Positions 1 through 38,715 of a stretch of DNA of 38,715 bases are shown here, one piece after another. Numbering within the stretch: position 1 is the stretch's first letter; every line of letters starts with the position of its first letter. This DNA comes from an uncultured Ectothiorhodospiraceae bacterium (GTDB taxonomy: Bacteria > Pseudomonadota > Gammaproteobacteria > UBA6429 > Thiohalophilaceae): contig CAMYMO010000217.1 in assembly GCA_947259425.1 (NCBI GenBank), positions 1-38,715 of the forward strand, given 5' to 3'. The notes beneath the pieces were generated by a model. That model made no database searches. It saw only the letters and a list, made by a program, of their open reading frames with translations, and was not told where the DNA came from. The position numbers and the translations under genes are program-made.

Positions 1-230
1 ATCGGGGTACGGGGATCGTTGAGTTCGCCATGTTTGGTTTTAAACAGCGGTAATACCGGGTACTCGTTATCTTCATCATGACATTTTAAACAGGTATCGG
101 CGCCTTTTTTAGAATAGGTTGGTGTCTTTTGTTTTTCTTTTGTTTCAGCAAAGAGAGATTGTGAAGCTAACAGCAATATAACAAGCAAGCTTGAAAGAAT
201 CGATCCGGAAAGGCGAAAGTCAATTTTCAT
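1..230 (-). CDS. MtrA/DmsE/MtoA-family multiheme c-type cytochrome, N-terminal ~76 codons only (runs off the left edge)
   Basis: Own reverse-strand translation from ATG at 230..228 gives MKIDFRLSGSILSSLLVILLLASQSLFAETKEKQKTPTYSKKGADTCLKCHDEDNEYPVLPLFKTKHGELNDPRTP... It has a signal peptide, then 'YSKKGADTCLKCH...LFKTKHG'. This resembles the remembered Shewanella MtrA/DmsE N-terminus ('YSPKGADSCLMCH...LFKGVHG'). The frame is open to base 1. It is absent from the ORF track because it is truncated. Confidence 0.6.
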   Translation of the reverse strand, partial: MKIDFRLSGSILSSLLVILLLASQSLFAETKEKQKTPTYSKKGADTCLKCHDEDNEYPVLPLFKTKHGELNDPRTP

Positions 231-254
231 ATTTCAGGTCTTTTTATTATTGTG

Positions 255-272
255 GCCCGGTTTCCACCGGGC
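255..272 (-). promoter_or_regulatory. GC-rich intercistronic hairpin between the monoheme cytochrome gene and the MtrA-like gene
   Basis: GCCCGGT (255-261) / TTCC loop / ACCGGGC (266-272), a perfect 7-bp stem. No U-tract follows in the minus-strand sense. It is more likely an mRNA stability or attenuation element than a full terminator. Confidence 0.3.
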
Positions 273-307
273 GCGTTATTATTACTACTGAACAACTAAC
301 CTGAAGC

Positions 308-667
308 TTATATCTTTGGGACGGATGCTAGATAAGCTTTTAGGTCGGCAACCCTTTGATCAGGAACATTGTCAAATGCTAGCATAAGATTAAAGGTTGA
401 TGTTGTATCATAATTACTCATATCTGTGGCAATCATGTCTTGTCGCTGGGCTAAATCTGCAGCGCCGAATGCGGACGTTGGGTCATCCAGTCCTACCTTG
501 TGGCATGACGCACAATTAGATTGATAATAGGTTGAACCATCAGCTACCAACCCCTGGGCTGGTGGTGCGACTGGAGGAGGCGGCGTTTCTTCCGAGCCAC
601 TCTCAAAGCAACTTGTGAGCGCAAGACTGAGCGTAACCATCAATGTGATTTTTGTTAGATTATTCAT
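308..667 (-). CDS. Small monoheme c-type cytochrome, predicted lipoprotein
   Basis: The ORF track gives 308..676. I prefer the ATG at 667 (MNNLTK...) because GGAAGGTG lies a few nt upstream. Lipobox L-A-L-T-S-C, a Pro-rich tether (ETPPPPVAPP), and a single CASCH heme motif. Confidence 0.8.
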   Translation of the reverse strand: MNNLTKITLMVTLSLALTSCFESGSEETPPPPVAPPAQGLVADGSTYYQSNCASCHKVGLDDPTSAFGAADLAQRQDMIATDMSNYDTTSTFNLMLAFDNVPDQRVADLKAYLASVPKI

Positions 668-726
668 AGTTATCACCTTCCTTTTAACCTTATATCAGAT
701 ATTGTGTTGTTAATATCTGAACTAGC

Positions 727-3537
727 TTAATCATCTCCATGACCATCACCGTGGTCACCACCATCATGTCCATCATTACCGTTTAAATAATTTTCCAGTG
801 CTTGTGCTTCACCATTCGTCAGTGGGATGGGCCGCATTTCAGAAACATCCAACATCGCATCCAGGATTTCGCTTAATGAAGCACCGGTGACGGCTTCTTC
901 ACTACCTCCCGTTCCTCCTGGGCCATGGCATGCCGCACATTTAATGGCATAAATTTCTTCGCCCGTGGTGGGTTGTGGTTGGCTACCTCCGCCTGAAGAC
1001 AGGAAGTCTGCAATTGCCTGGACATCGGTACCTGACAGGGTAATGCCTTGCATCTGACCAACAGATGAGAGTGCACTGTTAATTAGGCTTGAACTGACCC
1101 CCACGACGGCTCCTCCGCTACCACCGGTGCCATTGAAACCATGACAGCTCTGACAATAGGTTATATAGAGTTCCTCACCGGTAGTCGGTACTGGTGTCGT
1201 ACCACCCCCGGCCAATGCATCGGCAATGGCTTGCACTTCGGTGGTCGTTAAGGTGTTGAGCCCACCCATGCCCCCGATGTTGGCATCAATCGCCGCTTGG
1301 ATCTGCGAGGCGGTGCGGTTGAGTTTGGTACTATTGGCCAAAGCACCATGGCAGCCCGAGCAGTTATTGGTGTATAACGTTGCACCATCAACGGGAGTGG
1401 GTGGGGGAGGAGGCGTACCGCCACCGGTGGCTAAGGCATCGGCAATAGCTTGAACATTGGTTGGCGTCAGGCTACTTAGTCCGCCCATGCCACCTGTGTT
1501 CGTATCAATCGCACTCTGAATTTGTGCAGCTGTGCGATTAAGTTTGCTGCTGCTTGCTAAAGCACCGTGGCAACCTGAACAGTTGTTACCATACAACGTT
1601 GCACCATCCGTTGGCGCCGGAGCAGGTGTACCGCCTCCACCGCCTTCGCCAGAGAGATAGTCGGCGATGTCTTCGAGTTGACTGGAATTCAGAGAAATCG
1701 AGTTCATCATAGACTCTTCATCAATTGCGTCGGCGATCTCATTCGCGCTTGAACCATTTACCGCCTCATAAACTCCACCGGTTCCGCCAGGACCATGACA
1801 TGCGAGGCAATAGTTATTGTAAAGCTGCTGCCCTGTCGTGGGAGGTGGTGGAGGGGTAACTCCATTAAGGTAATCGGCAATGGCCTCAAGCTGAGCTGAG
1901 CTCAATGAGATAGTACTCATCAATGGCTCTTCAATAATGGCATCTGCAATGCTATTGGCACTGTCACCGGTCACAGCTTCGTATTGACCGCCGGTTCCGC
2001 CAGGACCATGACAAACCAGGCAATAAGAATTGTAGAGTCCTTCGCCCGTAGTGGGTTCTGGTGGTGGAGTCACGCTAACCAATGCATCAGAGATGGCCTG
2101 CACCTGGGTTGGGGTTAAGACGTTGAGTCCACCCATACCACCCGTGTTAGCATCAATCGCAGCCTGAATCTGAGTTGCGGAGCGATTCAATTTAGTGCTG
2201 GTTTCCAGCGGGCCGTGGCAGGCCGCGCAATTATTGGCATAAAGTGACTGACCATCCGTTGGTGGTGGGGGTGGAGGCGTCACGCTGACCAGCGCATCGG
2301 CGATGGCCTGCACTTGTGTTGGGCTTAAACCGCTTAGTCCACCCATACCACCTGTGTTGGCATCAATCGCACCCTGGATCTGTGCAGCTGTTCGGTTGAG
2401 TTTACTACTGCTATCCAGCGCACCGTGGCAGGCCATACAGTTGTCGTTATACAACGTAGGTCCATCCAGTTCTGGTGGTGGAGGTGGCGGTAGAACGGCG
2501 TCAATGACCACCGTGGTGCTGGCGACACCCGTGATATTGTTGGCATCCTGAACCGCAAGGGTCACCGTGTAAGCACCTGGTGTGGCATAGGTATGGCTGA
2601 TGGTCGCGATACTATCGTTCATAACGGGCGTGCCATCACCGAAATCCCAGATGTAATTGGTGATTGGGCTAACATGTGTGGATAGTGAGCCATCAAAATT
2701 AACGGGCTGACCTTCGGTACCGGTATACGGTCCACCTGGATCGGCATTGGGTCTCAGTATTCCACCCACCGTGATGTCCTGGAAGGTAGAATGGGTTAAA
2801 TTATCGCTGTCGGTAACGGTTAGCTGGACGGTATAGACACCTGCGGTGGTAAAGGTATTGATGGCTTGTGCACCAGTGGCTGTGTTGCCATCACCGAAGT
2901 CCCAGTCATATTGATTAATGACGCCATCCGGATCGAACGAGGCCGAACCGTCGAAACTGACAGTGGCATTGGCCTGAGCCGTTAATGGTGCAGTGATCAC
3001 GGCGGTCGGTGCCTGAGCGGCACCGGCTGATACGTCGACGGTATAAGCCACCGAGTCGACTTCATCGCCGGTTGTGCTGGAATCCCCATTGGTTGAGAGC
3101 CCTGCACTATATATAGTATATGTGCCTGCTGTGGTCGGTGCTTGCCAGTTAAAATCCCAGGAGACCGTACCATCGCCGGCTGCCGTTACACGTTGGTTAT
3201 GGGTCAATTCACCTGCTTGCAACTTTGTGTTGGCTAGGATGCTCATAAGTGTGCCGGCATCGGCACTAACGTCAAAACCGCCGGAATTTTGTTGTCCACC
3301 AGAGATAGTTAAGGTGTATGTGCTAATAGAGCCGGGCTGTACGGAAGTCGGGCCGGTCACATCAACAACGGGGGCGGTTCCACCTGAGTGACAGGCGACA
3401 CAGGAGTTCCCACCATTGGTGGCAGGATTAGTCGAGTAACCGTTTATTCCAGCGCTAAAACTAAAGACATTCTGACTGATAAACAGGTTAATAACAAAGA
3501 TGCCGATAGTCGCCAGTTTTATACTTTTCTTATTCAT
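727..3537 (-). CDS. Secreted 936-aa multidomain c-type cytochrome: N-terminal CxxCH + beta-rich domain, 2 PKD domains, 8 monoheme cytochrome-c domains joined by Pro/Gly linkers, His/Asp-rich tail
   Basis: Signal peptide MNKKSIKLATIGIFVINLFISQNVFSFSAG. There are nine CxxCH motifs (CVACH, CMACH, CAACH, CLVCH, CLACH, CSGCH, CSGCH, CQSCH, CAACH). Two PKD signatures are present (FDGSASFDPDG..YDWDFGDG and FDGSLS..YIWDFGDG). Linkers are PPPPPP, and the C-terminus is GNDGHDGGDHGDGHGDD. Confidence 0.9.
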   Translation of the reverse strand: MNKKSIKLATIGIFVINLFISQNVFSFSAGINGYSTNPATNGGNSCVACHSGGTAPVVDVTGPTSVQPGSISTYTLTISGGQQNSGGFDVSADAGTLMSILANTKLQAGELTHNQRVTAAGDGTVSWDFNWQAPTTAGTYTIYSAGLSTNGDSSTTGDEVDSVAYTVDVSAGAAQAPTAVITAPLTAQANATVSFDGSASFDPDGVINQYDWDFGDGNTATGAQAINTFTTAGVYTVQLTVTDSDNLTHSTFQDITVGGILRPNADPGGPYTGTEGQPVNFDGSLSTHVSPITNYIWDFGDGTPVMNDSIATISHTYATPGAYTVTLAVQDANNITGVASTTVVIDAVLPPPPPPELDGPTLYNDNCMACHGALDSSSKLNRTAAQIQGAIDANTGGMGGLSGLSPTQVQAIADALVSVTPPPPPPTDGQSLYANNCAACHGPLETSTKLNRSATQIQAAIDANTGGMGGLNVLTPTQVQAISDALVSVTPPPEPTTGEGLYNSYCLVCHGPGGTGGQYEAVTGDSANSIADAIIEEPLMSTISLSSAQLEAIADYLNGVTPPPPPTTGQQLYNNYCLACHGPGGTGGVYEAVNGSSANEIADAIDEESMMNSISLNSSQLEDIADYLSGEGGGGGTPAPAPTDGATLYGNNCSGCHGALASSSKLNRTAAQIQSAIDTNTGGMGGLSSLTPTNVQAIADALATGGGTPPPPPTPVDGATLYTNNCSGCHGALANSTKLNRTASQIQAAIDANIGGMGGLNTLTTTEVQAIADALAGGGTTPVPTTGEELYITYCQSCHGFNGTGGSGGAVVGVSSSLINSALSSVGQMQGITLSGTDVQAIADFLSSGGGSQPQPTTGEEIYAIKCAACHGPGGTGGSEEAVTGASLSEILDAMLDVSEMRPIPLTNGEAQALENYLNGNDGHDGGDHGDGHGDD

Positions 3538-4120
3538 GACACCCTCTCCTTTATTATTCCGTTGTACTGCTAGAGGATGGATCGCTGGTCATTATTAGTG
3601 CAATTTAGGATCCCAACTGGCGCTAATACTTAACGTATTTTACCATTCCTCTGTATAAATATTTAAGCTTATTAATACACTTTTTTAATTTTTAGTAACT
3701 GATTTAGATCATGTTTTTTGCGGATTTCGTCTATGCATAAATGGGTAGATAAAAGGCCATTTCTATAAAATGGAAAAAGCATAAATGTTAAATATATGAT
3801 TTTAATTAATATTACATGGCGGCTACGGTTAAATTTATGCTATAAACTTTATTTACACTATTATGCAATAGTTTAATAATCTTCACATAGATGTTTCAAG
3901 GTTTTTCACCGTGCTGAAGGGCGTTTATAAAGAACTCTAATATTCGTTGTATTGATTTCTTGAACAGTGGTAGGAGCGTCACTTAATAGAGCAAAGATAT
4001 CTATAATAGGATTGACGTGGTCATCAAAGAGGTTCGTATCAGCTCAATAAATTCCAACAAATTAGCGGCTGGAGTTAACACTCATGATATTAAAAGCGAA
4101 TTAAATTCGAGCGACTGCTT

Positions 4121-4582
4121 ATGGGGATGAGATTTCACATCGATATTGTTAGCGCAGAGTCGTCAATGTATTCTGGGCAGGCCGATCTATTGTTGGTTCC
4201 AACCATGATGGGGGAAATAGGCATTCTTGCCCGGCATGCGCCCTTGATTTCAGAATTAAAACCCGGTTTGGTTCGTATCATTCTGGATAACAAGGAAAAA
4301 TACGTTGTTTTTATCTCATCAGGTTTTATTGAAATCCAGCCACACATCGTCACGATACTAGCTGAAAAGGTAATACGCAGTGAAGAATTTGTTGCAGCCG
4401 CAGCCGATGCCGCTCGCTATATAGAAAAAGAACATGTCACGAAATCCGATCTGGCTTTTACAAAACGCAGCATCAATAGCGAGCTGGAATTACAGATTGC
4501 TTTGTATCGTACTTTAGAAGAAGTCAAAAATTCCAAGTCGGGTCAACGCAGCTGGCCACAGGATAATGAAATGCAAGAATAG
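4121..4582 (+). CDS. atpC: F1 ATP synthase epsilon-subunit homologue, stand-alone copy
   Basis: MGMRFHIDIVSAESSMYSGQADLLLVPTMMGEIGILARHAPLISELKPGLVRI... aligns residue-for-residue with the remembered E. coli AtpC N-terminus (MAMTYHLDVVSAEQQMFSG...[23 protein letters not shown]). No other atp genes occur in the window. Confidence 0.75.
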   Translation: MGMRFHIDIVSAESSMYSGQADLLLVPTMMGEIGILARHAPLISELKPGLVRIILDNKEKYVVFISSGFIEIQPHIVTILAEKVIRSEEFVAAAADAARYIEKEHVTKSDLAFTKRSINSELELQIALYRTLEEVKNSKSGQRSWPQDNEMQE

Positions 4583-4610
4583 GTTTCAGAAATGGATTTG
4601 TTTGAAAATA

Positions 4611-4640
4611 AAGCCCTGGTAACAATACCAGGGCTTATTC
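4611..4640. terminator. Hairpin terminator between convergent genes
   Basis: AGCCCTGGT (4612-4620) / AACAAT / ACCAGGGCT (4627-4635), a 9-bp perfect stem. It is flanked by an A-run upstream and TATT downstream. It sits between the convergent 4582 and 4660 stops. Confidence 0.6.
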
Positions 4641-4659
4641 CTGAGTTTAAATATTTTGA

Positions 4660-5040
4660 TTAAACACTTTGATCTTCATATTCCTGGATAGCGGCTTCTT
4701 GCGACCAGAGTGTTGTATTGTTTTGTTTAATTTCATCGACAACGATTGAATTGTAACGCTTACTAGATTGTCCAGTAATTGTTACCTGCTCCAATGCATG
4801 ACGAACCTTAACATCACGAGGCACATTGGTCAGGAATACATATTTACCATTGGGCATAACCAATACAAAGTCTCTTTCCAGGGCGATATGTGGATCCATA
4901 TTGTCAATTGGGCAGGATTTTTTCGAATGGGCACAGCTATGGCCAACAATTTTACCACTGATGGTATCGGCATTTACTGCAAATGATGTTGAGCCCAGTA
5001 ATGCGATTGCTGCAATCGTTGCTAGTTTTAATGATTTCAT
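4660..5040 (-). CDS. Secreted hypothetical protein (126 aa)
   Basis: Signal peptide MKSLKLATIAAIALLGSTSFAVNA. Contains a Cys/His pair 'HSCAHSKKSCP'. I recognise no family. Confidence 0.65.
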   Translation of the reverse strand: MKSLKLATIAAIALLGSTSFAVNADTISGKIVGHSCAHSKKSCPIDNMDPHIALERDFVLVMPNGKYVFLTNVPRDVKVRHALEQVTITGQSSKRYNSIVVDEIKQNNTTLWSQEAAIQEYEDQSV

Positions 5041-5200
5041 AATATATCCTCTTGTGTAATTTAAAATGAACGATGAGTATTGATCTCATCGGTGAAATAA
5101 TATTAACAACCTGAGGTATATTAGATATTCGTAGGTATACTTAAATTTATTCGGAAAATACGTAAATGTAAAAAAGGACTATTAAATAATAATGAGTGAT

Positions 5201-5815
5201 TTAATGATTATTTTCTTTAAGAACTGAGACACAACGCACCAGCGAGGATAAATTTTTAACCTCCATTTTTTCCATCATATTCGCCCTGTGAATTTCAATA
5301 GTGCGTGTGCTCACATTTAATTCTGATGCAATTGTCTTATTTAATTTTCCATCGACTACGCCTTCAAGTACTTCAAGCTCTCTAGGGGTAAGAGTGTCAT
5401 GTCGTGATTTTATTTTATGGACTACCATCAACGAGTTCCTTTTTGATATATCTTGTTCAAGGGCTACGCTGACATGATCTAAAAGTAATTGATCGCTAAA
5501 TGGTTTTTGAAGGAAATCGATCGCACCGGATTTTATTGCTTTTACGGCCATCGGGATTTCACCGTGTCCGGAAATCATAATTATGGGGGGATGATAATCA
5601 AGTAATTTAAGTTGTTCCTGAAGTTCGAGGCCACTCATTCCTGGCATCCTGACATCGAGAATCAGGCAACCTTTTTGTTCAGGGTCATATTGCGCCCAAT
5701 AATCTTGTGCAGATTCAAAAGTTTGCACCCGATGGCCTACTGATTCTAACAGTAGTTTTATTGCTAGTCTGACATCGGGTTCATCATCAATGATTGTTAC
5801 GGTTATATTGTCCAT
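5201..5815 (-). CDS. FixJ/LuxR-family response regulator (REC + LuxR-type HTH)
   Basis: Receiver motifs IIDDEP...LILDVRMPGMSG...ISGHG. The C-terminal LTPRELEVLEGVVDGKLNKTIASELNVSTRTIEIHRANMMEKM is a LuxR/GerE HTH. It lies 15 nt downstream of the kinase gene. Confidence 0.9.
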   Translation of the reverse strand: MDNITVTIIDDEPDVRLAIKLLLESVGHRVQTFESAQDYWAQYDPEQKGCLILDVRMPGMSGLELQEQLKLLDYHPPIIMISGHGEIPMAVKAIKSGAIDFLQKPFSDQLLLDHVSVALEQDISKRNSLMVVHKIKSRHDTLTPRELEVLEGVVDGKLNKTIASELNVSTRTIEIHRANMMEKMEVKNLSSLVRCVSVLKENNH

Positions 5816-5830
5816 AATAGAAAACCTCGT

Positions 5831-7789
5831 TTATAAGAAAGGCAAAGAAAACTTAAACGTTGTACCTTTATTAGGAGTAGAGTCTACGTCGAGCGTACCA
5901 CTGTGATTATCTATAATGGTGTGGCAGATTGCTAACCCAATCCCTAACCCTTCAGATTTCGTTGTGGTAAAAGTATCAAAAAGTTGTTCACGAATTTTTC
6001 CAGGAACGCCCGGACCAGTATCACGCACTTCGACAGTCAAATTCTTCTTTTTATCTTTATACGCGCTAACGATAATTTCACGAACAGGTGAATCATGTCC
6101 ACATATTGCCTCGATAGCATTTCGAATCAGGTTTACCAAAACTTGTTGTATTTGTATGGCGTCGCCTGCTACGTTAGGTAGTTTTTCATTTAAATCCAAT
6201 GCGATATTTATGTCTGCATGACGTAGATCCGTGCGTAACAAACTAATCACTTCTTTTATTAAAAGAGAAATATCAATTGGAGATTTGATAGGCTCTCCTT
6301 TTCTAACAAAACTACGTACGCGTTTTATTATTTTACCAGCTTGCTCGGCATTTATTGCTATACGATTCTGTATTGATTTGTATTCGTCCCAATTGGTCGT
6401 GTCTGAATCCAACATGCGTATACTGGCTTGAGAAAAGCTCATAATAGCGGTTAATGGTTGATTTAGTTCGTGTGCTATGCCTGAGGCCATCTCTCCCATG
6501 GAGCTTAAACGACCTACGTGGGCAAGTTGTTGAATCGTATTACGGGCCTGATCTTCAGCTCGTCGTCTTTTACTAATATTTCGGCCGACAACAATAATTT
6601 CCTGGCAACGATTATCATGGCACACAACTTTAAATGACCAGATAAACCAGCACCATCCCTGAGACGTTAAAATACGCAATTCACAGGTTTGTTCCTGTTT
6701 TTTAGTGAACGCTTTTGTCCAGGTATCTTTTGCGTGCTCAACATCTTCGTTGTGTATGAGTTCAAATAGGTTGGAATTTAACAGTTCGGATTCCGGTTTA
6801 CCCAGCCTTAAACTACACGAGGGACTGGCAAACAGCATCTTACCTTTGCTATCAAATTGCATGATAAGATCGGTCTGATTTTGAACCAGCAGTCGGTATT
6901 TCTCTTCGCGTTCTTTAAGTGCCAGTTCTGCTCGCATACGCTGAAGTTCAACCGATGCCCTGGCCGCAAGTATTTCAAACACAGTACAGTCAATTCCATC
7001 AGTTGTTAGATATCGGTTATCAAGTATGGCAATATGGCCGATAACATCTTTGCCATCTGCATCATAGATAGGGAACCCATAATAACTTTCAGCAAAGCCA
7101 TCTTCTTTAGGGTATAACGTACCGAGCCGATCTTCGACAAGCACATCTTTTCTGCCATTAATGACAATGTCACAAGGGGTGCCAACTAAATCATACTCAA
7201 AGTTTTCTTCAAAATCATTTGCGCACCAATACGCTAACATTCGAACACGTGATGGAGGTTGATCCAAACATTCTGTTATAAAGGCTTTGCGGACATTCAT
7301 GTACTTGGCAAGATTTTCCATGAGTGATTTAAGGAAATCATCACCACTGTTTCCTGCTGTTGTCTGGGCGATGAAATTTAATAACTTATCGGACTTGTTT
7401 AATCGGCTATCTGTTCGGGTCAGGCAAAAAAAAGTATCTCCGTCACTATGATTCTGATAACCAATACAAATCTCGATTGTCGTCTGATCGTTGGGAAATA
7501 AGGTTTGCCTGGTATGCAATATCCATTGACCTTTATCTTTTGCGGCTTGTATCGCACTGGCCCATCGTTTAGCAGGAAGATCAGGATGTATATCGAACAC
7601 AGAAAGTGTTGCAAGAGTCTGTATATTTAATCCCAGTAATTTGCGGCCATGTGAATTTACATATTTCAGCTGTCCAGACGAATCCGTAGCGTAAAAGAGC
7701 TCAGGAACGTATTCCATTGACTGGAAAAAAGAATTTTGGTTGGAGTTTTCCTCAGCCATACTAATACTAGTGTTTTCTTTGGTTGTCAT
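5831..7789 (-). CDS. Cytoplasmic sensor histidine kinase, PAS-GAF-PAS-HisKA-HATPase architecture
   Basis: H-box SGIAHELNQPLTAI, N-box LVNLIRNAIEA, and G-boxes DTGPGV / GLGIGLAI. No TM segments are visible. The N-terminal ~400 aa have PAS/GAF-like spacing. Confidence 0.9.
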   Translation of the reverse strand: MTTKENTSISMAEENSNQNSFFQSMEYVPELFYATDSSGQLKYVNSHGRKLLGLNIQTLATLSVFDIHPDLPAKRWASAIQAAKDKGQWILHTRQTLFPNDQTTIEICIGYQNHSDGDTFFCLTRTDSRLNKSDKLLNFIAQTTAGNSGDDFLKSLMENLAKYMNVRKAFITECLDQPPSRVRMLAYWCANDFEENFEYDLVGTPCDIVINGRKDVLVEDRLGTLYPKEDGFAESYYGFPIYDADGKDVIGHIAILDNRYLTTDGIDCTVFEILAARASVELQRMRAELALKEREEKYRLLVQNQTDLIMQFDSKGKMLFASPSCSLRLGKPESELLNSNLFELIHNEDVEHAKDTWTKAFTKKQEQTCELRILTSQGWCWFIWSFKVVCHDNRCQEIIVVGRNISKRRRAEDQARNTIQQLAHVGRLSSMGEMASGIAHELNQPLTAIMSFSQASIRMLDSDTTNWDEYKSIQNRIAINAEQAGKIIKRVRSFVRKGEPIKSPIDISLLIKEVISLLRTDLRHADINIALDLNEKLPNVAGDAIQIQQVLVNLIRNAIEAICGHDSPVREIIVSAYKDKKKNLTVEVRDTGPGVPGKIREQLFDTFTTTKSEGLGIGLAICHTIIDNHSGTLDVDSTPNKGTTFKFSLPFL

Positions 7790-8001
7790 CTGATCTACCT
7801 GGAATTCAATCTCCGTTTATTGCCAGAAGCAATATATCAGTCTCTCCAATAATTCGACATACGTATAAACCGAAAAAGAATAAGTAAACCCACGAATTAA
7901 ATATTTTAATTAATTTTCCTAGAATTTAACTCGAAATGAAGCGGAGTCAGATCGATGACGAATGAAAAAATTTATACGACAACTGAAATTAGGAGATATC
8001 A

Positions 8002-8346
8002 ATGTTTAATAAATCAAATAAAGCAGTATTTGCAGCCTCTATCGTAGGATTGTTGGCCGTACCCATCGCATCAACAAATGCAATGTTATCACAAGACAAG
8101 TCACCGTTCGCTATGACTGAGTTAAATGGTGGATATATGCAAATTGCTGACAGCAAATGCGGTGAAGGAAAGTGTGGCGGTTCCAAGAAGAAGGAACCTG
8201 AAGGCAAATGCGGTGAAGGAAAGTGTGGTGGTTCCAAGAAGAAGGAATCTGAAGGCAAATGCGGTGAAGGAAAGTGTGGCGGTTCCAAGAAAAAGGAGTC
8301 TGAAGGCAAATGCGGTGAAGGTAAATGCGGTGGTTCCAAGAAGTAA
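8002..8346 (+). CDS. HvfA/bufferin-like Cys-repeat RiPP-metallophore precursor (signal peptide + 4 x EGKCGEGKCGG)
   Basis: AGGAGA RBS at 7991-7996. Signal peptide MFNKSNKAVFAASIVGLLAVPIASTNA, then 'SPFAMTELNGGYMQ', then four KCGEGKCGGSKKKE(S/P)EG units (8 Cys). This matches my memory of the HvfA family signature (EGKCG motifs). Confidence 0.8.
   Translation: MFNKSNKAVFAASIVGLLAVPIASTNAMLSQDKSPFAMTELNGGYMQIADSKCGEGKCGGSKKKEPEGKCGEGKCGGSKKKESEGKCGEGKCGGSKKKESEGKCGEGKCGGSKK
8155..8343 (+). repeat. In-frame 51-nt tandem repeat, 3.7 copies, encoding KCGEGKCGGSKKKE(S/P)EG
   Basis: Copies at 8155-8205, 8206-8256, 8257-8307 and 8308-8343 (partial). The first three differ from each other by only 1-4 substitutions. 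Confidence 0.95.
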
Positions 8347-8365
8347 CTGGGTTTCGTCAGGGAAG

Positions 8366-8389
8366 GGAGATTGGGATGTTCCAATCTCC
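8366..8389 (+). promoter_or_regulatory. Stem-loop between precursor gene and downstream enzyme genes (possible leaky attenuator / mRNA stabiliser)
   Basis: GGAGATTGG (8366-8374) / GATGTT / CCAATCTCC (8381-8389), a perfect 9-bp stem 20 nt after the stop. No clean U-tract follows (TCAACCTCTTG). Confidence 0.4.
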
Positions 8390-8420
8390 TCAACCTCTTG
8401 TAAGTTTAATGGAGAATGAT

Positions 8421-10058
8421 ATGAATGCAGCAGAATTGTTTATCCGCTGTCTGGAAAACGAAGGTGTGACGGAAATTTTTGGTATTCCCGGAGAGGAAAA
8501 TCTTGCCGTTATGGATGCTTTATTATCGAGCCCAATTCGATTCATTACGACACGACATGAACAGGGTGCAGCGTTTATGGCCGATGTGTATGGACGTCTA
8601 ACTGGTAAGGCCGGTGTTTGTCTGGCAACATTAGGTCCCGGTGCAACGAATTTAATTACAGGTTTTGCAGATGCAAACATGGATAGGGCACCTATTGTTG
8701 CCATTGCGGGCCAAGGTGCAACGACTCGTTTGCATAAGGAAAGCCATCAAATCCTTGACTTGGTAAATTTATTTGAGCCTATATCTAAGTATTCAACGCA
8801 AATACGGTCCGGAAGAATAATCCCCGAGATCGTCCGAAAAGCGTTTAAAGATGCACAGGCTGAAAAACCAGGGGGTAGTTTTGTCGATTTTCCAGAAGAT
8901 GTGGCCGATGAAATTGTAGATGCAGAATATCTCCCCTTAAAAGTTCAAAGCCCAAAACCACCACGAGCGCCACAAGACAAACTTCAACAGGCGGCCGATT
9001 TAATTTCGAAAGCAAAATTTCCTTTAGTTATGGCTGGCAATGGAGTCATTCGTGGAAATGCAGCAGAGCAGCTTATTAAATTTTCAGAAAAATTAAAATT
9101 ACCTGTTGCCACGACCTTTATGGCAAAGGGAGTCATCCCTTTCTCGCATGAGAATTCTATCGGAACAGTCGGTTTACAAGCGAATGACTACGTGGCTTGT
9201 GGCTTTGATCGAGCGGATCTTGTGATATGTATTGGTTATGACATGGTTGAGTATCATCCCCATCTTTGGAATAAGCAACGAGACAAAAAGATAATCCATA
9301 TCGACATGATGCCTTCAGAGGTGGATGCGCATTATATATTAGAGGCGGGTGTCATCGGAAACATCGGTGATTCGTTAGACGTGATTAGTGAAACGGCCAA
9401 ACCGCAAAAAGTATTTCAAGCCAGTGGATTGCGCAAAACGATAGTTGAAGAATTTAATACTTATGCGGATGATCAAAGTTTTCCATTAAAACCTCAAAGA
9501 ATAATCTCTGATTTGAGAAAAGTTTTAAACCCCGAAGATGTCGTTATTTCTGATGTAGGTGCACACAAGATGTGGATGGCAAGAATGTACCAATGTGAAC
9601 AGCCAAATACTTGCATTATTTCAAACGGATTTGCATCAATGGGTATTGGTGTCCCCGGAGCGATCGCTGCAAAAATTGCATTCCCAGATAAAACTGCATT
9701 GACTGTTACCGGAGATGCAGGCTTTATGATGAATTCACAGGAAATTGAAACAGCGCTTCGAATTAACACACCCATGATCATATTGGTTTGGACTGATAGT
9801 GAGTATGGATTAATAAAATGGCATCAAATGCGTCATTATGGACGGGAAAGTCATATCAAATTTAATAACCCTGATTTTGTTAAATACGCAGAGAGCCTTG
9901 GGGCGAAAGGTTACCGTGTTAATTCTTCAAATGAGTTGATCCCTACATTAGAGAAGGCCATAGCAGATAACACGGTAGTTATAATTGATTGTCCAGTCGA
10001 CTATTCCGAAAATATGAAACTGACCGAAAAACTTGGCAACTTAATTTGTCCTATTTAG
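8421..10058 (+). CDS. alsS: AlsS-like (catabolic-type) acetolactate synthase / ThDP-dependent enzyme
   Basis: The track ORF starts at 8325, but that extension overlaps the upstream gene. ATG 8421 follows GGAGA (8411-8415). MNAAELFIRCLENEGVTEIFGIPGEENL..., HKESHQILD, IGYDMVEYHPHLWN, the ThDP motif GDAGFMMNSQE...N and IIDCPVDYSENMKL all parallel B. subtilis AlsS as I remember it. Confidence 0.8.
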   Translation: MNAAELFIRCLENEGVTEIFGIPGEENLAVMDALLSSPIRFITTRHEQGAAFMADVYGRLTGKAGVCLATLGPGATNLITGFADANMDRAPIVAIAGQGATTRLHKESHQILDLVNLFEPISKYSTQIRSGRIIPEIVRKAFKDAQAEKPGGSFVDFPEDVADEIVDAEYLPLKVQSPKPPRAPQDKLQQAADLISKAKFPLVMAGNGVIRGNAAEQLIKFSEKLKLPVATTFMAKGVIPFSHENSIGTVGLQANDYVACGFDRADLVICIGYDMVEYHPHLWNKQRDKKIIHIDMMPSEVDAHYILEAGVIGNIGDSLDVISETAKPQKVFQASGLRKTIVEEFNTYADDQSFPLKPQRIISDLRKVLNPEDVVISDVGAHKMWMARMYQCEQPNTCIISNGFASMGIGVPGAIAAKIAFPDKTALTVTGDAGFMMNSQEIETALRINTPMIILVWTDSEYGLIKWHQMRHYGRESHIKFNNPDFVKYAESLGAKGYRVNSSNELIPTLEKAIADNTVVIIDCPVDYSENMKLTEKLGNLICPI

Positions 10059-10067
10059 GAGCACGTG

Positions 10068-11513
10068 ATGAAATCACACTATCCACTTTTAATTAAGAAT
10101 GTAAAACATGGTGAATCTTCGCTTGAAGTGCGAACTCCATTTAGTGGTAATGTAATAGCCACATTTGAGACGGCAAATCACGATGTAGTTGAATTAGCAT
10201 TATCGACAGCTGATGAATTATTTAAAGATCGTTCGAGGTGGTTAACCGTCGAGAGGCGATTGTCAATTCTAAATAAAACAGTTCTGATAATGGAGGAACG
10301 TTTTGAACAGTTAGCACGCGAAGCTGCAGCTGAAGGTGGAAAACCTTTACAAGATTCTCGAGTTGAAGTAGATCGTGCCATAGATGGCGTTAGAACAAGT
10401 ATAGAATGTTTGCGTAGTGATGGCGGTCGTGAGATACCAATGAATAAGAATTTAGCTTCTATTAACAGACTGGCGTTTACAACATTTGAACCAATTGGAC
10501 CTGTCGTTGCAGTAAGTGCGTTTAATCATCCACTAAACCTGATTGTTCATCAAGTTGTACCCGCTATAGCGGCGGGTAATCCTGTCATAGTTAAACCAGC
10601 AGAAGATACGCCAATATCCTGTTATAACTTTATAAATATTTTACATGAGGCAGGTCTGCCAAAAGCCTGGTGTCAATCATTGATTGTCCACGATATTGAT
10701 GTGGCAACCTCATTAGTAACTGATTCTCGGGTTGGCTTTTTTAGTTTTATTGGTAGTAGTCGGATTGGCTGGATGCTCCGTTCCAAATTGGCGGCAGGAA
10801 CGCGTTGTGCACTTGAGCATGGTGGAGCAGCTCCGGTCATACTAACTGAAGATGCTAATCTCGATAAAGCCATCCCATTGTTGGCTAAAGGCGGTTTTTA
10901 TCACGCAGGACAAGTATGTGTATCTGTACAGCGGGTTTTTTGTCACAAAAATATTGCTAAGAAAGTAGCTACACGTTTAGCTGCCTATGTAGAAAAAATG
11001 AAAGTTGGTGATCCACTCGATGAAGAAACTGAAATAGGTCCATTAATTCGTACACGTGAAGTTAATCGAATACATGAGTGGGTGATTGAGGCTGGCAAAT
11101 CCGGAGCGAAAATTTATTCAGGGGGTAATCCATTATCCGAGAGTTGTTATTCACCAACCGTTATTTTTAATCCACCTCAAGAAGTGCAGGTCTCTCGATT
11201 AGAAATCTTTGGACCGGTTGTTTGTATCTACTCTTATTCAAATATAGATAGTGCAATTAAACAAGCTAATTCATTGCCGCTAGCTTTTCAGTCGGCTGTA
11301 TTTACACAGGATCTCGATAAAGCGTTATATATAAGTCAGCGGCTCAATGCCTCAGCGGTGATGATTAATGATCATACGGCGTTTCGTACTGACTGGATGC
11401 CATTTGCAGGTTTGAAAGAATCGGGGCTTGGTACTGGTGGTATCCCATATACATTTCATGAAATGCAAACGGAAAAAATGACCGTATTTAATTCAAATTC
11501 AATTTTAAGTTAG
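10068..11513 (+). CDS. NAD(P)-dependent aldehyde dehydrogenase family protein
   Basis: AGGAG at 10057-10061, ATG at 10068 (the track begins at GTG 10065). Catalytic region ...ALEHGGAAP... and ...HAGQVCVSVQRVF..., with FNHPLN and KPAEDTP motifs. Confidence 0.9.
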   Translation: MKSHYPLLIKNVKHGESSLEVRTPFSGNVIATFETANHDVVELALSTADELFKDRSRWLTVERRLSILNKTVLIMEERFEQLAREAAAEGGKPLQDSRVEVDRAIDGVRTSIECLRSDGGREIPMNKNLASINRLAFTTFEPIGPVVAVSAFNHPLNLIVHQVVPAIAAGNPVIVKPAEDTPISCYNFINILHEAGLPKAWCQSLIVHDIDVATSLVTDSRVGFFSFIGSSRIGWMLRSKLAAGTRCALEHGGAAPVILTEDANLDKAIPLLAKGGFYHAGQVCVSVQRVFCHKNIAKKVATRLAAYVEKMKVGDPLDEETEIGPLIRTREVNRIHEWVIEAGKSGAKIYSGGNPLSESCYSPTVIFNPPQEVQVSRLEIFGPVVCIYSYSNIDSAIKQANSLPLAFQSAVFTQDLDKALYISQRLNASAVMINDHTAFRTDWMPFAGLKESGLGTGGIPYTFHEMQTEKMTVFNSNSILS

Positions 11514-11524
11514 AGGATATAACC

Positions 11525-13057
11525 ATGCCAGATACAACATTAGTTATTAAGATATTTGAGATTGCAGCTTACCTGTTTATTTTTGTGCTCGGGACAGGAG
11601 TATTGGTTCTTATTGGAATGTATATTCTTGATATTAATCAAACAAAACAAGCCATTCGACGTAATTATCCGATTATTGGACGTTTTAGATATTGGTTCGA
11701 AGAAATGGGGACTTTTTTTCGCCAATACTTTTTTGCAATGGATCGCGAGGAGTTGCCTTTTAATCGTGCCGATCGATCCTGGGTTTACCGAGCAGCAAAG
11801 GATATTGGTAATACAACCGCATTCGGTTCAACCCGGGATTTACGAACAAGTGGTACGGTATTATTTTCTAATTGTCCTTACCCGACGCTTGATGAAGATG
11901 CGACACCTGTCGGAGCAATAACCATTGGCCCTTATTGTAAAAAGCCATATACAACCGATTCGCTTTTCAATATTTCAGGTATGAGTTATGGGGCGATTTC
12001 TACACCCGCTGTGCGTGCGTTATCGAATGGTGCACGTATGGCGGGCTGTTGGATGAACACGGGTGAAGGAGGGTTATCACCTTATCACCTTGAAGGTGGT
12101 GCAGATATCGTGTTTCAGATCGGAACGGCTAAATATGGCGTTCGGGATGTTAATGGTCGATTGAGCGATATAAAACTACGTGAAATCGCCGCGCAAAAAC
12201 AAGTAAAGATGTTTGAAATAAAATTAAGTCAAGGAGCTAAACCAGGGAAGGGTGGAATTTTACCAGGCGAGAAAGTAACAAAAGAAATCGCCAGAATTAG
12301 AGGGATCAAAGTAGGCGAAGATTCGATTAGTCCTAATCGACATCCCGAGATCAATAATGAAGAAGACCTGCTAAATATGATTGAGTATGTACGAAGTGTA
12401 ACTGGAAAACCGGTTGGGTTTAAAACGGTTATCGGAGCGTATGGGTGGGTAGAAAGTTTATGTAAGGCCATTTTAGAGCGGGGGATCGAAAGTGCGCCAG
12501 ATTTTATTACTATCGATAGTGCGGATGGAGGTACCGGTGCAGCTCCGATGAGTTTGATTGATTATATGGGACTGCCTATTCGTGAAAGTTTACCGTTAGT
12601 GATTAATATACTTGAACAATATGGACTTAGGGAACGTATCAAGATAGTAGCCTCAGGCAAACTCATTACACCCGCTGAGATCGCCTGGGCATTATGTATT
12701 GGCGCTCATTTTGTTACATCGGCACGTGGATTCATGTTTTCTTTAGGTTGTATCCAGGCACTACAGTGCAATAAGAATACGTGTCCAACTGGTATCACAA
12801 CTCATAATAAACGATTACAAAAAGGACTGGATCCCGATTCAAAAGCCGAAAGGGTAAAGAATTATGTAAAGAATATGGTTTACGAAGTTGGAGTTGTCGC
12901 CCATTCCTGTGGTGTAAAGGAGCCGCGTCAGTTACGTCGCTTTCACGCCAGAATAGTTACCGAAGCCGGAAACTCAGTTTCATTAGATGATCTGTACCAT
13001 CAAGAGAAAGTAACCCATGAAATAGTTTCCGGAACACAACTAAGTAAAGTGAATTAA
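11525..13057 (+). CDS. Membrane-anchored FMN-binding glutamate-synthase-domain (GltB domain-2-like) protein
   Basis: N-terminal TM helix (IFEIAAYLFIFVLGTGVLVLIGMYIL). Motifs NTGEGGLSPYH, KLSQGAKPGKGG, DSADGGTGAAP and ASGKL are typical of stand-alone glutamate-synthase-related FMN proteins. GAGGA RBS at 11513-11517. Confidence 0.85.
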   Translation: MPDTTLVIKIFEIAAYLFIFVLGTGVLVLIGMYILDINQTKQAIRRNYPIIGRFRYWFEEMGTFFRQYFFAMDREELPFNRADRSWVYRAAKDIGNTTAFGSTRDLRTSGTVLFSNCPYPTLDEDATPVGAITIGPYCKKPYTTDSLFNISGMSYGAISTPAVRALSNGARMAGCWMNTGEGGLSPYHLEGGADIVFQIGTAKYGVRDVNGRLSDIKLREIAAQKQVKMFEIKLSQGAKPGKGGILPGEKVTKEIARIRGIKVGEDSISPNRHPEINNEEDLLNMIEYVRSVTGKPVGFKTVIGAYGWVESLCKAILERGIESAPDFITIDSADGGTGAAPMSLIDYMGLPIRESLPLVINILEQYGLRERIKIVASGKLITPAEIAWALCIGAHFVTSARGFMFSLGCIQALQCNKNTCPTGITTHNKRLQKGLDPDSKAERVKNYVKNMVYEVGVVAHSCGVKEPRQLRRFHARIVTEAGNSVSLDDLYHQEKVTHEIVSGTQLSKVN

Positions 13058-13075
13058 GCTAATTTGGAGAAAGTG

Positions 13076-13540
13076 ATGAATATTGTAATAGATACAACAA
13101 AAAATGTTTTTTCAGCATTAGATGGCGTCGGTCAGCATTTATCGATGCTGGGATTACGTTTATTATTGGCATGGGAATTCTGGGAATCCGGAGTAGAGAA
13201 ATTTAACGGTGAAAACTGGTTTGCGCAAATTAAAGATGATTTCCCTTTTCCTTTTAATATTATTCCTACAGATATTAGCTGGTTTTTATCAACCTGGAGT
13301 GAATTGCTTGGAGCTGTTGCGCTTGTCATAGGTTTGGGAACACGATTTACGACTTTATCATTGATTATATTAGACATTGTTGCTTGGGTAAGTGTTCATT
13401 CCGGAAACGGCTATAATGTATGTAGTAACGGATATAAACTACCATTGATGTATATGGTGATGTTAATACCGTTATTACTATCTGGCCCAGGTAAGGCGAG
13501 TATTGATGAATGGCTGAAAAATAGATTTTTTTCAAACTAA
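13076..13540 (+). CDS. DoxX-family integral membrane protein
   Basis: GGAGA at 13066-13070, ATG at 13076 (the track begins at TTG 13064). LRLLLAWEFWESGVEKF...ELLGAVALVIGLGTRFTTLSLII...LLLSGPGKASIDEWL follows the DoxX pattern (about 4 TM). Confidence 0.8.
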   Translation: MNIVIDTTKNVFSALDGVGQHLSMLGLRLLLAWEFWESGVEKFNGENWFAQIKDDFPFPFNIIPTDISWFLSTWSELLGAVALVIGLGTRFTTLSLIILDIVAWVSVHSGNGYNVCSNGYKLPLMYMVMLIPLLLSGPGKASIDEWLKNRFFSN

Positions 13541-13554
13541 CTTTAAAAAGAGAT

Positions 13555-13977
13555 ATGAACATTCTAAATCAGATTAGAGTAAATATGCTTTCTATAATAA
13601 GCCTGGTTGTCGCTTTAACGGCACTTAGTTATAACACCTATAGAAATGAACTAACTGAAGAGAATCGAAATAAAAGGCATGCCGGATTTGAATTGTTAAT
13701 GGAGCTAAACCAATTACAACTTCTAGTTGATTATGCTCACTACTCAAATGACAAAAAGACAGGAAGTCCGATAAAGGGTTGGAGCCATGTATTGTATATC
13801 AATGATATGAGTCATTTAATATCGAAGGAAGTGCTGGCGCAGTCTGCCAATTTACGACAAACCTGGCGGAACGAATGGGAGACTATGCATTCGAATGAAG
13901 AAAGTAATAAAAATATTACCGTATCGATCAATATTTTACGCAATAAGGTACTAAAAGAGATCGAACGTTTGGAATAA
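13555..13977 (+). CDS. Hypothetical N-terminally membrane-anchored protein (140 aa), last gene of the operon
   Basis: One TM helix (MLSIISLVVALTALSY), then a charged helical region. It starts 14 nt after the DoxX gene. I recognise no family. Confidence 0.55.
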   Translation: MNILNQIRVNMLSIISLVVALTALSYNTYRNELTEENRNKRHAGFELLMELNQLQLLVDYAHYSNDKKTGSPIKGWSHVLYINDMSHLISKEVLAQSANLRQTWRNEWETMHSNEESNKNITVSINILRNKVLKEIERLE

Positions 13978-13997
13978 AATTTAAAACCTATTCGTGA

Positions 13998-15029
13998 TTA
14001 ACGAGTTTGATATTTTTGCTTGGATTTTTCAGTACGCCAGAGTTGGTAGTTAGGTTGTTGGCGATATGCACGAGTATTGATAAATTGCAGCACGTTTTGT
14101 AAACGGAAAAAACCGACCACCGATTCAACACGGATAATTTCTTCTCCTGACTCATCAAAAAATATCAGTGTCGGTGCGTAATCAAGGGCAAGTTCATCGG
14201 CCCATTGTCTGGCGGTAGTTCGCTTGCCAGTAGGAGTAACCAGCGGGCTGGACGACCACATATCAAGCTGTACCGATTTCATATATTTAAGTTGCTCAAG
14301 TATAGTGGGTCGAACCAGCGGGTTGGCATGTAAAACATCGCAGGCGTGACATCTTCGCTCTTCAAAGAATACCGCCAGCGGACCAGAATTTTTTAGCTTG
14401 GCTAAATCATAAGGTGGTGATGTAAAAATATTGTTTTCGTTTAAGATATCCTGCCCGAAGCTGTGAGCACCCTCAGCACGAGCAAGATAGCTTCGAAAAT
14501 TTTCCTGACGAAAGTGTTTATCTGCAACATATTCTAATGCAGCTCGAAATTGATAAGGGGGACGATAACCAGTTAATGTCAAGGCATGTTGACCGCGATC
14601 GTCAATAAACATAACGGTGGGAGTGAAGGTGGCCTTGTGACGTGCGGCAAAAACTTTTTCACTGTATTGTTTGCCATCGATATCTGTGACCAGGCTGTCA
14701 CCACGGACATTGATTGCGATCACATCAAAATTAGCGCGGGTATAGGAGACGATATCTTTACGTCCCCAGTTATTATTTAAAAGCGCTTTACAATATGGGC
14801 AATATGATTGGCCGAAATAGATAATCAGTCCACGGCGACCTCGATTCGCTTCTTTAATATCCTCCGGTATATCAAGAAAACTCAATTTAAACCATTCTGG
14901 AAGACTCAGTGCCTCGCGTAAAGGTTCATCGTTAATGGCAGGATCATCTGAGGACTTGGCAAAGGTTTGCCCGGTAAGACTCATACCAAGATAGAGGATT
15001 AAAGACGCGGTTAAGAGTAGTGTTTTCAT
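13998..15029 (-). CDS. Periplasmic protein with two thioredoxin-fold domains (CPYC and CHAC)
   Basis: Signal peptide MKTLLLTASLILYLGMSLTGQTFA. 'LIIYFGQSYCPYCKALL' and 'LAVFFEERRCHACDVL' are two Trx-like CxxC contexts about 155 aa apart. Confidence 0.8.
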   Translation of the reverse strand: MKTLLLTASLILYLGMSLTGQTFAKSSDDPAINDEPLREALSLPEWFKLSFLDIPEDIKEANRGRRGLIIYFGQSYCPYCKALLNNNWGRKDIVSYTRANFDVIAINVRGDSLVTDIDGKQYSEKVFAARHKATFTPTVMFIDDRGQHALTLTGYRPPYQFRAALEYVADKHFRQENFRSYLARAEGAHSFGQDILNENNIFTSPPYDLAKLKNSGPLAVFFEERRCHACDVLHANPLVRPTILEQLKYMKSVQLDMWSSSPLVTPTGKRTTARQWADELALDYAPTLIFFDESGEEIIRVESVVGFFRLQNVLQFINTRAYRQQPNYQLWRTEKSKQKYQTR

Positions 15030-15230
15030 AAGGCCATTGTGCTTGAATAAACCTGGATTATAAGTTATTTCACTTAATATCAGTTGCTAAAAAATAGAAA
15101 TGGTTGTTTTAGATCAAATAAAGTTTAAATTTCTGTCCCATTATATTCGCTGAAGCAACTCACGGAAGTTTCATTTTGTTTCTCTATTATTTAAGTTTGT
15201 TACCAGTTTTGTCGTCGTCACTTTAAATAC

Positions 15231-15848
15231 TTATTTTAAAATTCCAGTTAATAAATTTTGTGCAAGTGTTCGACTAAGCTGCTTTTTCTGTTCTGAAGAA
15301 GAAGCGATATCCCTGAGTTGTCCCGCTGTTAGTAACATCATTAATCCATGTGCCAGTGACCAGGCAGATACAGCGAATGATTGTGAATCGCCCGATTTAA
15401 ATATCCCCAAGGCCTGACCATTGATAATGATCTGTTCCAGCCCGGTAAATGCATTTGCGGATTTTTCGCTAAACGTTTTACTGAGAGAGTCAATTTCTAA
15501 TACACCACCGAACATTAAGTACATCATTTCTGGATTAGCTATTCCTAAATCAACATAGGCCTCGGCCGCCGAGATCAGTTGTTGTTCCGGATCATTTTGC
15601 TGCTTTTTCACGACCTCCAATAATGACTGGGTAAGCTGCTCAAATCCGGTTTGAGCAATCGCCGTGAGCAAGGCCGCTTTGTCTTCAAAATGTCGATAGG
15701 GTGCCGTGTGGCTCACCCCTGCCACCTTGGCGACTTCACGTAAACTCAAATGTGCCGCCCCTTTGGTTGGCAACAGTGAAATGGCTGCCTGAATTAAGCT
15801 GGCTCGTAGGTCCCCGTGATGATAGGTATTTTTCTCAGATCCGGTCAT
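15231..15848 (-). CDS. TetR/AcrR-family transcriptional regulator
   Basis: N-terminal HTH HHGDLRASLIQAAISLLPTKGAAHLSLREVAKVAGVSHTAPYRHFEDKAALL. Confidence 0.9.
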   Translation of the reverse strand: MTGSEKNTYHHGDLRASLIQAAISLLPTKGAAHLSLREVAKVAGVSHTAPYRHFEDKAALLTAIAQTGFEQLTQSLLEVVKKQQNDPEQQLISAAEAYVDLGIANPEMMYLMFGGVLEIDSLSKTFSEKSANAFTGLEQIIINGQALGIFKSGDSQSFAVSAWSLAHGLMMLLTAGQLRDIASSSEQKKQLSRTLAQNLLTGILK

Positions 15849-15882
15849 TTTTTATCACCTCTTGAGATTATCGGATAAAATG

Positions 15883-15933
15883 TTGACAATGTAAACATGT
15901 CTGCTATATTTAATGAAAGTTTACAGTGTAAAC
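15883..15933 (+). promoter_or_regulatory. Sigma-70-type promoter with overlapping palindromic operator (likely TetR site) for the methyltransferase gene
   Basis: TTGACA (15883-15888), 16-nt spacer, TATATT (15905-15910). A perfect 7-1-7 palindrome GTTTACA-G-TGTAAAC lies at 15919-15933. A second TGTAAACAT copy sits inside the spacer (15890-15898). Confidence 0.55.
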
Positions 15934-15956
15934 ATATTCTTAACAGGAGAAATAAT

Positions 15957-16577
15957 ATGGGCTTATATACCAATGTACTGTTTCCGATGGGGTATGACTT
16001 GATGATGAGTTCAGAAACCAAGGGGGAGGCCCGAGCTCGGCAGTTATCCCAGGTATCAGGTGATATATTAGAGATCGGTTTTGGTACCGGGCTGAACTTA
16101 CCGCATTATCCTCAGCATGTGCAAAAAATCACCACGGTAGACCCTAATCCAGGCATGAATAGCAAGGCCGAAAAACGTGCCAGACAATATCAGATTAAAG
16201 TAGATATTCATCCATTTAAAGGTGAGCAATTACCTTTTGCGGATAACAGTTTTGATAGTGTCGTAACCAGCTATACATTATGCAGTGTTGAAAATATTCG
16301 CCAAACCTTAACAGAGTTACGACGAGTACTTCGCCCAAGCGGACATTATTATTTTTTGGAACATGGGTTGAGTCACGAACACCACATCCAAAAATGGCAG
16401 TATCGACTCAACTCAATTCAAAAGATCGTATCAGCAGGTTGTCAGCTTAACCTGGACATTAAAATGTTGATCCGTGAGGCGGGGTTTCAAATAATTCAAC
16501 TGAATGAATTTTATATGAGTGATGATCCCAAAACGCATGGCTATATGTATCAGGGAATCGCTAAATGCGATGTATAA
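15957..16577 (+). CDS. Class I SAM-dependent methyltransferase
   Basis: AGGAGA at 15945-15950, ATG at 15957 (the track ORF starts at 15897). SAM motif I ILEIGFGTGLN, later FDSVVTSYTLCSV and LRPSGHYYFLEH. Confidence 0.85.
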   Translation: MGLYTNVLFPMGYDLMMSSETKGEARARQLSQVSGDILEIGFGTGLNLPHYPQHVQKITTVDPNPGMNSKAEKRARQYQIKVDIHPFKGEQLPFADNSFDSVVTSYTLCSVENIRQTLTELRRVLRPSGHYYFLEHGLSHEHHIQKWQYRLNSIQKIVSAGCQLNLDIKMLIREAGFQIIQLNEFYMSDDPKTHGYMYQGIAKCDV

Positions 16578-16622
16578 TGGTACTCATTGCCATTAAGCCA
16601 AGTATCTGAGTCAGCAAGATAA

Positions 16623-18017
16623 TTATGGCGCTTCTTGCTGGAGTTCATCTTTTGTTGTTTCACCAAGATAACTCTCATCAATCTCGACACGGTTGCGACC
16701 AAGGTGCTTGGCTTTATATAAATATTTGTCCGCTCGATCGATTAAGGATTGAATGGTTTCGCCCGGGCGGTGGATGACCAGCCCGGCTGAAAACGTCGGT
16801 AAGGGGATGGAATGATCAGCGTGTATATAGGCTGTGGAAGAAACTTTTGCCTGTATCTTATGAATGGCACGCAAGGCCCCTTCTTTATCTGTGTTGGGTA
16901 GCAATACCGCAAATTCCTCACCACCATAACGTGAGACCATATCGTAGCGGCGAAATATCGATAGAACGTCGCGAGAATATATCCGTAATATTTCATCGCC
17001 AATGGAATGGCCGTATGTGTCATTTACTTTTTTAAAAAAGTCCAGATCAATAGTGATTAAGGTTAACGGCGTTTTATCACGTTCCGAACGACCTATCTCA
17101 TCTTCTGTGCGACGTAAAAAGGCTCTTCGGTTGGGCAGGCCGGTGACATCATCGGTTAAACTGAGTACGCGTACCTGGTCAAGTTCTTCGCTGAGCTTTT
17201 GGCTGTTGCTGCCAACCATACTGAGATAGGCCTGGGTTTCATCCAGGATTAAGGCGAGGTCGATTTTGCTGCTTAACAGGCTGCGAATATTAATGATGAT
17301 TTTCCGCCGTTCCATTTCAATGGTTTCATCTTCGAACGTCAATGGCTCCAGTTCATGTAGTGTGTTTTCCAGTTGTTCACTAAACTCCTGATACTGGGTC
17401 GCGGAGGTATGAATTTTATCTGTTAATATGGATTCCAGGTGTTGAATTTCCTGATAGTGCTTATTCAATCGTTGGCGAAACAGTGAGTCCACTCGCATTT
17501 CAACCGAGGGGCTTGTCTCGACATCCTGTTCTGTTTCAGTTGCTTGCGGAAAATGGGGTTGTTGTATTTGTGCGGTCGACTCAAAATCTTCCATTCGTAA
17601 AACGGGTGGCTCATCACCCAGCAATGGTTTGAGTGCCTCTCGAATCAACTCTTCATCGGGCTCGATCAATTTCTCGGTTATATTGGTTATATTCTTTATA
17701 TACGCATGCAAAACGGCGAGTTCATTTAATGTAATAGGGGGCTGCAAACGCTTTTGGACCAGTTTTAGTTCGAGGTAAAGCAAGGAGTTTGTCGGCAGAT
17801 GTTTACGATAGCTTTCTAAAATGACATGCAAAATCGCCGCGTACCCATAGGCGATTTTATTTTGATTTGAAGTTAAATTTCTTAAGGCGAGCTGCACTTG
17901 TTGATAGATAACCTGACCCTGCGCCGTAGTTTTCAGCGCATCGATTATCGACAATATGCCACCACCCAACTCAGAATCTAAAATTGGATATTTTTCTTTA
18001 CCTGTCTTTGCATCCAT
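16623..18017 (-). CDS. Diguanylate cyclase (GGDEF domain, GGEEF active site) with long helical N-terminal region
   Basis: DDVTGLPNRRAF...DLDFFKKVNDTYGH..GD...RYGGEEFAVLLPNT...KAKHLGRNRV. Confidence 0.9.
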   Translation of the reverse strand: MDAKTGKEKYPILDSELGGGILSIIDALKTTAQGQVIYQQVQLALRNLTSNQNKIAYGYAAILHVILESYRKHLPTNSLLYLELKLVQKRLQPPITLNELAVLHAYIKNITNITEKLIEPDEELIREALKPLLGDEPPVLRMEDFESTAQIQQPHFPQATETEQDVETSPSVEMRVDSLFRQRLNKHYQEIQHLESILTDKIHTSATQYQEFSEQLENTLHELEPLTFEDETIEMERRKIIINIRSLLSSKIDLALILDETQAYLSMVGSNSQKLSEELDQVRVLSLTDDVTGLPNRRAFLRRTEDEIGRSERDKTPLTLITIDLDFFKKVNDTYGHSIGDEILRIYSRDVLSIFRRYDMVSRYGGEEFAVLLPNTDKEGALRAIHKIQAKVSSTAYIHADHSIPLPTFSAGLVIHRPGETIQSLIDRADKYLYKAKHLGRNRVEIDESYLGETTKDELQQEAP

Positions 18018-18524
18018 CCAGGTAACCTTTGTTTTTTATTCTAACTTTTTATAGGACCCCCATCCTATGAAACAAAATGGTTCGGAAGCGATGCTTAAAA
18101 TAAATATGGCCATCCAAACCTTGTATCCAGCTTCTATCGAGCTTTGAATATTATTATTTAATGATATATTTGACGATCCTACGCCAGTGATACATATATT
18201 TAAGAATTGTGCGGTATTGTAACTTAAAAACTATATTTAAACTGCCAGTTTAATTGATTCGAGTCAGTAAAAGCACGAACTAGTGAATGAGGGTAATCAT
18301 TCAGCTATTTTGAAATATTTCATTAAAACAATAGTTTATAGATATGTCTTGATAACTTGCAAAATTCATGTGTGATTTAGTTTTGTTAGATTTGGGTACG
18401 ATAATACCTCTTTCTCCAGCCAACAAAATCAAAAATACAGAATGATCGACTGATAAATTCTCGTATAACACGGATCCAGACTAATTTTCGCTAATAATTA
18501 GACCTTGCCAAAATACGATGCGAA

Positions 18525-19271
18525 TTAGGTAACGGTATATGTTTTTCGCATCTTTTCAAATACGTCCGGGCGCCAGGGGCGAAAGGCCAGAAAAAGGCTG
18601 TAACCGAATCTTTCTGTTAACGGTAAGGGACGATCTTGCTCATTGAGAATATGAAAATCCTGCACAAGCTGTTTGATGCGACGATTAAATTGATCGCAGG
18701 ATGATTTAGATAACATCCCTGATAGAAATTGGAATGTTTCTTCAACTTTATCGAAACGACTTTGTAAAAAATCCTCTTGCAGGTGTTCGGTAAAAAAACT
18801 TTGGATTGGACCATTGGGGCGCCAGGAGAATTTAGGTGAGATTCGCAATCGAATTCGATTGTTCGGTAACAGGTCAATCATTTTGATTCGGTCAAGCCGG
18901 GCAAGGTATTGAATTATTTCAGTTTCTGATAAGTCATACCAGGTGATGATATCTTCAAACTTCCAACCATTAATCACGACAAATGCAACTAACAACAACT
19001 TTATGTCAGCAGCCAGTTCAAGCTCTTGTTCTACGCTAAGTTGATTGAGCTGTTGATAATTTAACTCCATTTGTTTGACCAGATCGCTGATTTCTATTTC
19101 TAATAGCTGACAAATTTGATCCAGCCGTTGTAGTGAAAAATTCTGTTCAGCAAACAAACGTTTGATGCTGGCTTCACTGAGACCAAGCTTTTGACCGACA
19201 TCTCGATAGGTCAGGCCATGACTTTTGAGCATGGTTTTCAGGGTCGAGATGAGAGAGGTCGTTTGGCTCAT
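18525..19271 (-). CDS. XRE-family HTH transcriptional regulator with uncharacterised C-terminal domain
   Basis: N-terminus LKSHGLTYRDVGQKLGLSEASIKRLFAEQNFSLQRLDQICQLLEIEISDL is a Cro/C1-type HTH. It is divergent from the 19376 operon. Confidence 0.75.
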   Translation of the reverse strand: MSQTTSLISTLKTMLKSHGLTYRDVGQKLGLSEASIKRLFAEQNFSLQRLDQICQLLEIEISDLVKQMELNYQQLNQLSVEQELELAADIKLLLVAFVVINGWKFEDIITWYDLSETEIIQYLARLDRIKMIDLLPNNRIRLRISPKFSWRPNGPIQSFFTEHLQEDFLQSRFDKVEETFQFLSGMLSKSSCDQFNRRIKQLVQDFHILNEQDRPLPLTERFGYSLFLAFRPWRPDVFEKMRKTYTVT

Positions 19272-19375
19272 GGTGGTACACCGAGAAGTAGTGATAATTA
19301 ATACTTAATAGCCAAAATAGTGCAACTATTCAAGTAATGGTTGCATAAAATGCACCCATATACCACACTCATATC

Positions 19376-19837
19376 ATGGATGTCATCTCTACAGAGCTAT
19401 TTTATTCCCGCACTCAGCGCCAGCTTGGTGCCTGGATGATTTTGTTATTAGGGCTGTTTTCCGTTCGGGTTGTTGTCCAACTTCAGGTTCTATCAAACCC
19501 AATCACTTATTTACCGGAGTTTGAAGATTGGTACAGTGCTGTTATTCCCTACCAGCATTTGTTGATCAGCCAGGCGGTGATACTGGCGGGAGGCTGGGTT
19601 TATGTCTGGCGTTTGTTTAATACACGGGTTGTGCCTAATCCACGGTTAGGTAGGGCATTGTATTTTATCGGTTGGATCTATTGGTCTGTCATGTTTATCC
19701 GATTGATTTTGGGTTTTACCTTATTGTCTGATGTTCACTGGTTTGCCCAGGAATTACCCGCGCTGTTTCATTTACTGCTTGCCAACATATTGATGTTAGT
19801 GGGTCAGTATCATCGTGGAAATTGGCCTAGATCATGA
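19376..19837 (+). CDS. Hypothetical polytopic membrane protein (about 4 TM)
   Basis: Hydrophobic segments are visible in the translation. Its stop overlaps the next start (ATGA at 19834-19837). Confidence 0.6.
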   Translation: MDVISTELFYSRTQRQLGAWMILLLGLFSVRVVVQLQVLSNPITYLPEFEDWYSAVIPYQHLLISQAVILAGGWVYVWRLFNTRVVPNPRLGRALYFIGWIYWSVMFIRLILGFTLLSDVHWFAQELPALFHLLLANILMLVGQYHRGNWPRS

Positions 19838-22422
19838 CCAATGCCATTCAATCGAGTTTGCAATGGGTTATCTATCCATTGGTCATGCTGTCAGGTTTAA
19901 TCGGTTATTTGTTCTTACAGGCGAATTATTCGGGCGTGATCTGGATTGCTTATATTCCTGTGCTGGTTGCGACGATAGTTGTTACAGGATTGGAGATCCT
20001 GATTCCGCACAAGCGTGCCTGGTTGCCAAATCAATCGGATATTAAAACGGATACGGCTTACATGTTATTCGTACAAGTCGGCGTTCCGCTGATTCTTGGG
20101 ATTGGATTGGTGAGTATGATGCACGCGCCTATTTCGGAGTTTGGGAGTAAGACGTCCGGCTGGTGGCCTCATCATTGGCCGCTGCTGGCACAAGGCGGAG
20201 TGATGTTATTGGTCGCTGAATTTTTCAGTTATTGGTTACATCGTCTTGCGCATACGCTACCGGTATTGTGGCGTTTTCATGCGGTGCACCATTCATCTGA
20301 AAAACTCTATTGGTTAAACGTAGGACGGTTTCATCCTTTAGAGAAAATTCTTCAATATGTCGTGAGTACTTTTCCCTTTATGTTAATGGGTGTCAGTCAG
20401 GATGTATTGGGATTGTATTTTGTTTTTTATGGTATTAATGGATTTTTCCAGCATTCAAATATAAAAATCAAATACGGGGTATTAAATTATCTGGTTAGCA
20501 GTGCGACCTTACATCGCTGGCATCATTCTCCAAATATCGCCGAAGCAAATCATAATTATGGAAATAATTTAATCGTGTGGGATTTATTATTTGGGACCTG
20601 GTTTTTACCGCGCGATCGTCAAATCAATGAGGTTGGATCAGGTATGCAAAATTATCCGAAGTCATTTGCTCGACAATTGGTTAAACCCTTTGAAGGAATA
20701 GCTGCCAACATGAGGTCGAGGATTAGTTATTTTATTAGTATGTTGGTGATTAAAATAGTTGGGAATTATCTTATTTATAGATACTGGAAACCATTTATTA
20801 AAAAGTCAAAGAATCCGGAAATTTATCAACAAAATATTTTAAAAAAAATAATTCATAACAATGCCAGGACGCGGTTTGGACGACTGCATGGTTTTTCGCG
20901 AATTAAAACTGAAACTAAATTCAAGTTAGATGTACCGATTATGCAATACGAGGACATTGAGGCCTTCCTAACCGAGCAGGCGATAACGGCAAGCCCTGTT
21001 TTATACAATGACAAGCCATTATTTTATGCCAGGACGAGTGGTACAACGGGTCGTCCGAAGGATATACCGGTAACGAAAAACTCATTATCTGAATTAAAGC
21101 GACAGCAACGTTTATTGACCAGCTATCAATATCAGCTATGTCCTGAGGCCTTTTCAGGTAAAGCACTTGGTCTAGTCAGTCCTGCCATTGAAGGCTACCG
21201 GGACGATGACATCTCATACGGATCAGCATCAGGATATGTTTACAAAACCATGCCAGCTTTAATAAAAAATCGTTACGTTGTTCCCGCAGAGGTATTTGAC
21301 ATAACCGATTATGAGATGAAATATCGTGTGATATGTCGACTTGCCTTGGCGGAAGAAAATCTTACTTATTTAGGGACGGCGAATCCATCTACTTTTTTAC
21401 GTATACGCCAGTTATTAACAGATGAATGGGAAACATTGTTAACCAGCTTGAAAACAGGTGTATTGGAAGGCGTTGAGACATTACCTGAAGATTTACAGAC
21501 GTTATTGAACACAAAAATAAGACCGGAACTAGCCCGTTATGAAAAATTAAAAAAATTAAATTACTCCGAGTATCGAGAGTTCAAAGATATTTGGCCATCT
21601 ATTCGCATGCTTACTACCTGGACCGGAGGTAATTGCCAGGTTGCCTTAGAACGACTTAATAATTCATTGCCTAATGACGTTAAACTGATTGAGCTTGGAT
21701 ACGTTGCCAGTGAATTACGTAGTACGATAACGTGTGACCCAAAGACGAATGCGGGGATACCCGTTCTCGATCAGAATTATTACGAGTTTATTGAAAAGCA
21801 CGACTGGGATAATGGTCATCGGGAAACGCTGGGGATGTCTGAGCTTGAGTTAGGGAAACATTATTATATTATCGTGACAACGAATTATGGTTTATATCGA
21901 TATTTTATGAATGACCTTGTTGAAGTGTGTGGCGTATTCCAAAATACACCTTTAATTAAATTTATTCAAAAAGGCAATGGAGTGACTAATATCACCGGAG
22001 AAAAGGTATATGAAAACCAACTCAATGAAGCCATTCTCGACAGTTGCACTGAATTAGATTTACAGATCAATTTTCACATTACCCTGGCAAATGTCGTTCA
22101 AGCCCGGTATGAGGTCTATGTCGAACTCGAATCAAATGAAATGATCAATATATATGTGTTAGCACATGCCATTGATAAGAACTTGTCGAAATTAAATATC
22201 GAATATTCGGAAAAACGTAAAAGTGGTCGGTTGTTAGCACCGGCTATTTATAGCCTTAATCGGGGAACCGCTGAAGAATATAAGCAGTACCAGGTCAGTC
22301 GTGGGCAACGTGAGGGACAATATAAGCTTGTTACCCTGTTAGATAAAAGCCAGTTTAAGTTTCCTATTCAGGACTATCTTGCAAGAGTCGATGAAGAAGA
22401 CGCACGCCATGCTTCAAATTAA
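19834..22422 (+). CDS. Fusion protein: N-terminal fatty-acid hydroxylase/sterol desaturase-family membrane domain + C-terminal GH3-family acyl-acid amido synthetase (adenylating) domain
   Basis: His boxes HRLAH, HAVHH and HRWHH lie within a polytopic N-terminal ~270 aa. The C-terminal ~580 aa carry the P-loop-like YARTSGTTGRPKDIPVT and GH3-like length and layout. Confidence 0.8.
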   Translation: MTNAIQSSLQWVIYPLVMLSGLIGYLFLQANYSGVIWIAYIPVLVATIVVTGLEILIPHKRAWLPNQSDIKTDTAYMLFVQVGVPLILGIGLVSMMHAPISEFGSKTSGWWPHHWPLLAQGGVMLLVAEFFSYWLHRLAHTLPVLWRFHAVHHSSEKLYWLNVGRFHPLEKILQYVVSTFPFMLMGVSQDVLGLYFVFYGINGFFQHSNIKIKYGVLNYLVSSATLHRWHHSPNIAEANHNYGNNLIVWDLLFGTWFLPRDRQINEVGSGMQNYPKSFARQLVKPFEGIAANMRSRISYFISMLVIKIVGNYLIYRYWKPFIKKSKNPEIYQQNILKKIIHNNARTRFGRLHGFSRIKTETKFKLDVPIMQYEDIEAFLTEQAITASPVLYNDKPLFYARTSGTTGRPKDIPVTKNSLSELKRQQRLLTSYQYQLCPEAFSGKALGLVSPAIEGYRDDDISYGSASGYVYKTMPALIKNRYVVPAEVFDITDYEMKYRVICRLALAEENLTYLGTANPSTFLRIRQLLTDEWETLLTSLKTGVLEGVETLPEDLQTLLNTKIRPELARYEKLKKLNYSEYREFKDIWPSIRMLTTWTGGNCQVALERLNNSLPNDVKLIELGYVASELRSTITCDPKTNAGIPVLDQNYYEFIEKHDWDNGHRETLGMSELELGKHYYIIVTTNYGLYRYFMNDLVEVCGVFQNTPLIKFIQKGNGVTNITGEKVYENQLNEAILDSCTELDLQINFHITLANVVQARYEVYVELESNEMINIYVLAHAIDKNLSKLNIEYSEKRKSGRLLAPAIYSLNRGTAEEYKQYQVSRGQREGQYKLVTLLDKSQFKFPIQDYLARVDEEDARHASN

Positions 22423-23509
22423 AGATATAGAGTTTAAAGAGCTTAATATACCGTTTAATACGGCTTTTACTCATGCATCGGCATCTCGTCATTCAACCCA
22501 GACTATTTGGGTGAAAATTACAACAACTTGTGGTTTAACGGGATATGGCGAGGGATGTCCTCGTGAATACGTAACCGGTGAGTCACTTGAGTCGGCGCTG
22601 AGATTTATTGCCGACCAGAAAAAGGTTGTACTGGAGGACATACATGACTTGTCAACACTAACTGATTGGGTTAATGAAAATGAAAAATTAATCGACTCTA
22701 ATCCGGCTGCCTGGTGTGCAATTGAGTTAGCGCTGTTAGATATCATCGCACAAAATGAATATTGTAGTATCGAGAACTTATTGGATGTGCCGATTATTCG
22801 AGAAAGTTTTACATATACTGCTGTACTGGGTAATAACAAATTTTCAGCTTTTAAGCGCCAAGCCCTTCAGTATAAAAAGTTAGGGTTTCTGGACTTCAAA
22901 ATAAAATTATCGGGCAATTTGAAAGAAGATACAGAAAAACTGGACTTTTTATCAAAGTCACACAGTGCTGTTAGAATTCGTGTTGATGCCAATAATTTAT
23001 GGAAAAATAAAGACGAGGTAGTCGAGTATGTGTGTGAACTCAACAGCCCTATTTTTGCGATAGAAGAACCGATTGATCCTGAACAGTATGAAGATCTACA
23101 GGCAATATCGCGATCGCTGGCTATACCGATCATATTGGATGAAAGTTTACGAAGGAGATCACAGTTAGACTATGTTAAAAAAAATCCGTCGAACTGGATA
23201 TTAAATGTCCGAGTTTCAAAAATGGGCGGGCTGATACGATCCCTAAAGGTAATACAGGAAGCGCGCAAACATCGTCTTCCATTAATAGTTGGTGCTCATG
23301 TTGGCGAAACCAGCTTGTTAACCAGAGCAGGTTTCGTTATTGCCCAGGCAGCACATGATTCACTATTGGCACATGAAGGTGGGTTCGGTCGCTACCTGTT
23401 GAAAGAGGATGTATGTGATGAGTCTCTTATGTTTGGTCGTAATGGAAAAATTCAATATTCACTCGATAAATTGTCCAGTCCTGGATTTGGATTAGCCATC
23501 AATAGTTAG
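22409..23509 (+). CDS. Enolase-superfamily enzyme, muconate-lactonizing-enzyme subgroup (dipeptide epimerase / N-acyl-amino-acid racemase-like)
   Basis: I prefer ATG 22409 (MLQIKDIEFKELNIPF...), which overlaps the upstream stop by 14 nt. The track starts at TTG 22379. KxK motif FKIKL, metal ligands in RVDANN / IEEP / ILDES, and a second catalytic Lys in NVRVSKMGG. Confidence 0.8.
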   Translation: MLQIKDIEFKELNIPFNTAFTHASASRHSTQTIWVKITTTCGLTGYGEGCPREYVTGESLESALRFIADQKKVVLEDIHDLSTLTDWVNENEKLIDSNPAAWCAIELALLDIIAQNEYCSIENLLDVPIIRESFTYTAVLGNNKFSAFKRQALQYKKLGFLDFKIKLSGNLKEDTEKLDFLSKSHSAVRIRVDANNLWKNKDEVVEYVCELNSPIFAIEEPIDPEQYEDLQAISRSLAIPIILDESLRRRSQLDYVKKNPSNWILNVRVSKMGGLIRSLKVIQEARKHRLPLIVGAHVGETSLLTRAGFVIAQAAHDSLLAHEGGFGRYLLKEDVCDESLMFGRNGKIQYSLDKLSSPGFGLAINS

Positions 23510-23596
23510 GCGCAGGTTCTGTGAAGGTTGAGTGTGTGAGAAAATCATATATTTTTACGACACTTATGAAAAAAATTGATGTGGTAACGAAGTAAC

Positions 23597-23627
23597 AAAA
23601 AGGCCAGCGTTTGCTGGCCTTTTTTAT
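23597..23627. terminator. Bidirectional Rho-independent terminator
   Basis: AAAAAGGCCAGC / GTTT / GCTGGCCTTTTTT. The 8-bp GC-rich stem is at 23601-23608 / 23613-23620, flanked by A- and T-runs. It lies between convergent genes. Confidence 0.8.
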
Positions 23628-23739
23628 GTTGGGTAGGTCTGGGTCAGGTAGTCAATCCATCTTTGTTTCAGAAAGCCTTATCAATTTACAGCCGTTATAT
23701 TCATTTATCTTAACTAAAACTTAGATATTATAATCAAGA

Positions 23740-24141
23740 TTAATTAGCTGTTTTTTTCACAAACGGAAAGATATCGGTATAACCCATAATATCAGTAAAC
23801 AATAAAACCAAAAAAACAATCAATGCGACTTCGAGTAATCCAGCGCCAGCGGGTAGCTCATCCATCTGTTCATTCATTAACCGAACTTCGTCCGCCGTCA
23901 TTGACATAACGCGTTGTTTGGCCAGTTCGGGGTCGACGCCACTATCGGTTAATGCGGTTCTGACTTCCTCGCGATCGAGAGTTTGTAATAGTTTGTCACG
24001 GTCGATTTGATGTTGTCCTTGAGTGACCAGATCAGCACTGGTGACAATACCGGCATTGACGGACGATAAAGCGCAGATATACAACATTGTTACGATGAGT
24101 AATTTTGGTATTAATCGATTTTTAGCGAGCTGAGCAAACAT
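23740..24141 (-). CDS. PA2779-family-like small secreted/membrane-anchored protein
   Basis: GGAGG RBS then ATG at 24141 (the track starts at TTG 24153). N-terminal signal, central 'EVRTALTDSGVDPELAKQRVMSMTADEVRLMNEQMDELPAG', and a C-terminal TM ending TDIFPFV. This resembles my memory of the Pseudomonas PA2779 family. Confidence 0.5.
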   Translation of the reverse strand: MFAQLAKNRLIPKLLIVTMLYICALSSVNAGIVTSADLVTQGQHQIDRDKLLQTLDREEVRTALTDSGVDPELAKQRVMSMTADEVRLMNEQMDELPAGAGLLEVALIVFLVLLFTDIMGYTDIFPFVKKTAN

Positions 24142-24509
24142 AATTACCTCCAAATTAGAATTTTTATGTATAAATAGTATGCAGTCATATCAGCTGATTA
24201 GGTATTTGATGATATTTTACCATGAATCCACTAGCTAGTTCGCAAAGAGCATGCCCAACTGACGAAAGCACAGACTTATGACGTCACAGATAGCCAATTA
24301 GGCTCGTGACACGGTATCTTGTGATGCAGTTCACACTTTTTAAGGGATTCAGCCCCGAACGCGTCGTTTTCGGGGCGAGGAATCTGCTTTCAGGTTCTGA
24401 TCTTGAATATAATACGAACCATGAAAAATGCTAATCGTCAGTGAGTACAGCACAAGTGATATCAGTTTTAATAAGGAATACAACCAACAAGGTAACTGGT
24501 TTTAACCAG

Positions 24510-25862
24510 ATGGTATTTCGCCTGTTGAGAAAACCTCGGGTATTACTCTATTGGCTGCTAAAGGCGCATTGGGCCCAACTTGTTTTACTGGCCGTCTTGT
24601 TTTTCTTCCCTGTTATGATGCCCAAATATGTTGATAGTACTCTGGAGAAATTCTATAAACCTGTTTCTGAAAAAATACTATTCGGCCTGATTGAAAGAGA
24701 ACGACCCCATCCTCGTCTGGCCGAACGGCAACAACAATTTAAGCTGTTTGTCTGGAGTGCGGGGATTGGAATCATGCTTTTGCTGTTATGGGTAGATGTT
24801 CCTAAAGCGTTAAAACGTGCAGAACGCCGGGCACGGGAATATGAAAGCAAGGCCGATAAAAGTCTGGCAACCCAGCCTTCACGCAGTATTTTATTTTATC
24901 GATCGGCCATCGCAATGGCTTCAGATCCTGATTATGAGCAGCAGATAGTTTCGAAACTAAACAAATTAGACAAACAACTTTCTCAGGTTGCGTATGGTGA
25001 CCAATTCAACAGTCATCCCAACCAAACCGTCGTTTTATCTGAACAACAACATCAAAATGAGCAACAAGCCTTAATTTCGGGTGAACGCTATAAAATTGAA
25101 AGCGAACTTGGTCGTGGTGCGATGGGTACAGTCTATTCTGCTTATGACGATATACTTGAGCGTCGTGTGGCAATCAAAGAACTGGCTATTCACTTAGCGG
25201 ATAATGAGCAATTAAGAGGTCGGTTTCAACAAGAAGCCAAAGCGCTAGCAAGATTGGCTCATCCGCATATAGTACAGGTGTATGATTTTATTGTTGAGAG
25301 AGATCGCACCTGTATCGTGATGGAATATGTTGATAGTTTAAGTCTTGAAGAATATCTAAAAATAAATACTAACTTATCTATCGAGCAAACGATAACACTC
25401 GGCAATAAGCTGGCAAATGCTATGGCTTATGCGCATGAACGTGGTGTGATTCATCGTGATTTCAAACCAGCAAACGTACTTTTAACTAAATCGTTTACAC
25501 CAAAAATTACAGATTTTGGTCTGGCTAAAATAACCGAGTCAAGTATTGATACCCAAACCGGGACGATAATGGGGTCACCTGCCTTTATGAGCCCAGAACA
25601 GGCGCTGGGTGATCCCACGGATGAACGCTCGGATATATACTCATTGGGTATTACCCTTTATAAGATGACAACAGGAAAATTACCCTTTGAAGGTGATACT
25701 GCAGATGTTATGGCCAAGCAAATCAATTGTGCACCTACATTACCGCGAGAAATTAATAACGATATTCCTCAGAATATTAATAATCTCATTATGAATATGT
25801 TGGCCAAAAAGCCAGAAAATCGGATTCAGTCAATGGTGAAGGTGTCCCGACTGCTCAGTTAA
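24510..25862 (+). CDS. Hanks-type serine/threonine protein kinase with N-terminal transmembrane region
   Basis: LGRGAMGTVY, VAIKEL, HRDFKPANVLL, DFGLAK and SPAFMSPEQ. The start is uncertain (GTG 24441 per the track, or ATG 24510). Neither has a good SD. Confidence 0.85.
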   Translation: MVFRLLRKPRVLLYWLLKAHWAQLVLLAVLFFFPVMMPKYVDSTLEKFYKPVSEKILFGLIERERPHPRLAERQQQFKLFVWSAGIGIMLLLLWVDVPKALKRAERRAREYESKADKSLATQPSRSILFYRSAIAMASDPDYEQQIVSKLNKLDKQLSQVAYGDQFNSHPNQTVVLSEQQHQNEQQALISGERYKIESELGRGAMGTVYSAYDDILERRVAIKELAIHLADNEQLRGRFQQEAKALARLAHPHIVQVYDFIVERDRTCIVMEYVDSLSLEEYLKINTNLSIEQTITLGNKLANAMAYAHERGVIHRDFKPANVLLTKSFTPKITDFGLAKITESSIDTQTGTIMGSPAFMSPEQALGDPTDERSDIYSLGITLYKMTTGKLPFEGDTADVMAKQINCAPTLPREINNDIPQNINNLIMNMLAKKPENRIQSMVKVSRLLS

Positions 25863-25974
25863 GCAAGTCAATCAGGAAAAGCAATTTTAAAAAGAAACGG
25901 TTCCAAGCCCTGGTTAAATACAAAATAACACTCAGGTGAGTCTCAGTATTTAATAGGCGCTATACGTTCCTTTG

Positions 25975-26304
25975 TTAAATCTCTTCAAGCAAATCTTCTT
26001 GCAGGTATATCTTTTCTTTAGCTGGCATTAACAGGTTCGTGGTTGCCGCGATATCAAAACCATAAAAATCTTTTAGGTATCGGTGTAGATGTCGATTGTA
26101 ATACTCTAAATGGGCTTCGATGCTTTCGACGGTTTGTCGAGCTAACTCACAGGCTTCCTGCTCAGGTAAATTAATGGTAAAGGTATTCCTGATGTAGAAA
26201 AAACCAACGTCCGTCATACTGTCTTTAATTACATTCCATAATTCATTACACACCACGTCTGGATTACTCTCTCTATCCAGGTTAATCACGATTGCATAGG
26301 CCAT
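25975..26304 (-). CDS. Hypothetical 109-aa protein, possibly VapD/Cas2-fold endoribonuclease-like
   Basis: AGGAG RBS. MAYAIVINLD...VGFFYIRNTFTI...LKDFYGFDI loosely parallels remembered VapD (MYAIAFDL...FGFVRTQGSLYT...IRAFRIEQ). The functional call is tentative. Confidence 0.4.
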   Translation of the reverse strand: MAYAIVINLDRESNPDVVCNELWNVIKDSMTDVGFFYIRNTFTINLPEQEACELARQTVESIEAHLEYYNRHLHRYLKDFYGFDIAATTNLLMPAKEKIYLQEDLLEEI

Positions 26305-26932
26305 CGCTTACTCCTACTTTTTTATTGTTTGGGGGTGGGGCAATTTTATGTGTATAGTTATCGATTGTGAATATTGAGAGACACTTTGTAACATATTTTA
26401 ATAATGGTTTTTAACCTTCGATTTTTCTGTGGTAAATGATCTGTGTTACTTTTTTTAAAAATCGTCTTGTACTCATCGTTATTAATTCAAAACCATTACA
26501 GATTTGGCCAAGGATTAAAATAGAATTAGTAATTCTGGTAGCGTACAAAGCGTGGCAAGGAAAAATCTAAAAAATGTGATCGGTAAGGTCAAGTAATGTG
26601 AGTAAAAGGTATTTTAGATGAGACACAACATGCCTTTTTTACGACGCTCGAGAAATATCATCTTGCAGATATAAATAAACGACCACAAAAAATAAAAAAC
26701 CGCTTAAACAGGGTAGCATAGTCACGAGTTCGATGTTGAGTGTTTACACCAAAAAAGTAGCTTTCCCTGGTTTACCTGTTAGCTAAGCTAGTGGACACTT
26801 ATCAAATTCTTCTAAGTCTGCGGGCTGTGATCGGCAAACGGCGAACGAAAACAATAAAGAAGGATGAAGAACAGGGTGGTTATTTAGTCGGAAATTAGTA
26901 TAGTTAGTACAAGTCACTCTCTGAACTGGTTT

Positions 26933-28213
26933 ATGATGCGTAATGTCATATTGGTAGTATTGCTAGTGATGCTTTGGCCAAAACTGGTTATGGCAGCGAA
27001 CCTGGCGGATAATACCTGGTTTGAGCAGGATGCCAGCGGCAATACGTTAATTCATGTTTATTTTTTCTGGTCAAAAAAATGTCCACATTGCCTTGAGGCA
27101 TTACCTTATCTCGAGATGCTGGCTGATGAGCAGGATTATATTCAGCTACAGTCCTACCAATTAGTTGGTGAACCGGAAAATGTCGCACGTTACCAATGGA
27201 TGATGCGCTCGCTGGATCGCGAGGCACAGTCAGTTCCCGCCTTTGTGTTTTGCAATACGGCCTTAACCGGCTACGATGCCGAGTTTTCACCTCAGCAAAT
27301 CGAAACCTTGCTTGATAAATGTCGACAACATATCGATGTGCATGGAACCTTGCTAAATTACTCCCTGTCCGAATTTGAACAAACGCAAATAGTGTTACCC
27401 TTTTTCGGTGAGGTATCGATAAGTGGCAACAGTTTGCCATTTATGACGCTGGTTATTGCCGGCGTCGATGCCTTTAATCCCTGCGCATTTTTTGTCTTAA
27501 TGTTTCTTATGAGCATGATGTTACACACACGTAAGCGTAGTCGTATGTTGTTGGTGGGTGGCGTCTTTGTGTTTATTTCTGGTTTGCTCTATTTCCTGTT
27601 TATGGCCGCCTGGTTAAATCTGTTCAAGACCATTGGCCAACTTGAAATCATTACCGTCATTGCTGCATTAATTGCCATCGTGGTTGGGGTGATCAATATC
27701 AAGGATTTTATTTGGTTCAAAAAAGGGATCTCACTGACTATTTCCGACAACACGAAACCTGCGTTATATCAACGGGCGCGCACCCTGCTACAGGCACGTT
27801 CGCTAGTGACGATGCTGGCGGCAACAATCGGGCTGGCTTTTTTTGCGAATTTGTATGAGTTTTTGTGTACGGCAGGTTTCCCAATGGTGTATACCAGAAT
27901 TTTAACCTTAAGTGAGTTATCAGACTTCCAGTACTACCTGTATTTGGGCTTTTACAATCTAATCTATATCACGCCATTGATGTTGATCGTATTACTTTTT
28001 ACCTGGACGATGGGTAAACGCCAGTTGCAGGAGACGGAAGGGCGACGCTTAAAACTCGTCTCGGGTGCAATGATGCTGGCCCTTGGCCTGGTTTTACTTA
28101 TCGACCCCAGTGTACTTCAGAACCTGATGATGACGTTATTTATATTGTTAATTGCTATCGTGTTAGCCATTGTCGTGATCAGAATTGATAAGGTCGTTGC
28201 TAATCGAAAATAG
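26933..28213 (+). CDS. Thioredoxin-domain (CPHC) fused to a polytopic membrane domain with conserved intramembrane Cys (DsbD/CcdA-like in concept)
   Basis: Signal/anchor, then 'VYFFWSKKCPHCLEALPYLE', then >=6 TM segments with 'DAFNPCAFFVL' and 'EFLCTAGFPMVY'. Confidence 0.7.
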   Translation: MMRNVILVVLLVMLWPKLVMAANLADNTWFEQDASGNTLIHVYFFWSKKCPHCLEALPYLEMLADEQDYIQLQSYQLVGEPENVARYQWMMRSLDREAQSVPAFVFCNTALTGYDAEFSPQQIETLLDKCRQHIDVHGTLLNYSLSEFEQTQIVLPFFGEVSISGNSLPFMTLVIAGVDAFNPCAFFVLMFLMSMMLHTRKRSRMLLVGGVFVFISGLLYFLFMAAWLNLFKTIGQLEIITVIAALIAIVVGVINIKDFIWFKKGISLTISDNTKPALYQRARTLLQARSLVTMLAATIGLAFFANLYEFLCTAGFPMVYTRILTLSELSDFQYYLYLGFYNLIYITPLMLIVLLFTWTMGKRQLQETEGRRLKLVSGAMMLALGLVLLIDPSVLQNLMMTLFILLIAIVLAIVVIRIDKVVANRK

Positions 28214-28300
28214 GCTACGGGAATTAATCAATACTTTTTATCAATAGGGCACTATCCAGAGTGAAAATTCCTTGAACTCATCACTCGTTTGTTTTTCGTT

Positions 28301-28330
28301 TGGGGATTAATCTACTGGGGATTAATCTAC
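28301..28330. repeat. Perfect 15-bp tandem duplication (TGGGGATTAATCTAC x2) in intergenic DNA
   Basis: Read directly: 28301-28315 is identical to 28316-28330. Confidence 0.9.
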
Positions 28331-28593
28331 TCCATGAGCCACTCAGGTTTTTAGTCACTTTTTCTCTTTCACCCGAGATTAAAATGTTCTGCCCCCCCAT
28401 TTAGCTGCCTCCATTCCACACAAAACGACTAAATACTCTTCGTAACCTATTGATAAGATAGGGAAATGAAATTTATCTAAATTGCATAAGGGGATTTCCG
28501 CTGTGATATCGCTTCACCAGATAAGAAGCCAAGAAATCAGCTTAGAAGATGATTAACACTTGGATTAAAGGCAAATTTACTGGAGATAACAAA

Positions 28594-29643
28594 ATGAAAA
28601 ATTTAGCAAAAACAGCATGGAAAAACAAAGCACTTATATCAGCAAAGAGTACGGTCATGATGGTCGTGGTTTCGCTTTCACTCGTGGGTTGCGGAGGCGG
28701 TGGAGGTGATGGGGCTGCGGGTAATCCTCAAGGTGTCGCCTCGCTTGGCATCGACCCGTTAGGTCGAGGTGACGGCTTTGATATTAGCGAAGGTAATTAT
28801 GCGGGTCGCTGTTACCAGGACGATGACCTCGAAGCGAATCGCCCGATGGGGCCTGACCCTCGTCGTGTCGCAGCTGAGGAGGCAGAGGAAATAGCATTAG
28901 CTAGTCAGACGGCGGCGGATCTGGCAAGAGCGGCACTGGAAATTGCAAAACAAGAATATGAAGACTCATTTGTTCCTCAGGCGGCACCGCCAAGAGAAGA
29001 TAGTGTATTGGCCGGGATTGCCTACATGGTAGCGGTGACCGCCGCGAGAGATGCGACCGAGAAAGCCTATAATGTCGGGCTCGATGTTCTTGCACCGGAG
29101 AAAGTGACTACCTGGGCGGATATTTTTGAACACCCAGATAAGCTTTTTAAAAGTATTGGAGAGGAATTATTAGATCCAGGTAACTATGGATTTACCTTTG
29201 ATGATACCGGTTATGGTGAGATCATCACTGATCTTGTCACGGATGTTGTAAAGAAAAAATTGTTGGCGTTGCTTAAAGACGCTCGCGACCTCGCACTTGC
29301 CGAATATAATGCCGCGGTCAATAAACTAACCCCAGAGTTACCGGAACCCGTTGCCGATCCCATTGCACAGGCAAATTATGAAGCGGCACTCGCTAATTAT
29401 GAAGCGGCGCAAGCGCAAACCATAGCGGATGCTAATGCTGCGTTTGAAGCACGCATGTTTGCTGAAACGGCGCCCTCCGATCTCCCACCTTGCGATTCAG
29501 AGGAACTCGGACAAGCTCTGTATACTGCCTTTTGCACGGGTAATTTTGTAAATCCAATCACGCCAGAGGAAGAAGCTAATGTTCCTGGCATAACTGAATC
29601 ACTAAATAATTACATAGAGGAAGTGTGCGATGCGGTGTCCTAG
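28594..29643 (+). CDS. Ala/Glu-rich predicted lipoprotein, unknown function
   Basis: GGAGA RBS then ATG 28594 (the track starts at 28549). Lipobox SLSLVGC followed by GGGGGDG. Helical Ala/Glu-rich body and four C-terminal Cys. Confidence 0.7.
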   Translation: MKNLAKTAWKNKALISAKSTVMMVVVSLSLVGCGGGGGDGAAGNPQGVASLGIDPLGRGDGFDISEGNYAGRCYQDDDLEANRPMGPDPRRVAAEEAEEIALASQTAADLARAALEIAKQEYEDSFVPQAAPPREDSVLAGIAYMVAVTAARDATEKAYNVGLDVLAPEKVTTWADIFEHPDKLFKSIGEELLDPGNYGFTFDDTGYGEIITDLVTDVVKKKLLALLKDARDLALAEYNAAVNKLTPELPEPVADPIAQANYEAALANYEAAQAQTIADANAAFEARMFAETAPSDLPPCDSEELGQALYTAFCTGNFVNPITPEEEANVPGITESLNNYIEEVCDAVS

Positions 29644-29676
29644 GTCGGTGCATGTTAAATATTAGAGGTAATCAAT

Positions 29677-29711
29677 AAAAAGGGAGGCGAGTTAAACCGC
29701 CTCCCTTTTTC
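29677..29711 (+). terminator. Rho-independent terminator
   Basis: AGGGAGGCG (29681-29689) / AGTTAAAC / CGCCTCCCT (29698-29706), followed by TTTTT. Confidence 0.85.
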
Positions 29712-30148
29712 GTGTCTTATATTTAGACTAACCGTTTCGCATATCAGTTTCATTCAAATTTATAGATTACGATTAGCTAAATAATTGTTTGCATTCACCT
29801 TATTTGTGGATATACAAGTACCGTGATTATTAAATCAGTGTGAGTATATTTATTGAATTCGTCCCTCTGTCTAATTCAACTTGCTATTATTAAACAGGGT
29901 AAAAGGATTTGAGCGGGGGGTGTTATCGTTACTTTATTCCGTATTTTATATAGGGTGAAGATCAACCTATTGTATTCGGCGAGGTTTATTGTCTTAGTTA
30001 TTTTTGGAATAAAAGTAAGGTTACGATAGTCATAATGGAAGATGCAGGCAGATATATAATAAGTAAAACTTTTTCAAAAATGACACTGTTTTCATTAGGG
30101 GATACCTTCTTGTTTAATCAGCGTTTAGGCTGCCTGCCTGACCAGGTT

Positions 30149-33019
30149 ATGCCGCGATTTTTAACCCATTTGATTTGGCTTGTACTATCCGTCGTGCTTT
30201 TCTCATTCCACGGATATACGCAGGCCGCACCAAGTATTATGCTAAGTCCAGAAGAAAAGAAGTGGCTGGCAGCCCATCCGGTTGTTCGCATTGGTGTAGA
30301 TGCTGAATATGCCCCCTATAGTTTTATTGCAGCAGATGGACGTTACCAAGGAGTGGCTCCGGATCTTATTGATCGAATCAGTCTTATCTCAGGAATACGT
30401 TTCGAAATTATCCCTAACCTGACTTGGCCGCAGATCTTACAAGGTGCAAAAGCCCGCTCATTAGATGTGGTCGCCACGGCGGTTAGGACAGAAGAACGTG
30501 ATAACTATCTTAACTTTACTGATGTTTATATACCGACACCATTAGTGATCATGACCAGAAAAAATGATGATCGCATAACGACTGCGCTAGACTTACGGGG
30601 AAAAAAAATAGCCTTAGTTAAGGGCTATTCCTCCAGTAAAAAGGTAATGAACGAGTACCCGACTATCCAACCCAATCAAGTGGATACAAGTCTGGAAGGG
30701 TTACGCGCTGTCGCAGCTGGAGTAGCCGATGCCTATGTGGGGGTACTCGGGGTCAGTGCATTCCAGGCTAGCAAGCATGGAATCATTAATCTTAAGGTAG
30801 CGGCACCGTATGAGATGGTGTTCAATGGCCAACGTATCGGCGTTCGAAAAGACTGGCCAGAATTGGTTTCAATTCTAGATAAATCGATAAAAGCAATCCC
30901 GGAAAATGAAAAAATCAGTACCTTAAAAAAATGGGTGCCAATCGATATGCGGGAAAAACAGTCGCCAGAACTTAACTTATCGGATAATGAGAAGCGTTGG
31001 TTATCGCAACACAAACAAATACGCCTTGCTATTGATCCGGATTTTGCACCGGTTGAGTTTATTGATCGGCAAGGAAATTATTCAGGTATTTCTGCGGATT
31101 ACGTCCAAAAGTTAAGTAGTAAACTTGGAATCACAATGAAGGTCGTGCCGGATATAACCTGGAGTCAAGCCCTGGATTTAGCAAAAAAAGGTGAAATAGA
31201 CGTCTTTGCTGCGATCACGCCAACCGATGAAAGAACAAAATATCTTAATTTTAGTAATCCCTACTTCAAATATCCTGTTGTGATATACACTCAAAGTGAT
31301 TTTCATGTTATCTCCGGGCTCGATAGTTTAACTCATAAAAAAATCGCAGTGGTAAAAGATTATTTTGTGCACGAACTGTTACGACAAAATCACCCTGAGC
31401 TTGAACTCATACCGTTTGACAGTACCTATGCAGGATTGTCGTCAGTCTCGACCGGACGTATTGATGCCTTTGTTGGTGATATCGCAACGGCAACTTTTGT
31501 GTTGCGAAAATATAATCTAACTAATTTAAAAATTGCTGCTCCGACCGATATTGATAGTTCAGGCCATGCCTTTGGTGTTCGTAAGGACTGGCCAGAAATG
31601 GTCGGTATTTTAAATAAAGCCATGGACTCCATGCGGCCGGAAGAACATCTTGCCATTCGACATAAATGGATAGACATTGAGGTCGAAAAATTCCCTCGCT
31701 ACTGGATATGGATAGCTTTAACAGCGGCAGGATTGGTTGTCGTATTTATTGTGCTAAGCACAGTATTGCGTATCCAGGTGCGTAACAGAACAGCAGAACT
31801 TGATCACAAAAATCAACTGTTGGAAAAGGAAAATAGTGAGCGTAAACGTGCGGAACAGGCATTAGTCGACAGTGAACAACGTCTCACCCAGTTTTTTCAT
31901 GCGACATTTGAGATGGTGTTCTTTCATGAAGGTGGGCAGATTTTGGATGTCAATCCCGCGACAATGAAAATGACAGGTTATACCCTCAATGAGCTTATTG
32001 GCAGGAATCTGTTGGAATTTGTCGAGCAAAAATCACGGTCGTTTGTAATGAGCAAAATGGCTGATGGCGGTATAGAACCTTATGAAGCAAATATTATTAC
32101 CAAATCCGGATCGATTATGCCAGTTGAAATCCATGCTGAAAATATCAATAAGGACGGTGAGGTAGCAAGAGTGGTCAGCTTACGCGATATTACTGAACGT
32201 AAAAAAAGTGAAGAAGCATTACAGCATGCTTATGATGTGCTGGAAGTTAAAGTTGAAGAGAGAACAGCTGAACTCAGTTTGGCTAATTCTAAATTGAAAG
32301 AGCTCGACCAGTTAAAGTCAATGTTTATTGCATCAGTTTCTCATGAGTTGCGCACACCCCTTAATTCTATAATCGGGTTTTCCGATATGATGATGCGAGG
32401 TACCTTTGGTGAACTTGGAGATAAATATCAGGATTACATTACACGCATCAATCATTCGGGGCAGCATTTGTTGTCACTGATTACGGATATTATTGATATT
32501 TCCAAAATAGAATCAGGTCGTATTGATCTTGAATTATCAGACTTTGAACTTCATGAGGTTGTGATCGAGGCTGTTAATAACATAAGAGAACAGGCTGAAA
32601 GTAAAGGTTTAAAGTTGGAAGTTGATATTCAGCAGGGATTGCAGCTATACACCGATAAAAGACGGTTGCTGCAATGTATTTTAAACTTTCTTAGTAATGC
32701 CGTTAAATATTCAGAAGATGGCAAGATAACTGTGTCTGCAAAAGATCGGGGTGATAAATTCATGCTTTTGGTTCGCGATACAGGTATTGGCATCAGCGAA
32801 AAGGATATGCCCAGATTGTTTGACGCGTTTGAACGGATTGACTCGCATTTACGCGTGAAGGCCGGTGGAACAGGACTAGGACTCTATCTTACTAAAAAAG
32901 TAGTTTCAGAACTGCTGCAAGGTGAGATACATGCGCAAAGTAAATTAGGCAGTGGCAGTACATTCTGGATCGAAGCATATAAAAACATTCAGCCTAAAAA
33001 GGCACTGGCTTACAGTTAG
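30149..33019 (+). CDS. Sensor histidine kinase with two periplasmic solute-binding (SBP family 3-like) domains, TM, PAS, HisKA, HATPase
   Basis: I prefer the start at MPRFLTHLIWLVLSVVLFSFHGYTQA (signal/anchor); the track starts at 30035. Two similar ~230-aa units carry 'IRIGVDAEYAPYSF' and 'IRLAIDPDFAPVEF'. TM helix YWIWIALTAAGLVVVFIVL, H-box SVSHELRTPLNSI, and G-box GGTGLGLYL. Confidence 0.85.
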   Translation: MPRFLTHLIWLVLSVVLFSFHGYTQAAPSIMLSPEEKKWLAAHPVVRIGVDAEYAPYSFIAADGRYQGVAPDLIDRISLISGIRFEIIPNLTWPQILQGAKARSLDVVATAVRTEERDNYLNFTDVYIPTPLVIMTRKNDDRITTALDLRGKKIALVKGYSSSKKVMNEYPTIQPNQVDTSLEGLRAVAAGVADAYVGVLGVSAFQASKHGIINLKVAAPYEMVFNGQRIGVRKDWPELVSILDKSIKAIPENEKISTLKKWVPIDMREKQSPELNLSDNEKRWLSQHKQIRLAIDPDFAPVEFIDRQGNYSGISADYVQKLSSKLGITMKVVPDITWSQALDLAKKGEIDVFAAITPTDERTKYLNFSNPYFKYPVVIYTQSDFHVISGLDSLTHKKIAVVKDYFVHELLRQNHPELELIPFDSTYAGLSSVSTGRIDAFVGDIATATFVLRKYNLTNLKIAAPTDIDSSGHAFGVRKDWPEMVGILNKAMDSMRPEEHLAIRHKWIDIEVEKFPRYWIWIALTAAGLVVVFIVLSTVLRIQVRNRTAELDHKNQLLEKENSERKRAEQALVDSEQRLTQFFHATFEMVFFHEGGQILDVNPATMKMTGYTLNELIGRNLLEFVEQKSRSFVMSKMADGGIEPYEANIITKSGSIMPVEIHAENINKDGEVARVVSLRDITERKKSEEALQHAYDVLEVKVEERTAELSLANSKLKELDQLKSMFIASVSHELRTPLNSIIGFSDMMMRGTFGELGDKYQDYITRINHSGQHLLSLITDIIDISKIESGRIDLELSDFELHEVVIEAVNNIREQAESKGLKLEVDIQQGLQLYTDKRRLLQCILNFLSNAVKYSEDGKITVSAKDRGDKFMLLVRDTGIGISEKDMPRLFDAFERIDSHLRVKAGGTGLGLYLTKKVVSELLQGEIHAQSKLGSGSTFWIEAYKNIQPKKALAYS

Positions 33020-33025
33020 GATAGT

Positions 33026-33400
33026 ATGATGGCGACCGTATTAGTGATCGAGGACAATCCGGATAATATGACGCTGATCTGCGATATCCTGGAGCTGAAC
33101 GACTATAAGGTATTGCAGGCGATAACGGGTATGCAGGGCGTTACCATGGCAGAACAAACGAACCCCGATTTTATTGTACTGGATATCCAACTCCCTGATA
33201 TAGATGGTTATAAGGTATTAGAAAAGATTCGCAAAAGTCAAAAGACTAAAAAAATACCGGTCATCGCGATGACATCTTATGCAATGGCAGGCGACAAAGA
33301 TTGGTTACTAAAGGCAGGATGTGATGGATACATTGAAAAGCCAATTGATTCGGGATTAGTTATACAACAAATTCAGCAGGCTATTAAGGATAAGATATGA
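33026..33400 (+). CDS. Single-domain CheY-like response regulator
   Basis: VLVIEDNPDN...IVLDIQLPDIDG...AMTSYAMAGD...GYIEKP. It starts 6 nt after the kinase stop. Confidence 0.9.
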   Translation: MMATVLVIEDNPDNMTLICDILELNDYKVLQAITGMQGVTMAEQTNPDFIVLDIQLPDIDGYKVLEKIRKSQKTKKIPVIAMTSYAMAGDKDWLLKAGCDGYIEKPIDSGLVIQQIQQAIKDKI

Positions 33401-35580
33401 AAGTACTGGTCGTAGAGGATACAGAAAACTCGAGAATCATTCTTGTTGATATTCTTAAATTTCATGGTTTCGAAGTTGACTCAGCAACCAATGGTATTGA
33501 GGGATTGGCTAAAATAAAACTGGCCAACCCTGATCTTATCGTGTCAGATATCTTAATGCCCGAAATGGATGGCTTCGAATTATGCCGTCAAATTAAAAGC
33601 GACGCTAAATTTCAAACAATTCCTTTTATCTTTTATACCGCAACTTATACTGATTCGCGTGATGAGAAACTGGCATTGTCACTCGGCGCCTCCAGGTTTG
33701 TCATTAAGCCTCAAGACCCGGAAAAATTAATCACGATTATTAACGAGGTCTGGTCCGAATACAAAGCCGGGAAAGTAGTTACCCATAAACCAACCACAAC
33801 AGATGCTGAACTTGAGCATATGCATGCTGAAGCATTGAACAGGAAGCTGAGTAATAAGTTGCTGGAACTGGAAAACAAAGAAGAAGAACTGAAGCTGGCA
33901 GCATTAGTCTTCCAGGGCAGTAGTGAGGGTATGCTCGTGACGGATGCTAACAACCACATCATTACGGTTAATCCAGCGTTTACAGACATAACGGGTTATA
34001 AACTGGATGAGGTGAAGGGTAAGAATCCAAGTATTCTTCGTTCTGATCGCCATGACGAAATATTTTATCAGTCGATGTGGCAAGAGCTGATCAATACGGG
34101 GAATTGGCAGGGCGAAATTTGGGACAAGCGTAAAAATGGAGAAATTTACCCAAAATGGTTGACTATCAACACCATTAGAGCTGTCGATGGCACAGTTTAC
34201 CAGTATGTTGCCATATTCTCAGATATAACCGAGAAGAAGCAATCTGAGGAGCTAATCTGGAAACAGGCTAATTTCGATGCGTTAACAGGCTTACCCAATC
34301 GCAATATGTTTCGCAATAGCATGGAGCAGTTGTTAAAAAGAGCAAAACGCGAAAAAATCTCGCTCGCCTTATTGTTGATTGATCTCGATTTATTCAAAGA
34401 GGTGAACGATACGCTTGGACATGATGTCGGTGATATTTTGCTACAGGAAACGGCTCGTCGCATTAGAGACTGTGTACGCGAAACCGATATTGTTGCTCGT
34501 CTGGGTGGAGATGAATTTGCCGTTGTCCTGACTGAACTTACCGGCACAAGCCATGCTAATACTATAGCCCAGAAAATTGCTGCGGATTTAGCCGAACCCT
34601 ATAAAATTGACAATGAAGTTGTGTATGTCTCAGGCAGCACTGGAATTACCCTATTTCCGGATGATGCAACCAATATCGAGGCCTTGCTTAAAAATGCAGA
34701 TCAGGCAATGTATGCAGCCAAGAAAAAAGGTCGTAACTGTTTTAGTTATTTTACCCAATCATTACAGGATACAGCCCAGGCCAGATTAAGGTTAAGCAAT
34801 GACCTACGCAACGCCTTAACTGAAAATCAATTTATCGTCTATTTCCAGCCGATTATTGATCTAAACACAGGCAGCATTCGTAAAGCCGAGGCGTTACTAA
34901 GATGGCAACATCCTGAGCGTGGTATTGTAGAGCCACTGGATTTTATACCTTTAGCAGAAGAGACTGGCCTCATTAACGATATAGGCGATTGGGTATTTCA
35001 AGAATCAATTCGATGGATTAAACAAATTTTCGGTCAATTTCAAAGTGATTGTCAGGTGAGTATCAATATGTCGCCTATTCAGTTTAGAGTTGAAGATGAA
35101 ACCTTTGAAATGAAATGGTTAGGTTATTTGCGCGAGATGGGGCTTTCAGAAAAGAATATTGCTATTGAAATTACCGAAGGTCTTTTATTACATGCTGAAA
35201 CAAGTGTTACTAATAAACTGCTATTATTGAGAGATGCAGGTATTCAGGTTGCGTTAGATGATTTTGGTACCGGATATTCATCGCTATCCTATCTTAAAAA
35301 ATTTGATATCGATTATTTAAAGATAGATCGATCGTTTGTCTATAATCTTGAAACCGATGAAAACGATATTGCGCTATCCAATGCGATTATTGTGATGGCA
35401 CATAAGCTGGGTTTAAAAGTTATTGCCGAAGGTGTAGAAACTGAAGGACAGGAGAAAATTTTAATCGAAGCCGGCTGTGATTATGCCCAGGGTTATCTGT
35501 ATTCAAAACCTATACCACCAAATGAGTTTGAAATGTTATTGGAGCGGGATCGAACAAAAAAAAAGTCGACTGTCTGTTAG
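33397..35580 (+). CDS. REC-PAS-GGDEF-EAL response regulator (c-di-GMP turnover)
   Basis: ATGA overlap with the upstream stop. Motifs VVEDTENS...SDILMPEMDG, PAS, GLPNR...RLGGDEFAVVL, EALLRW, DDFGTGYSSLSYL and EGVETE. Confidence 0.9.
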   Translation: MKVLVVEDTENSRIILVDILKFHGFEVDSATNGIEGLAKIKLANPDLIVSDILMPEMDGFELCRQIKSDAKFQTIPFIFYTATYTDSRDEKLALSLGASRFVIKPQDPEKLITIINEVWSEYKAGKVVTHKPTTTDAELEHMHAEALNRKLSNKLLELENKEEELKLAALVFQGSSEGMLVTDANNHIITVNPAFTDITGYKLDEVKGKNPSILRSDRHDEIFYQSMWQELINTGNWQGEIWDKRKNGEIYPKWLTINTIRAVDGTVYQYVAIFSDITEKKQSEELIWKQANFDALTGLPNRNMFRNSMEQLLKRAKREKISLALLLIDLDLFKEVNDTLGHDVGDILLQETARRIRDCVRETDIVARLGGDEFAVVLTELTGTSHANTIAQKIAADLAEPYKIDNEVVYVSGSTGITLFPDDATNIEALLKNADQAMYAAKKKGRNCFSYFTQSLQDTAQARLRLSNDLRNALTENQFIVYFQPIIDLNTGSIRKAEALLRWQHPERGIVEPLDFIPLAEETGLINDIGDWVFQESIRWIKQIFGQFQSDCQVSINMSPIQFRVEDETFEMKWLGYLREMGLSEKNIAIEITEGLLLHAETSVTNKLLLLRDAGIQVALDDFGTGYSSLSYLKKFDIDYLKIDRSFVYNLETDENDIALSNAIIVMAHKLGLKVIAEGVETEGQEKILIEAGCDYAQGYLYSKPIPPNEFEMLLERDRTKKKSTVC

Positions 35581-35669
35581 AAAACTCGTGATCTAAATAG
35601 CTTAATTCCCCAGTTAAAATATAATAGCTTTTTAGAATACTTAATGCTGTCAATCAATCGGCTAGGTCG

Positions 35670-35939
35670 TCATGAATTATTTACATTAGCTTTAGTAAAA
35701 AAATGTTTCACTAACTGATAAAAGCGCGTGATATGAATTGGCTTTTCACTATGAAACCGATGAATCATATAAAATGGCCATAGCCATCCTTGGTATTCCG
35801 ATAAAACCCGGACTAAACGCCAGCCGGATAATGCAGATTGAATTACAAATTCTGGTAGTAATGCAACCCCCATATCATGCATGACCATTTCAAGTGCACT
35901 CGGAAATGTGTTGGTCTTGGCAAAGTAATCTAAATTCAC
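35670..35939 (-). pseudogene. C-terminal fragment of a LysR-type transcriptional regulator (substrate-binding domain remnant)
   Basis: The 89-aa ORF '...ALEMVMHDMGVALLPEFVIQSALSGWRLVRVL...FYMIHRFHSEKPIHITRFYQLVKHF' looks like the last third of a LysR effector domain. It has no HTH, no RBS, and only a GTG start. Confidence 0.5.
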
Positions 35940-36269
35940 AGAATTGATTCTATTTTGGTCATATATTCGGATATATGGTCAACGATTTTTATTCCAATTT
36001 TTGTGGAAATAATCAGTAAATAATTCGATTTATTCCCGTTTTGAGACAGTGCACGCTTGATGATGTCCGCTAGTTATTATCCGGAGTCGGACGTATGCAG
36101 TCAAAATTTATGACTTTTCAACTGCCTGGGTAAGTCAGATCACAGTAGTGAAGACGTGTAAATTATTCCATATTTAGAAAACAGTTTTCGTATTGTCACT
36201 ACTAATCTTATTTTTGGAAATAATGTATGCTTTAAATGCTGTCAACTTGTAACAAAACGGAGTGTCAAT

Positions 36270-36752
36270 ATGTTAGTAAAAATATCAATACACAAGATAA
36301 TCAAAGTGCTGTTGATCACGGCAAGTGTACTCGTTCCCGTTTACTCAGTGAGCGCAAAAGACGATGAAATGTGCAAAACGGATATTAGATCGGTAATTAA
36401 ACTATACGAAAAAGCCTTGAATGGAAGTGATGTTAATGAGGTTATCAAACTCTATGCACAAGAGGGTGTCTTTATGCCATCAGGAAAACCGACTTCTGTT
36501 GGCCACTCGCAGGTGACCAAGGCTTATCAACATGTCTTTAAGGCTCTTGATTTAGATGTCACATTTCACTTTGACGAGATTGTTAGAAATGGCGATCTTG
36601 CTTTTGTACGTACAACATCAGACGGAAAAATAAAATTATTAGAAAAAAATTCGACAATATCAAATCAGAGTCGTGAATTGTTTGTAATGAAACGGATTAA
36701 TGAAAACTGGAAAATTTATCGCTACATGTTTAATGAAGTGAGTCAGCTTTAA
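36270..36752 (+). CDS. Secreted NTF2-fold (SnoaL/DUF4440/YybH-like) protein
   Basis: Signal peptide then 'IRSVIKLYEKALNGSDVNEVIKLYAQEGVFMP...GDLAFVRT...ELFVMKRINENWKIYRYMFN', the typical NTF2-like pattern. Confidence 0.65.
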   Translation: MLVKISIHKIIKVLLITASVLVPVYSVSAKDDEMCKTDIRSVIKLYEKALNGSDVNEVIKLYAQEGVFMPSGKPTSVGHSQVTKAYQHVFKALDLDVTFHFDEIVRNGDLAFVRTTSDGKIKLLEKNSTISNQSRELFVMKRINENWKIYRYMFNEVSQL

Positions 36753-36842
36753 GGTGTGACAAGGTGATTCTAGACAGAGAGATTGCAGGTGTTTGTTATC
36801 TGAATTGATCATTTAACGAATAATGGGTTGTCTGGCTGCTGC

Positions 36843-38715
36843 TTATTTACTAACATTTAAACCAGATATTTTTAAATCTTCAGTTTCGGTTATCTCGCTA
36901 TTCGTTCTTAACCAGGACGTCAAGGATTCGATGTCCATTGGTTTGCAGTAGTAATAACCTTGTGCAAACTCACAGCCCATTAATTTAAGTGCCTGGCTCG
37001 TCTCATCATCTTCAACTCCTTCTGCAACGACTTCCAAACCAAGACTATGTGCCAATTTCACTGTTGATTCGACAATAATATAGTCATCATTATCAGAAAG
37101 CAGATTCATCACAAAAGACCGATCGATCTTTACCTGACGGGCGGCTAATTTCTTCAAATAGGCAAGTGAGGAGTAACCGGTGCCAAAATCATCGATCGCA
37201 ATCGTGATGCCGAGATCAGCCAGGCGCTGAACAATTAGTTGAGATTGTTCCGGATCATGCATGATACTGGTTTCGGTTATCTCGAGTATTATGTGACTGG
37301 CGGGCATGTTTTCCGACTCAAGGAATTGTTTAACTTCAGTACTAAATTGCTCATCTTGCAAACTTCTTGCTGATATATTAATTGCGATGTCTAAATGGTT
37401 ATGGCCTTCTTGTTGTAAGTCTTTTAGTGCTTTTAACGACGTTTTCATAACCCAATTCGTTAGTGTGTTAACCATACTGGTTTGTTCTGCGATAGGGATG
37501 AACACATCGGGGCTGATATAACCATATTCATGATGTTGCCAACGTGCTAATGCCTCCATACCAACGATTTTATTGTCCTTTAGCGATATTTTAGGTTGGA
37601 AATGTAACTCTAATAAGTCGTTATCTAATGCGTGCCGAAGTTCGGCAATAAGCTTAAGACGATTTGGTGTGCTGGCACTAAGATTTTGGTCGTAGTATGC
37701 CCAGTCTTTACCACTACTTTTGGCATGATACATTGCAATATCGGCATGTCGCATTAAGTCTTCCTGGGTCTCACCATGGTGAGGGAATCTCGCTATACCC
37801 AGGCTCGCATCCACAGAAAGATGCAGTGCTTGCGCATTGATATGTGTTCTTATTTTTACGATCAGCTCGGCCAATAACTGTTCGAGCGTTGATTGGTCTA
37901 TACCAGGGATAATGAGTGCGTATTCGTCGCCGCCTAAGCGTGACACTAAAGTATCATGTGGTAAACCCATCTGTAGTCGGTTCGCGATCTCTATTAGCAC
38001 GATATCACCTACCAAATGCCCGAGCGCATCATTGATCTCTTTGAATCGATCCAGATCTATAATGATTACCCACATATCAGTATCATTTAGCGTGTTTTCT
38101 ATGATCAGTTCATTGAGCGTCTGGATAAATTGTTTTCGGTTTGGTAACTCAGTTAGTGAATCGTGTAAAGACTGAAACCGCATTTGCTCACTGATATGTT
38201 GTTGCTCTTCCAAAGCCTTTTCTTTTTCCCTACGCGAATCAATTAGAGATTGAGTTGTTCTGGATAAAGCCGCGAAGGGAAGCAGGCGTAATGAAAAATA
38301 AACCGATAACGCTATGATAATACCGATAATGCTGACGATTAATATCTCAAAAATTAATGGTTGGATGCTAACCGTAACAATTATTTTACCCGCTATTTTT
38401 TCTCCGTCATAAAGCATAGCTGTTGCTGAGTGGATTGGTTTCCTGGGTTCATTGCCGGACTCCAGTAATTGAGCATTGTTAGAACTAAAAATCTTATAGT
38501 ACGTATGATCAGTCTTGTTTCTGGAATGCTCGATAATATCCCCTATGCGGTGGTGTTGAAATTCCCATGAGTTAGGATAGCTATAGACAATCTCGGAAAC
38601 ATCATTGGCACTTTTGTCGGCTTTTGATTGAAGCCAAAGTGTTTGGTATCGATAAGATGCAATCGTATAGACGCCTGGAATCACAATCATCACAATCAGT
38701 GCAATAATAATGGCC
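36843..38715 (-). CDS. Membrane-bound GGDEF-EAL protein, 5' end outside the window
   Basis: The frame stays open to base 38715 (upstream codons read ...AIIIALIVMIVIPGV, a TM helix). The track start at 38693 is therefore probably internal. Second TM, then LPNRKQF...RLGGDEYALII, EALARW and DDFGTGYSSLAYL. Confidence 0.85.
   Translation of the reverse strand, partial: AIIIALIVMIVIPGVYTIASYRYQTLWLQSKADKSANDVSEIVYSYPNSWEFQHHRIGDIIEHSRNKTDHTYYKIFSSNNAQLLESGNEPRKPIHSATAMLYDGEKIAGKIIVTVSIQPLIFEILIVSIIGIIIALSVYFSLRLLPFAALSRTTQSLIDSRREKEKALEEQQHISEQMRFQSLHDSLTELPNRKQFIQTLNELIIENTLNDTDMWVIIIDLDRFKEINDALGHLVGDIVLIEIANRLQMGLPHDTLVSRLGGDEYALIIPGIDQSTLEQLLAELIVKIRTHINAQALHLSVDASLGIARFPHHGETQEDLMRHADIAMYHAKSSGKDWAYYDQNLSASTPNRLKLIAELRHALDNDLLELHFQPKISLKDNKIVGMEALARWQHHEYGYISPDVFIPIAEQTSMVNTLTNWVMKTSLKALKDLQQEGHNHLDIAINISARSLQDEQFSTEVKQFLESENMPASHIILEITETSIMHDPEQSQLIVQRLADLGITIAIDDFGTGYSSLAYLKKLAARQVKIDRSFVMNLLSDNDDYIIVESTVKLAHSLGLEVVAEGVEDDETSQALKLMGCEFAQGYYYCKPMDIESLTSWLRTNSEITETEDLKISGLNVSK

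Follow-up and report, generated by a model that had tools for sequence, protein, structure and literature searches.

The minus strand of the window (the whole stretch of 38,715 nucleotides that was analysed) carries at one end a gene for a large c-type cytochrome, hereafter the string gene (Table 1). Translation of this strand yields 936 residues from an ATG without interruption; the plus strand over the same interval is full of stops. Nine CxxCH motifs start at Cys46, 367, 437, 506, 577, 653, 726, 795 and 867, exactly the residues listed in an initial annotation of this DNA. All of the protein's 18 cysteines lie inside these motifs, and the number of such motifs expected by chance, given the protein's own composition, is 0.006.

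Table 1. Features of the string locus; positions are those of the window.
Feature	Positions	Strand	Details	Basis
String cytochrome gene	727..3537	minus	936-aa secreted nine-heme protein; stop codon 727-729	ORF list, translation, motif positions
Sec-type signal peptide	3460..3537	minus	residues 1-26, MNKKSIKLATIGIFVINLFISQNVFS; putative cleavage site	read from sequence
Choice-of-anchor V (CAV) domain	3022..3459	minus	residues 27-172; Ig-like beta-sandwich	NF041895; AF2
Two PKD domains	2500..3021	minus	residues 173-258 and 259-346	PKD_4, E 1.6e-40
d1 + d2, type A, PgcA-like	2077..2466	minus	CxxCH C367, C437; predicted Met ligands M398, M468 in GGMGG motif	domain alignment
d3 + d4, type B	1651..2049	minus	CHGPGGTGG...LMxxISL; CxxCH C506, C577; predicted Met ligands M540, M610/611	
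d5 + d6, type A, PgcA-like	1210..1608	minus	CxxCH C653, C726; M684, M757	PDB matches, identity matrix
d7 + d8, divergent type B	781..1182	minus	CxxCH C795, C867; M829, M901	
C-terminal tail	730..780	minus	low-complexity, acidic, His-rich, NGNDGHDGGDHGDGHGDD	pLDDT <50
Small monoheme c-type cytochrome lipoprotein	308..676	minus	downstream of string gene; lipobox LTSC	Pfam Cytochrom_C/CBB3
MtrA/DmsE-family decaheme gene start	1..230	minus	first 76 codons, cut by contig end	phmmer E 5.9e-28 to MtrA-like protein of related locus L001
Intergenic region	3538..4120	.	AT-rich, ~580 bp, upstream of string gene; presumed promoter	

The signal peptide is devoid of a lipobox cysteine, the first Cys of the protein being residue 46. 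What had initially been described as an N-terminal heme plus beta-rich module is a CAV domain: NCBIfam NF041895 matches residues 18-161 with 142.1 bits (cutoff 42) and is aligned over positions 3-145 of its 150. The related MXAN_6652 equivalog (NF041894) was rejected as an assignment, with 120.5 bits against 200 and neither a MYXO-CTERM nor a hydrophobic C-terminus. The AF2 model of the domain, computed like all our models without haem, has a pLDDT of 82 and nine strands, with a poorly predicted haem-binding segment. A fold search of the PDB (Foldseek) returned only generic Ig-like matches, the best being SoxYZ (E 6e-4, TM ~0.4-0.57), on which ground a specific structural relative was rejected. 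The domain holds a single CxxCH (C46/C49/H50, nt 3388-3402), a motif found in 81-83 of 83 family members. Position 113 is occupied by His in 56 and by Gln in 20 of the same 83 domains. The presence of His113 here and its invariance among close homologues favor a six-coordinate, electron-transferring CAV haem; His113 is the likely sixth ligand and the ligation probably bis-His. Further along the chain, the two PKD domains already recognized in the initial annotation were recovered as two PKD_4 stretches, whose sequence matches in the PDB are the PKD domains of collagenase and endoglucanase.

The remainder of the protein consists of cytochrome domains. Pfam places eight Cytochrome_CBB3 (PF13442) stretches (E 4e-62) of about 65 residues in this part, one CxxCH to each, in agreement with the eight monoheme class-I-like domains initially proposed. 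They fall into two types. Type-A domains (d1, d2, d5 and d6) match 8QJ6 and 8QJG, the structures of PgcA domains I and II, with 33-36 identities over ~60 residues; the best E values, 4.4e-17 for 8QJ6 and 9.8e-16 for 8QJG, belong to d5/d6 (~55% identity). Type-B domains (d3, d4, d7 and d8) do not match these two structures; for d3 and d4 the PDB gave only weak matches, to CcoP and cytochrome cy. Assignment of the protein as the cbb3 subunit CcoP (TIGR00782) was rejected: the score is 93 bits against 180, and oxidase genes were not found in the window. In 41 homologues, 311 type-A and type-B domains of complete sequence were classified, and every one of them has the distal Met; d8 is the best-conserved terminal domain of the family.

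Linkers of 8-14 residues separate these domains, and the haem spacing is ~70 residues. As initially reported, they are Pro- or Gly-rich: PPPPPP at 350 and 421, PPP at 491 and PPPPP at 562 and 709; GGGGG at 632 and GGG at 705, 777 and 849. No hydrophobic anchor is found in the C-terminal tail; tails in this family are rich in G, D, H, Y and S. Structure prediction, proposed together with a profile scan in the initial annotation, gave a string of domains with pLDDT 70-90 and a pTM of only 0.27 for the full-length protein. Of the eight junctions between PKD2 and the end of the d1-d8 series, seven have a pLDDT below 50, and so does the tail; the exception is the d7-d8 linker, where the 10-residue mean dips no lower than 62. 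These models support a protein made of monoheme class-I domains on what are predicted to be flexible linkers.

Between domain copies, DNA identity is no higher than 63-75%. This rejects a recent repeat expansion and indicates that the copies are old and maintained. Repetitive low-complexity linkers, and nothing else, might point to a chance reading frame or to a decaying repeat protein without function. The divergence of the copies, the 936 intact codons and the kept synteny speak against this, as do some 40 metagenomic homologues that keep the architecture and share the haem motifs, the Met ligands and the domain grammar N-PKD2-A(n)-B-A-B. Such conservation refutes the explanation, whose probability we regard as negligible, and indicates that the string gene is real and conserved. 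Tethered cytochrome domains number eight here and up to 12 among homologues. The best relatives, identified by an N-terminal peptide pattern scan, are in metagenome-assembled genomes labelled Ectothiorhodospiraceae or Acidiferrobacterales (69% identity over the N-terminal domain).

The homologue search, also suggested in the initial annotation, further revealed that MtrA and MtrB genes accompany the string gene. In the window, the string gene is followed by the gene for a small monoheme lipoprotein and then by the start of an MtrA-like gene. The MtrA-like protein of L001 scores 299 bits with TIGR03508 (cutoff 192) and matches PDB 6R2Q chain A (E 7e-94); MtrB of related loci scores 383 with TIGR03509 (cutoff 240) and matches chain B of the same structure. 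Five distinct related loci present the full order string gene, monoheme lipoprotein, MtrA-like and MtrB-like, and three more have it interrupted part-way by contig ends. With the MtrA start in the window and complete mtrA and mtrB in related loci, the locus qualifies as an MtrAB-type cluster. No MtrC homologue is encoded in the related MtrAB-linked string loci. The five complete loci also carry, divergently oriented, genes for a PdsA-like dihaem protein (162 bits, under its cutoff of 330) and a CymA/NapC-family protein (NapC/NirT, 306.5 bits against 310.6). The monoheme lipoprotein, likely starting from an ATG at 667, has a Pro-rich tether after the lipid cysteine, and a conserved ORF occupies its position in 10 related loci. 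Its PDB matches are only weak, to cytochrome c6 and PgcA domain III (E 0.012); its identification as MtoD was rejected, no MtoD structure being matched by sequence. In the region upstream of the string gene, Rfam gave no riboswitch match at the gathering threshold or at E<=1, leading us to reject a riboswitch of the PgcA kind. Promoter and terminator scans did no better than with shuffled sequence, except for one good hairpin at 4636-4611. The window holds no type II secretion genes.

The CAV domain appears to define a large family of surface haem domains, for which no paper was found in the searchable literature: 4,504 cluster representatives (clusters at 50% identity) were retrieved at E<=1e-3. 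C-termini of CAV relatives bear T9SS sorting domains (TIGR04183 confirmed) or hydrophobic and Arg tails resembling PEP-, MYXO- or GlyGly-CTERM, and those of Acidimicrobiia a transmembrane (TM) anchor. On such sequence features, the CAV domain is a putative surface-display module. The order of the Acidimicrobiia proteins, CAV-PKD-cytochromes-TM anchor, would place the cytochrome end next to the membrane and the CAV domain distally. A C-terminal anchor is absent in all nine distinct MtrA-linked string loci; MtrA/B are absent from the flank of 14 anchored multi-heme relatives, and L011, a relative without an anchor, also lacks MtrAB within 8.8 kb.

Most CAV proteins (115 of the 146 top representatives) carry one haem and lack a cytochrome string. 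One might thus envisage a surface redox enzyme or adhesin, in which the CAV haem is catalytic or binds a substrate and the string merely wires it to the cell. Such a protein could, for example, oxidize a soluble reductant, or bind a polymer or mineral through its PKD domains, which often mediate binding; the His/Gln variation at the distal ligand would be compatible with an open or exchangeable site in some members. However, the string protein matches no catalytic family, and the generic Ig-like folds and the invariant His113 described above also argue against this possibility, which we deem quite improbable. It overlaps, moreover, with a role as extracellular partner of the neighboring conduit and does not exclude it.

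On balance, we consider it somewhat probable that the string protein is a secreted redox string serving as the extracellular partner of an MtrC-less MtrAB conduit. It would stand in the place that MtrC has in mtrCAB operons and act with the MtrA and MtrB encoded just downstream. Each of the eight tethered domains would bind its haem through the His of CxxCH and the conserved Met, and electrons would pass from bead to bead through transient collisions of neighboring tethered domains rather than along a fixed haem stack. From the order of the anchored relatives we infer a polarity in which the C-terminus is next to the conduit; the CAV haem, at the opposite end of the chain, would meet a mineral or another redox partner outside, at a distance of tens of nanometres. 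The labels of the closest genomes, sulfur-oxidiser-type marine Gammaproteobacteria, incline us slightly towards electron uptake over release, though the system may work in both directions.

Against this reading, the protein has only a plain Sec signal and no recognizable outer-membrane export or anchoring signal, nor a lipobox of the PgcA or MtrC type. Its class-I domains belong with the CcoP and c550/c551 families, and class-I c domains are typically periplasmic. The string could then be a periplasmic wire, bridging the inner-membrane CymA/NapC-type quinol dehydrogenase to MtrA by tethered diffusion across the periplasm. Extracellular cytochromes do not usually feature in descriptions of MtoAB/PioAB-type systems. 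Periplasmic bridging is physically possible, since a periplasm-trapped PgcA mutant can replace the periplasmic Ppc carriers, according to work cited in a passage of PMC11520253. Against this stand the position of the gene, which is that of mtrC, and an extended length of ~50 nm by our own estimate, greater than the width of the periplasm. CAV domains elsewhere bear T9SS or CTERM surface-sorting signals, and extracellular proteins are where PKD domains typically occur, examples being the collagenase and endoglucanase matched here. Finally, the clusters come with a PdsA-like periplasmic dihaem shuttle of their own and with the small monoheme lipoprotein; with periplasmic carriers thus provided, it is the extracellular role that is left open. 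We therefore find a periplasmic wire unlikely and retain the extracellular partner of MtrAB as the preferred reading.

The definition of tethered-diffusion cytochromes dates only from 2023-24 and was based on one protein, Geobacter PgcA. The string family indicates that the tethering principle extends well beyond Desulfuromonadia, at a larger scale (8-12 tethered haem domains) and in a modular form that includes PKD spacers and a terminal haem domain of a distinct kind. It also provides MtrC-less MtrAB/MtoAB conduits with a concrete candidate for their missing extracellular component; how such conduits reach solid substrates matters for bacteria that oxidise Fe(II) and minerals. That anchor type correlates with MtrAB linkage translates into a directly testable docking hypothesis. 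More tentatively, and with considerable doubt, one may propose that MtrC-less conduits are not "naked" but have a non-homologous, unanchored string of 9-13 haems as their arm, tipped by a CAV domain from a widespread, unrecognised family of redox modules. If so, in marine sulfur- and iron-cycling Gammaproteobacteria the string would dock on the conduit, reach out perhaps 50 nm and exchange electrons with solids. CAV domains would then be surface-displayed monoheme Ig-like modules, amounting to ~4,500 clusters at 50% identity, whose export would rely on T9SS, on CTERM sorting or on TM anchors in groups such as Bacteroidota, Myxococcota, Acidobacteriota and Acidimicrobiia.

Comparison with known systems brings out both parallels and differences. 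Like mtrC in MtrCAB (PDB 6R2Q), the string gene lies upstream of mtrA-mtrB, though here with one small cytochrome gene between, and the presumed role at the extracellular end of the conduit is that of MtrC/OmcA. The string protein nonetheless shares no homology with MtrC/OmcA: its fold is wholly different, its haems are not closely packed and it has no lipobox. Membership of that family was rejected (PF22113, 22.5 bits against a cutoff of 30, 0 accepted stretches), and so was the name MtoC, which designates a CbcL/MtrH-type inner-membrane protein. The MtoAB/MtoD/CymA system of Sideroxydans and PioAB likewise combine an MtrA-family decaheme with an MtrB/PioB porin without MtrC, and have a small monoheme cytochrome and a CymA-type tetrahaem, as the string loci do. 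Unlike the latter, these Fe(II)-oxidation clusters are described without a large extracellular cytochrome. The additional PdsA-like dihaem is shared with the Mtr clusters of Aeromonas and Vibrio and not with MtoAB/PioAB. Within the choice-of-anchor V / MXAN_6652 group (NF041895 / NF041894), the N-terminal 145 residues here make up a full-length domain member; most members carry the CAV haem alone, whereas the string protein adds eight cytochrome domains.

The closest parallel is PgcA (GSU1761; PDB 8QJ6, 8QJG and 8QK0) of Geobacter sulfurreducens, founding member of the "microbial heme-tethered redox strings", a class named in 2023 and described as having a "beads-on-a-string arrangement" (PMC10570954). 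PgcA is an extracellular tri-heme protein for which tethered diffusion was established by SAXS, NMR and voltammetry, and its terminal His-His domain is the mineral reductase (PMC11520253, PMC10570954, PMC5732950); domains I and II have His/Met ligation (PMC11520253). The redox potentials of PgcA range from -48 to -106 mV (PMC10570954). The initial guess of a flexible extracellular or periplasm-spanning tether matches, by analogy, these experiments (PMC10570954, PMC11520253) and the link to MtrA/MtrB. The additional claim that the protein belongs to no characterised family held for the exact architecture (CAV haem domain, two PKD and eight cytochromes, without lipobox and linked to MtrAB), which was not found in the searchable literature; it failed for the type-A domains with their matches to 8QJ6/8QJG.

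Both proteins are made of monoheme c-type domains and Pro-rich low-complexity linkers, and the type-A domains share ~55% identity and a GGMG Met-ligand motif with PgcA domains I/II. In each, one terminal domain departs from this ligation and is probably His-His; this candidate terminal haem is N-terminal here and C-terminal in PgcA. The string protein possesses at least two monoheme c-type domains in one chain, as a redox string should, and predicted unstructured low-complexity linkers without a fixed haem chain. Domain homology to PgcA is limited to d1, d2, d5 and d6, and (PT)n or (PA)n linkers of ~28 residues are lacking. The linkers here are P5-6 or G3-5, 8-14 residues in all, against (PT)14 in PgcA; being much shorter, they may confer different dynamics. 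There are eight tethered cytochrome domains and nine haems, against three and three. PgcA has a lipobox and a cleavable secretion domain, in place of which the string protein has the CAV haem domain and two PKD domains. Beside the PgcA-like type A it contains type B, which has no close solved relative. At His+7, PgcA has an acidic residue (Glu281/Asp372, hydrogen-bonded to the proximal His) where alignments show Ser or Thr here. Unlike PgcA, the string gene has no cyclic-dinucleotide riboswitch detected upstream and adjoins an mtrA/mtrB region in a gammaproteobacterial lineage. Judged by its domains, the string protein is thus a larger, differently built relative of PgcA, of the presumptive "heme-tethered redox string" kind; what appears new with respect to PgcA is its size, its CAV and PKD N-terminus and its MtrAB context.

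The string gene is a single uninterrupted ORF on the minus strand (727-3537), opening with an ATG and encoding 936 aa as first annotated; the plus-strand frame of the same interval is full of stops. Its nine CxxCH sites begin exactly at the residues originally listed (Cys46, 367, 437, 506, 577, 653, 726, 795 and 867) and take up all 18 cysteines of the protein, against a chance expectation of 0.006 CxxCH computed from its composition. The Pfam scan likewise recovered the eight monohaem domains and two PKD domains that had been read from the sequence (eight Cytochrome_CBB3 stretches, PF13442, E 4e-62; two PKD domains, PKD_4, E 1.6e-40), and the Pro/Gly linkers are there too, every gap between cytochrome domains having a P5-6 or G3-5 run. 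The cytochrome domains follow one another in the order AABBAABB. The mature form of the string protein carries a net charge of about -71 and only 13 Lys+Arg, which makes it extremely acidic. Within the gene, repeat copies are 63-75% identical in DNA and are therefore old, which rules out a recent repeat expansion.

Features of the string protein, its operon and the remainder of the window
Feature	Position	Strand	Remarks
Sec-type signal peptide without lipobox	residues 1-26		read from sequence
Choice-of-anchor V domain (CAV)	residues 27-172		NCBIfam NF041895, 142 bits vs cutoff 42
Two PKD domains	residues 173-346		
Eight cytochrome domains (d1-d8)	residues 347-919		~60 residues each, two kinds
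Type A	d1, d2, d5, d6		GGMGG motif; mutual identity 64-79%
Type B	d3, d4, d7, d8		CHGPGGTGG; Met ~35 residues past His
C-terminal tail of string protein	730-780	-	ends NGNDGHDGGDHGDGHGDD
Small monohaem cytochrome	308-676, probable ATG 667	-	50 bp downstream of string gene
MtrA-like decahaem gene start	from 230	-	first 76 codons match; runs off contig end
ATP synthase epsilon-like gene	4121-4582	+	PF02823, E 5e-26; stand-alone, no other atp genes nearby; divergent from cytochrome operon
NarL/LuxR-type response regulator and PAS histidine kinase	5201-7789	-	upstream of string gene, same strand
TPP-dependent enzyme, aldehyde dehydrogenase, glutamate-synthase FMN-domain protein, DoxX	8325-13540	+	probably a catabolic or redox operon unrelated to string gene
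Fatty-acid hydroxylase domain fused to complete GH3 (acyl-adenylate-forming) enzyme	19834-22422	+	862 aa
Enolase-superfamily (MR_MLE) gene	22379-23509		overlaps 3' end of the fusion by 44 bp
Hybrid sensor kinase	30035-33019		two SBP_bac_3 domains
Three c-di-GMP turnover proteins in 38 kb	16623-18017; 33397-35580; 36843-38693	-; +; -	types present: GGDEF; REC-PAS-GGDEF-EAL; GGDEF-EAL

A sequence search against solved structures matched the type-A domains to 8QJ6 (E 4.4e-17) and 8QJG (E 9.8e-16), both entered as "lipoprotein cytochrome c"; these are domains I and II of Geobacter sulfurreducens PgcA (PMC11520253). Type-B domains have no close relative among solved structures, CcoP and cytochrome cy matching the N-terminal helix only. 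PgcA is an extracellular tri-haem cytochrome on which the reduction of Fe(III)/Mn(IV) oxides depends (PMC5732950). Its three monohaem domains, with (PT)n linkers between them, each tumble on their own, span up to 180 Å and pass electrons to one another by "tethered diffusion"; domain III (His-His) is the mineral reductase, and the His-Met domains I and II recharge it (PMC11520253). Fernandes et al., who reported domain potentials of -48, -65 and -106 mV, described a "beads-on-a-string arrangement" and introduced the class name "microbial heme-tethered redox strings" (PMC10570954).

Full-length AF2 modelling (29-sequence alignment) gave PKD and cytochrome domains with pLDDT 70-90. Values fell below 50 at 350-353, 420-426, 489-493, 561-564, 631-642, 708-715, 779-782 and 921-936. 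These stretches are the C-terminal tail and all but one of the eight junctions between PKD2 and d8. The exception is the d7-d8 linker (849-857), where the 10-residue mean dips to 62 only. With a pTM of 0.27 the protein has no defined global arrangement in the prediction, and the junction pattern of this haem-free model is as expected for beads on a string. Modelled by itself (18-sequence alignment), CAV is predicted to be a nine-stranded Ig-like sandwich (pLDDT 82, pTM 0.72) with its CxxCH on an N-terminal arm of poorer prediction; Foldseek returned generic Ig-like folds only.

CAV defines a large family: a threshold of E<=1e-3 gathers 4,504 cluster representatives. The match starts within ~135 residues of the N-terminus in 150 of 150 among the matches listed, and the CAV haem is the only haem in 115 of the 146 best representatives. 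Across 83 domains recovered from 80 genomes, CxxCH, F129, W131 and P134 are essentially invariant. The His113 position holds His in 56 and Gln in 20 of them; this His is invariant among close homologues of the string protein, and is a candidate sixth haem ligand. A survey of C-termini in 80 loci found T9SS tails in Bacteroidota (TIGR04183 confirmed for one locus, L047), a CTERM-type ending that combines a hydrophobic stretch with Arg-rich sequence in Myxococcota and Gammaproteobacteria, and a TM helix in Acidimicrobiia. Judged by these ends of its relatives, CAV is a surface module.

Protein searches retrieved about 40 metagenomic homologues of matching build (480-1,200 aa), mostly unlabelled or called "c-type cytochrome" or "PKD domain-containing". 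They follow the grammar N(CAV)-PKD(1-2)-A(n)-B(1-2)-A(2-3)-B(1-2), and the number of cytochrome domains per protein ranges from 3 to 12. A Met ligand is predicted in every complete domain; where the Met pattern missed, Met was displaced by one or two residues. Among genomes, the closest are MAGs that carry the labels Ectothiorhodospiraceae, Acidiferrobacterales/-aceae, Thioalkalispiraceae and Thiohalomonadales. In two gammaproteobacterial MAG loci (L017 and L030), the CAV-PKD-cytochrome strings have 11-12 haems and a PEP-CTERM-like anchor; their genes lie in large clusters of multihaem cytochromes (7, 8, 11, 15, 18, 21 CxxCH) that include a 798-aa protein with MtrC/MtrF-like domains. In a locus labelled Acidimicrobiales (L026, 9920-13101), the gene after that of a CAV-PKD-3 cytochrome-TM protein encodes another secreted protein, which combines two cytochrome c domains with a Big_9/cadherin-like Ig domain; the two proteins may form a cell-wall-spanning system. 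Immediately upstream in L026 (7596-9697) lie a LuxR-type regulator and a kinase. In the window, the two-component genes are parted from the string gene by a 126-aa ORF without annotation and by a strong, terminator-like hairpin (4636-4611), which insulates the string gene from them. The 580-bp region upstream of the string gene gave no Rfam match.

The monohaem protein encoded downstream has a lipobox (LTSC), behind the lipid cysteine a Pro-rich tether (SEETPPPPVAPPAQG), and one class-I domain, and is itself a "tethered bead". It has no sequence match to MtoD and a weak one to PgcA domain III (E 0.012); a homologous ORF is kept at the equivalent position in 10 related loci. Homologue loci show the order string gene, monohaem gene, 319-aa decahaem, ~700-aa porin, with dihaem and tetrahaem genes divergent. 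The decahaem matches TIGR03508 (DmsE family; 299 bits vs 192) and the porin TIGR03509 (MtrB/PioB; 383 bits vs 240); they align with chains A (E 7e-94) and B (E 1e-67) of 6R2Q, the Shewanella baltica Mtr complex. The dihaem resembles PdsA (162 bits, under the cutoff of 330), and the tetrahaem falls just under the NapC/NirT (CymA-type) cutoff (306.5 vs 310.6). None of these homologue loci encodes an MtrC homologue within 10 kb. Between the monohaem gene and the mtrA-like start, the window has a GC-rich hairpin (255-272, GCCCGGT-TTCC-ACCGGGC) with no U-run on the coding strand, which may be an intra-operon mRNA processing or stability element.

Where the string protein works is less directly indicated. 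It might act in the periplasm: its Sec signal is plain, with no known outer-membrane export signal, and tethered strings are able to work there (PMC11520253). Five indirect lines nonetheless make the cell exterior the probable site. CAV is a surface module; PKD domains are typical of secreted proteins; and the string gene holds the mtrC position in clusters that already encode periplasmic carriers. Fourthly, C-terminal anchor and MtrA linkage form a clean dichotomy: the anchor is absent in all nine distinct MtrA-linked loci, and MtrA/B are absent from the sequenced flank of 14 multihaem relatives with a hydrophobic anchor (the related locus L011, which has neither, and two loci whose flank is too short are the exceptions). 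This suggests that conduit association replaces the anchor. Finally, the acidimicrobiial order CAV-PKD-cytochromes-TM puts the cytochromes beside the membrane and CAV farthest from it, a polarity that by analogy may hold for the window protein. Tails in the MtrAB-linked family are low-complexity and Gly/Asp/His/Tyr/Ser-rich, usually with Asp or Asn as the last residue (GHDGGDHGDGHGDD, GGHGGHGGHD and poly-Asp are examples), and might serve in metal binding or docking.

For an exterior protein, the following route can be proposed. Once exported, the string would keep its C-terminal part near the MtrAB mouth, possibly helped by the Gly/Asp/His tail or the lipid-anchored monohaem protein; electrons would hop between neighbouring beads on collision; and the distal contact would be the haem of CAV, with H50 and H113 as its probable bis-His ligands. 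At about 2.5 nm per domain plus 8-14-residue linkers, the length of the fully stretched protein is estimated to be of the order of 50 nm. In alignments, the His+7 position is Ser or Thr in the string domains versus acidic in PgcA, where this residue hydrogen-bonds to the proximal His (PMC11520253). This difference and the sulfur-oxidiser-type gammaproteobacterial labels hint weakly at higher potentials and electron uptake.

Established for the string protein are the nine sites for haem attachment, the homology of its His/Met-type domains to PgcA I and II, the flexible junctions predicted by AF2, and the operon link to MtrAB. The last three speak for the flexible, extracellular or periplasm-spanning electron-transfer tether suggested in the initial annotation. 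That the protein is a string for electron transfer with a functional tie to the MtrAB cluster is very probable, and the full extracellular-partner model moderately so.

Because type-A domains match PgcA domains I and II, the architecture belongs to a characterised class, and the first view that it was no characterised family fails at that level. It holds for the added features, since we found no description in the literature of a CAV terminus, PKD spacers, type B, 8-12 beads or MtrAB linkage in strings. From its sequence, the protein is best placed as a member of the tethered-haem concept, not as categorically new. It shares with PgcA that concept and homologous domains; in contrast to PgcA, it does without lipobox or secretion domain and without (PT)n linkers, and adds another terminal haem domain, PKD spacers, a second domain type, 8-12 beads and linkage to MtrAB.

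Follow-up and report, generated by a model that had tools for sequence, protein, structure and literature searches.

What matures an EGKCG-repeat precursor peptide that has no modifying genes beside it, and what are three metabolic enzymes doing in its operon? These questions are raised by a locus of an uncultured Ectothiorhodospiraceae bacterium (GCA_947259425.1 CAMYMO010000217.1:1-38715), the whole 38,715-nucleotide stretch of which is referred to here as the window. Peptides of the HvfA family are synthesised in the cytoplasm, exported by the Sec pathway and bind Cu(I) in the periplasm, and the MNIO HvfB, together with HvfC, oxidises the cysteines of their repeats to heterocycles that bind copper. 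The first-pass annotation of the window described this chemistry as oxazolone/thioamide formation, which is out of date, the product now being described as a 5-thiooxazole (PMC13097082; 10.64898/2026.07.17.739211). Known systems include the hvfX-hvfA-hvfB-hvfC operon of nontypeable H. influenzae, whose product is oxazolin, and the fontiphorin and gonophorin clusters ('captophorins') (PMC11252979, PMC13097082). The window holds a variant of this secreted copper-binding-peptide cluster in which the two usual peptide-modifying genes are missing nearby. Many related bacteria have its three metabolic or redox enzyme genes within complete clusters as well.

The precursor gene, hvfA (8002-8346, plus strand), encodes 114 residues with predicted Sec export. 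A predicted signal peptide leads into a SPFAMTELNGGYM segment and four 17-residue EGKCGEGKCG repeats; the product carries the SPFAMTELNGGYMQ segment and eight cysteines within four (E/D)(G/S)KCGEGKCGG units. In the DNA the repeats form a 51-nt tandem unit of 3.7 copies with 92% matches (8153-8343). The N-terminus reads as a basic n-region, hydrophobic residues 7-29 and a TNA cleavage motif, with a probable signal peptidase site after ...STNA. The protein passes the NCBIfam model NF050137 'HvfA family' (87.3 bits, cut-off 19.5, three stretches matched) and falls below the narrower H. influenzae-type HvfA equivalog NF050188 (70.5 bits, cut-off 95). Its signal peptide and (N/S)PFxMxELxxGYM segment are shared with more than 20 HvfA peptides of related loci. 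Directly 3' of the hvfA stop, an 11-bp stem-loop without a T-run is predicted by folding (8365-8390, plus strand). The 86-nt region that holds it folds ordinarily overall (z -0.91), and in L088, L094 and L103 strong hairpins of differing sequence are found at this position. We infer a partial attenuator or mRNA stabiliser.

Four genes on the same strand follow closely. The first (8421-10058) encodes a 545-residue AlsS-like ThDP-dependent enzyme with all three TPP domains (PF02776/PF00205/PF02775), scoring 793.5 bits on NF006187 (PRK08322; cut-off 509) and passing NF006378 (535 bits, cut-off 510), but under the cut-off of the AlsS model TIGR02418 (501 vs. 551). By domains and scores it belongs with the AlsS/PRK08322 ThDP enzymes, its activity as a carboligase or decarboxylase being predicted. 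Among solved structures, catabolic acetolactate synthases come closest (416 bits), and orthologues of 73–85% identity lie at the same position in L088, L012, L066 and L073. The second gene (10065-11513) encodes an aldehyde dehydrogenase (ALDH) of 482 residues from the ATG at 10068 (PF00171, E 4.5e-122). It reaches no NCBIfam equivalog cut-off, scoring 270 bits on the SSADH model TIGR01780 (cut-off 646), and its best solved relative is ALDH21 (290 bits).

The third enzyme (11525-13057) is a 510-residue membrane-anchored oxidoreductase with a glutamate synthase FMN domain (PF01645, E 5.4e-90), referred to here as GltS-like. It has a single N-terminal hydrophobic helix with a basic flank C-terminal to it. 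As in GltB (PDB 1EA0, 7MFM), the PF01645 TIM-barrel is accompanied by CX5CX4C cysteines and the QGAKPGxGGxLPGxKV and DGGTGAxP motifs; the predicted [3Fe-4S] triad (GCIQALQCNKNTCP) aligns with the cluster cysteines of the GltS large chain and the FMN-domain motifs are conserved. Unlike GltB, it is only ~510 residues long, is anchored at its N-terminus and has no beta subunit. Glutamate synthase itself was considered and rejected for this protein, as the amidotransferase, central and GXGXG domains are absent and it matches the GltB equivalog over residues 148-467 only, far below the cut-off (138.5 vs. 1047 bits). From its sequence it is a stand-alone FMN-domain protein.

The fourth gene, hvfX (13076-13540, alternative TTG start at 13064), encodes a short-type DoxX-family membrane protein of 154 residues (PF07681, E 3.3e-19). 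It shares the operon with hvfA, passes NF050144 'HvfX family' (146.8 bits, cut-off 80), matches DoxD weakly and is 64–77% identical to its counterparts in L088, L007 and L012. A possible further member of the operon (13555-13977, plus strand) encodes an anchored four-helix protein of 140 residues without a match in Pfam or NCBIfam. Its AF2 model (pLDDT 90.7) is a long helix at the N-terminus that continues into a helical bundle, for which Foldseek returned no PDB match below E 0.09. The family counts about 120 proteins; the gene comes after the DoxX gene in L088 and L091-L094 and is close to the cluster in L125, and homologues occur in unrelated contexts in L169-L171.

The first-pass annotation had described much of this arrangement, and its sequence statements on the precursor, its DoxX gene and the small anchored protein of no known family all hold. 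The HvfA-type and HvfX-type assignments proved right by the NCBIfam cut-offs. The tight packing of the three enzyme genes, with gaps of 9, 11 and 18 nt up to the DoxX gene, is correct if the ALDH starts at ATG 10068.

That annotation had also reported DUF692 and DUF2063 to be absent, and Pfam, tblastn and profile HMMs agree: neither hvfB (MNIO/DUF692) nor hvfC (DUF2063), nor a remnant of either, lies in the 38.7-kb window. Pfam found neither domain in gene-like window ORFs of at least 100 residues, tblastn of the window with HvfB and HvfC of L004 gave best E-values above 1, and profile HMMs built from 55 HvfB-like and 48 HvfC-like sequences gave best E-values of 1.4–1.9, under 4 bits, on the six-frame translation. 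At this locus the precursor therefore lacks both the HvfB-type MNIO and the HvfC (DUF2063/RRE) partner. Both genes are absent from the 8–24 kb around the operon in the window and from ~10 kb on each side in L094 and L012.

The surroundings of the enzymes were surveyed with the GltS-like gene as anchor, in 80 GTDB species-level loci picked by similarity to the query. HvfB and/or HvfC are encoded in 23 of the 80 and a DoxX in 32. Among the 42 species-level loci flanked by 5 kb or more on each side, hvfB/hvfC and hvfX adjoin the GltS-like gene in 13 (31%; statistics that ignore phylogeny), ThDP and/or ALDH genes are present in 17, and the GltS-like gene is alone in 17. The neighbouring MNIO, partner and DoxX score above the cut-offs of the HvfB, HvfC and HvfX models, and the GltS-like homologues that adjoin hvfX/hvfBC in many species are 68–85% identical.

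The linkage of hvf and GltS-like genes is kept through at least six gene orders. With a for the precursor, B, C and X for hvfB, hvfC and hvfX, and G for the GltS-like gene, these include aBCXG (L018, L019, L021, L023, L024, L026, L034, L041, L060), aBCGX (L033, L049, L051), aBC-ThDP-ALDH-G-X, which is the window order plus hvfBC (L066, L073), aBC-G-ThDP-X (L038), a with ALDH<ThDP< and >G>X>B>C (L002-L005, L010), a-B-G-X-C (L084) and a-G-X-B (L125). The GltS-like gene is directly beside hvfX, or one gene off in two loci, and in L084 and L125 the GltS-DoxX pair sits between core hvf genes. Trio-type enzymes and both hvfB and hvfC are united in one cluster in L066, L073, L038, L047, L002-L005, L010 and L011. 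In the largest clade, hvfABCX is accompanied by the GltS-like gene only, with neither ThDP nor ALDH.

The adjacency of hvfA and these enzymes is thus not due to chance. The possibility raised earlier that the trio never co-occurs with such peptides is answered by the many species in which it, and above all the GltS-like gene, accompanies EGKCG precursors and HvfX. Because the linkage to hvfBC and hvfX persists through many gene orders, the trio, and in particular the GltS-like protein, constitutes an accessory module that recurs in the EGKCG (oxazolin/captophorin) clusters of marine and sediment Gammaproteobacteria. As the GltS-like gene also stands alone or lies in GltS-ThDP-ALDH operons without any hvf gene (Rhodobacterales L056, L057, L065, L069, L074, L085), the peptide is not needed for its core function.

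The window-type operon without hvfBC is itself conserved (L088, L094, L103, L012/L109, L092, L093, L007, L110). Across this clade hvfB and hvfC are absent from the locus and the remaining gene order is that of complete clusters. In a rough NJ tree the GltS-like proteins of the clade are nested among hvfBC-linked clades. Three members (L086, L001, L006) have also lost hvfA and hvfX, which could reflect a system decaying after the loss of hvfBC. Window-type precursors keep E-G-x-C-G with Gly after every Cys, and variation such as the EG[A/T]CGEGSCG repeat of L012 lies within the tolerance of FonBC (PMC13097082). Judged by these repeats, the precursors are plausibly still HvfBC substrates.

The locus is probably best read as a lineage-specific HvfA/oxazolin ('captophorin', EGKCG-type) copper-metallophore cluster, whose HvfA is matured in trans and whose GltS-like protein and HvfX form a redox couple. 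Maturation by an hvfBC elsewhere in the genome appears most likely because, of 2583 complete genomes with Buf_EGKCG precursors, an MNIO gene is missing in only 67 (2.6%; PMC12452194 Table 3). For the window, hvfBC in trans is assumed from this base rate, which is itself dominated by canonical clusters. In some relatives (L095, L097), satellite hvfA-hvfX units stand alongside a distinct unit of short precursor, hvfB and hvfC.

The GltS-like flavo-iron-sulfur protein, its catalytic domain in the cytoplasm, would probably pair with HvfX in the membrane, oxidising or reducing a substrate like glutamate or 2-oxoglutarate and passing electrons to or from HvfX and the quinone pool. From a 2-oxo acid, the ThDP enzyme and ALDH would make the acid one carbon shorter, for example succinate from 2-oxoglutarate via succinic semialdehyde. 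The reducing power would serve the metallophore system, perhaps by keeping the HvfB iron cofactor and HvfA thiols reduced, or copper as Cu(I). HvfBC requires reductant in vitro, for its mixed-valent iron cofactor and reduced substrate thiols (10.64898/2026.07.17.739211), and ferric-reductase or molybdopterin-oxidoreductase genes occur in other EGKCG clusters (PMC12452194). Against this role, the Caulobacter DoxX is dispensable for both modification and the copper phenotype (PMC11626156).

There is a modest chance that hvfBC is missing altogether from genomes with operons of this type and that HvfA is exported plain, Cys/Lys-rich, and binds Cu(I) via thiolates kept reduced by the GltS-like/HvfX pair or by general periplasmic reductants. 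The local absence of hvfBC fits such a thiolate buffer, as does the retention of a precursor with intact repeats across a diverged clade. Unmodified HvfA binds several Cu(I) ions in vitro (PMC11252979), and the 67 MNIO-less genomes set a precedent (PMC12452194). However, such genomes are a small fraction of those with the precursor, every position required by the MNIO (Cys, a small residue following it, no Pro) is intact, and satellite hvfA-hvfX units lie next to separate hvfBC units in relatives. An unmodified buffer therefore appears less likely than maturation in trans; the first-pass annotation had named both.

The chance is smaller that the trio is an ordinary operon of carbon or nitrogen metabolism that adjoins hvfA and hvfX, possibly under joint stress regulation, with no direct biochemical link to the peptide. 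A bypass of the TCA cycle via 2-oxoglutarate decarboxylase and succinic semialdehyde dehydrogenase, as proposed in obligately autotrophic sulfur-oxidising Gammaproteobacteria (PMC9751133), would be an example. The hvf-less operons of Rhodobacterales and L086 agree with this, and a malic enzyme gene adjoins the trio in L003-L005 and L012, with a 72-residue remnant in L002. Mere neighbours would nonetheless hardly be expected to stay linked to hvfBC and hvfX at the observed frequency and through so many gene orders, including GltS-DoxX within core hvf genes, or to be represented in the largest clade by the GltS-like gene only.

The first-pass suggestion that the enzymes stand in for the maturase, making or attaching a small carbonyl-derived group on HvfA in place of the MNIO modification, could draw on a tightly packed, MNIO-less operon headed by hvfA and conserved across several contigs, but it is weakened, and replacement by the trio is unlikely, because sister lineages hold the same enzymes alongside bona fide hvfB and hvfC; as the enzymes also occur without any precursor (Rhodobacterales, L086), belong to cytoplasmic small-molecule families of which none is known to act on peptides, and share the operon with neither a recognition-element protein nor a peptide ligase, this alternative chemistry is very improbable.

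Compared with known systems, the window resembles the H. influenzae hvf operon in its predicted Sec signal peptide followed by EGKCGEGKCG repeats, its HvfX-family DoxX in the same unit and its presumed periplasmic Cu(I) binding. It differs in lacking hvfB/hvfC, in the three enzyme genes between hvfA and hvfX, and in the small anchored helical protein downstream. A survey of the MNIO landscape describes Buf_EGKCG/oxazolin clusters with precursor, MNIO, DUF2063 and DoxX 'in various combinations', some precursors, as here, being genetically unlinked to an MNIO gene and a few clusters carrying extra redox genes (PMC12452194). In contrast to the window, it reports no glutamate-synthase-domain, ThDP or ALDH genes; its ≤10 bp intergenic rule for new members would have excluded them (PMC12452194). 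In the gammaproteobacterial lineages sampled here the association is frequent, and the literature searched describes neither a link between the trio and EGKCG clusters nor a pairing of DoxX with a glutamate-synthase-domain protein. DoxX-fold membrane proteins do work with soluble or anchored redox enzymes in the M. tuberculosis DoxX-SodA-SseA complex and, as DoxD, in thiosulfate:quinone oxidoreductase, whereas the partner of HvfX would be a flavo-iron-sulfur protein.

By gene arrangement, the acetolactate-synthase-like ThDP gene beside an ALDH gene resembles the cyanobacterial 2-oxoglutarate decarboxylase and SSADH pair (Zhang and Bryant 2011; PMC10418658), and such a pair could plausibly work with an enzyme making or using 2-oxoglutarate. 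Against such a 2-oxo-acid route, the closest solved relatives of the window ThDP enzyme are acetolactate synthases and not decarboxylases, and the ALDH is under the equivalog cut-offs.

In place of the often-seen ECF sigma systems of hvf-type clusters, the window has a two-gene regulatory unit on the minus strand, divergent from hvfA. It comprises a candidate regulator, a cytoplasmic PAS histidine kinase of 652 residues (5831-7789; PAS/HisKA/HATPase), and its LuxR/FixJ-type response regulator partner of 204 residues (5201-5815; Response_reg and GerE). This pair probably controls the hvfA operon. The best NCBIfam match of the kinase is FixL, far under the cut-off; L086 and L088 have orthologues of 55–56% identity next to the same operon, and L012, L093 and L094 have weaker ones. 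The response regulator is 72% identical in L086 and L088 and 61% in L012. In L086, where hvfA and hvfX are gone, the pair stays with the trio, which favours the trio being an independent metabolic operon.

Among the copper-binding RiPPs of bacteria, the EGKCG/HvfA peptides form a large class that has been recognised only recently, and one member acts as a virulence factor in H. influenzae. The 114-aa precursor encoded by hvfA (8002-8346, + strand) is a member of the HvfA family, scoring 87.3 bits against the NCBIfam HvfA-family domain model NF050137 (cut-off 19.5), and lies below the cut-off of the narrow HvfA equivalog model (70.5 vs. 95 bits). It has a basic and hydrophobic N-terminus, with the hydrophobic stretch at residues 7-29, and carries a SPFAMTELNGGYMQ segment and four EGKCGEGKCGG units (8 Cys), the first of which reads DSKCGEGKCGG. 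At the DNA level the repeat is a 51-nt unit present in 3.7 copies with 92% matches. Two ORFs with proline/serine-rich repeats, one antisense (7989-8393) and one frame-shifted (8126-8419), were rejected as genes, being by-products of this repeat. Downstream of hvfA, also on the + strand, are five genes separated by gaps of 74, 9, 11, 18, and 14 nt, the first three of which form an enzyme trio. These encode an AlsS-like ThDP enzyme (8421-10058), an aldehyde dehydrogenase (ALDH; 10065/10068-11513), a membrane-anchored glutamate-synthase FMN-domain protein (GltS-like; 11525-13057), a DoxX protein (13076-13540), and a 140-aa protein (13555-13977). The DoxX protein is an HvfX family member, passing the HvfX-family model with 146.8 bits against a cut-off of 80. 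Everything the first-pass annotation described is present in the sequence.

At the cluster level HvfA systems are recognised by adjacent HvfB (the MNIO maturase) and HvfC (its DUF2063 partner), which the window locus lacks. Pfam searches of plausible ORFs and tblastn found no MNIO (PF05114) or DUF2063/HvfC gene in the 38.7 kb. Likewise, no hvfB or hvfC remnants were detected in the window by tblastn or by HMMs built from 55 HvfB-like and 48 HvfC-like proteins and searched against the six-frame translation (best E above 1). The earlier statement that the window holds no maturase genes was therefore upheld by Pfam, tblastn, and profile HMMs.

The hvfBC-less operon is a real, conserved type. HvfA, the ThDP enzyme, ALDH, the GltS-like protein, and a short DoxX recur in the compared loci L088, L094, L103, and L012 (identical to L109), usually with the 140-aa protein ending the set, while L092, L093, L007, and L110 have the set with no detected or retrievable precursor. 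hvfB and hvfC are absent from the available flanks of all these window-type loci. In L094 and L012 these flanks reach ~10 kb to either side, and the window offers 8 kb on one side and 24.7 kb on the other. Every precursor has retained its signal peptide and repeats as well as the (N/S)PFxMxELxxGYM segment. The operon is also accompanied by a PAS histidine kinase (5831-7789 in the window) and a LuxR-type regulator (5201-5815), orthologues of which lie beside it in L086, L088, L012, L093, and L094. In a rough neighbour-joining tree of GltS-like proteins, the window-type loci form one clade nested among hvfBC-linked clades, with the L002/L004/L010 group as its sister. The window gene order equals that of the hvfBC-containing loci L066 and L073 minus hvfBC, and the window ThDP enzyme is 73% identical to its counterpart there. 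The simplest reading is that hvfBC was lost or relocated in an ancestor of the window-type clade. Further losses are seen in L086, which lacks hvfA and hvfX, and in L001 and L006, which keep the GltS-like gene only.

The wider linkage of these enzymes to hvf genes was surveyed starting from the GltS-like protein, which has thousands of close homologues (8000 candidates at E < 1e-30); the best 120 are 73-85% identical, and the nearest named ones come from Thiohalomonadales and Thiogranum. The source organism is probably a sulfur-oxidising gammaproteobacterium of marine or sediment habitats. An identical copy of the protein was found in no other record, and the window, a complete contig of 38,715 bp, belongs to a species that GTDB representatives do not include (best identity 77%). 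A scan of one genome per GTDB species gave 80 GltS-like loci at 68-77% identity, which were screened by BLASTP against reference proteins and by motif search for the precursor. Flanks of 5 kb or more on each side are available for 42 of them; of these 42 loci, 13 have hvfB/hvfC and hvfX beside the GltS-like gene, 17 have ThDP and/or ALDH genes, and 17 have the GltS-like gene alone. MNIO genes occur in at most a few copies per genome, so an MNIO within ~20 genes in 31% of loci is inferred to be far above chance, in counts that ignore kinship. The MNIO, partner, and DoxX proteins encoded near the GltS-like genes score above the cut-offs of the models for HvfB, HvfC, and HvfX. The GltS-like gene adjoins the DoxX gene in hvf-linked loci, or lies one or two genes away in L038 and L064.

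This linkage survives many rearrangements. Nine loci have the order HvfA-HvfB-HvfC-DoxX-GltS and three have HvfA-HvfB-HvfC-GltS-DoxX, while single or paired loci show HvfA-HvfB-HvfC-ThDP-ALDH-GltS-DoxX (L066, L073), HvfA-HvfB-HvfC-GltS-ThDP-DoxX (L038), HvfA-HvfB-GltS-DoxX-HvfC (L084), and HvfA-GltS-DoxX-HvfB (L125). In L002 (on a 2.67-Mb contig) and L003-L005 (CP046178.1), HvfA is followed by malic enzyme, ALDH, and ThDP genes on the opposite strand and then by GltS-like, DoxX, MNIO, and HvfC genes, the malic enzyme of L002 being a 72-aa remnant only. Together with the 13 of 42 loci, the persistence of linkage through rearrangement answers the question of co-occurrence raised in the first-pass annotation: the enzymes are not chance neighbours. 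The trio also occurs as an operon of GltS-like, ThDP (41% identity), and ALDH genes without hvf genes in L056, L057, L065, L069, L074, and L085 (about 10000-14700), and therefore has a peptide-independent function. These loci are mostly alphaproteobacterial (Ruegeria, Leisingera, and relatives), with L085 labelled Methylophilaceae. No substrate hint was found beside the trio in Leisingera (L057), where the neighbours are LysR regulators and unrelated genes only.

The ThDP enzyme matches NF006187 with 793 bits (cut-off 509), keeps the ThDP-binding motif on inspection, and has catabolic acetolactate synthases as its nearest solved structures. The ALDH matches PF00171 and, likewise on inspection, keeps the catalytic Cys and Glu motifs; it reaches no NCBIfam equivalog cut-off, and its nearest relatives are ALDH21 and unnamed bacterial ALDHs. 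The GltS-like protein has a single N-terminal hydrophobic helix, a basic stretch after it, and a PF01645 FMN domain. In glutamate synthase it aligns to the FMN/[3Fe-4S] synthase domain: both motifs, QGAKPGxGGxLPGxKV and DGGTGAxP, are there, as is the complete triad of cluster cysteines (GCIQALQCNKNTCP), but the amidotransferase and other domains of GltB are missing. By the positive-inside rule its catalytic domain should face the cytoplasm, as would also be expected of a protein that carries cofactors but has no Tat signal. The 140-aa protein has no family match. Its confident structure model (pLDDT 90.7) shows a long helix at the N-terminus that leads into a bundle of helices, for which a Foldseek search returned no significant match and generic helical bundles alone. 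Its ~120-member family is found 3' of DoxX in five window-type loci and occurs elsewhere alone or in unrelated contexts. The protein is an uncertain member of the system.

An association of these enzymes with EGKCG clusters appears to be undescribed within the literature searched, an incomplete set. In a survey of the MNIO landscape, ferric-reductase and molybdopterin-oxidoreductase genes are the only rare extras listed for EGKCG clusters, and the text and supplements searched do not mention glutamate-synthase-domain, ThDP, or ALDH genes (PMC12452194). The 10-bp intergenic rule of that survey would have left such genes out (PMC12452194). The other literature searched makes no mention of these enzyme genes with EGKCG clusters.

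HvfBC oxidises the repeat cysteines of HvfA to a product now assigned as 5-thiooxazole, and the peptide, once exported through Sec, binds Cu(I) (PMC11252979, PMC13097082). For HvfA of the window, maturation in trans is the default explanation. Of 2583 complete genomes that encode such precursors, all but 67 have an MNIO gene (PMC12452194), satellite hvfA-hvfX units lie beside a separate precursor-hvfB-hvfC unit in L095 and L097, and the window-type repeats keep every position required by FonBC, with the substitutions in L012 among those FonBC tolerates (compared with PMC13097082). It is also possible that HvfA acts as an unmodified thiolate buffer, since unmodified HvfA binds Cu(I) in vitro (PMC11252979). 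Replacement of the maturases by the three enzymes, as suggested in the first-pass annotation, is very improbable.

Several variants of these precursors were encountered among the compared loci. The L012 HvfA (6490-6855) comes from a genome of high GC content; all lysines of its repeats are substituted (EGACGEGSCG or EGTCGEGSCG), and acidic spacers take the place of basic ones. Directly 5' of hvfB, L097 encodes another HvfA-like precursor, a short one with a single double repeat, and the L097 region between the HvfA-DoxX unit and HvfB-HvfC (10440-11400) holds ORFs resembling an ECF sigma factor and a zf-HC2 anti-sigma factor. An EF-hand-like calcium-binding insert (DADGDGxIxKDEF) sits amid the EGKCG repeats of HvfA in L010 (5877-6497), L023 (6866-7420), and L026 (6928-7620). 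This differs from the described EF-hand type, in which EF-hand_5 is C-terminal to a short, repeat-less EGKCG domain and follows a predicted TM helix (PMC12452194).

The recurrent position of the GltS-like gene beside hvfX, sometimes between core genes, makes its product a testable candidate partner of the unexplained HvfX/DoxX (HvfX/BufD) proteins. DoxX of Caulobacter is dispensable for modification and copper tolerance (PMC11626156), and HvfBC in vitro requires reductant, for a mixed-valent iron cofactor and reduced substrate thiols (10.64898/2026.07.17.739211). The GltS-like oxidoreductase is a candidate source of this reducing power. This flavo-iron-sulfur protein probably forms a membrane redox couple with HvfX, which would oxidise or reduce a metabolite resembling glutamate or 2-oxoglutarate and connect that reaction with either the quinone pool or the metallophore system. 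By analogy with the 2-oxoglutarate decarboxylase/SSADH bypass of cyanobacteria (PMC10418658), also proposed for autotrophic sulfur oxidisers (PMC9751133), the ThDP enzyme and ALDH would turn a 2-oxo acid into a shorter acid. Our tentative and admittedly doubtful proposal is that the GltS-like protein and HvfX are a dedicated membrane electron-transfer pair for thiooxazole/EGKCG copper peptides, fed by amino-acid/2-oxo-acid oxidation through ThDP/ALDH, that either gives HvfBC its reductant or maintains copper and the HvfA thiols of the periplasm in reduced form. In hvfBC-less operons, unmodified HvfA would then be a redox-maintained thiolate copper buffer. If true, this would provide the first function for HvfX/DoxX and tie a RiPP metallophore to central metabolism. 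Should the association reflect no more than co-regulation with a glutamate/2-oxoglutarate bypass, it would still suggest that copper stress has a metabolic side in marine bacteria that oxidise sulfur. As a natural test case, the conserved hvfBC-less operon may show whether such peptides work unmodified or are routinely matured in trans.

Directly 3' of the hvfA stop codon is an 11-bp stem-loop (8365-8390). An intrinsic terminator was rejected here, as the stem-loop has no T-run and a simple scan found nothing at this site. Stronger hairpins occur at the same place in L088 (6775-6880), L094 (4935-5048), and L103 (718-808), giving four window-type operons with the window, and their structure is kept while their sequences are unrelated. 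The intergenic regions fold with -42.1 kcal/mol in both L094 and L103, -27.1 in L088, and -21.9 in the window. The hairpin would fit differential expression of precursor versus enzymes.

A gene at 13998-15029 (- strand) converges on the operon and is separated from it by 20 nt. Its product is probably secreted and has two thioredoxin-like domains, which carry CPYC and CHAC motifs. It was considered as a periplasmic HvfA reductant but is not counted as part of the system, because its position next to the operon is not conserved in L086, L088, L012, or other compared loci. Elsewhere, a 936-aa multihaem cytochrome c with seven cbb3-type c domains and two PKD domains (727-3537, - strand) lies in a GC-rich patch (~53.5% GC at 1001-3000 vs. 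~40% elsewhere) and its gene may be horizontally acquired. In a single 862-aa ORF (19834-22422, + strand), a fatty-acid hydroxylase domain is fused with a complete GH3 (acyl-acid amido synthetase) module; a mandelate-racemase/enolase-family gene (22379-23509) comes next. A DUF6627 protein (23740-24153, - strand) and a 473-aa eukaryote-type Ser/Thr protein kinase (24441-25862, + strand) are also encoded, and signalling genes of the GGDEF/EAL and PAS types abound in the rest of the window.

Follow-up and report, generated by a model that had tools for sequence, protein, structure and literature searches.

OlsE, the ornithine-lipid head-group (C4) hydroxylase of Rhizobium tropici and Agrobacterium, is a free-standing di-iron membrane enzyme of the FA_hydroxylase superfamily. 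GH3 enzymes adenylate an acid and then form an amide; the plant members (JAR1, GH3.12/PBS3, GH3.5) are soluble and conjugate hormones, and the family acts on non-lipid acids too. In the OlsH/OlsI/OlsG pathway of Singulisphaera acidiphila, OlsH was shown experimentally to be an ATP-dependent, GH3-like N-acyl-ornithine synthetase that uses free fatty acids, so that formation of an N-acyl amino acid is the first aminolipid step, and its gene lies in an operon with tailoring enzymes (PMC12493201). The same authors describe a broad substrate range for the GH3 family and expect other N-acyl amino acids from other bacterial GH3 homologues (PMC12493201). Neither that paper nor PMC12971839 speaks of enolases, racemases or fusions. 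Within the enolase superfamily, membership of the MLE subgroup depends by definition on two catalytic lysines, one at the end of strand 2 and one at the end of strand 6 (bioRxiv 10.1101/2022.03.03.481873).

The locus analysed here combines relatives of all three. It lies in a window of 38,715 nucleotides (the whole stretch of DNA that was analysed) and consists of three ORFs on the + strand, at 19376-19837 (153 aa), 19834-22422 (862 aa) and 22379/22409-23509. An ATGA start/stop overlap at 19834-19837 couples the first gene to the second, and the third gene, read from ATG 22409 (366 aa), overlaps the TAA-ended second gene by 14 nt. The choice of ATG 22409 is backed by the N-termini of orthologues (MLKIKKIEF and MLRIANIEV, against MLQIKDIEF here). 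This layout is as the earlier note had given it. On the sequence comparisons that follow, we think it reasonably probable that the locus is the minimal form, with a linked regulator, of an uncharacterised, widespread cassette that makes and tailors a lipoamino acid (aminolipid); a modified fatty-acyl amino acid lipid would be its most likely product.

The N-terminal part of the 862-aa protein (residues 1-288, 19834-20697 (+)) is an OlsE-like di-iron membrane hydroxylase domain, whose boundary was taken from the split genes of Acidobacteriota and Dehalococcoidia. Residues 123-255 matched the Pfam FA_hydroxylase domain (PF04116) with 104.9 bits against a cut-off of 31. The His boxes reported earlier, HRLAH (136-140, nt 20239-20253), HAVHH (149-153, nt 20278-20292) and HRWHH (227-231, nt 20512-20526), are all there, none of them varying among 16 diverse homologues, and the domain score together with these boxes (HX4H, HX2HH, HX2HH) places the domain in the superfamily. 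The N-terminal 287 residues, with all the His boxes, span the whole OlsE profile of NCBIfam (NF052566; positions 3-284 of 293, E 1.7e-60), but the score of 204.9 bits falls below the equivalog cut-off of 475 despite the full-length alignment, as for a paralogue-level relative; unlike OlsE, the domain is fused to a ligase. Besides a marginal DltA match (E 0.005), the only NCBIfam matches of the fusion protein were OlsE and OlsH, both aminolipid enzymes.

A hydrophobic helix (residues 297-315) precedes the GH3-type acyl-acid amido synthetase domain, which occupies residues about 318-862 (20785-22422 (+)). The GH3 N, M and C domains (PF03321, PF23571 and PF23572) were all found within residues 321-838, with 193.5, 72.3 and 52.7 bits against a cut-off of 23.6. 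All three nucleotide motifs of the family (S/TSGTT..K, YGSS-type and YRxGD-type) are in place, as TSGTTGRPK (401-409, nt 21034-21060), YGSASG (462-467, nt 21217-21234) and YRYFMND (688-694, nt 21895-21915), with their core residues invariant in 16 homologues; the first of these had been picked out in the earlier note. With OlsH the domain shares its bacterial origin, its family of ATP-dependent ligases, the conserved nucleotide motifs and an operon with tailoring enzymes. However, it scored only 87.7 bits against the OlsH profile (NF052613, cut-off 620), with the best stretch confined to profile positions 35-227. It also differs from the OlsH pathway in being fused to a hydroxylase, in having an enolase-superfamily enzyme and a four-helix membrane (4-TM) protein as obligatory partners, and in the absence of OlsG and of an OlsI-type alpha/beta-hydrolase O-acyltransferase from the ORFs of the window.

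Plant GH3 enzymes, which belong to the same Pfam family and share the chemistry of adenylation followed by amide formation, were the sole solved structures to match the domain (E 1e-28 to 1e-23), JAR1 and GH3.12 giving E 1e-28 and about 103 bits. By this measure the domain is as close to JAR1 and GH3.12 as to OlsH (88 bits), which, with the broad substrate range of the family (PMC12493201), would suit a cassette that conjugates and modifies a non-lipid acid (aromatic, hormone-like or xenobiotic) for signalling or detoxification in the manner of plant GH3 enzymes. We consider this improbable, since the ligase, in contrast to the soluble plant enzymes, is membrane-tethered, covalently fused to an integral-membrane hydroxylase of the lipid-modifying OlsE type and linked to a 4-TM protein, and since most hosts are MAGs from marine, sediment, groundwater and soil settings, spread over many phyla.

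Full-length fused homologues make up over 1000 protein clusters and were found in no fewer than 564 species genomes from about 14 phyla, so the phyletic survey called for in the earlier note finds a widespread protein. The best 120 of 1030 matches (E <= 0.001) each have the same four Pfam domains in about 850 aa. Hydroxylase and GH3 are either fused or encoded by adjacent genes; they are fused in 68 of 80 genome loci, with conserved residues across the junction. That the window is a single metagenomic contig, and that separate hydroxylase and GH3 genes exist in some lineages, might have pointed to an assembly or frameshift artefact joining two genes. We rejected this explanation, to which we give a negligible probability: as far as sequence can show, the fusion counts, the common four-domain build and the conserved junction refute it.

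The genes around the fusion are also conserved. Of the 78 loci that leave room for it, 76 have an enolase-family gene immediately downstream in the same orientation, which bears out the co-occurrence raised in the earlier note; such a gene also stands directly 3' of the GH3 gene in all four further loci that were examined independently. The 4-TM gene is upstream of hydroxylase-GH3 in 55 of 80 loci. Beyond these two, no widely shared neighbour was found in the 80 loci. Some lineages add an acyltransferase, P450, methyltransferase or S15 hydrolase, as in lipid-tailoring clusters.

The 4-TM protein itself (153 aa, 19376-19837 (+)) gave no Pfam, NCBIfam or PDB match and belongs to a family without a name. 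Its AF2 model (pLDDT 92.4) has four long helices and found no match in a PDB fold search. Eight residues are invariant in the family (R31, Q35, Y59, Q66, Y102, R109, W122 and H132). Gene fusions connect all the membrane parts of the cassette: P0010 and P0120 join the 4-TM domain to hydroxylase-GH3, P0193 joins it to a hydroxylase, and L011 and P0150 join it to Peptidase_S15. These fusions suggest that the 4-TM protein partners the hydroxylase in the membrane, and in other genomes an S15 alpha/beta-hydrolase as well; it may act as a scaffold or substrate-handling subunit.

The third protein (22409-23509 (+)) matched the Pfam domains MR_MLE_N and MR_MLE_C with 87.5 and 30.5 bits. Strands 3, 4 and 5 each end in a carboxylate metal ligand (D203, E229 and D254); these three do not vary across 68 sequences and align with the ligands of 3jva, 2p88 and 1jpm, which places the protein in the enolase superfamily. 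The KxK motif with the strand-2 catalytic lysine, K174-x-K176 (nt 22898-22906), has both lysines invariant. Because the KxK motif and the metal triad are invariant, the protein is predicted to be a working proton-abstracting enzyme. The position of the beta-6 catalytic lysine, however, is taken by R278 (nt 23210-23212), which stands opposite the lysine of NIK in alignments with 2p88, 3jva, 1jpm and 3r0k and is Arg in 67 of 68 relatives. The best PDB matches of the family profile were 2p88 (E 6.6e-44), 3jva and 1jpm, and in all of them NlRvsKmGG was aligned to NIKLMKxGG. An invariant lysine, K281, occupies the second-shell position at +3 relative to R278; the K...R/K pattern of NSAR and dipeptide epimerases is thus reversed, with Arg at strand 6 and Lys at +3. 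The earlier note had described a KxK / D-E-D / K signature, of which the first two elements stand and the final K does not; the lysine counted there was probably K281. With the beta-6 lysine replaced by Arg, the protein falls outside the MLE subgroup as defined.

Likeness to the MLE enzymes (2p88; the epimerases 3jva and 1jpm/1tkk; NSAR/OSBS) is otherwise substantial, extending by sequence over the two-domain fold with E values down to that of 2p88, and including the strand-2 KxK, the D/E/D metal ligands and the conserved GG after strand 6. Unlike them, the present family has an invariant GEGCPRxYVTGE loop, H32 and R37, and its genomic context is always GH3. Dipeptide epimerases carry a DxD motif after strand 8 that binds the free ammonium group of the substrate; here the DFD of 3q45 aligns to A-F-G, so the motif is absent, which fits an N-acylated substrate. 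The nearest enzymes act on R-CO-NH-CH(R')-COO- substrates (2p88, an N-succinyl-Arg/Lys racemase, and the dipeptide epimerases).

These nearest solved relatives, the presence of KxK and the metal ligands, and DgcA (N-acetyl-D-Glu racemase) as best NCBIfam match would favour an MLE-type N-acyl-amino-acid racemase or epimerase, the type named in the earlier note, with a hydroxylated N-acyl-D-amino acid as the end product of the cassette. Yet all the racemase/epimerase matches are far below their cut-offs (DgcA, 102.5 against 400 bits; OSBS/NSAR-type models, 83.6 against 200.65; L-Ala-D/L-Glu epimerase, 87.2 against 500), and the second lysine of the NSAR/DgcA acid/base pair, which is the strand-6 lysine of the MLE definition (bioRxiv 10.1101/2022.03.03.481873), is Arg almost throughout the family. 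The earlier suggestion of 'possibly the D-form' is weakened because the beta-6 lysine for two-base 1,1-proton transfer is Arg and DxD is absent. A classical two-base racemase is unlikely and a D-form end product is, in our estimate, doubtful, although the arginine alone would not strictly forbid racemisation.

In the aminolipid reading, which we prefer, ligation would come first, followed by hydroxylation and then by alpha-proton chemistry (for example dehydration or inversion). By homology, the GH3 domain would use ATP to activate a free carboxylic acid as its adenylate; the tether to a membrane enzyme makes a fatty acid the most likely choice. The acyl moiety would next pass to the alpha-amino nitrogen of an amino acid, and the N-acyl amino acid so formed would correspond to what OlsH makes from ornithine. 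The N-acyl amino acid proposed in the earlier note agrees with these homologies, namely to the N-acyl-ornithine synthetase OlsH (PMC12493201) and, end to end, to the OlsE profile. The fused, membrane-embedded di-iron domain would then hydroxylate the conjugate. Judging from the conserved residues, the soluble enolase partner would bind the free alpha-carboxylate via Mg2+ held by D203, E229 and D254, and K176 would take the alpha-proton. The outcome could be beta-elimination of the installed hydroxyl to an N-acyl dehydroamino acid, or inversion at the alpha-centre with a different proton donor; since the lysine of the opposite face is replaced by Arg, a one-base reaction is likelier than classical two-base racemisation. 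OlsE hydroxylates C4 rather than the beta position, so dehydration would need a different regiochemistry. The Ols matches are far below their cut-offs (205 against 475 and 88 against 620 bits), and therefore neither substrate can be transferred to the enzymes encoded here. The window has no candidate O-acyltransferase, OlsI-like or S15 (the S15 alpha/beta-hydrolase of other loci has no match in it), and a two-chain membrane lipid may therefore not be the end product.

Enolase-family racemases also work in catabolic or salvage pathways (bioRxiv 10.1101/2022.03.03.481873), and S15-type hydrolases accompany the cassette in some genomes, as might be expected of a catabolic or salvage cassette that takes up N-acyl or D-amino-acid derivatives and converts them for use, like the NSAR-type D-to-L conversion operons. 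The central enzyme here is an ATP-consuming ligase and not an amidohydrolase, no transporter or deacylase conserved with the core was found in the neighbourhoods, and the S15 gene is absent from the window; we regard salvage as very improbable. The earlier note knew of no characterised pathway of this kind, which holds for the fusion and its enolase partner, as no published description of either was found in the literature searched, but not for the relatives of the parts, OlsH/OlsI (2025) and OlsE being characterised. More tentatively than aminolipid synthesis itself, we suggest an undescribed class of bacterial lipoamino acid and a new Lys/Arg enolase family that acts directly on a lipid-linked amino acid; its reaction might be dehydration of a beta-hydroxylated head group, giving an N-acyl dehydroamino acid, or a non-canonical inversion at the alpha-centre. 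If so, that family would give the enolase superfamily its first role in making membrane lipids or lipoamino acids, and di-iron hydroxylases would have in the 4-TM protein a membrane partner of a new type.

A divergent gene at 18525-19271 (-) encodes the 248-aa XRE-family regulator noticed earlier, with a Cro/C1-type HTH domain (HTH_26, 38.1 bits, cut-off 22; HTH_3, 26.6 bits, cut-off 23). The N-terminal HTH is followed by a C-terminal domain of about 175 aa without an assigned fold, and the AF2 model found PDB fold matches for the HTH domain only, which resembles ClgR and C.BclI. In L081, L083, L001, L036, L042, L062, L034 and L021 an orthologue is likewise transcribed away from the cassette. 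The inverted repeat TGCAAC-N13-GTTGCA (19321-19345), a candidate operator that the earlier note had placed in the shared promoter region, is indeed there, ending 31 nt 5' of the first cassette gene, and is the sole match within the window (0.10 expected). L001 and L082 carry exact copies in the equivalent position, and 8 loci, where chance would give 0.5, have a copy with at most two mismatches 28-59 nt 5' of the 4-TM gene. The regulator probably controls the cassette. A second palindrome-like block, GTA(T)-N9-11-(A)TAC (19290-19306), adjoins the regulator start and is a possible autoregulatory operator; alignment of the intergenic regions shows it conserved between the window, L081, L083, L001 and L082, and it was found in L034 and L021 too.

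The hydroxylase-GH3 fusion could have arisen as a frameshift or assembly artefact, a possibility ruled out by homologues with identical domains and by conserved loci. In a search of 5.8 billion proteins, from which 8000 candidates were scored, 1030 matched the fusion with E ≤ 0.001. All 120 matches listed had the same four Pfam domains (in the window's 862-aa protein, FA_hydroxylase at residues 123-255 and the GH3 N, M and C domains at 321-838) and were about 850 aa long. The phyletic survey proposed in the earlier note was made by scanning one genome per species, giving at least 564 confirmed loci. The cassette spans about 14 phyla and at least 564 species genomes, among which marine, sediment, soil and groundwater lineages are numerous. 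The 80 loci kept for context analysis came from Pseudomonadota, Bacteroidota, Acidobacteriota, Verrucomicrobiota, Planctomycetota, Gemmatimonadota, Latescibacterota, Chloroflexota and several lineages represented by single MAGs. An enolase-family homologue lies on the same strand directly 3' of the GH3 gene in 76 of these 80, with gaps mostly of −22 to +94 nt. Since two of the four remaining contigs stop there, the co-occurrence that the earlier note proposed to survey holds in 76/78 loci. Four extra look-ups seeded with the enolase-family protein also found it directly after the GH3 gene (4/4), and a GH3-enolase pair without the hydroxylase was seen in none of these four contexts, two of which end at a contig edge. 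The gene for the small four-helix membrane protein (4-TM) is present in 55 of the 80 loci, usually within about 100 nt 5' of the fusion, and no other gene family was common to more than one fifth of them. The three closest relatives (54-69% identity) retain the three-gene core within unrelated flanks.

In the window, ORF calling gave the 153-aa 4-TM protein (19376-19837, + strand), the fusion (19834-22422, +) and the enolase-family ORF (22379-23509, +). The first two genes share an ATGA start/stop overlap at 19834-19837. For the third, the ATG at 22409 was chosen as the start because the resulting N-terminus, MLQIKDIEF, agrees with those of orthologues in two related loci (MLKIKKIEF in L081, MLRIANIEV in L082). 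This start gives the 14-nt overlap with the fusion's TAA (22420-22422) that had been noticed earlier. Promoter and terminator scans within the cassette gave nothing exceeding chance, an Rfam scan of the whole window gave zero matches, and no expression evidence was found in public sequencing runs. Immediately 3' of the cassette is a convergent gene for a small DUF6627/PA2779-family protein (23740-24153, − strand), for which no homologue was detected across the 80 related loci. Signalling genes are abundant on the contig (GGDEF, GGDEF-EAL, PAS histidine kinases and a Ser/Thr kinase, at 16623-18017, 33397-35580, 36843-38693 and 24441-25862), and none is kept adjacent to the cassette in other genomes.

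The histidine boxes (HRLAH, HAVHH, HRWHH) and the P-loop TSGTTGRPK, already picked out by eye, show no variation across 16 aligned homologues (40-69% identity), and the two further GH3 nucleotide motifs, YGSASG and YRYFMND, are equally invariant. Comparison of the fusion with 18 950 NCBIfam models returned three matches only, to OlsE, OlsH and, marginally, DltA. The OlsE profile aligned nearly end to end with the N-terminal half (positions 3-284 of 293, E = 1.7e-60) but scored 204.9 bits against a cut-off of 475, and OlsH, which is of the same GH3 type as the C-terminal half, scored 87.7 bits, far under its cut-off of 620. Since these scores miss the cut-offs, the two halves are relatives, not members, of two ornithine-lipid families. 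OlsE is an ornithine-lipid hydroxylase acting on C4 of the head group (review PMC12971839). OlsH, characterised in 2025 in the first description of GH3-dependent aminolipid synthesis, is a GH3-type lyso-ornithine-lipid synthetase that joins free fatty acid to ornithine, with ATP and Mg2+, to give N-acyl ornithine, after which the alpha/beta-hydrolase OlsI attaches the second chain (PMC12493201). Its authors note that thousands of GH3 homologues in bacteria lack a known function, and anticipate that other bacterial homologues take other amino acids (PMC12493201). The cassette is one large, coherent subset of these homologues, and the fixed partners of its GH3 point to chemistry beyond simple N-acylation. 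The earlier note knew of no characterised pathway of this kind. For the fusion and the three-gene set this stands, as literature searches found no paper on either and a term search of PMC12493201 and PMC12971839 found no mention of fusion, enolase or racemase; the relatives OlsH/OlsI and OlsE, however, are characterised. Its wider interpretation likewise survives in outline, as a co-conserved, regulated N-acyl amino acid cassette, but without the racemase of the muconate-lactonizing (MLE) type. Amino-acid lipids or N-acyl amino acids still without assigned genes in lipidomics may be products of the cassette, which would also give a way to hydroxylated lipoamino-acid surfactants that needs neither ACP nor CoA. 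Between its hydroxylase and GH3 domains the fusion has a hydrophobic helix (residues 297-315; window 20722-20778); where genomes encode the two domains separately, this helix is the N-terminal end of the stand-alone GH3 protein. This helix may either span the membrane or lie on it; were it to span fully, the ATP-dependent ligase would sit on the wrong side.

Pfam places MR_MLE_N and MR_MLE_C domains in the third protein. The best PDB matches of a profile built from 39 members of its family were 2p88 (6.6e-44; an N-succinyl-Arg/Lys racemase), 3jva, 1jpm and 3r0k, all enzymes handling N-acylated amino acids or dipeptides. A KxK / D-E-D / K signature had been read in this protein, and its first two elements are there (K174-x-K176, D203, E229 and D254, invariant in 68 sequences), but the final lysine is not. 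The MLE subgroup is defined by catalytic lysines ending strands 2 and 6 (bioRxiv 10.1101/2022.03.03.481873). The family's N-l-R-v-s-K-m-G-G aligns gap-free with N-I-K-L-M-K-x-G-G of the matched structures; the strand-6 catalytic position is R278, with Arg in 67 of 68 relatives, and Lys stands at +3 (K281, invariant). The +3 residue is second-shell and makes no substrate contact, examples being R266 of the Amycolatopsis NSAR and K271 of the B. subtilis epimerase, in which K268 is the catalytic Lys (bioRxiv 10.1101/2022.03.03.481873). The D-x-D motif of dipeptide epimerases (DFD in 3q45) is aligned to A-F-G in this family. Assignment as an MLE-type racemase is therefore unlikely to hold: judged from its aligned residues, the enolase partner represents a separate Lys/Arg family and not a canonical MLE-subgroup enzyme, and would not be expected to carry out two-base 1,1-proton transfer. 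Beta-elimination of an installed hydroxyl would be an attractive possibility, because the enzyme has one Lys base and an intact metal site and shares its operon with a hydroxylase, although a hydroxyl placed with the C4 regiochemistry of OlsE would not allow it. The family offers a naturally occurring Lys-to-Arg change in the enolase-superfamily active site with which to test how the scaffold partitions between racemisation and elimination.

The 4-TM protein gave zero matches in Pfam, NCBIfam and PDB sequences. An AlphaFold model made with 40 homologues is a confident four-helix structure (pLDDT 92.4) and had no match with E below 1 among PDB folds. Invariant polar residues lie within the helices (R31, Q35, Y59, Q66, Y102, R109, W122 and H132), and the family, with 1159 representatives at 50% clustering, consists mostly of stand-alone proteins of 140-160 aa. 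We read the protein as a putative membrane partner that would serve as a scaffold or help to handle the substrate. A heme-binding, cytochrome-b-like role found no support, given the single invariant His and the lack of a PDB fold match.

Divergent to the cassette, and recognised as such earlier, is the gene for a 248-aa XRE-type HTH protein (18525-19271, − strand; Pfam domains); nine other loci have an orthologue in the same divergent position. The intervening palindrome TGCAAC-N13-GTTGCA at 19321-19345 was confirmed as the sole such site in the window, where 0.10 would be expected. In 8 loci (0.5 expected) it precedes the 4-TM gene by 28-59 nt; the copy is exact in L001 (45% protein identity) and also in the closest relative, where it again stands before the cassette (L082:5445-5469). 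The gene adjoining this latter copy is DsrE-like, and no XRE gene is adjacent; the palindrome-binding protein may be encoded elsewhere, or be other than the XRE protein. Beside the regulator's start codon (19290-19306) is another conserved block that resembles a palindrome, GTA(T)-N9-11-(A)TAC, and it is aligned in L081, L083, L001 and L082. We infer that the XRE protein binds one or other of these two candidate sites. Its C-terminal domain had no Pfam or PDB fold match and hence gave no clue to a ligand. A sigma-54 promoter was considered as a reading of the palindrome and set aside, as its spacing is wrong for one. The three-gene form found in the window, which has a regulator and a candidate operator of its own, is a compact, easily expressed unit.

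Other genomes carry additional genes. An S15 (CocE/NonD-type) alpha/beta-hydrolase gene, a frequent fifth cassette member, accompanies the cassette in 16 of the 80 loci and was also found in L082 (9706-11421), L084, L086 (230-2413) and L087 (6150-7883); the hydrolase could be a counterpart of the O-acyltransferase OlsI. In a Bacteroidota/Ignavibacteriota subclade (L023, L064, L066, L071, L075, L080 and L056), a P450 and a 254-aa 2-oxoacid-dehydrogenase-type acyltransferase (DHxxxDG motif) replace the 4-TM gene 5' of the fusion, sometimes with an LCM-type methyltransferase, which occurs in five loci (L004, L005, L022, L039 and L064). Since none of the S15, P450, acyltransferase and methyltransferase genes has a match in the window, the window holds the minimal form of the cassette.

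Acidobacteriota and Dehalococcoidia encode the hydroxylase (about 290 aa) and GH3 (about 546 aa) in two genes that share one reading frame and are divided by a single stop at the domain boundary (L009:6799-6920; also L025, L027, L068, L072, L076 and L078). The stop falls immediately 3' of the conserved APF.R with which the hydroxylase ends, and there is a fresh ATG 2-8 codons further on. Recoding was rejected, as the stop codon varies (TGA, TAA or TAG) and in every case such an ATG comes after it at the boundary; from these junctions, fusion and fission seem to have occurred here by point change. In L087 nothing is fused, and five genes make up the cassette (4-TM, hydroxylase, GH3, enolase-type, S15 hydrolase). 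Conversely, the 4-TM protein is fused in frame before hydroxylase-GH3 in the cluster representatives P0010 (1007 aa) and P0120 (1053 aa) and in L001 and L063, to the hydroxylase alone in P0193, and to the Peptidase_S15/PepX_C hydrolase in L011 (757-2895), P0150 and P0185. Since gene fusions tie the parts together, all belong to one functional unit. In a further protein, P0208 (484 aa), the 4-TM domain is at the C-terminus of a MurB-like protein (FAD_binding_4 and MurB_C), a joining that could reflect an error of gene calling or an unrelated fusion event.
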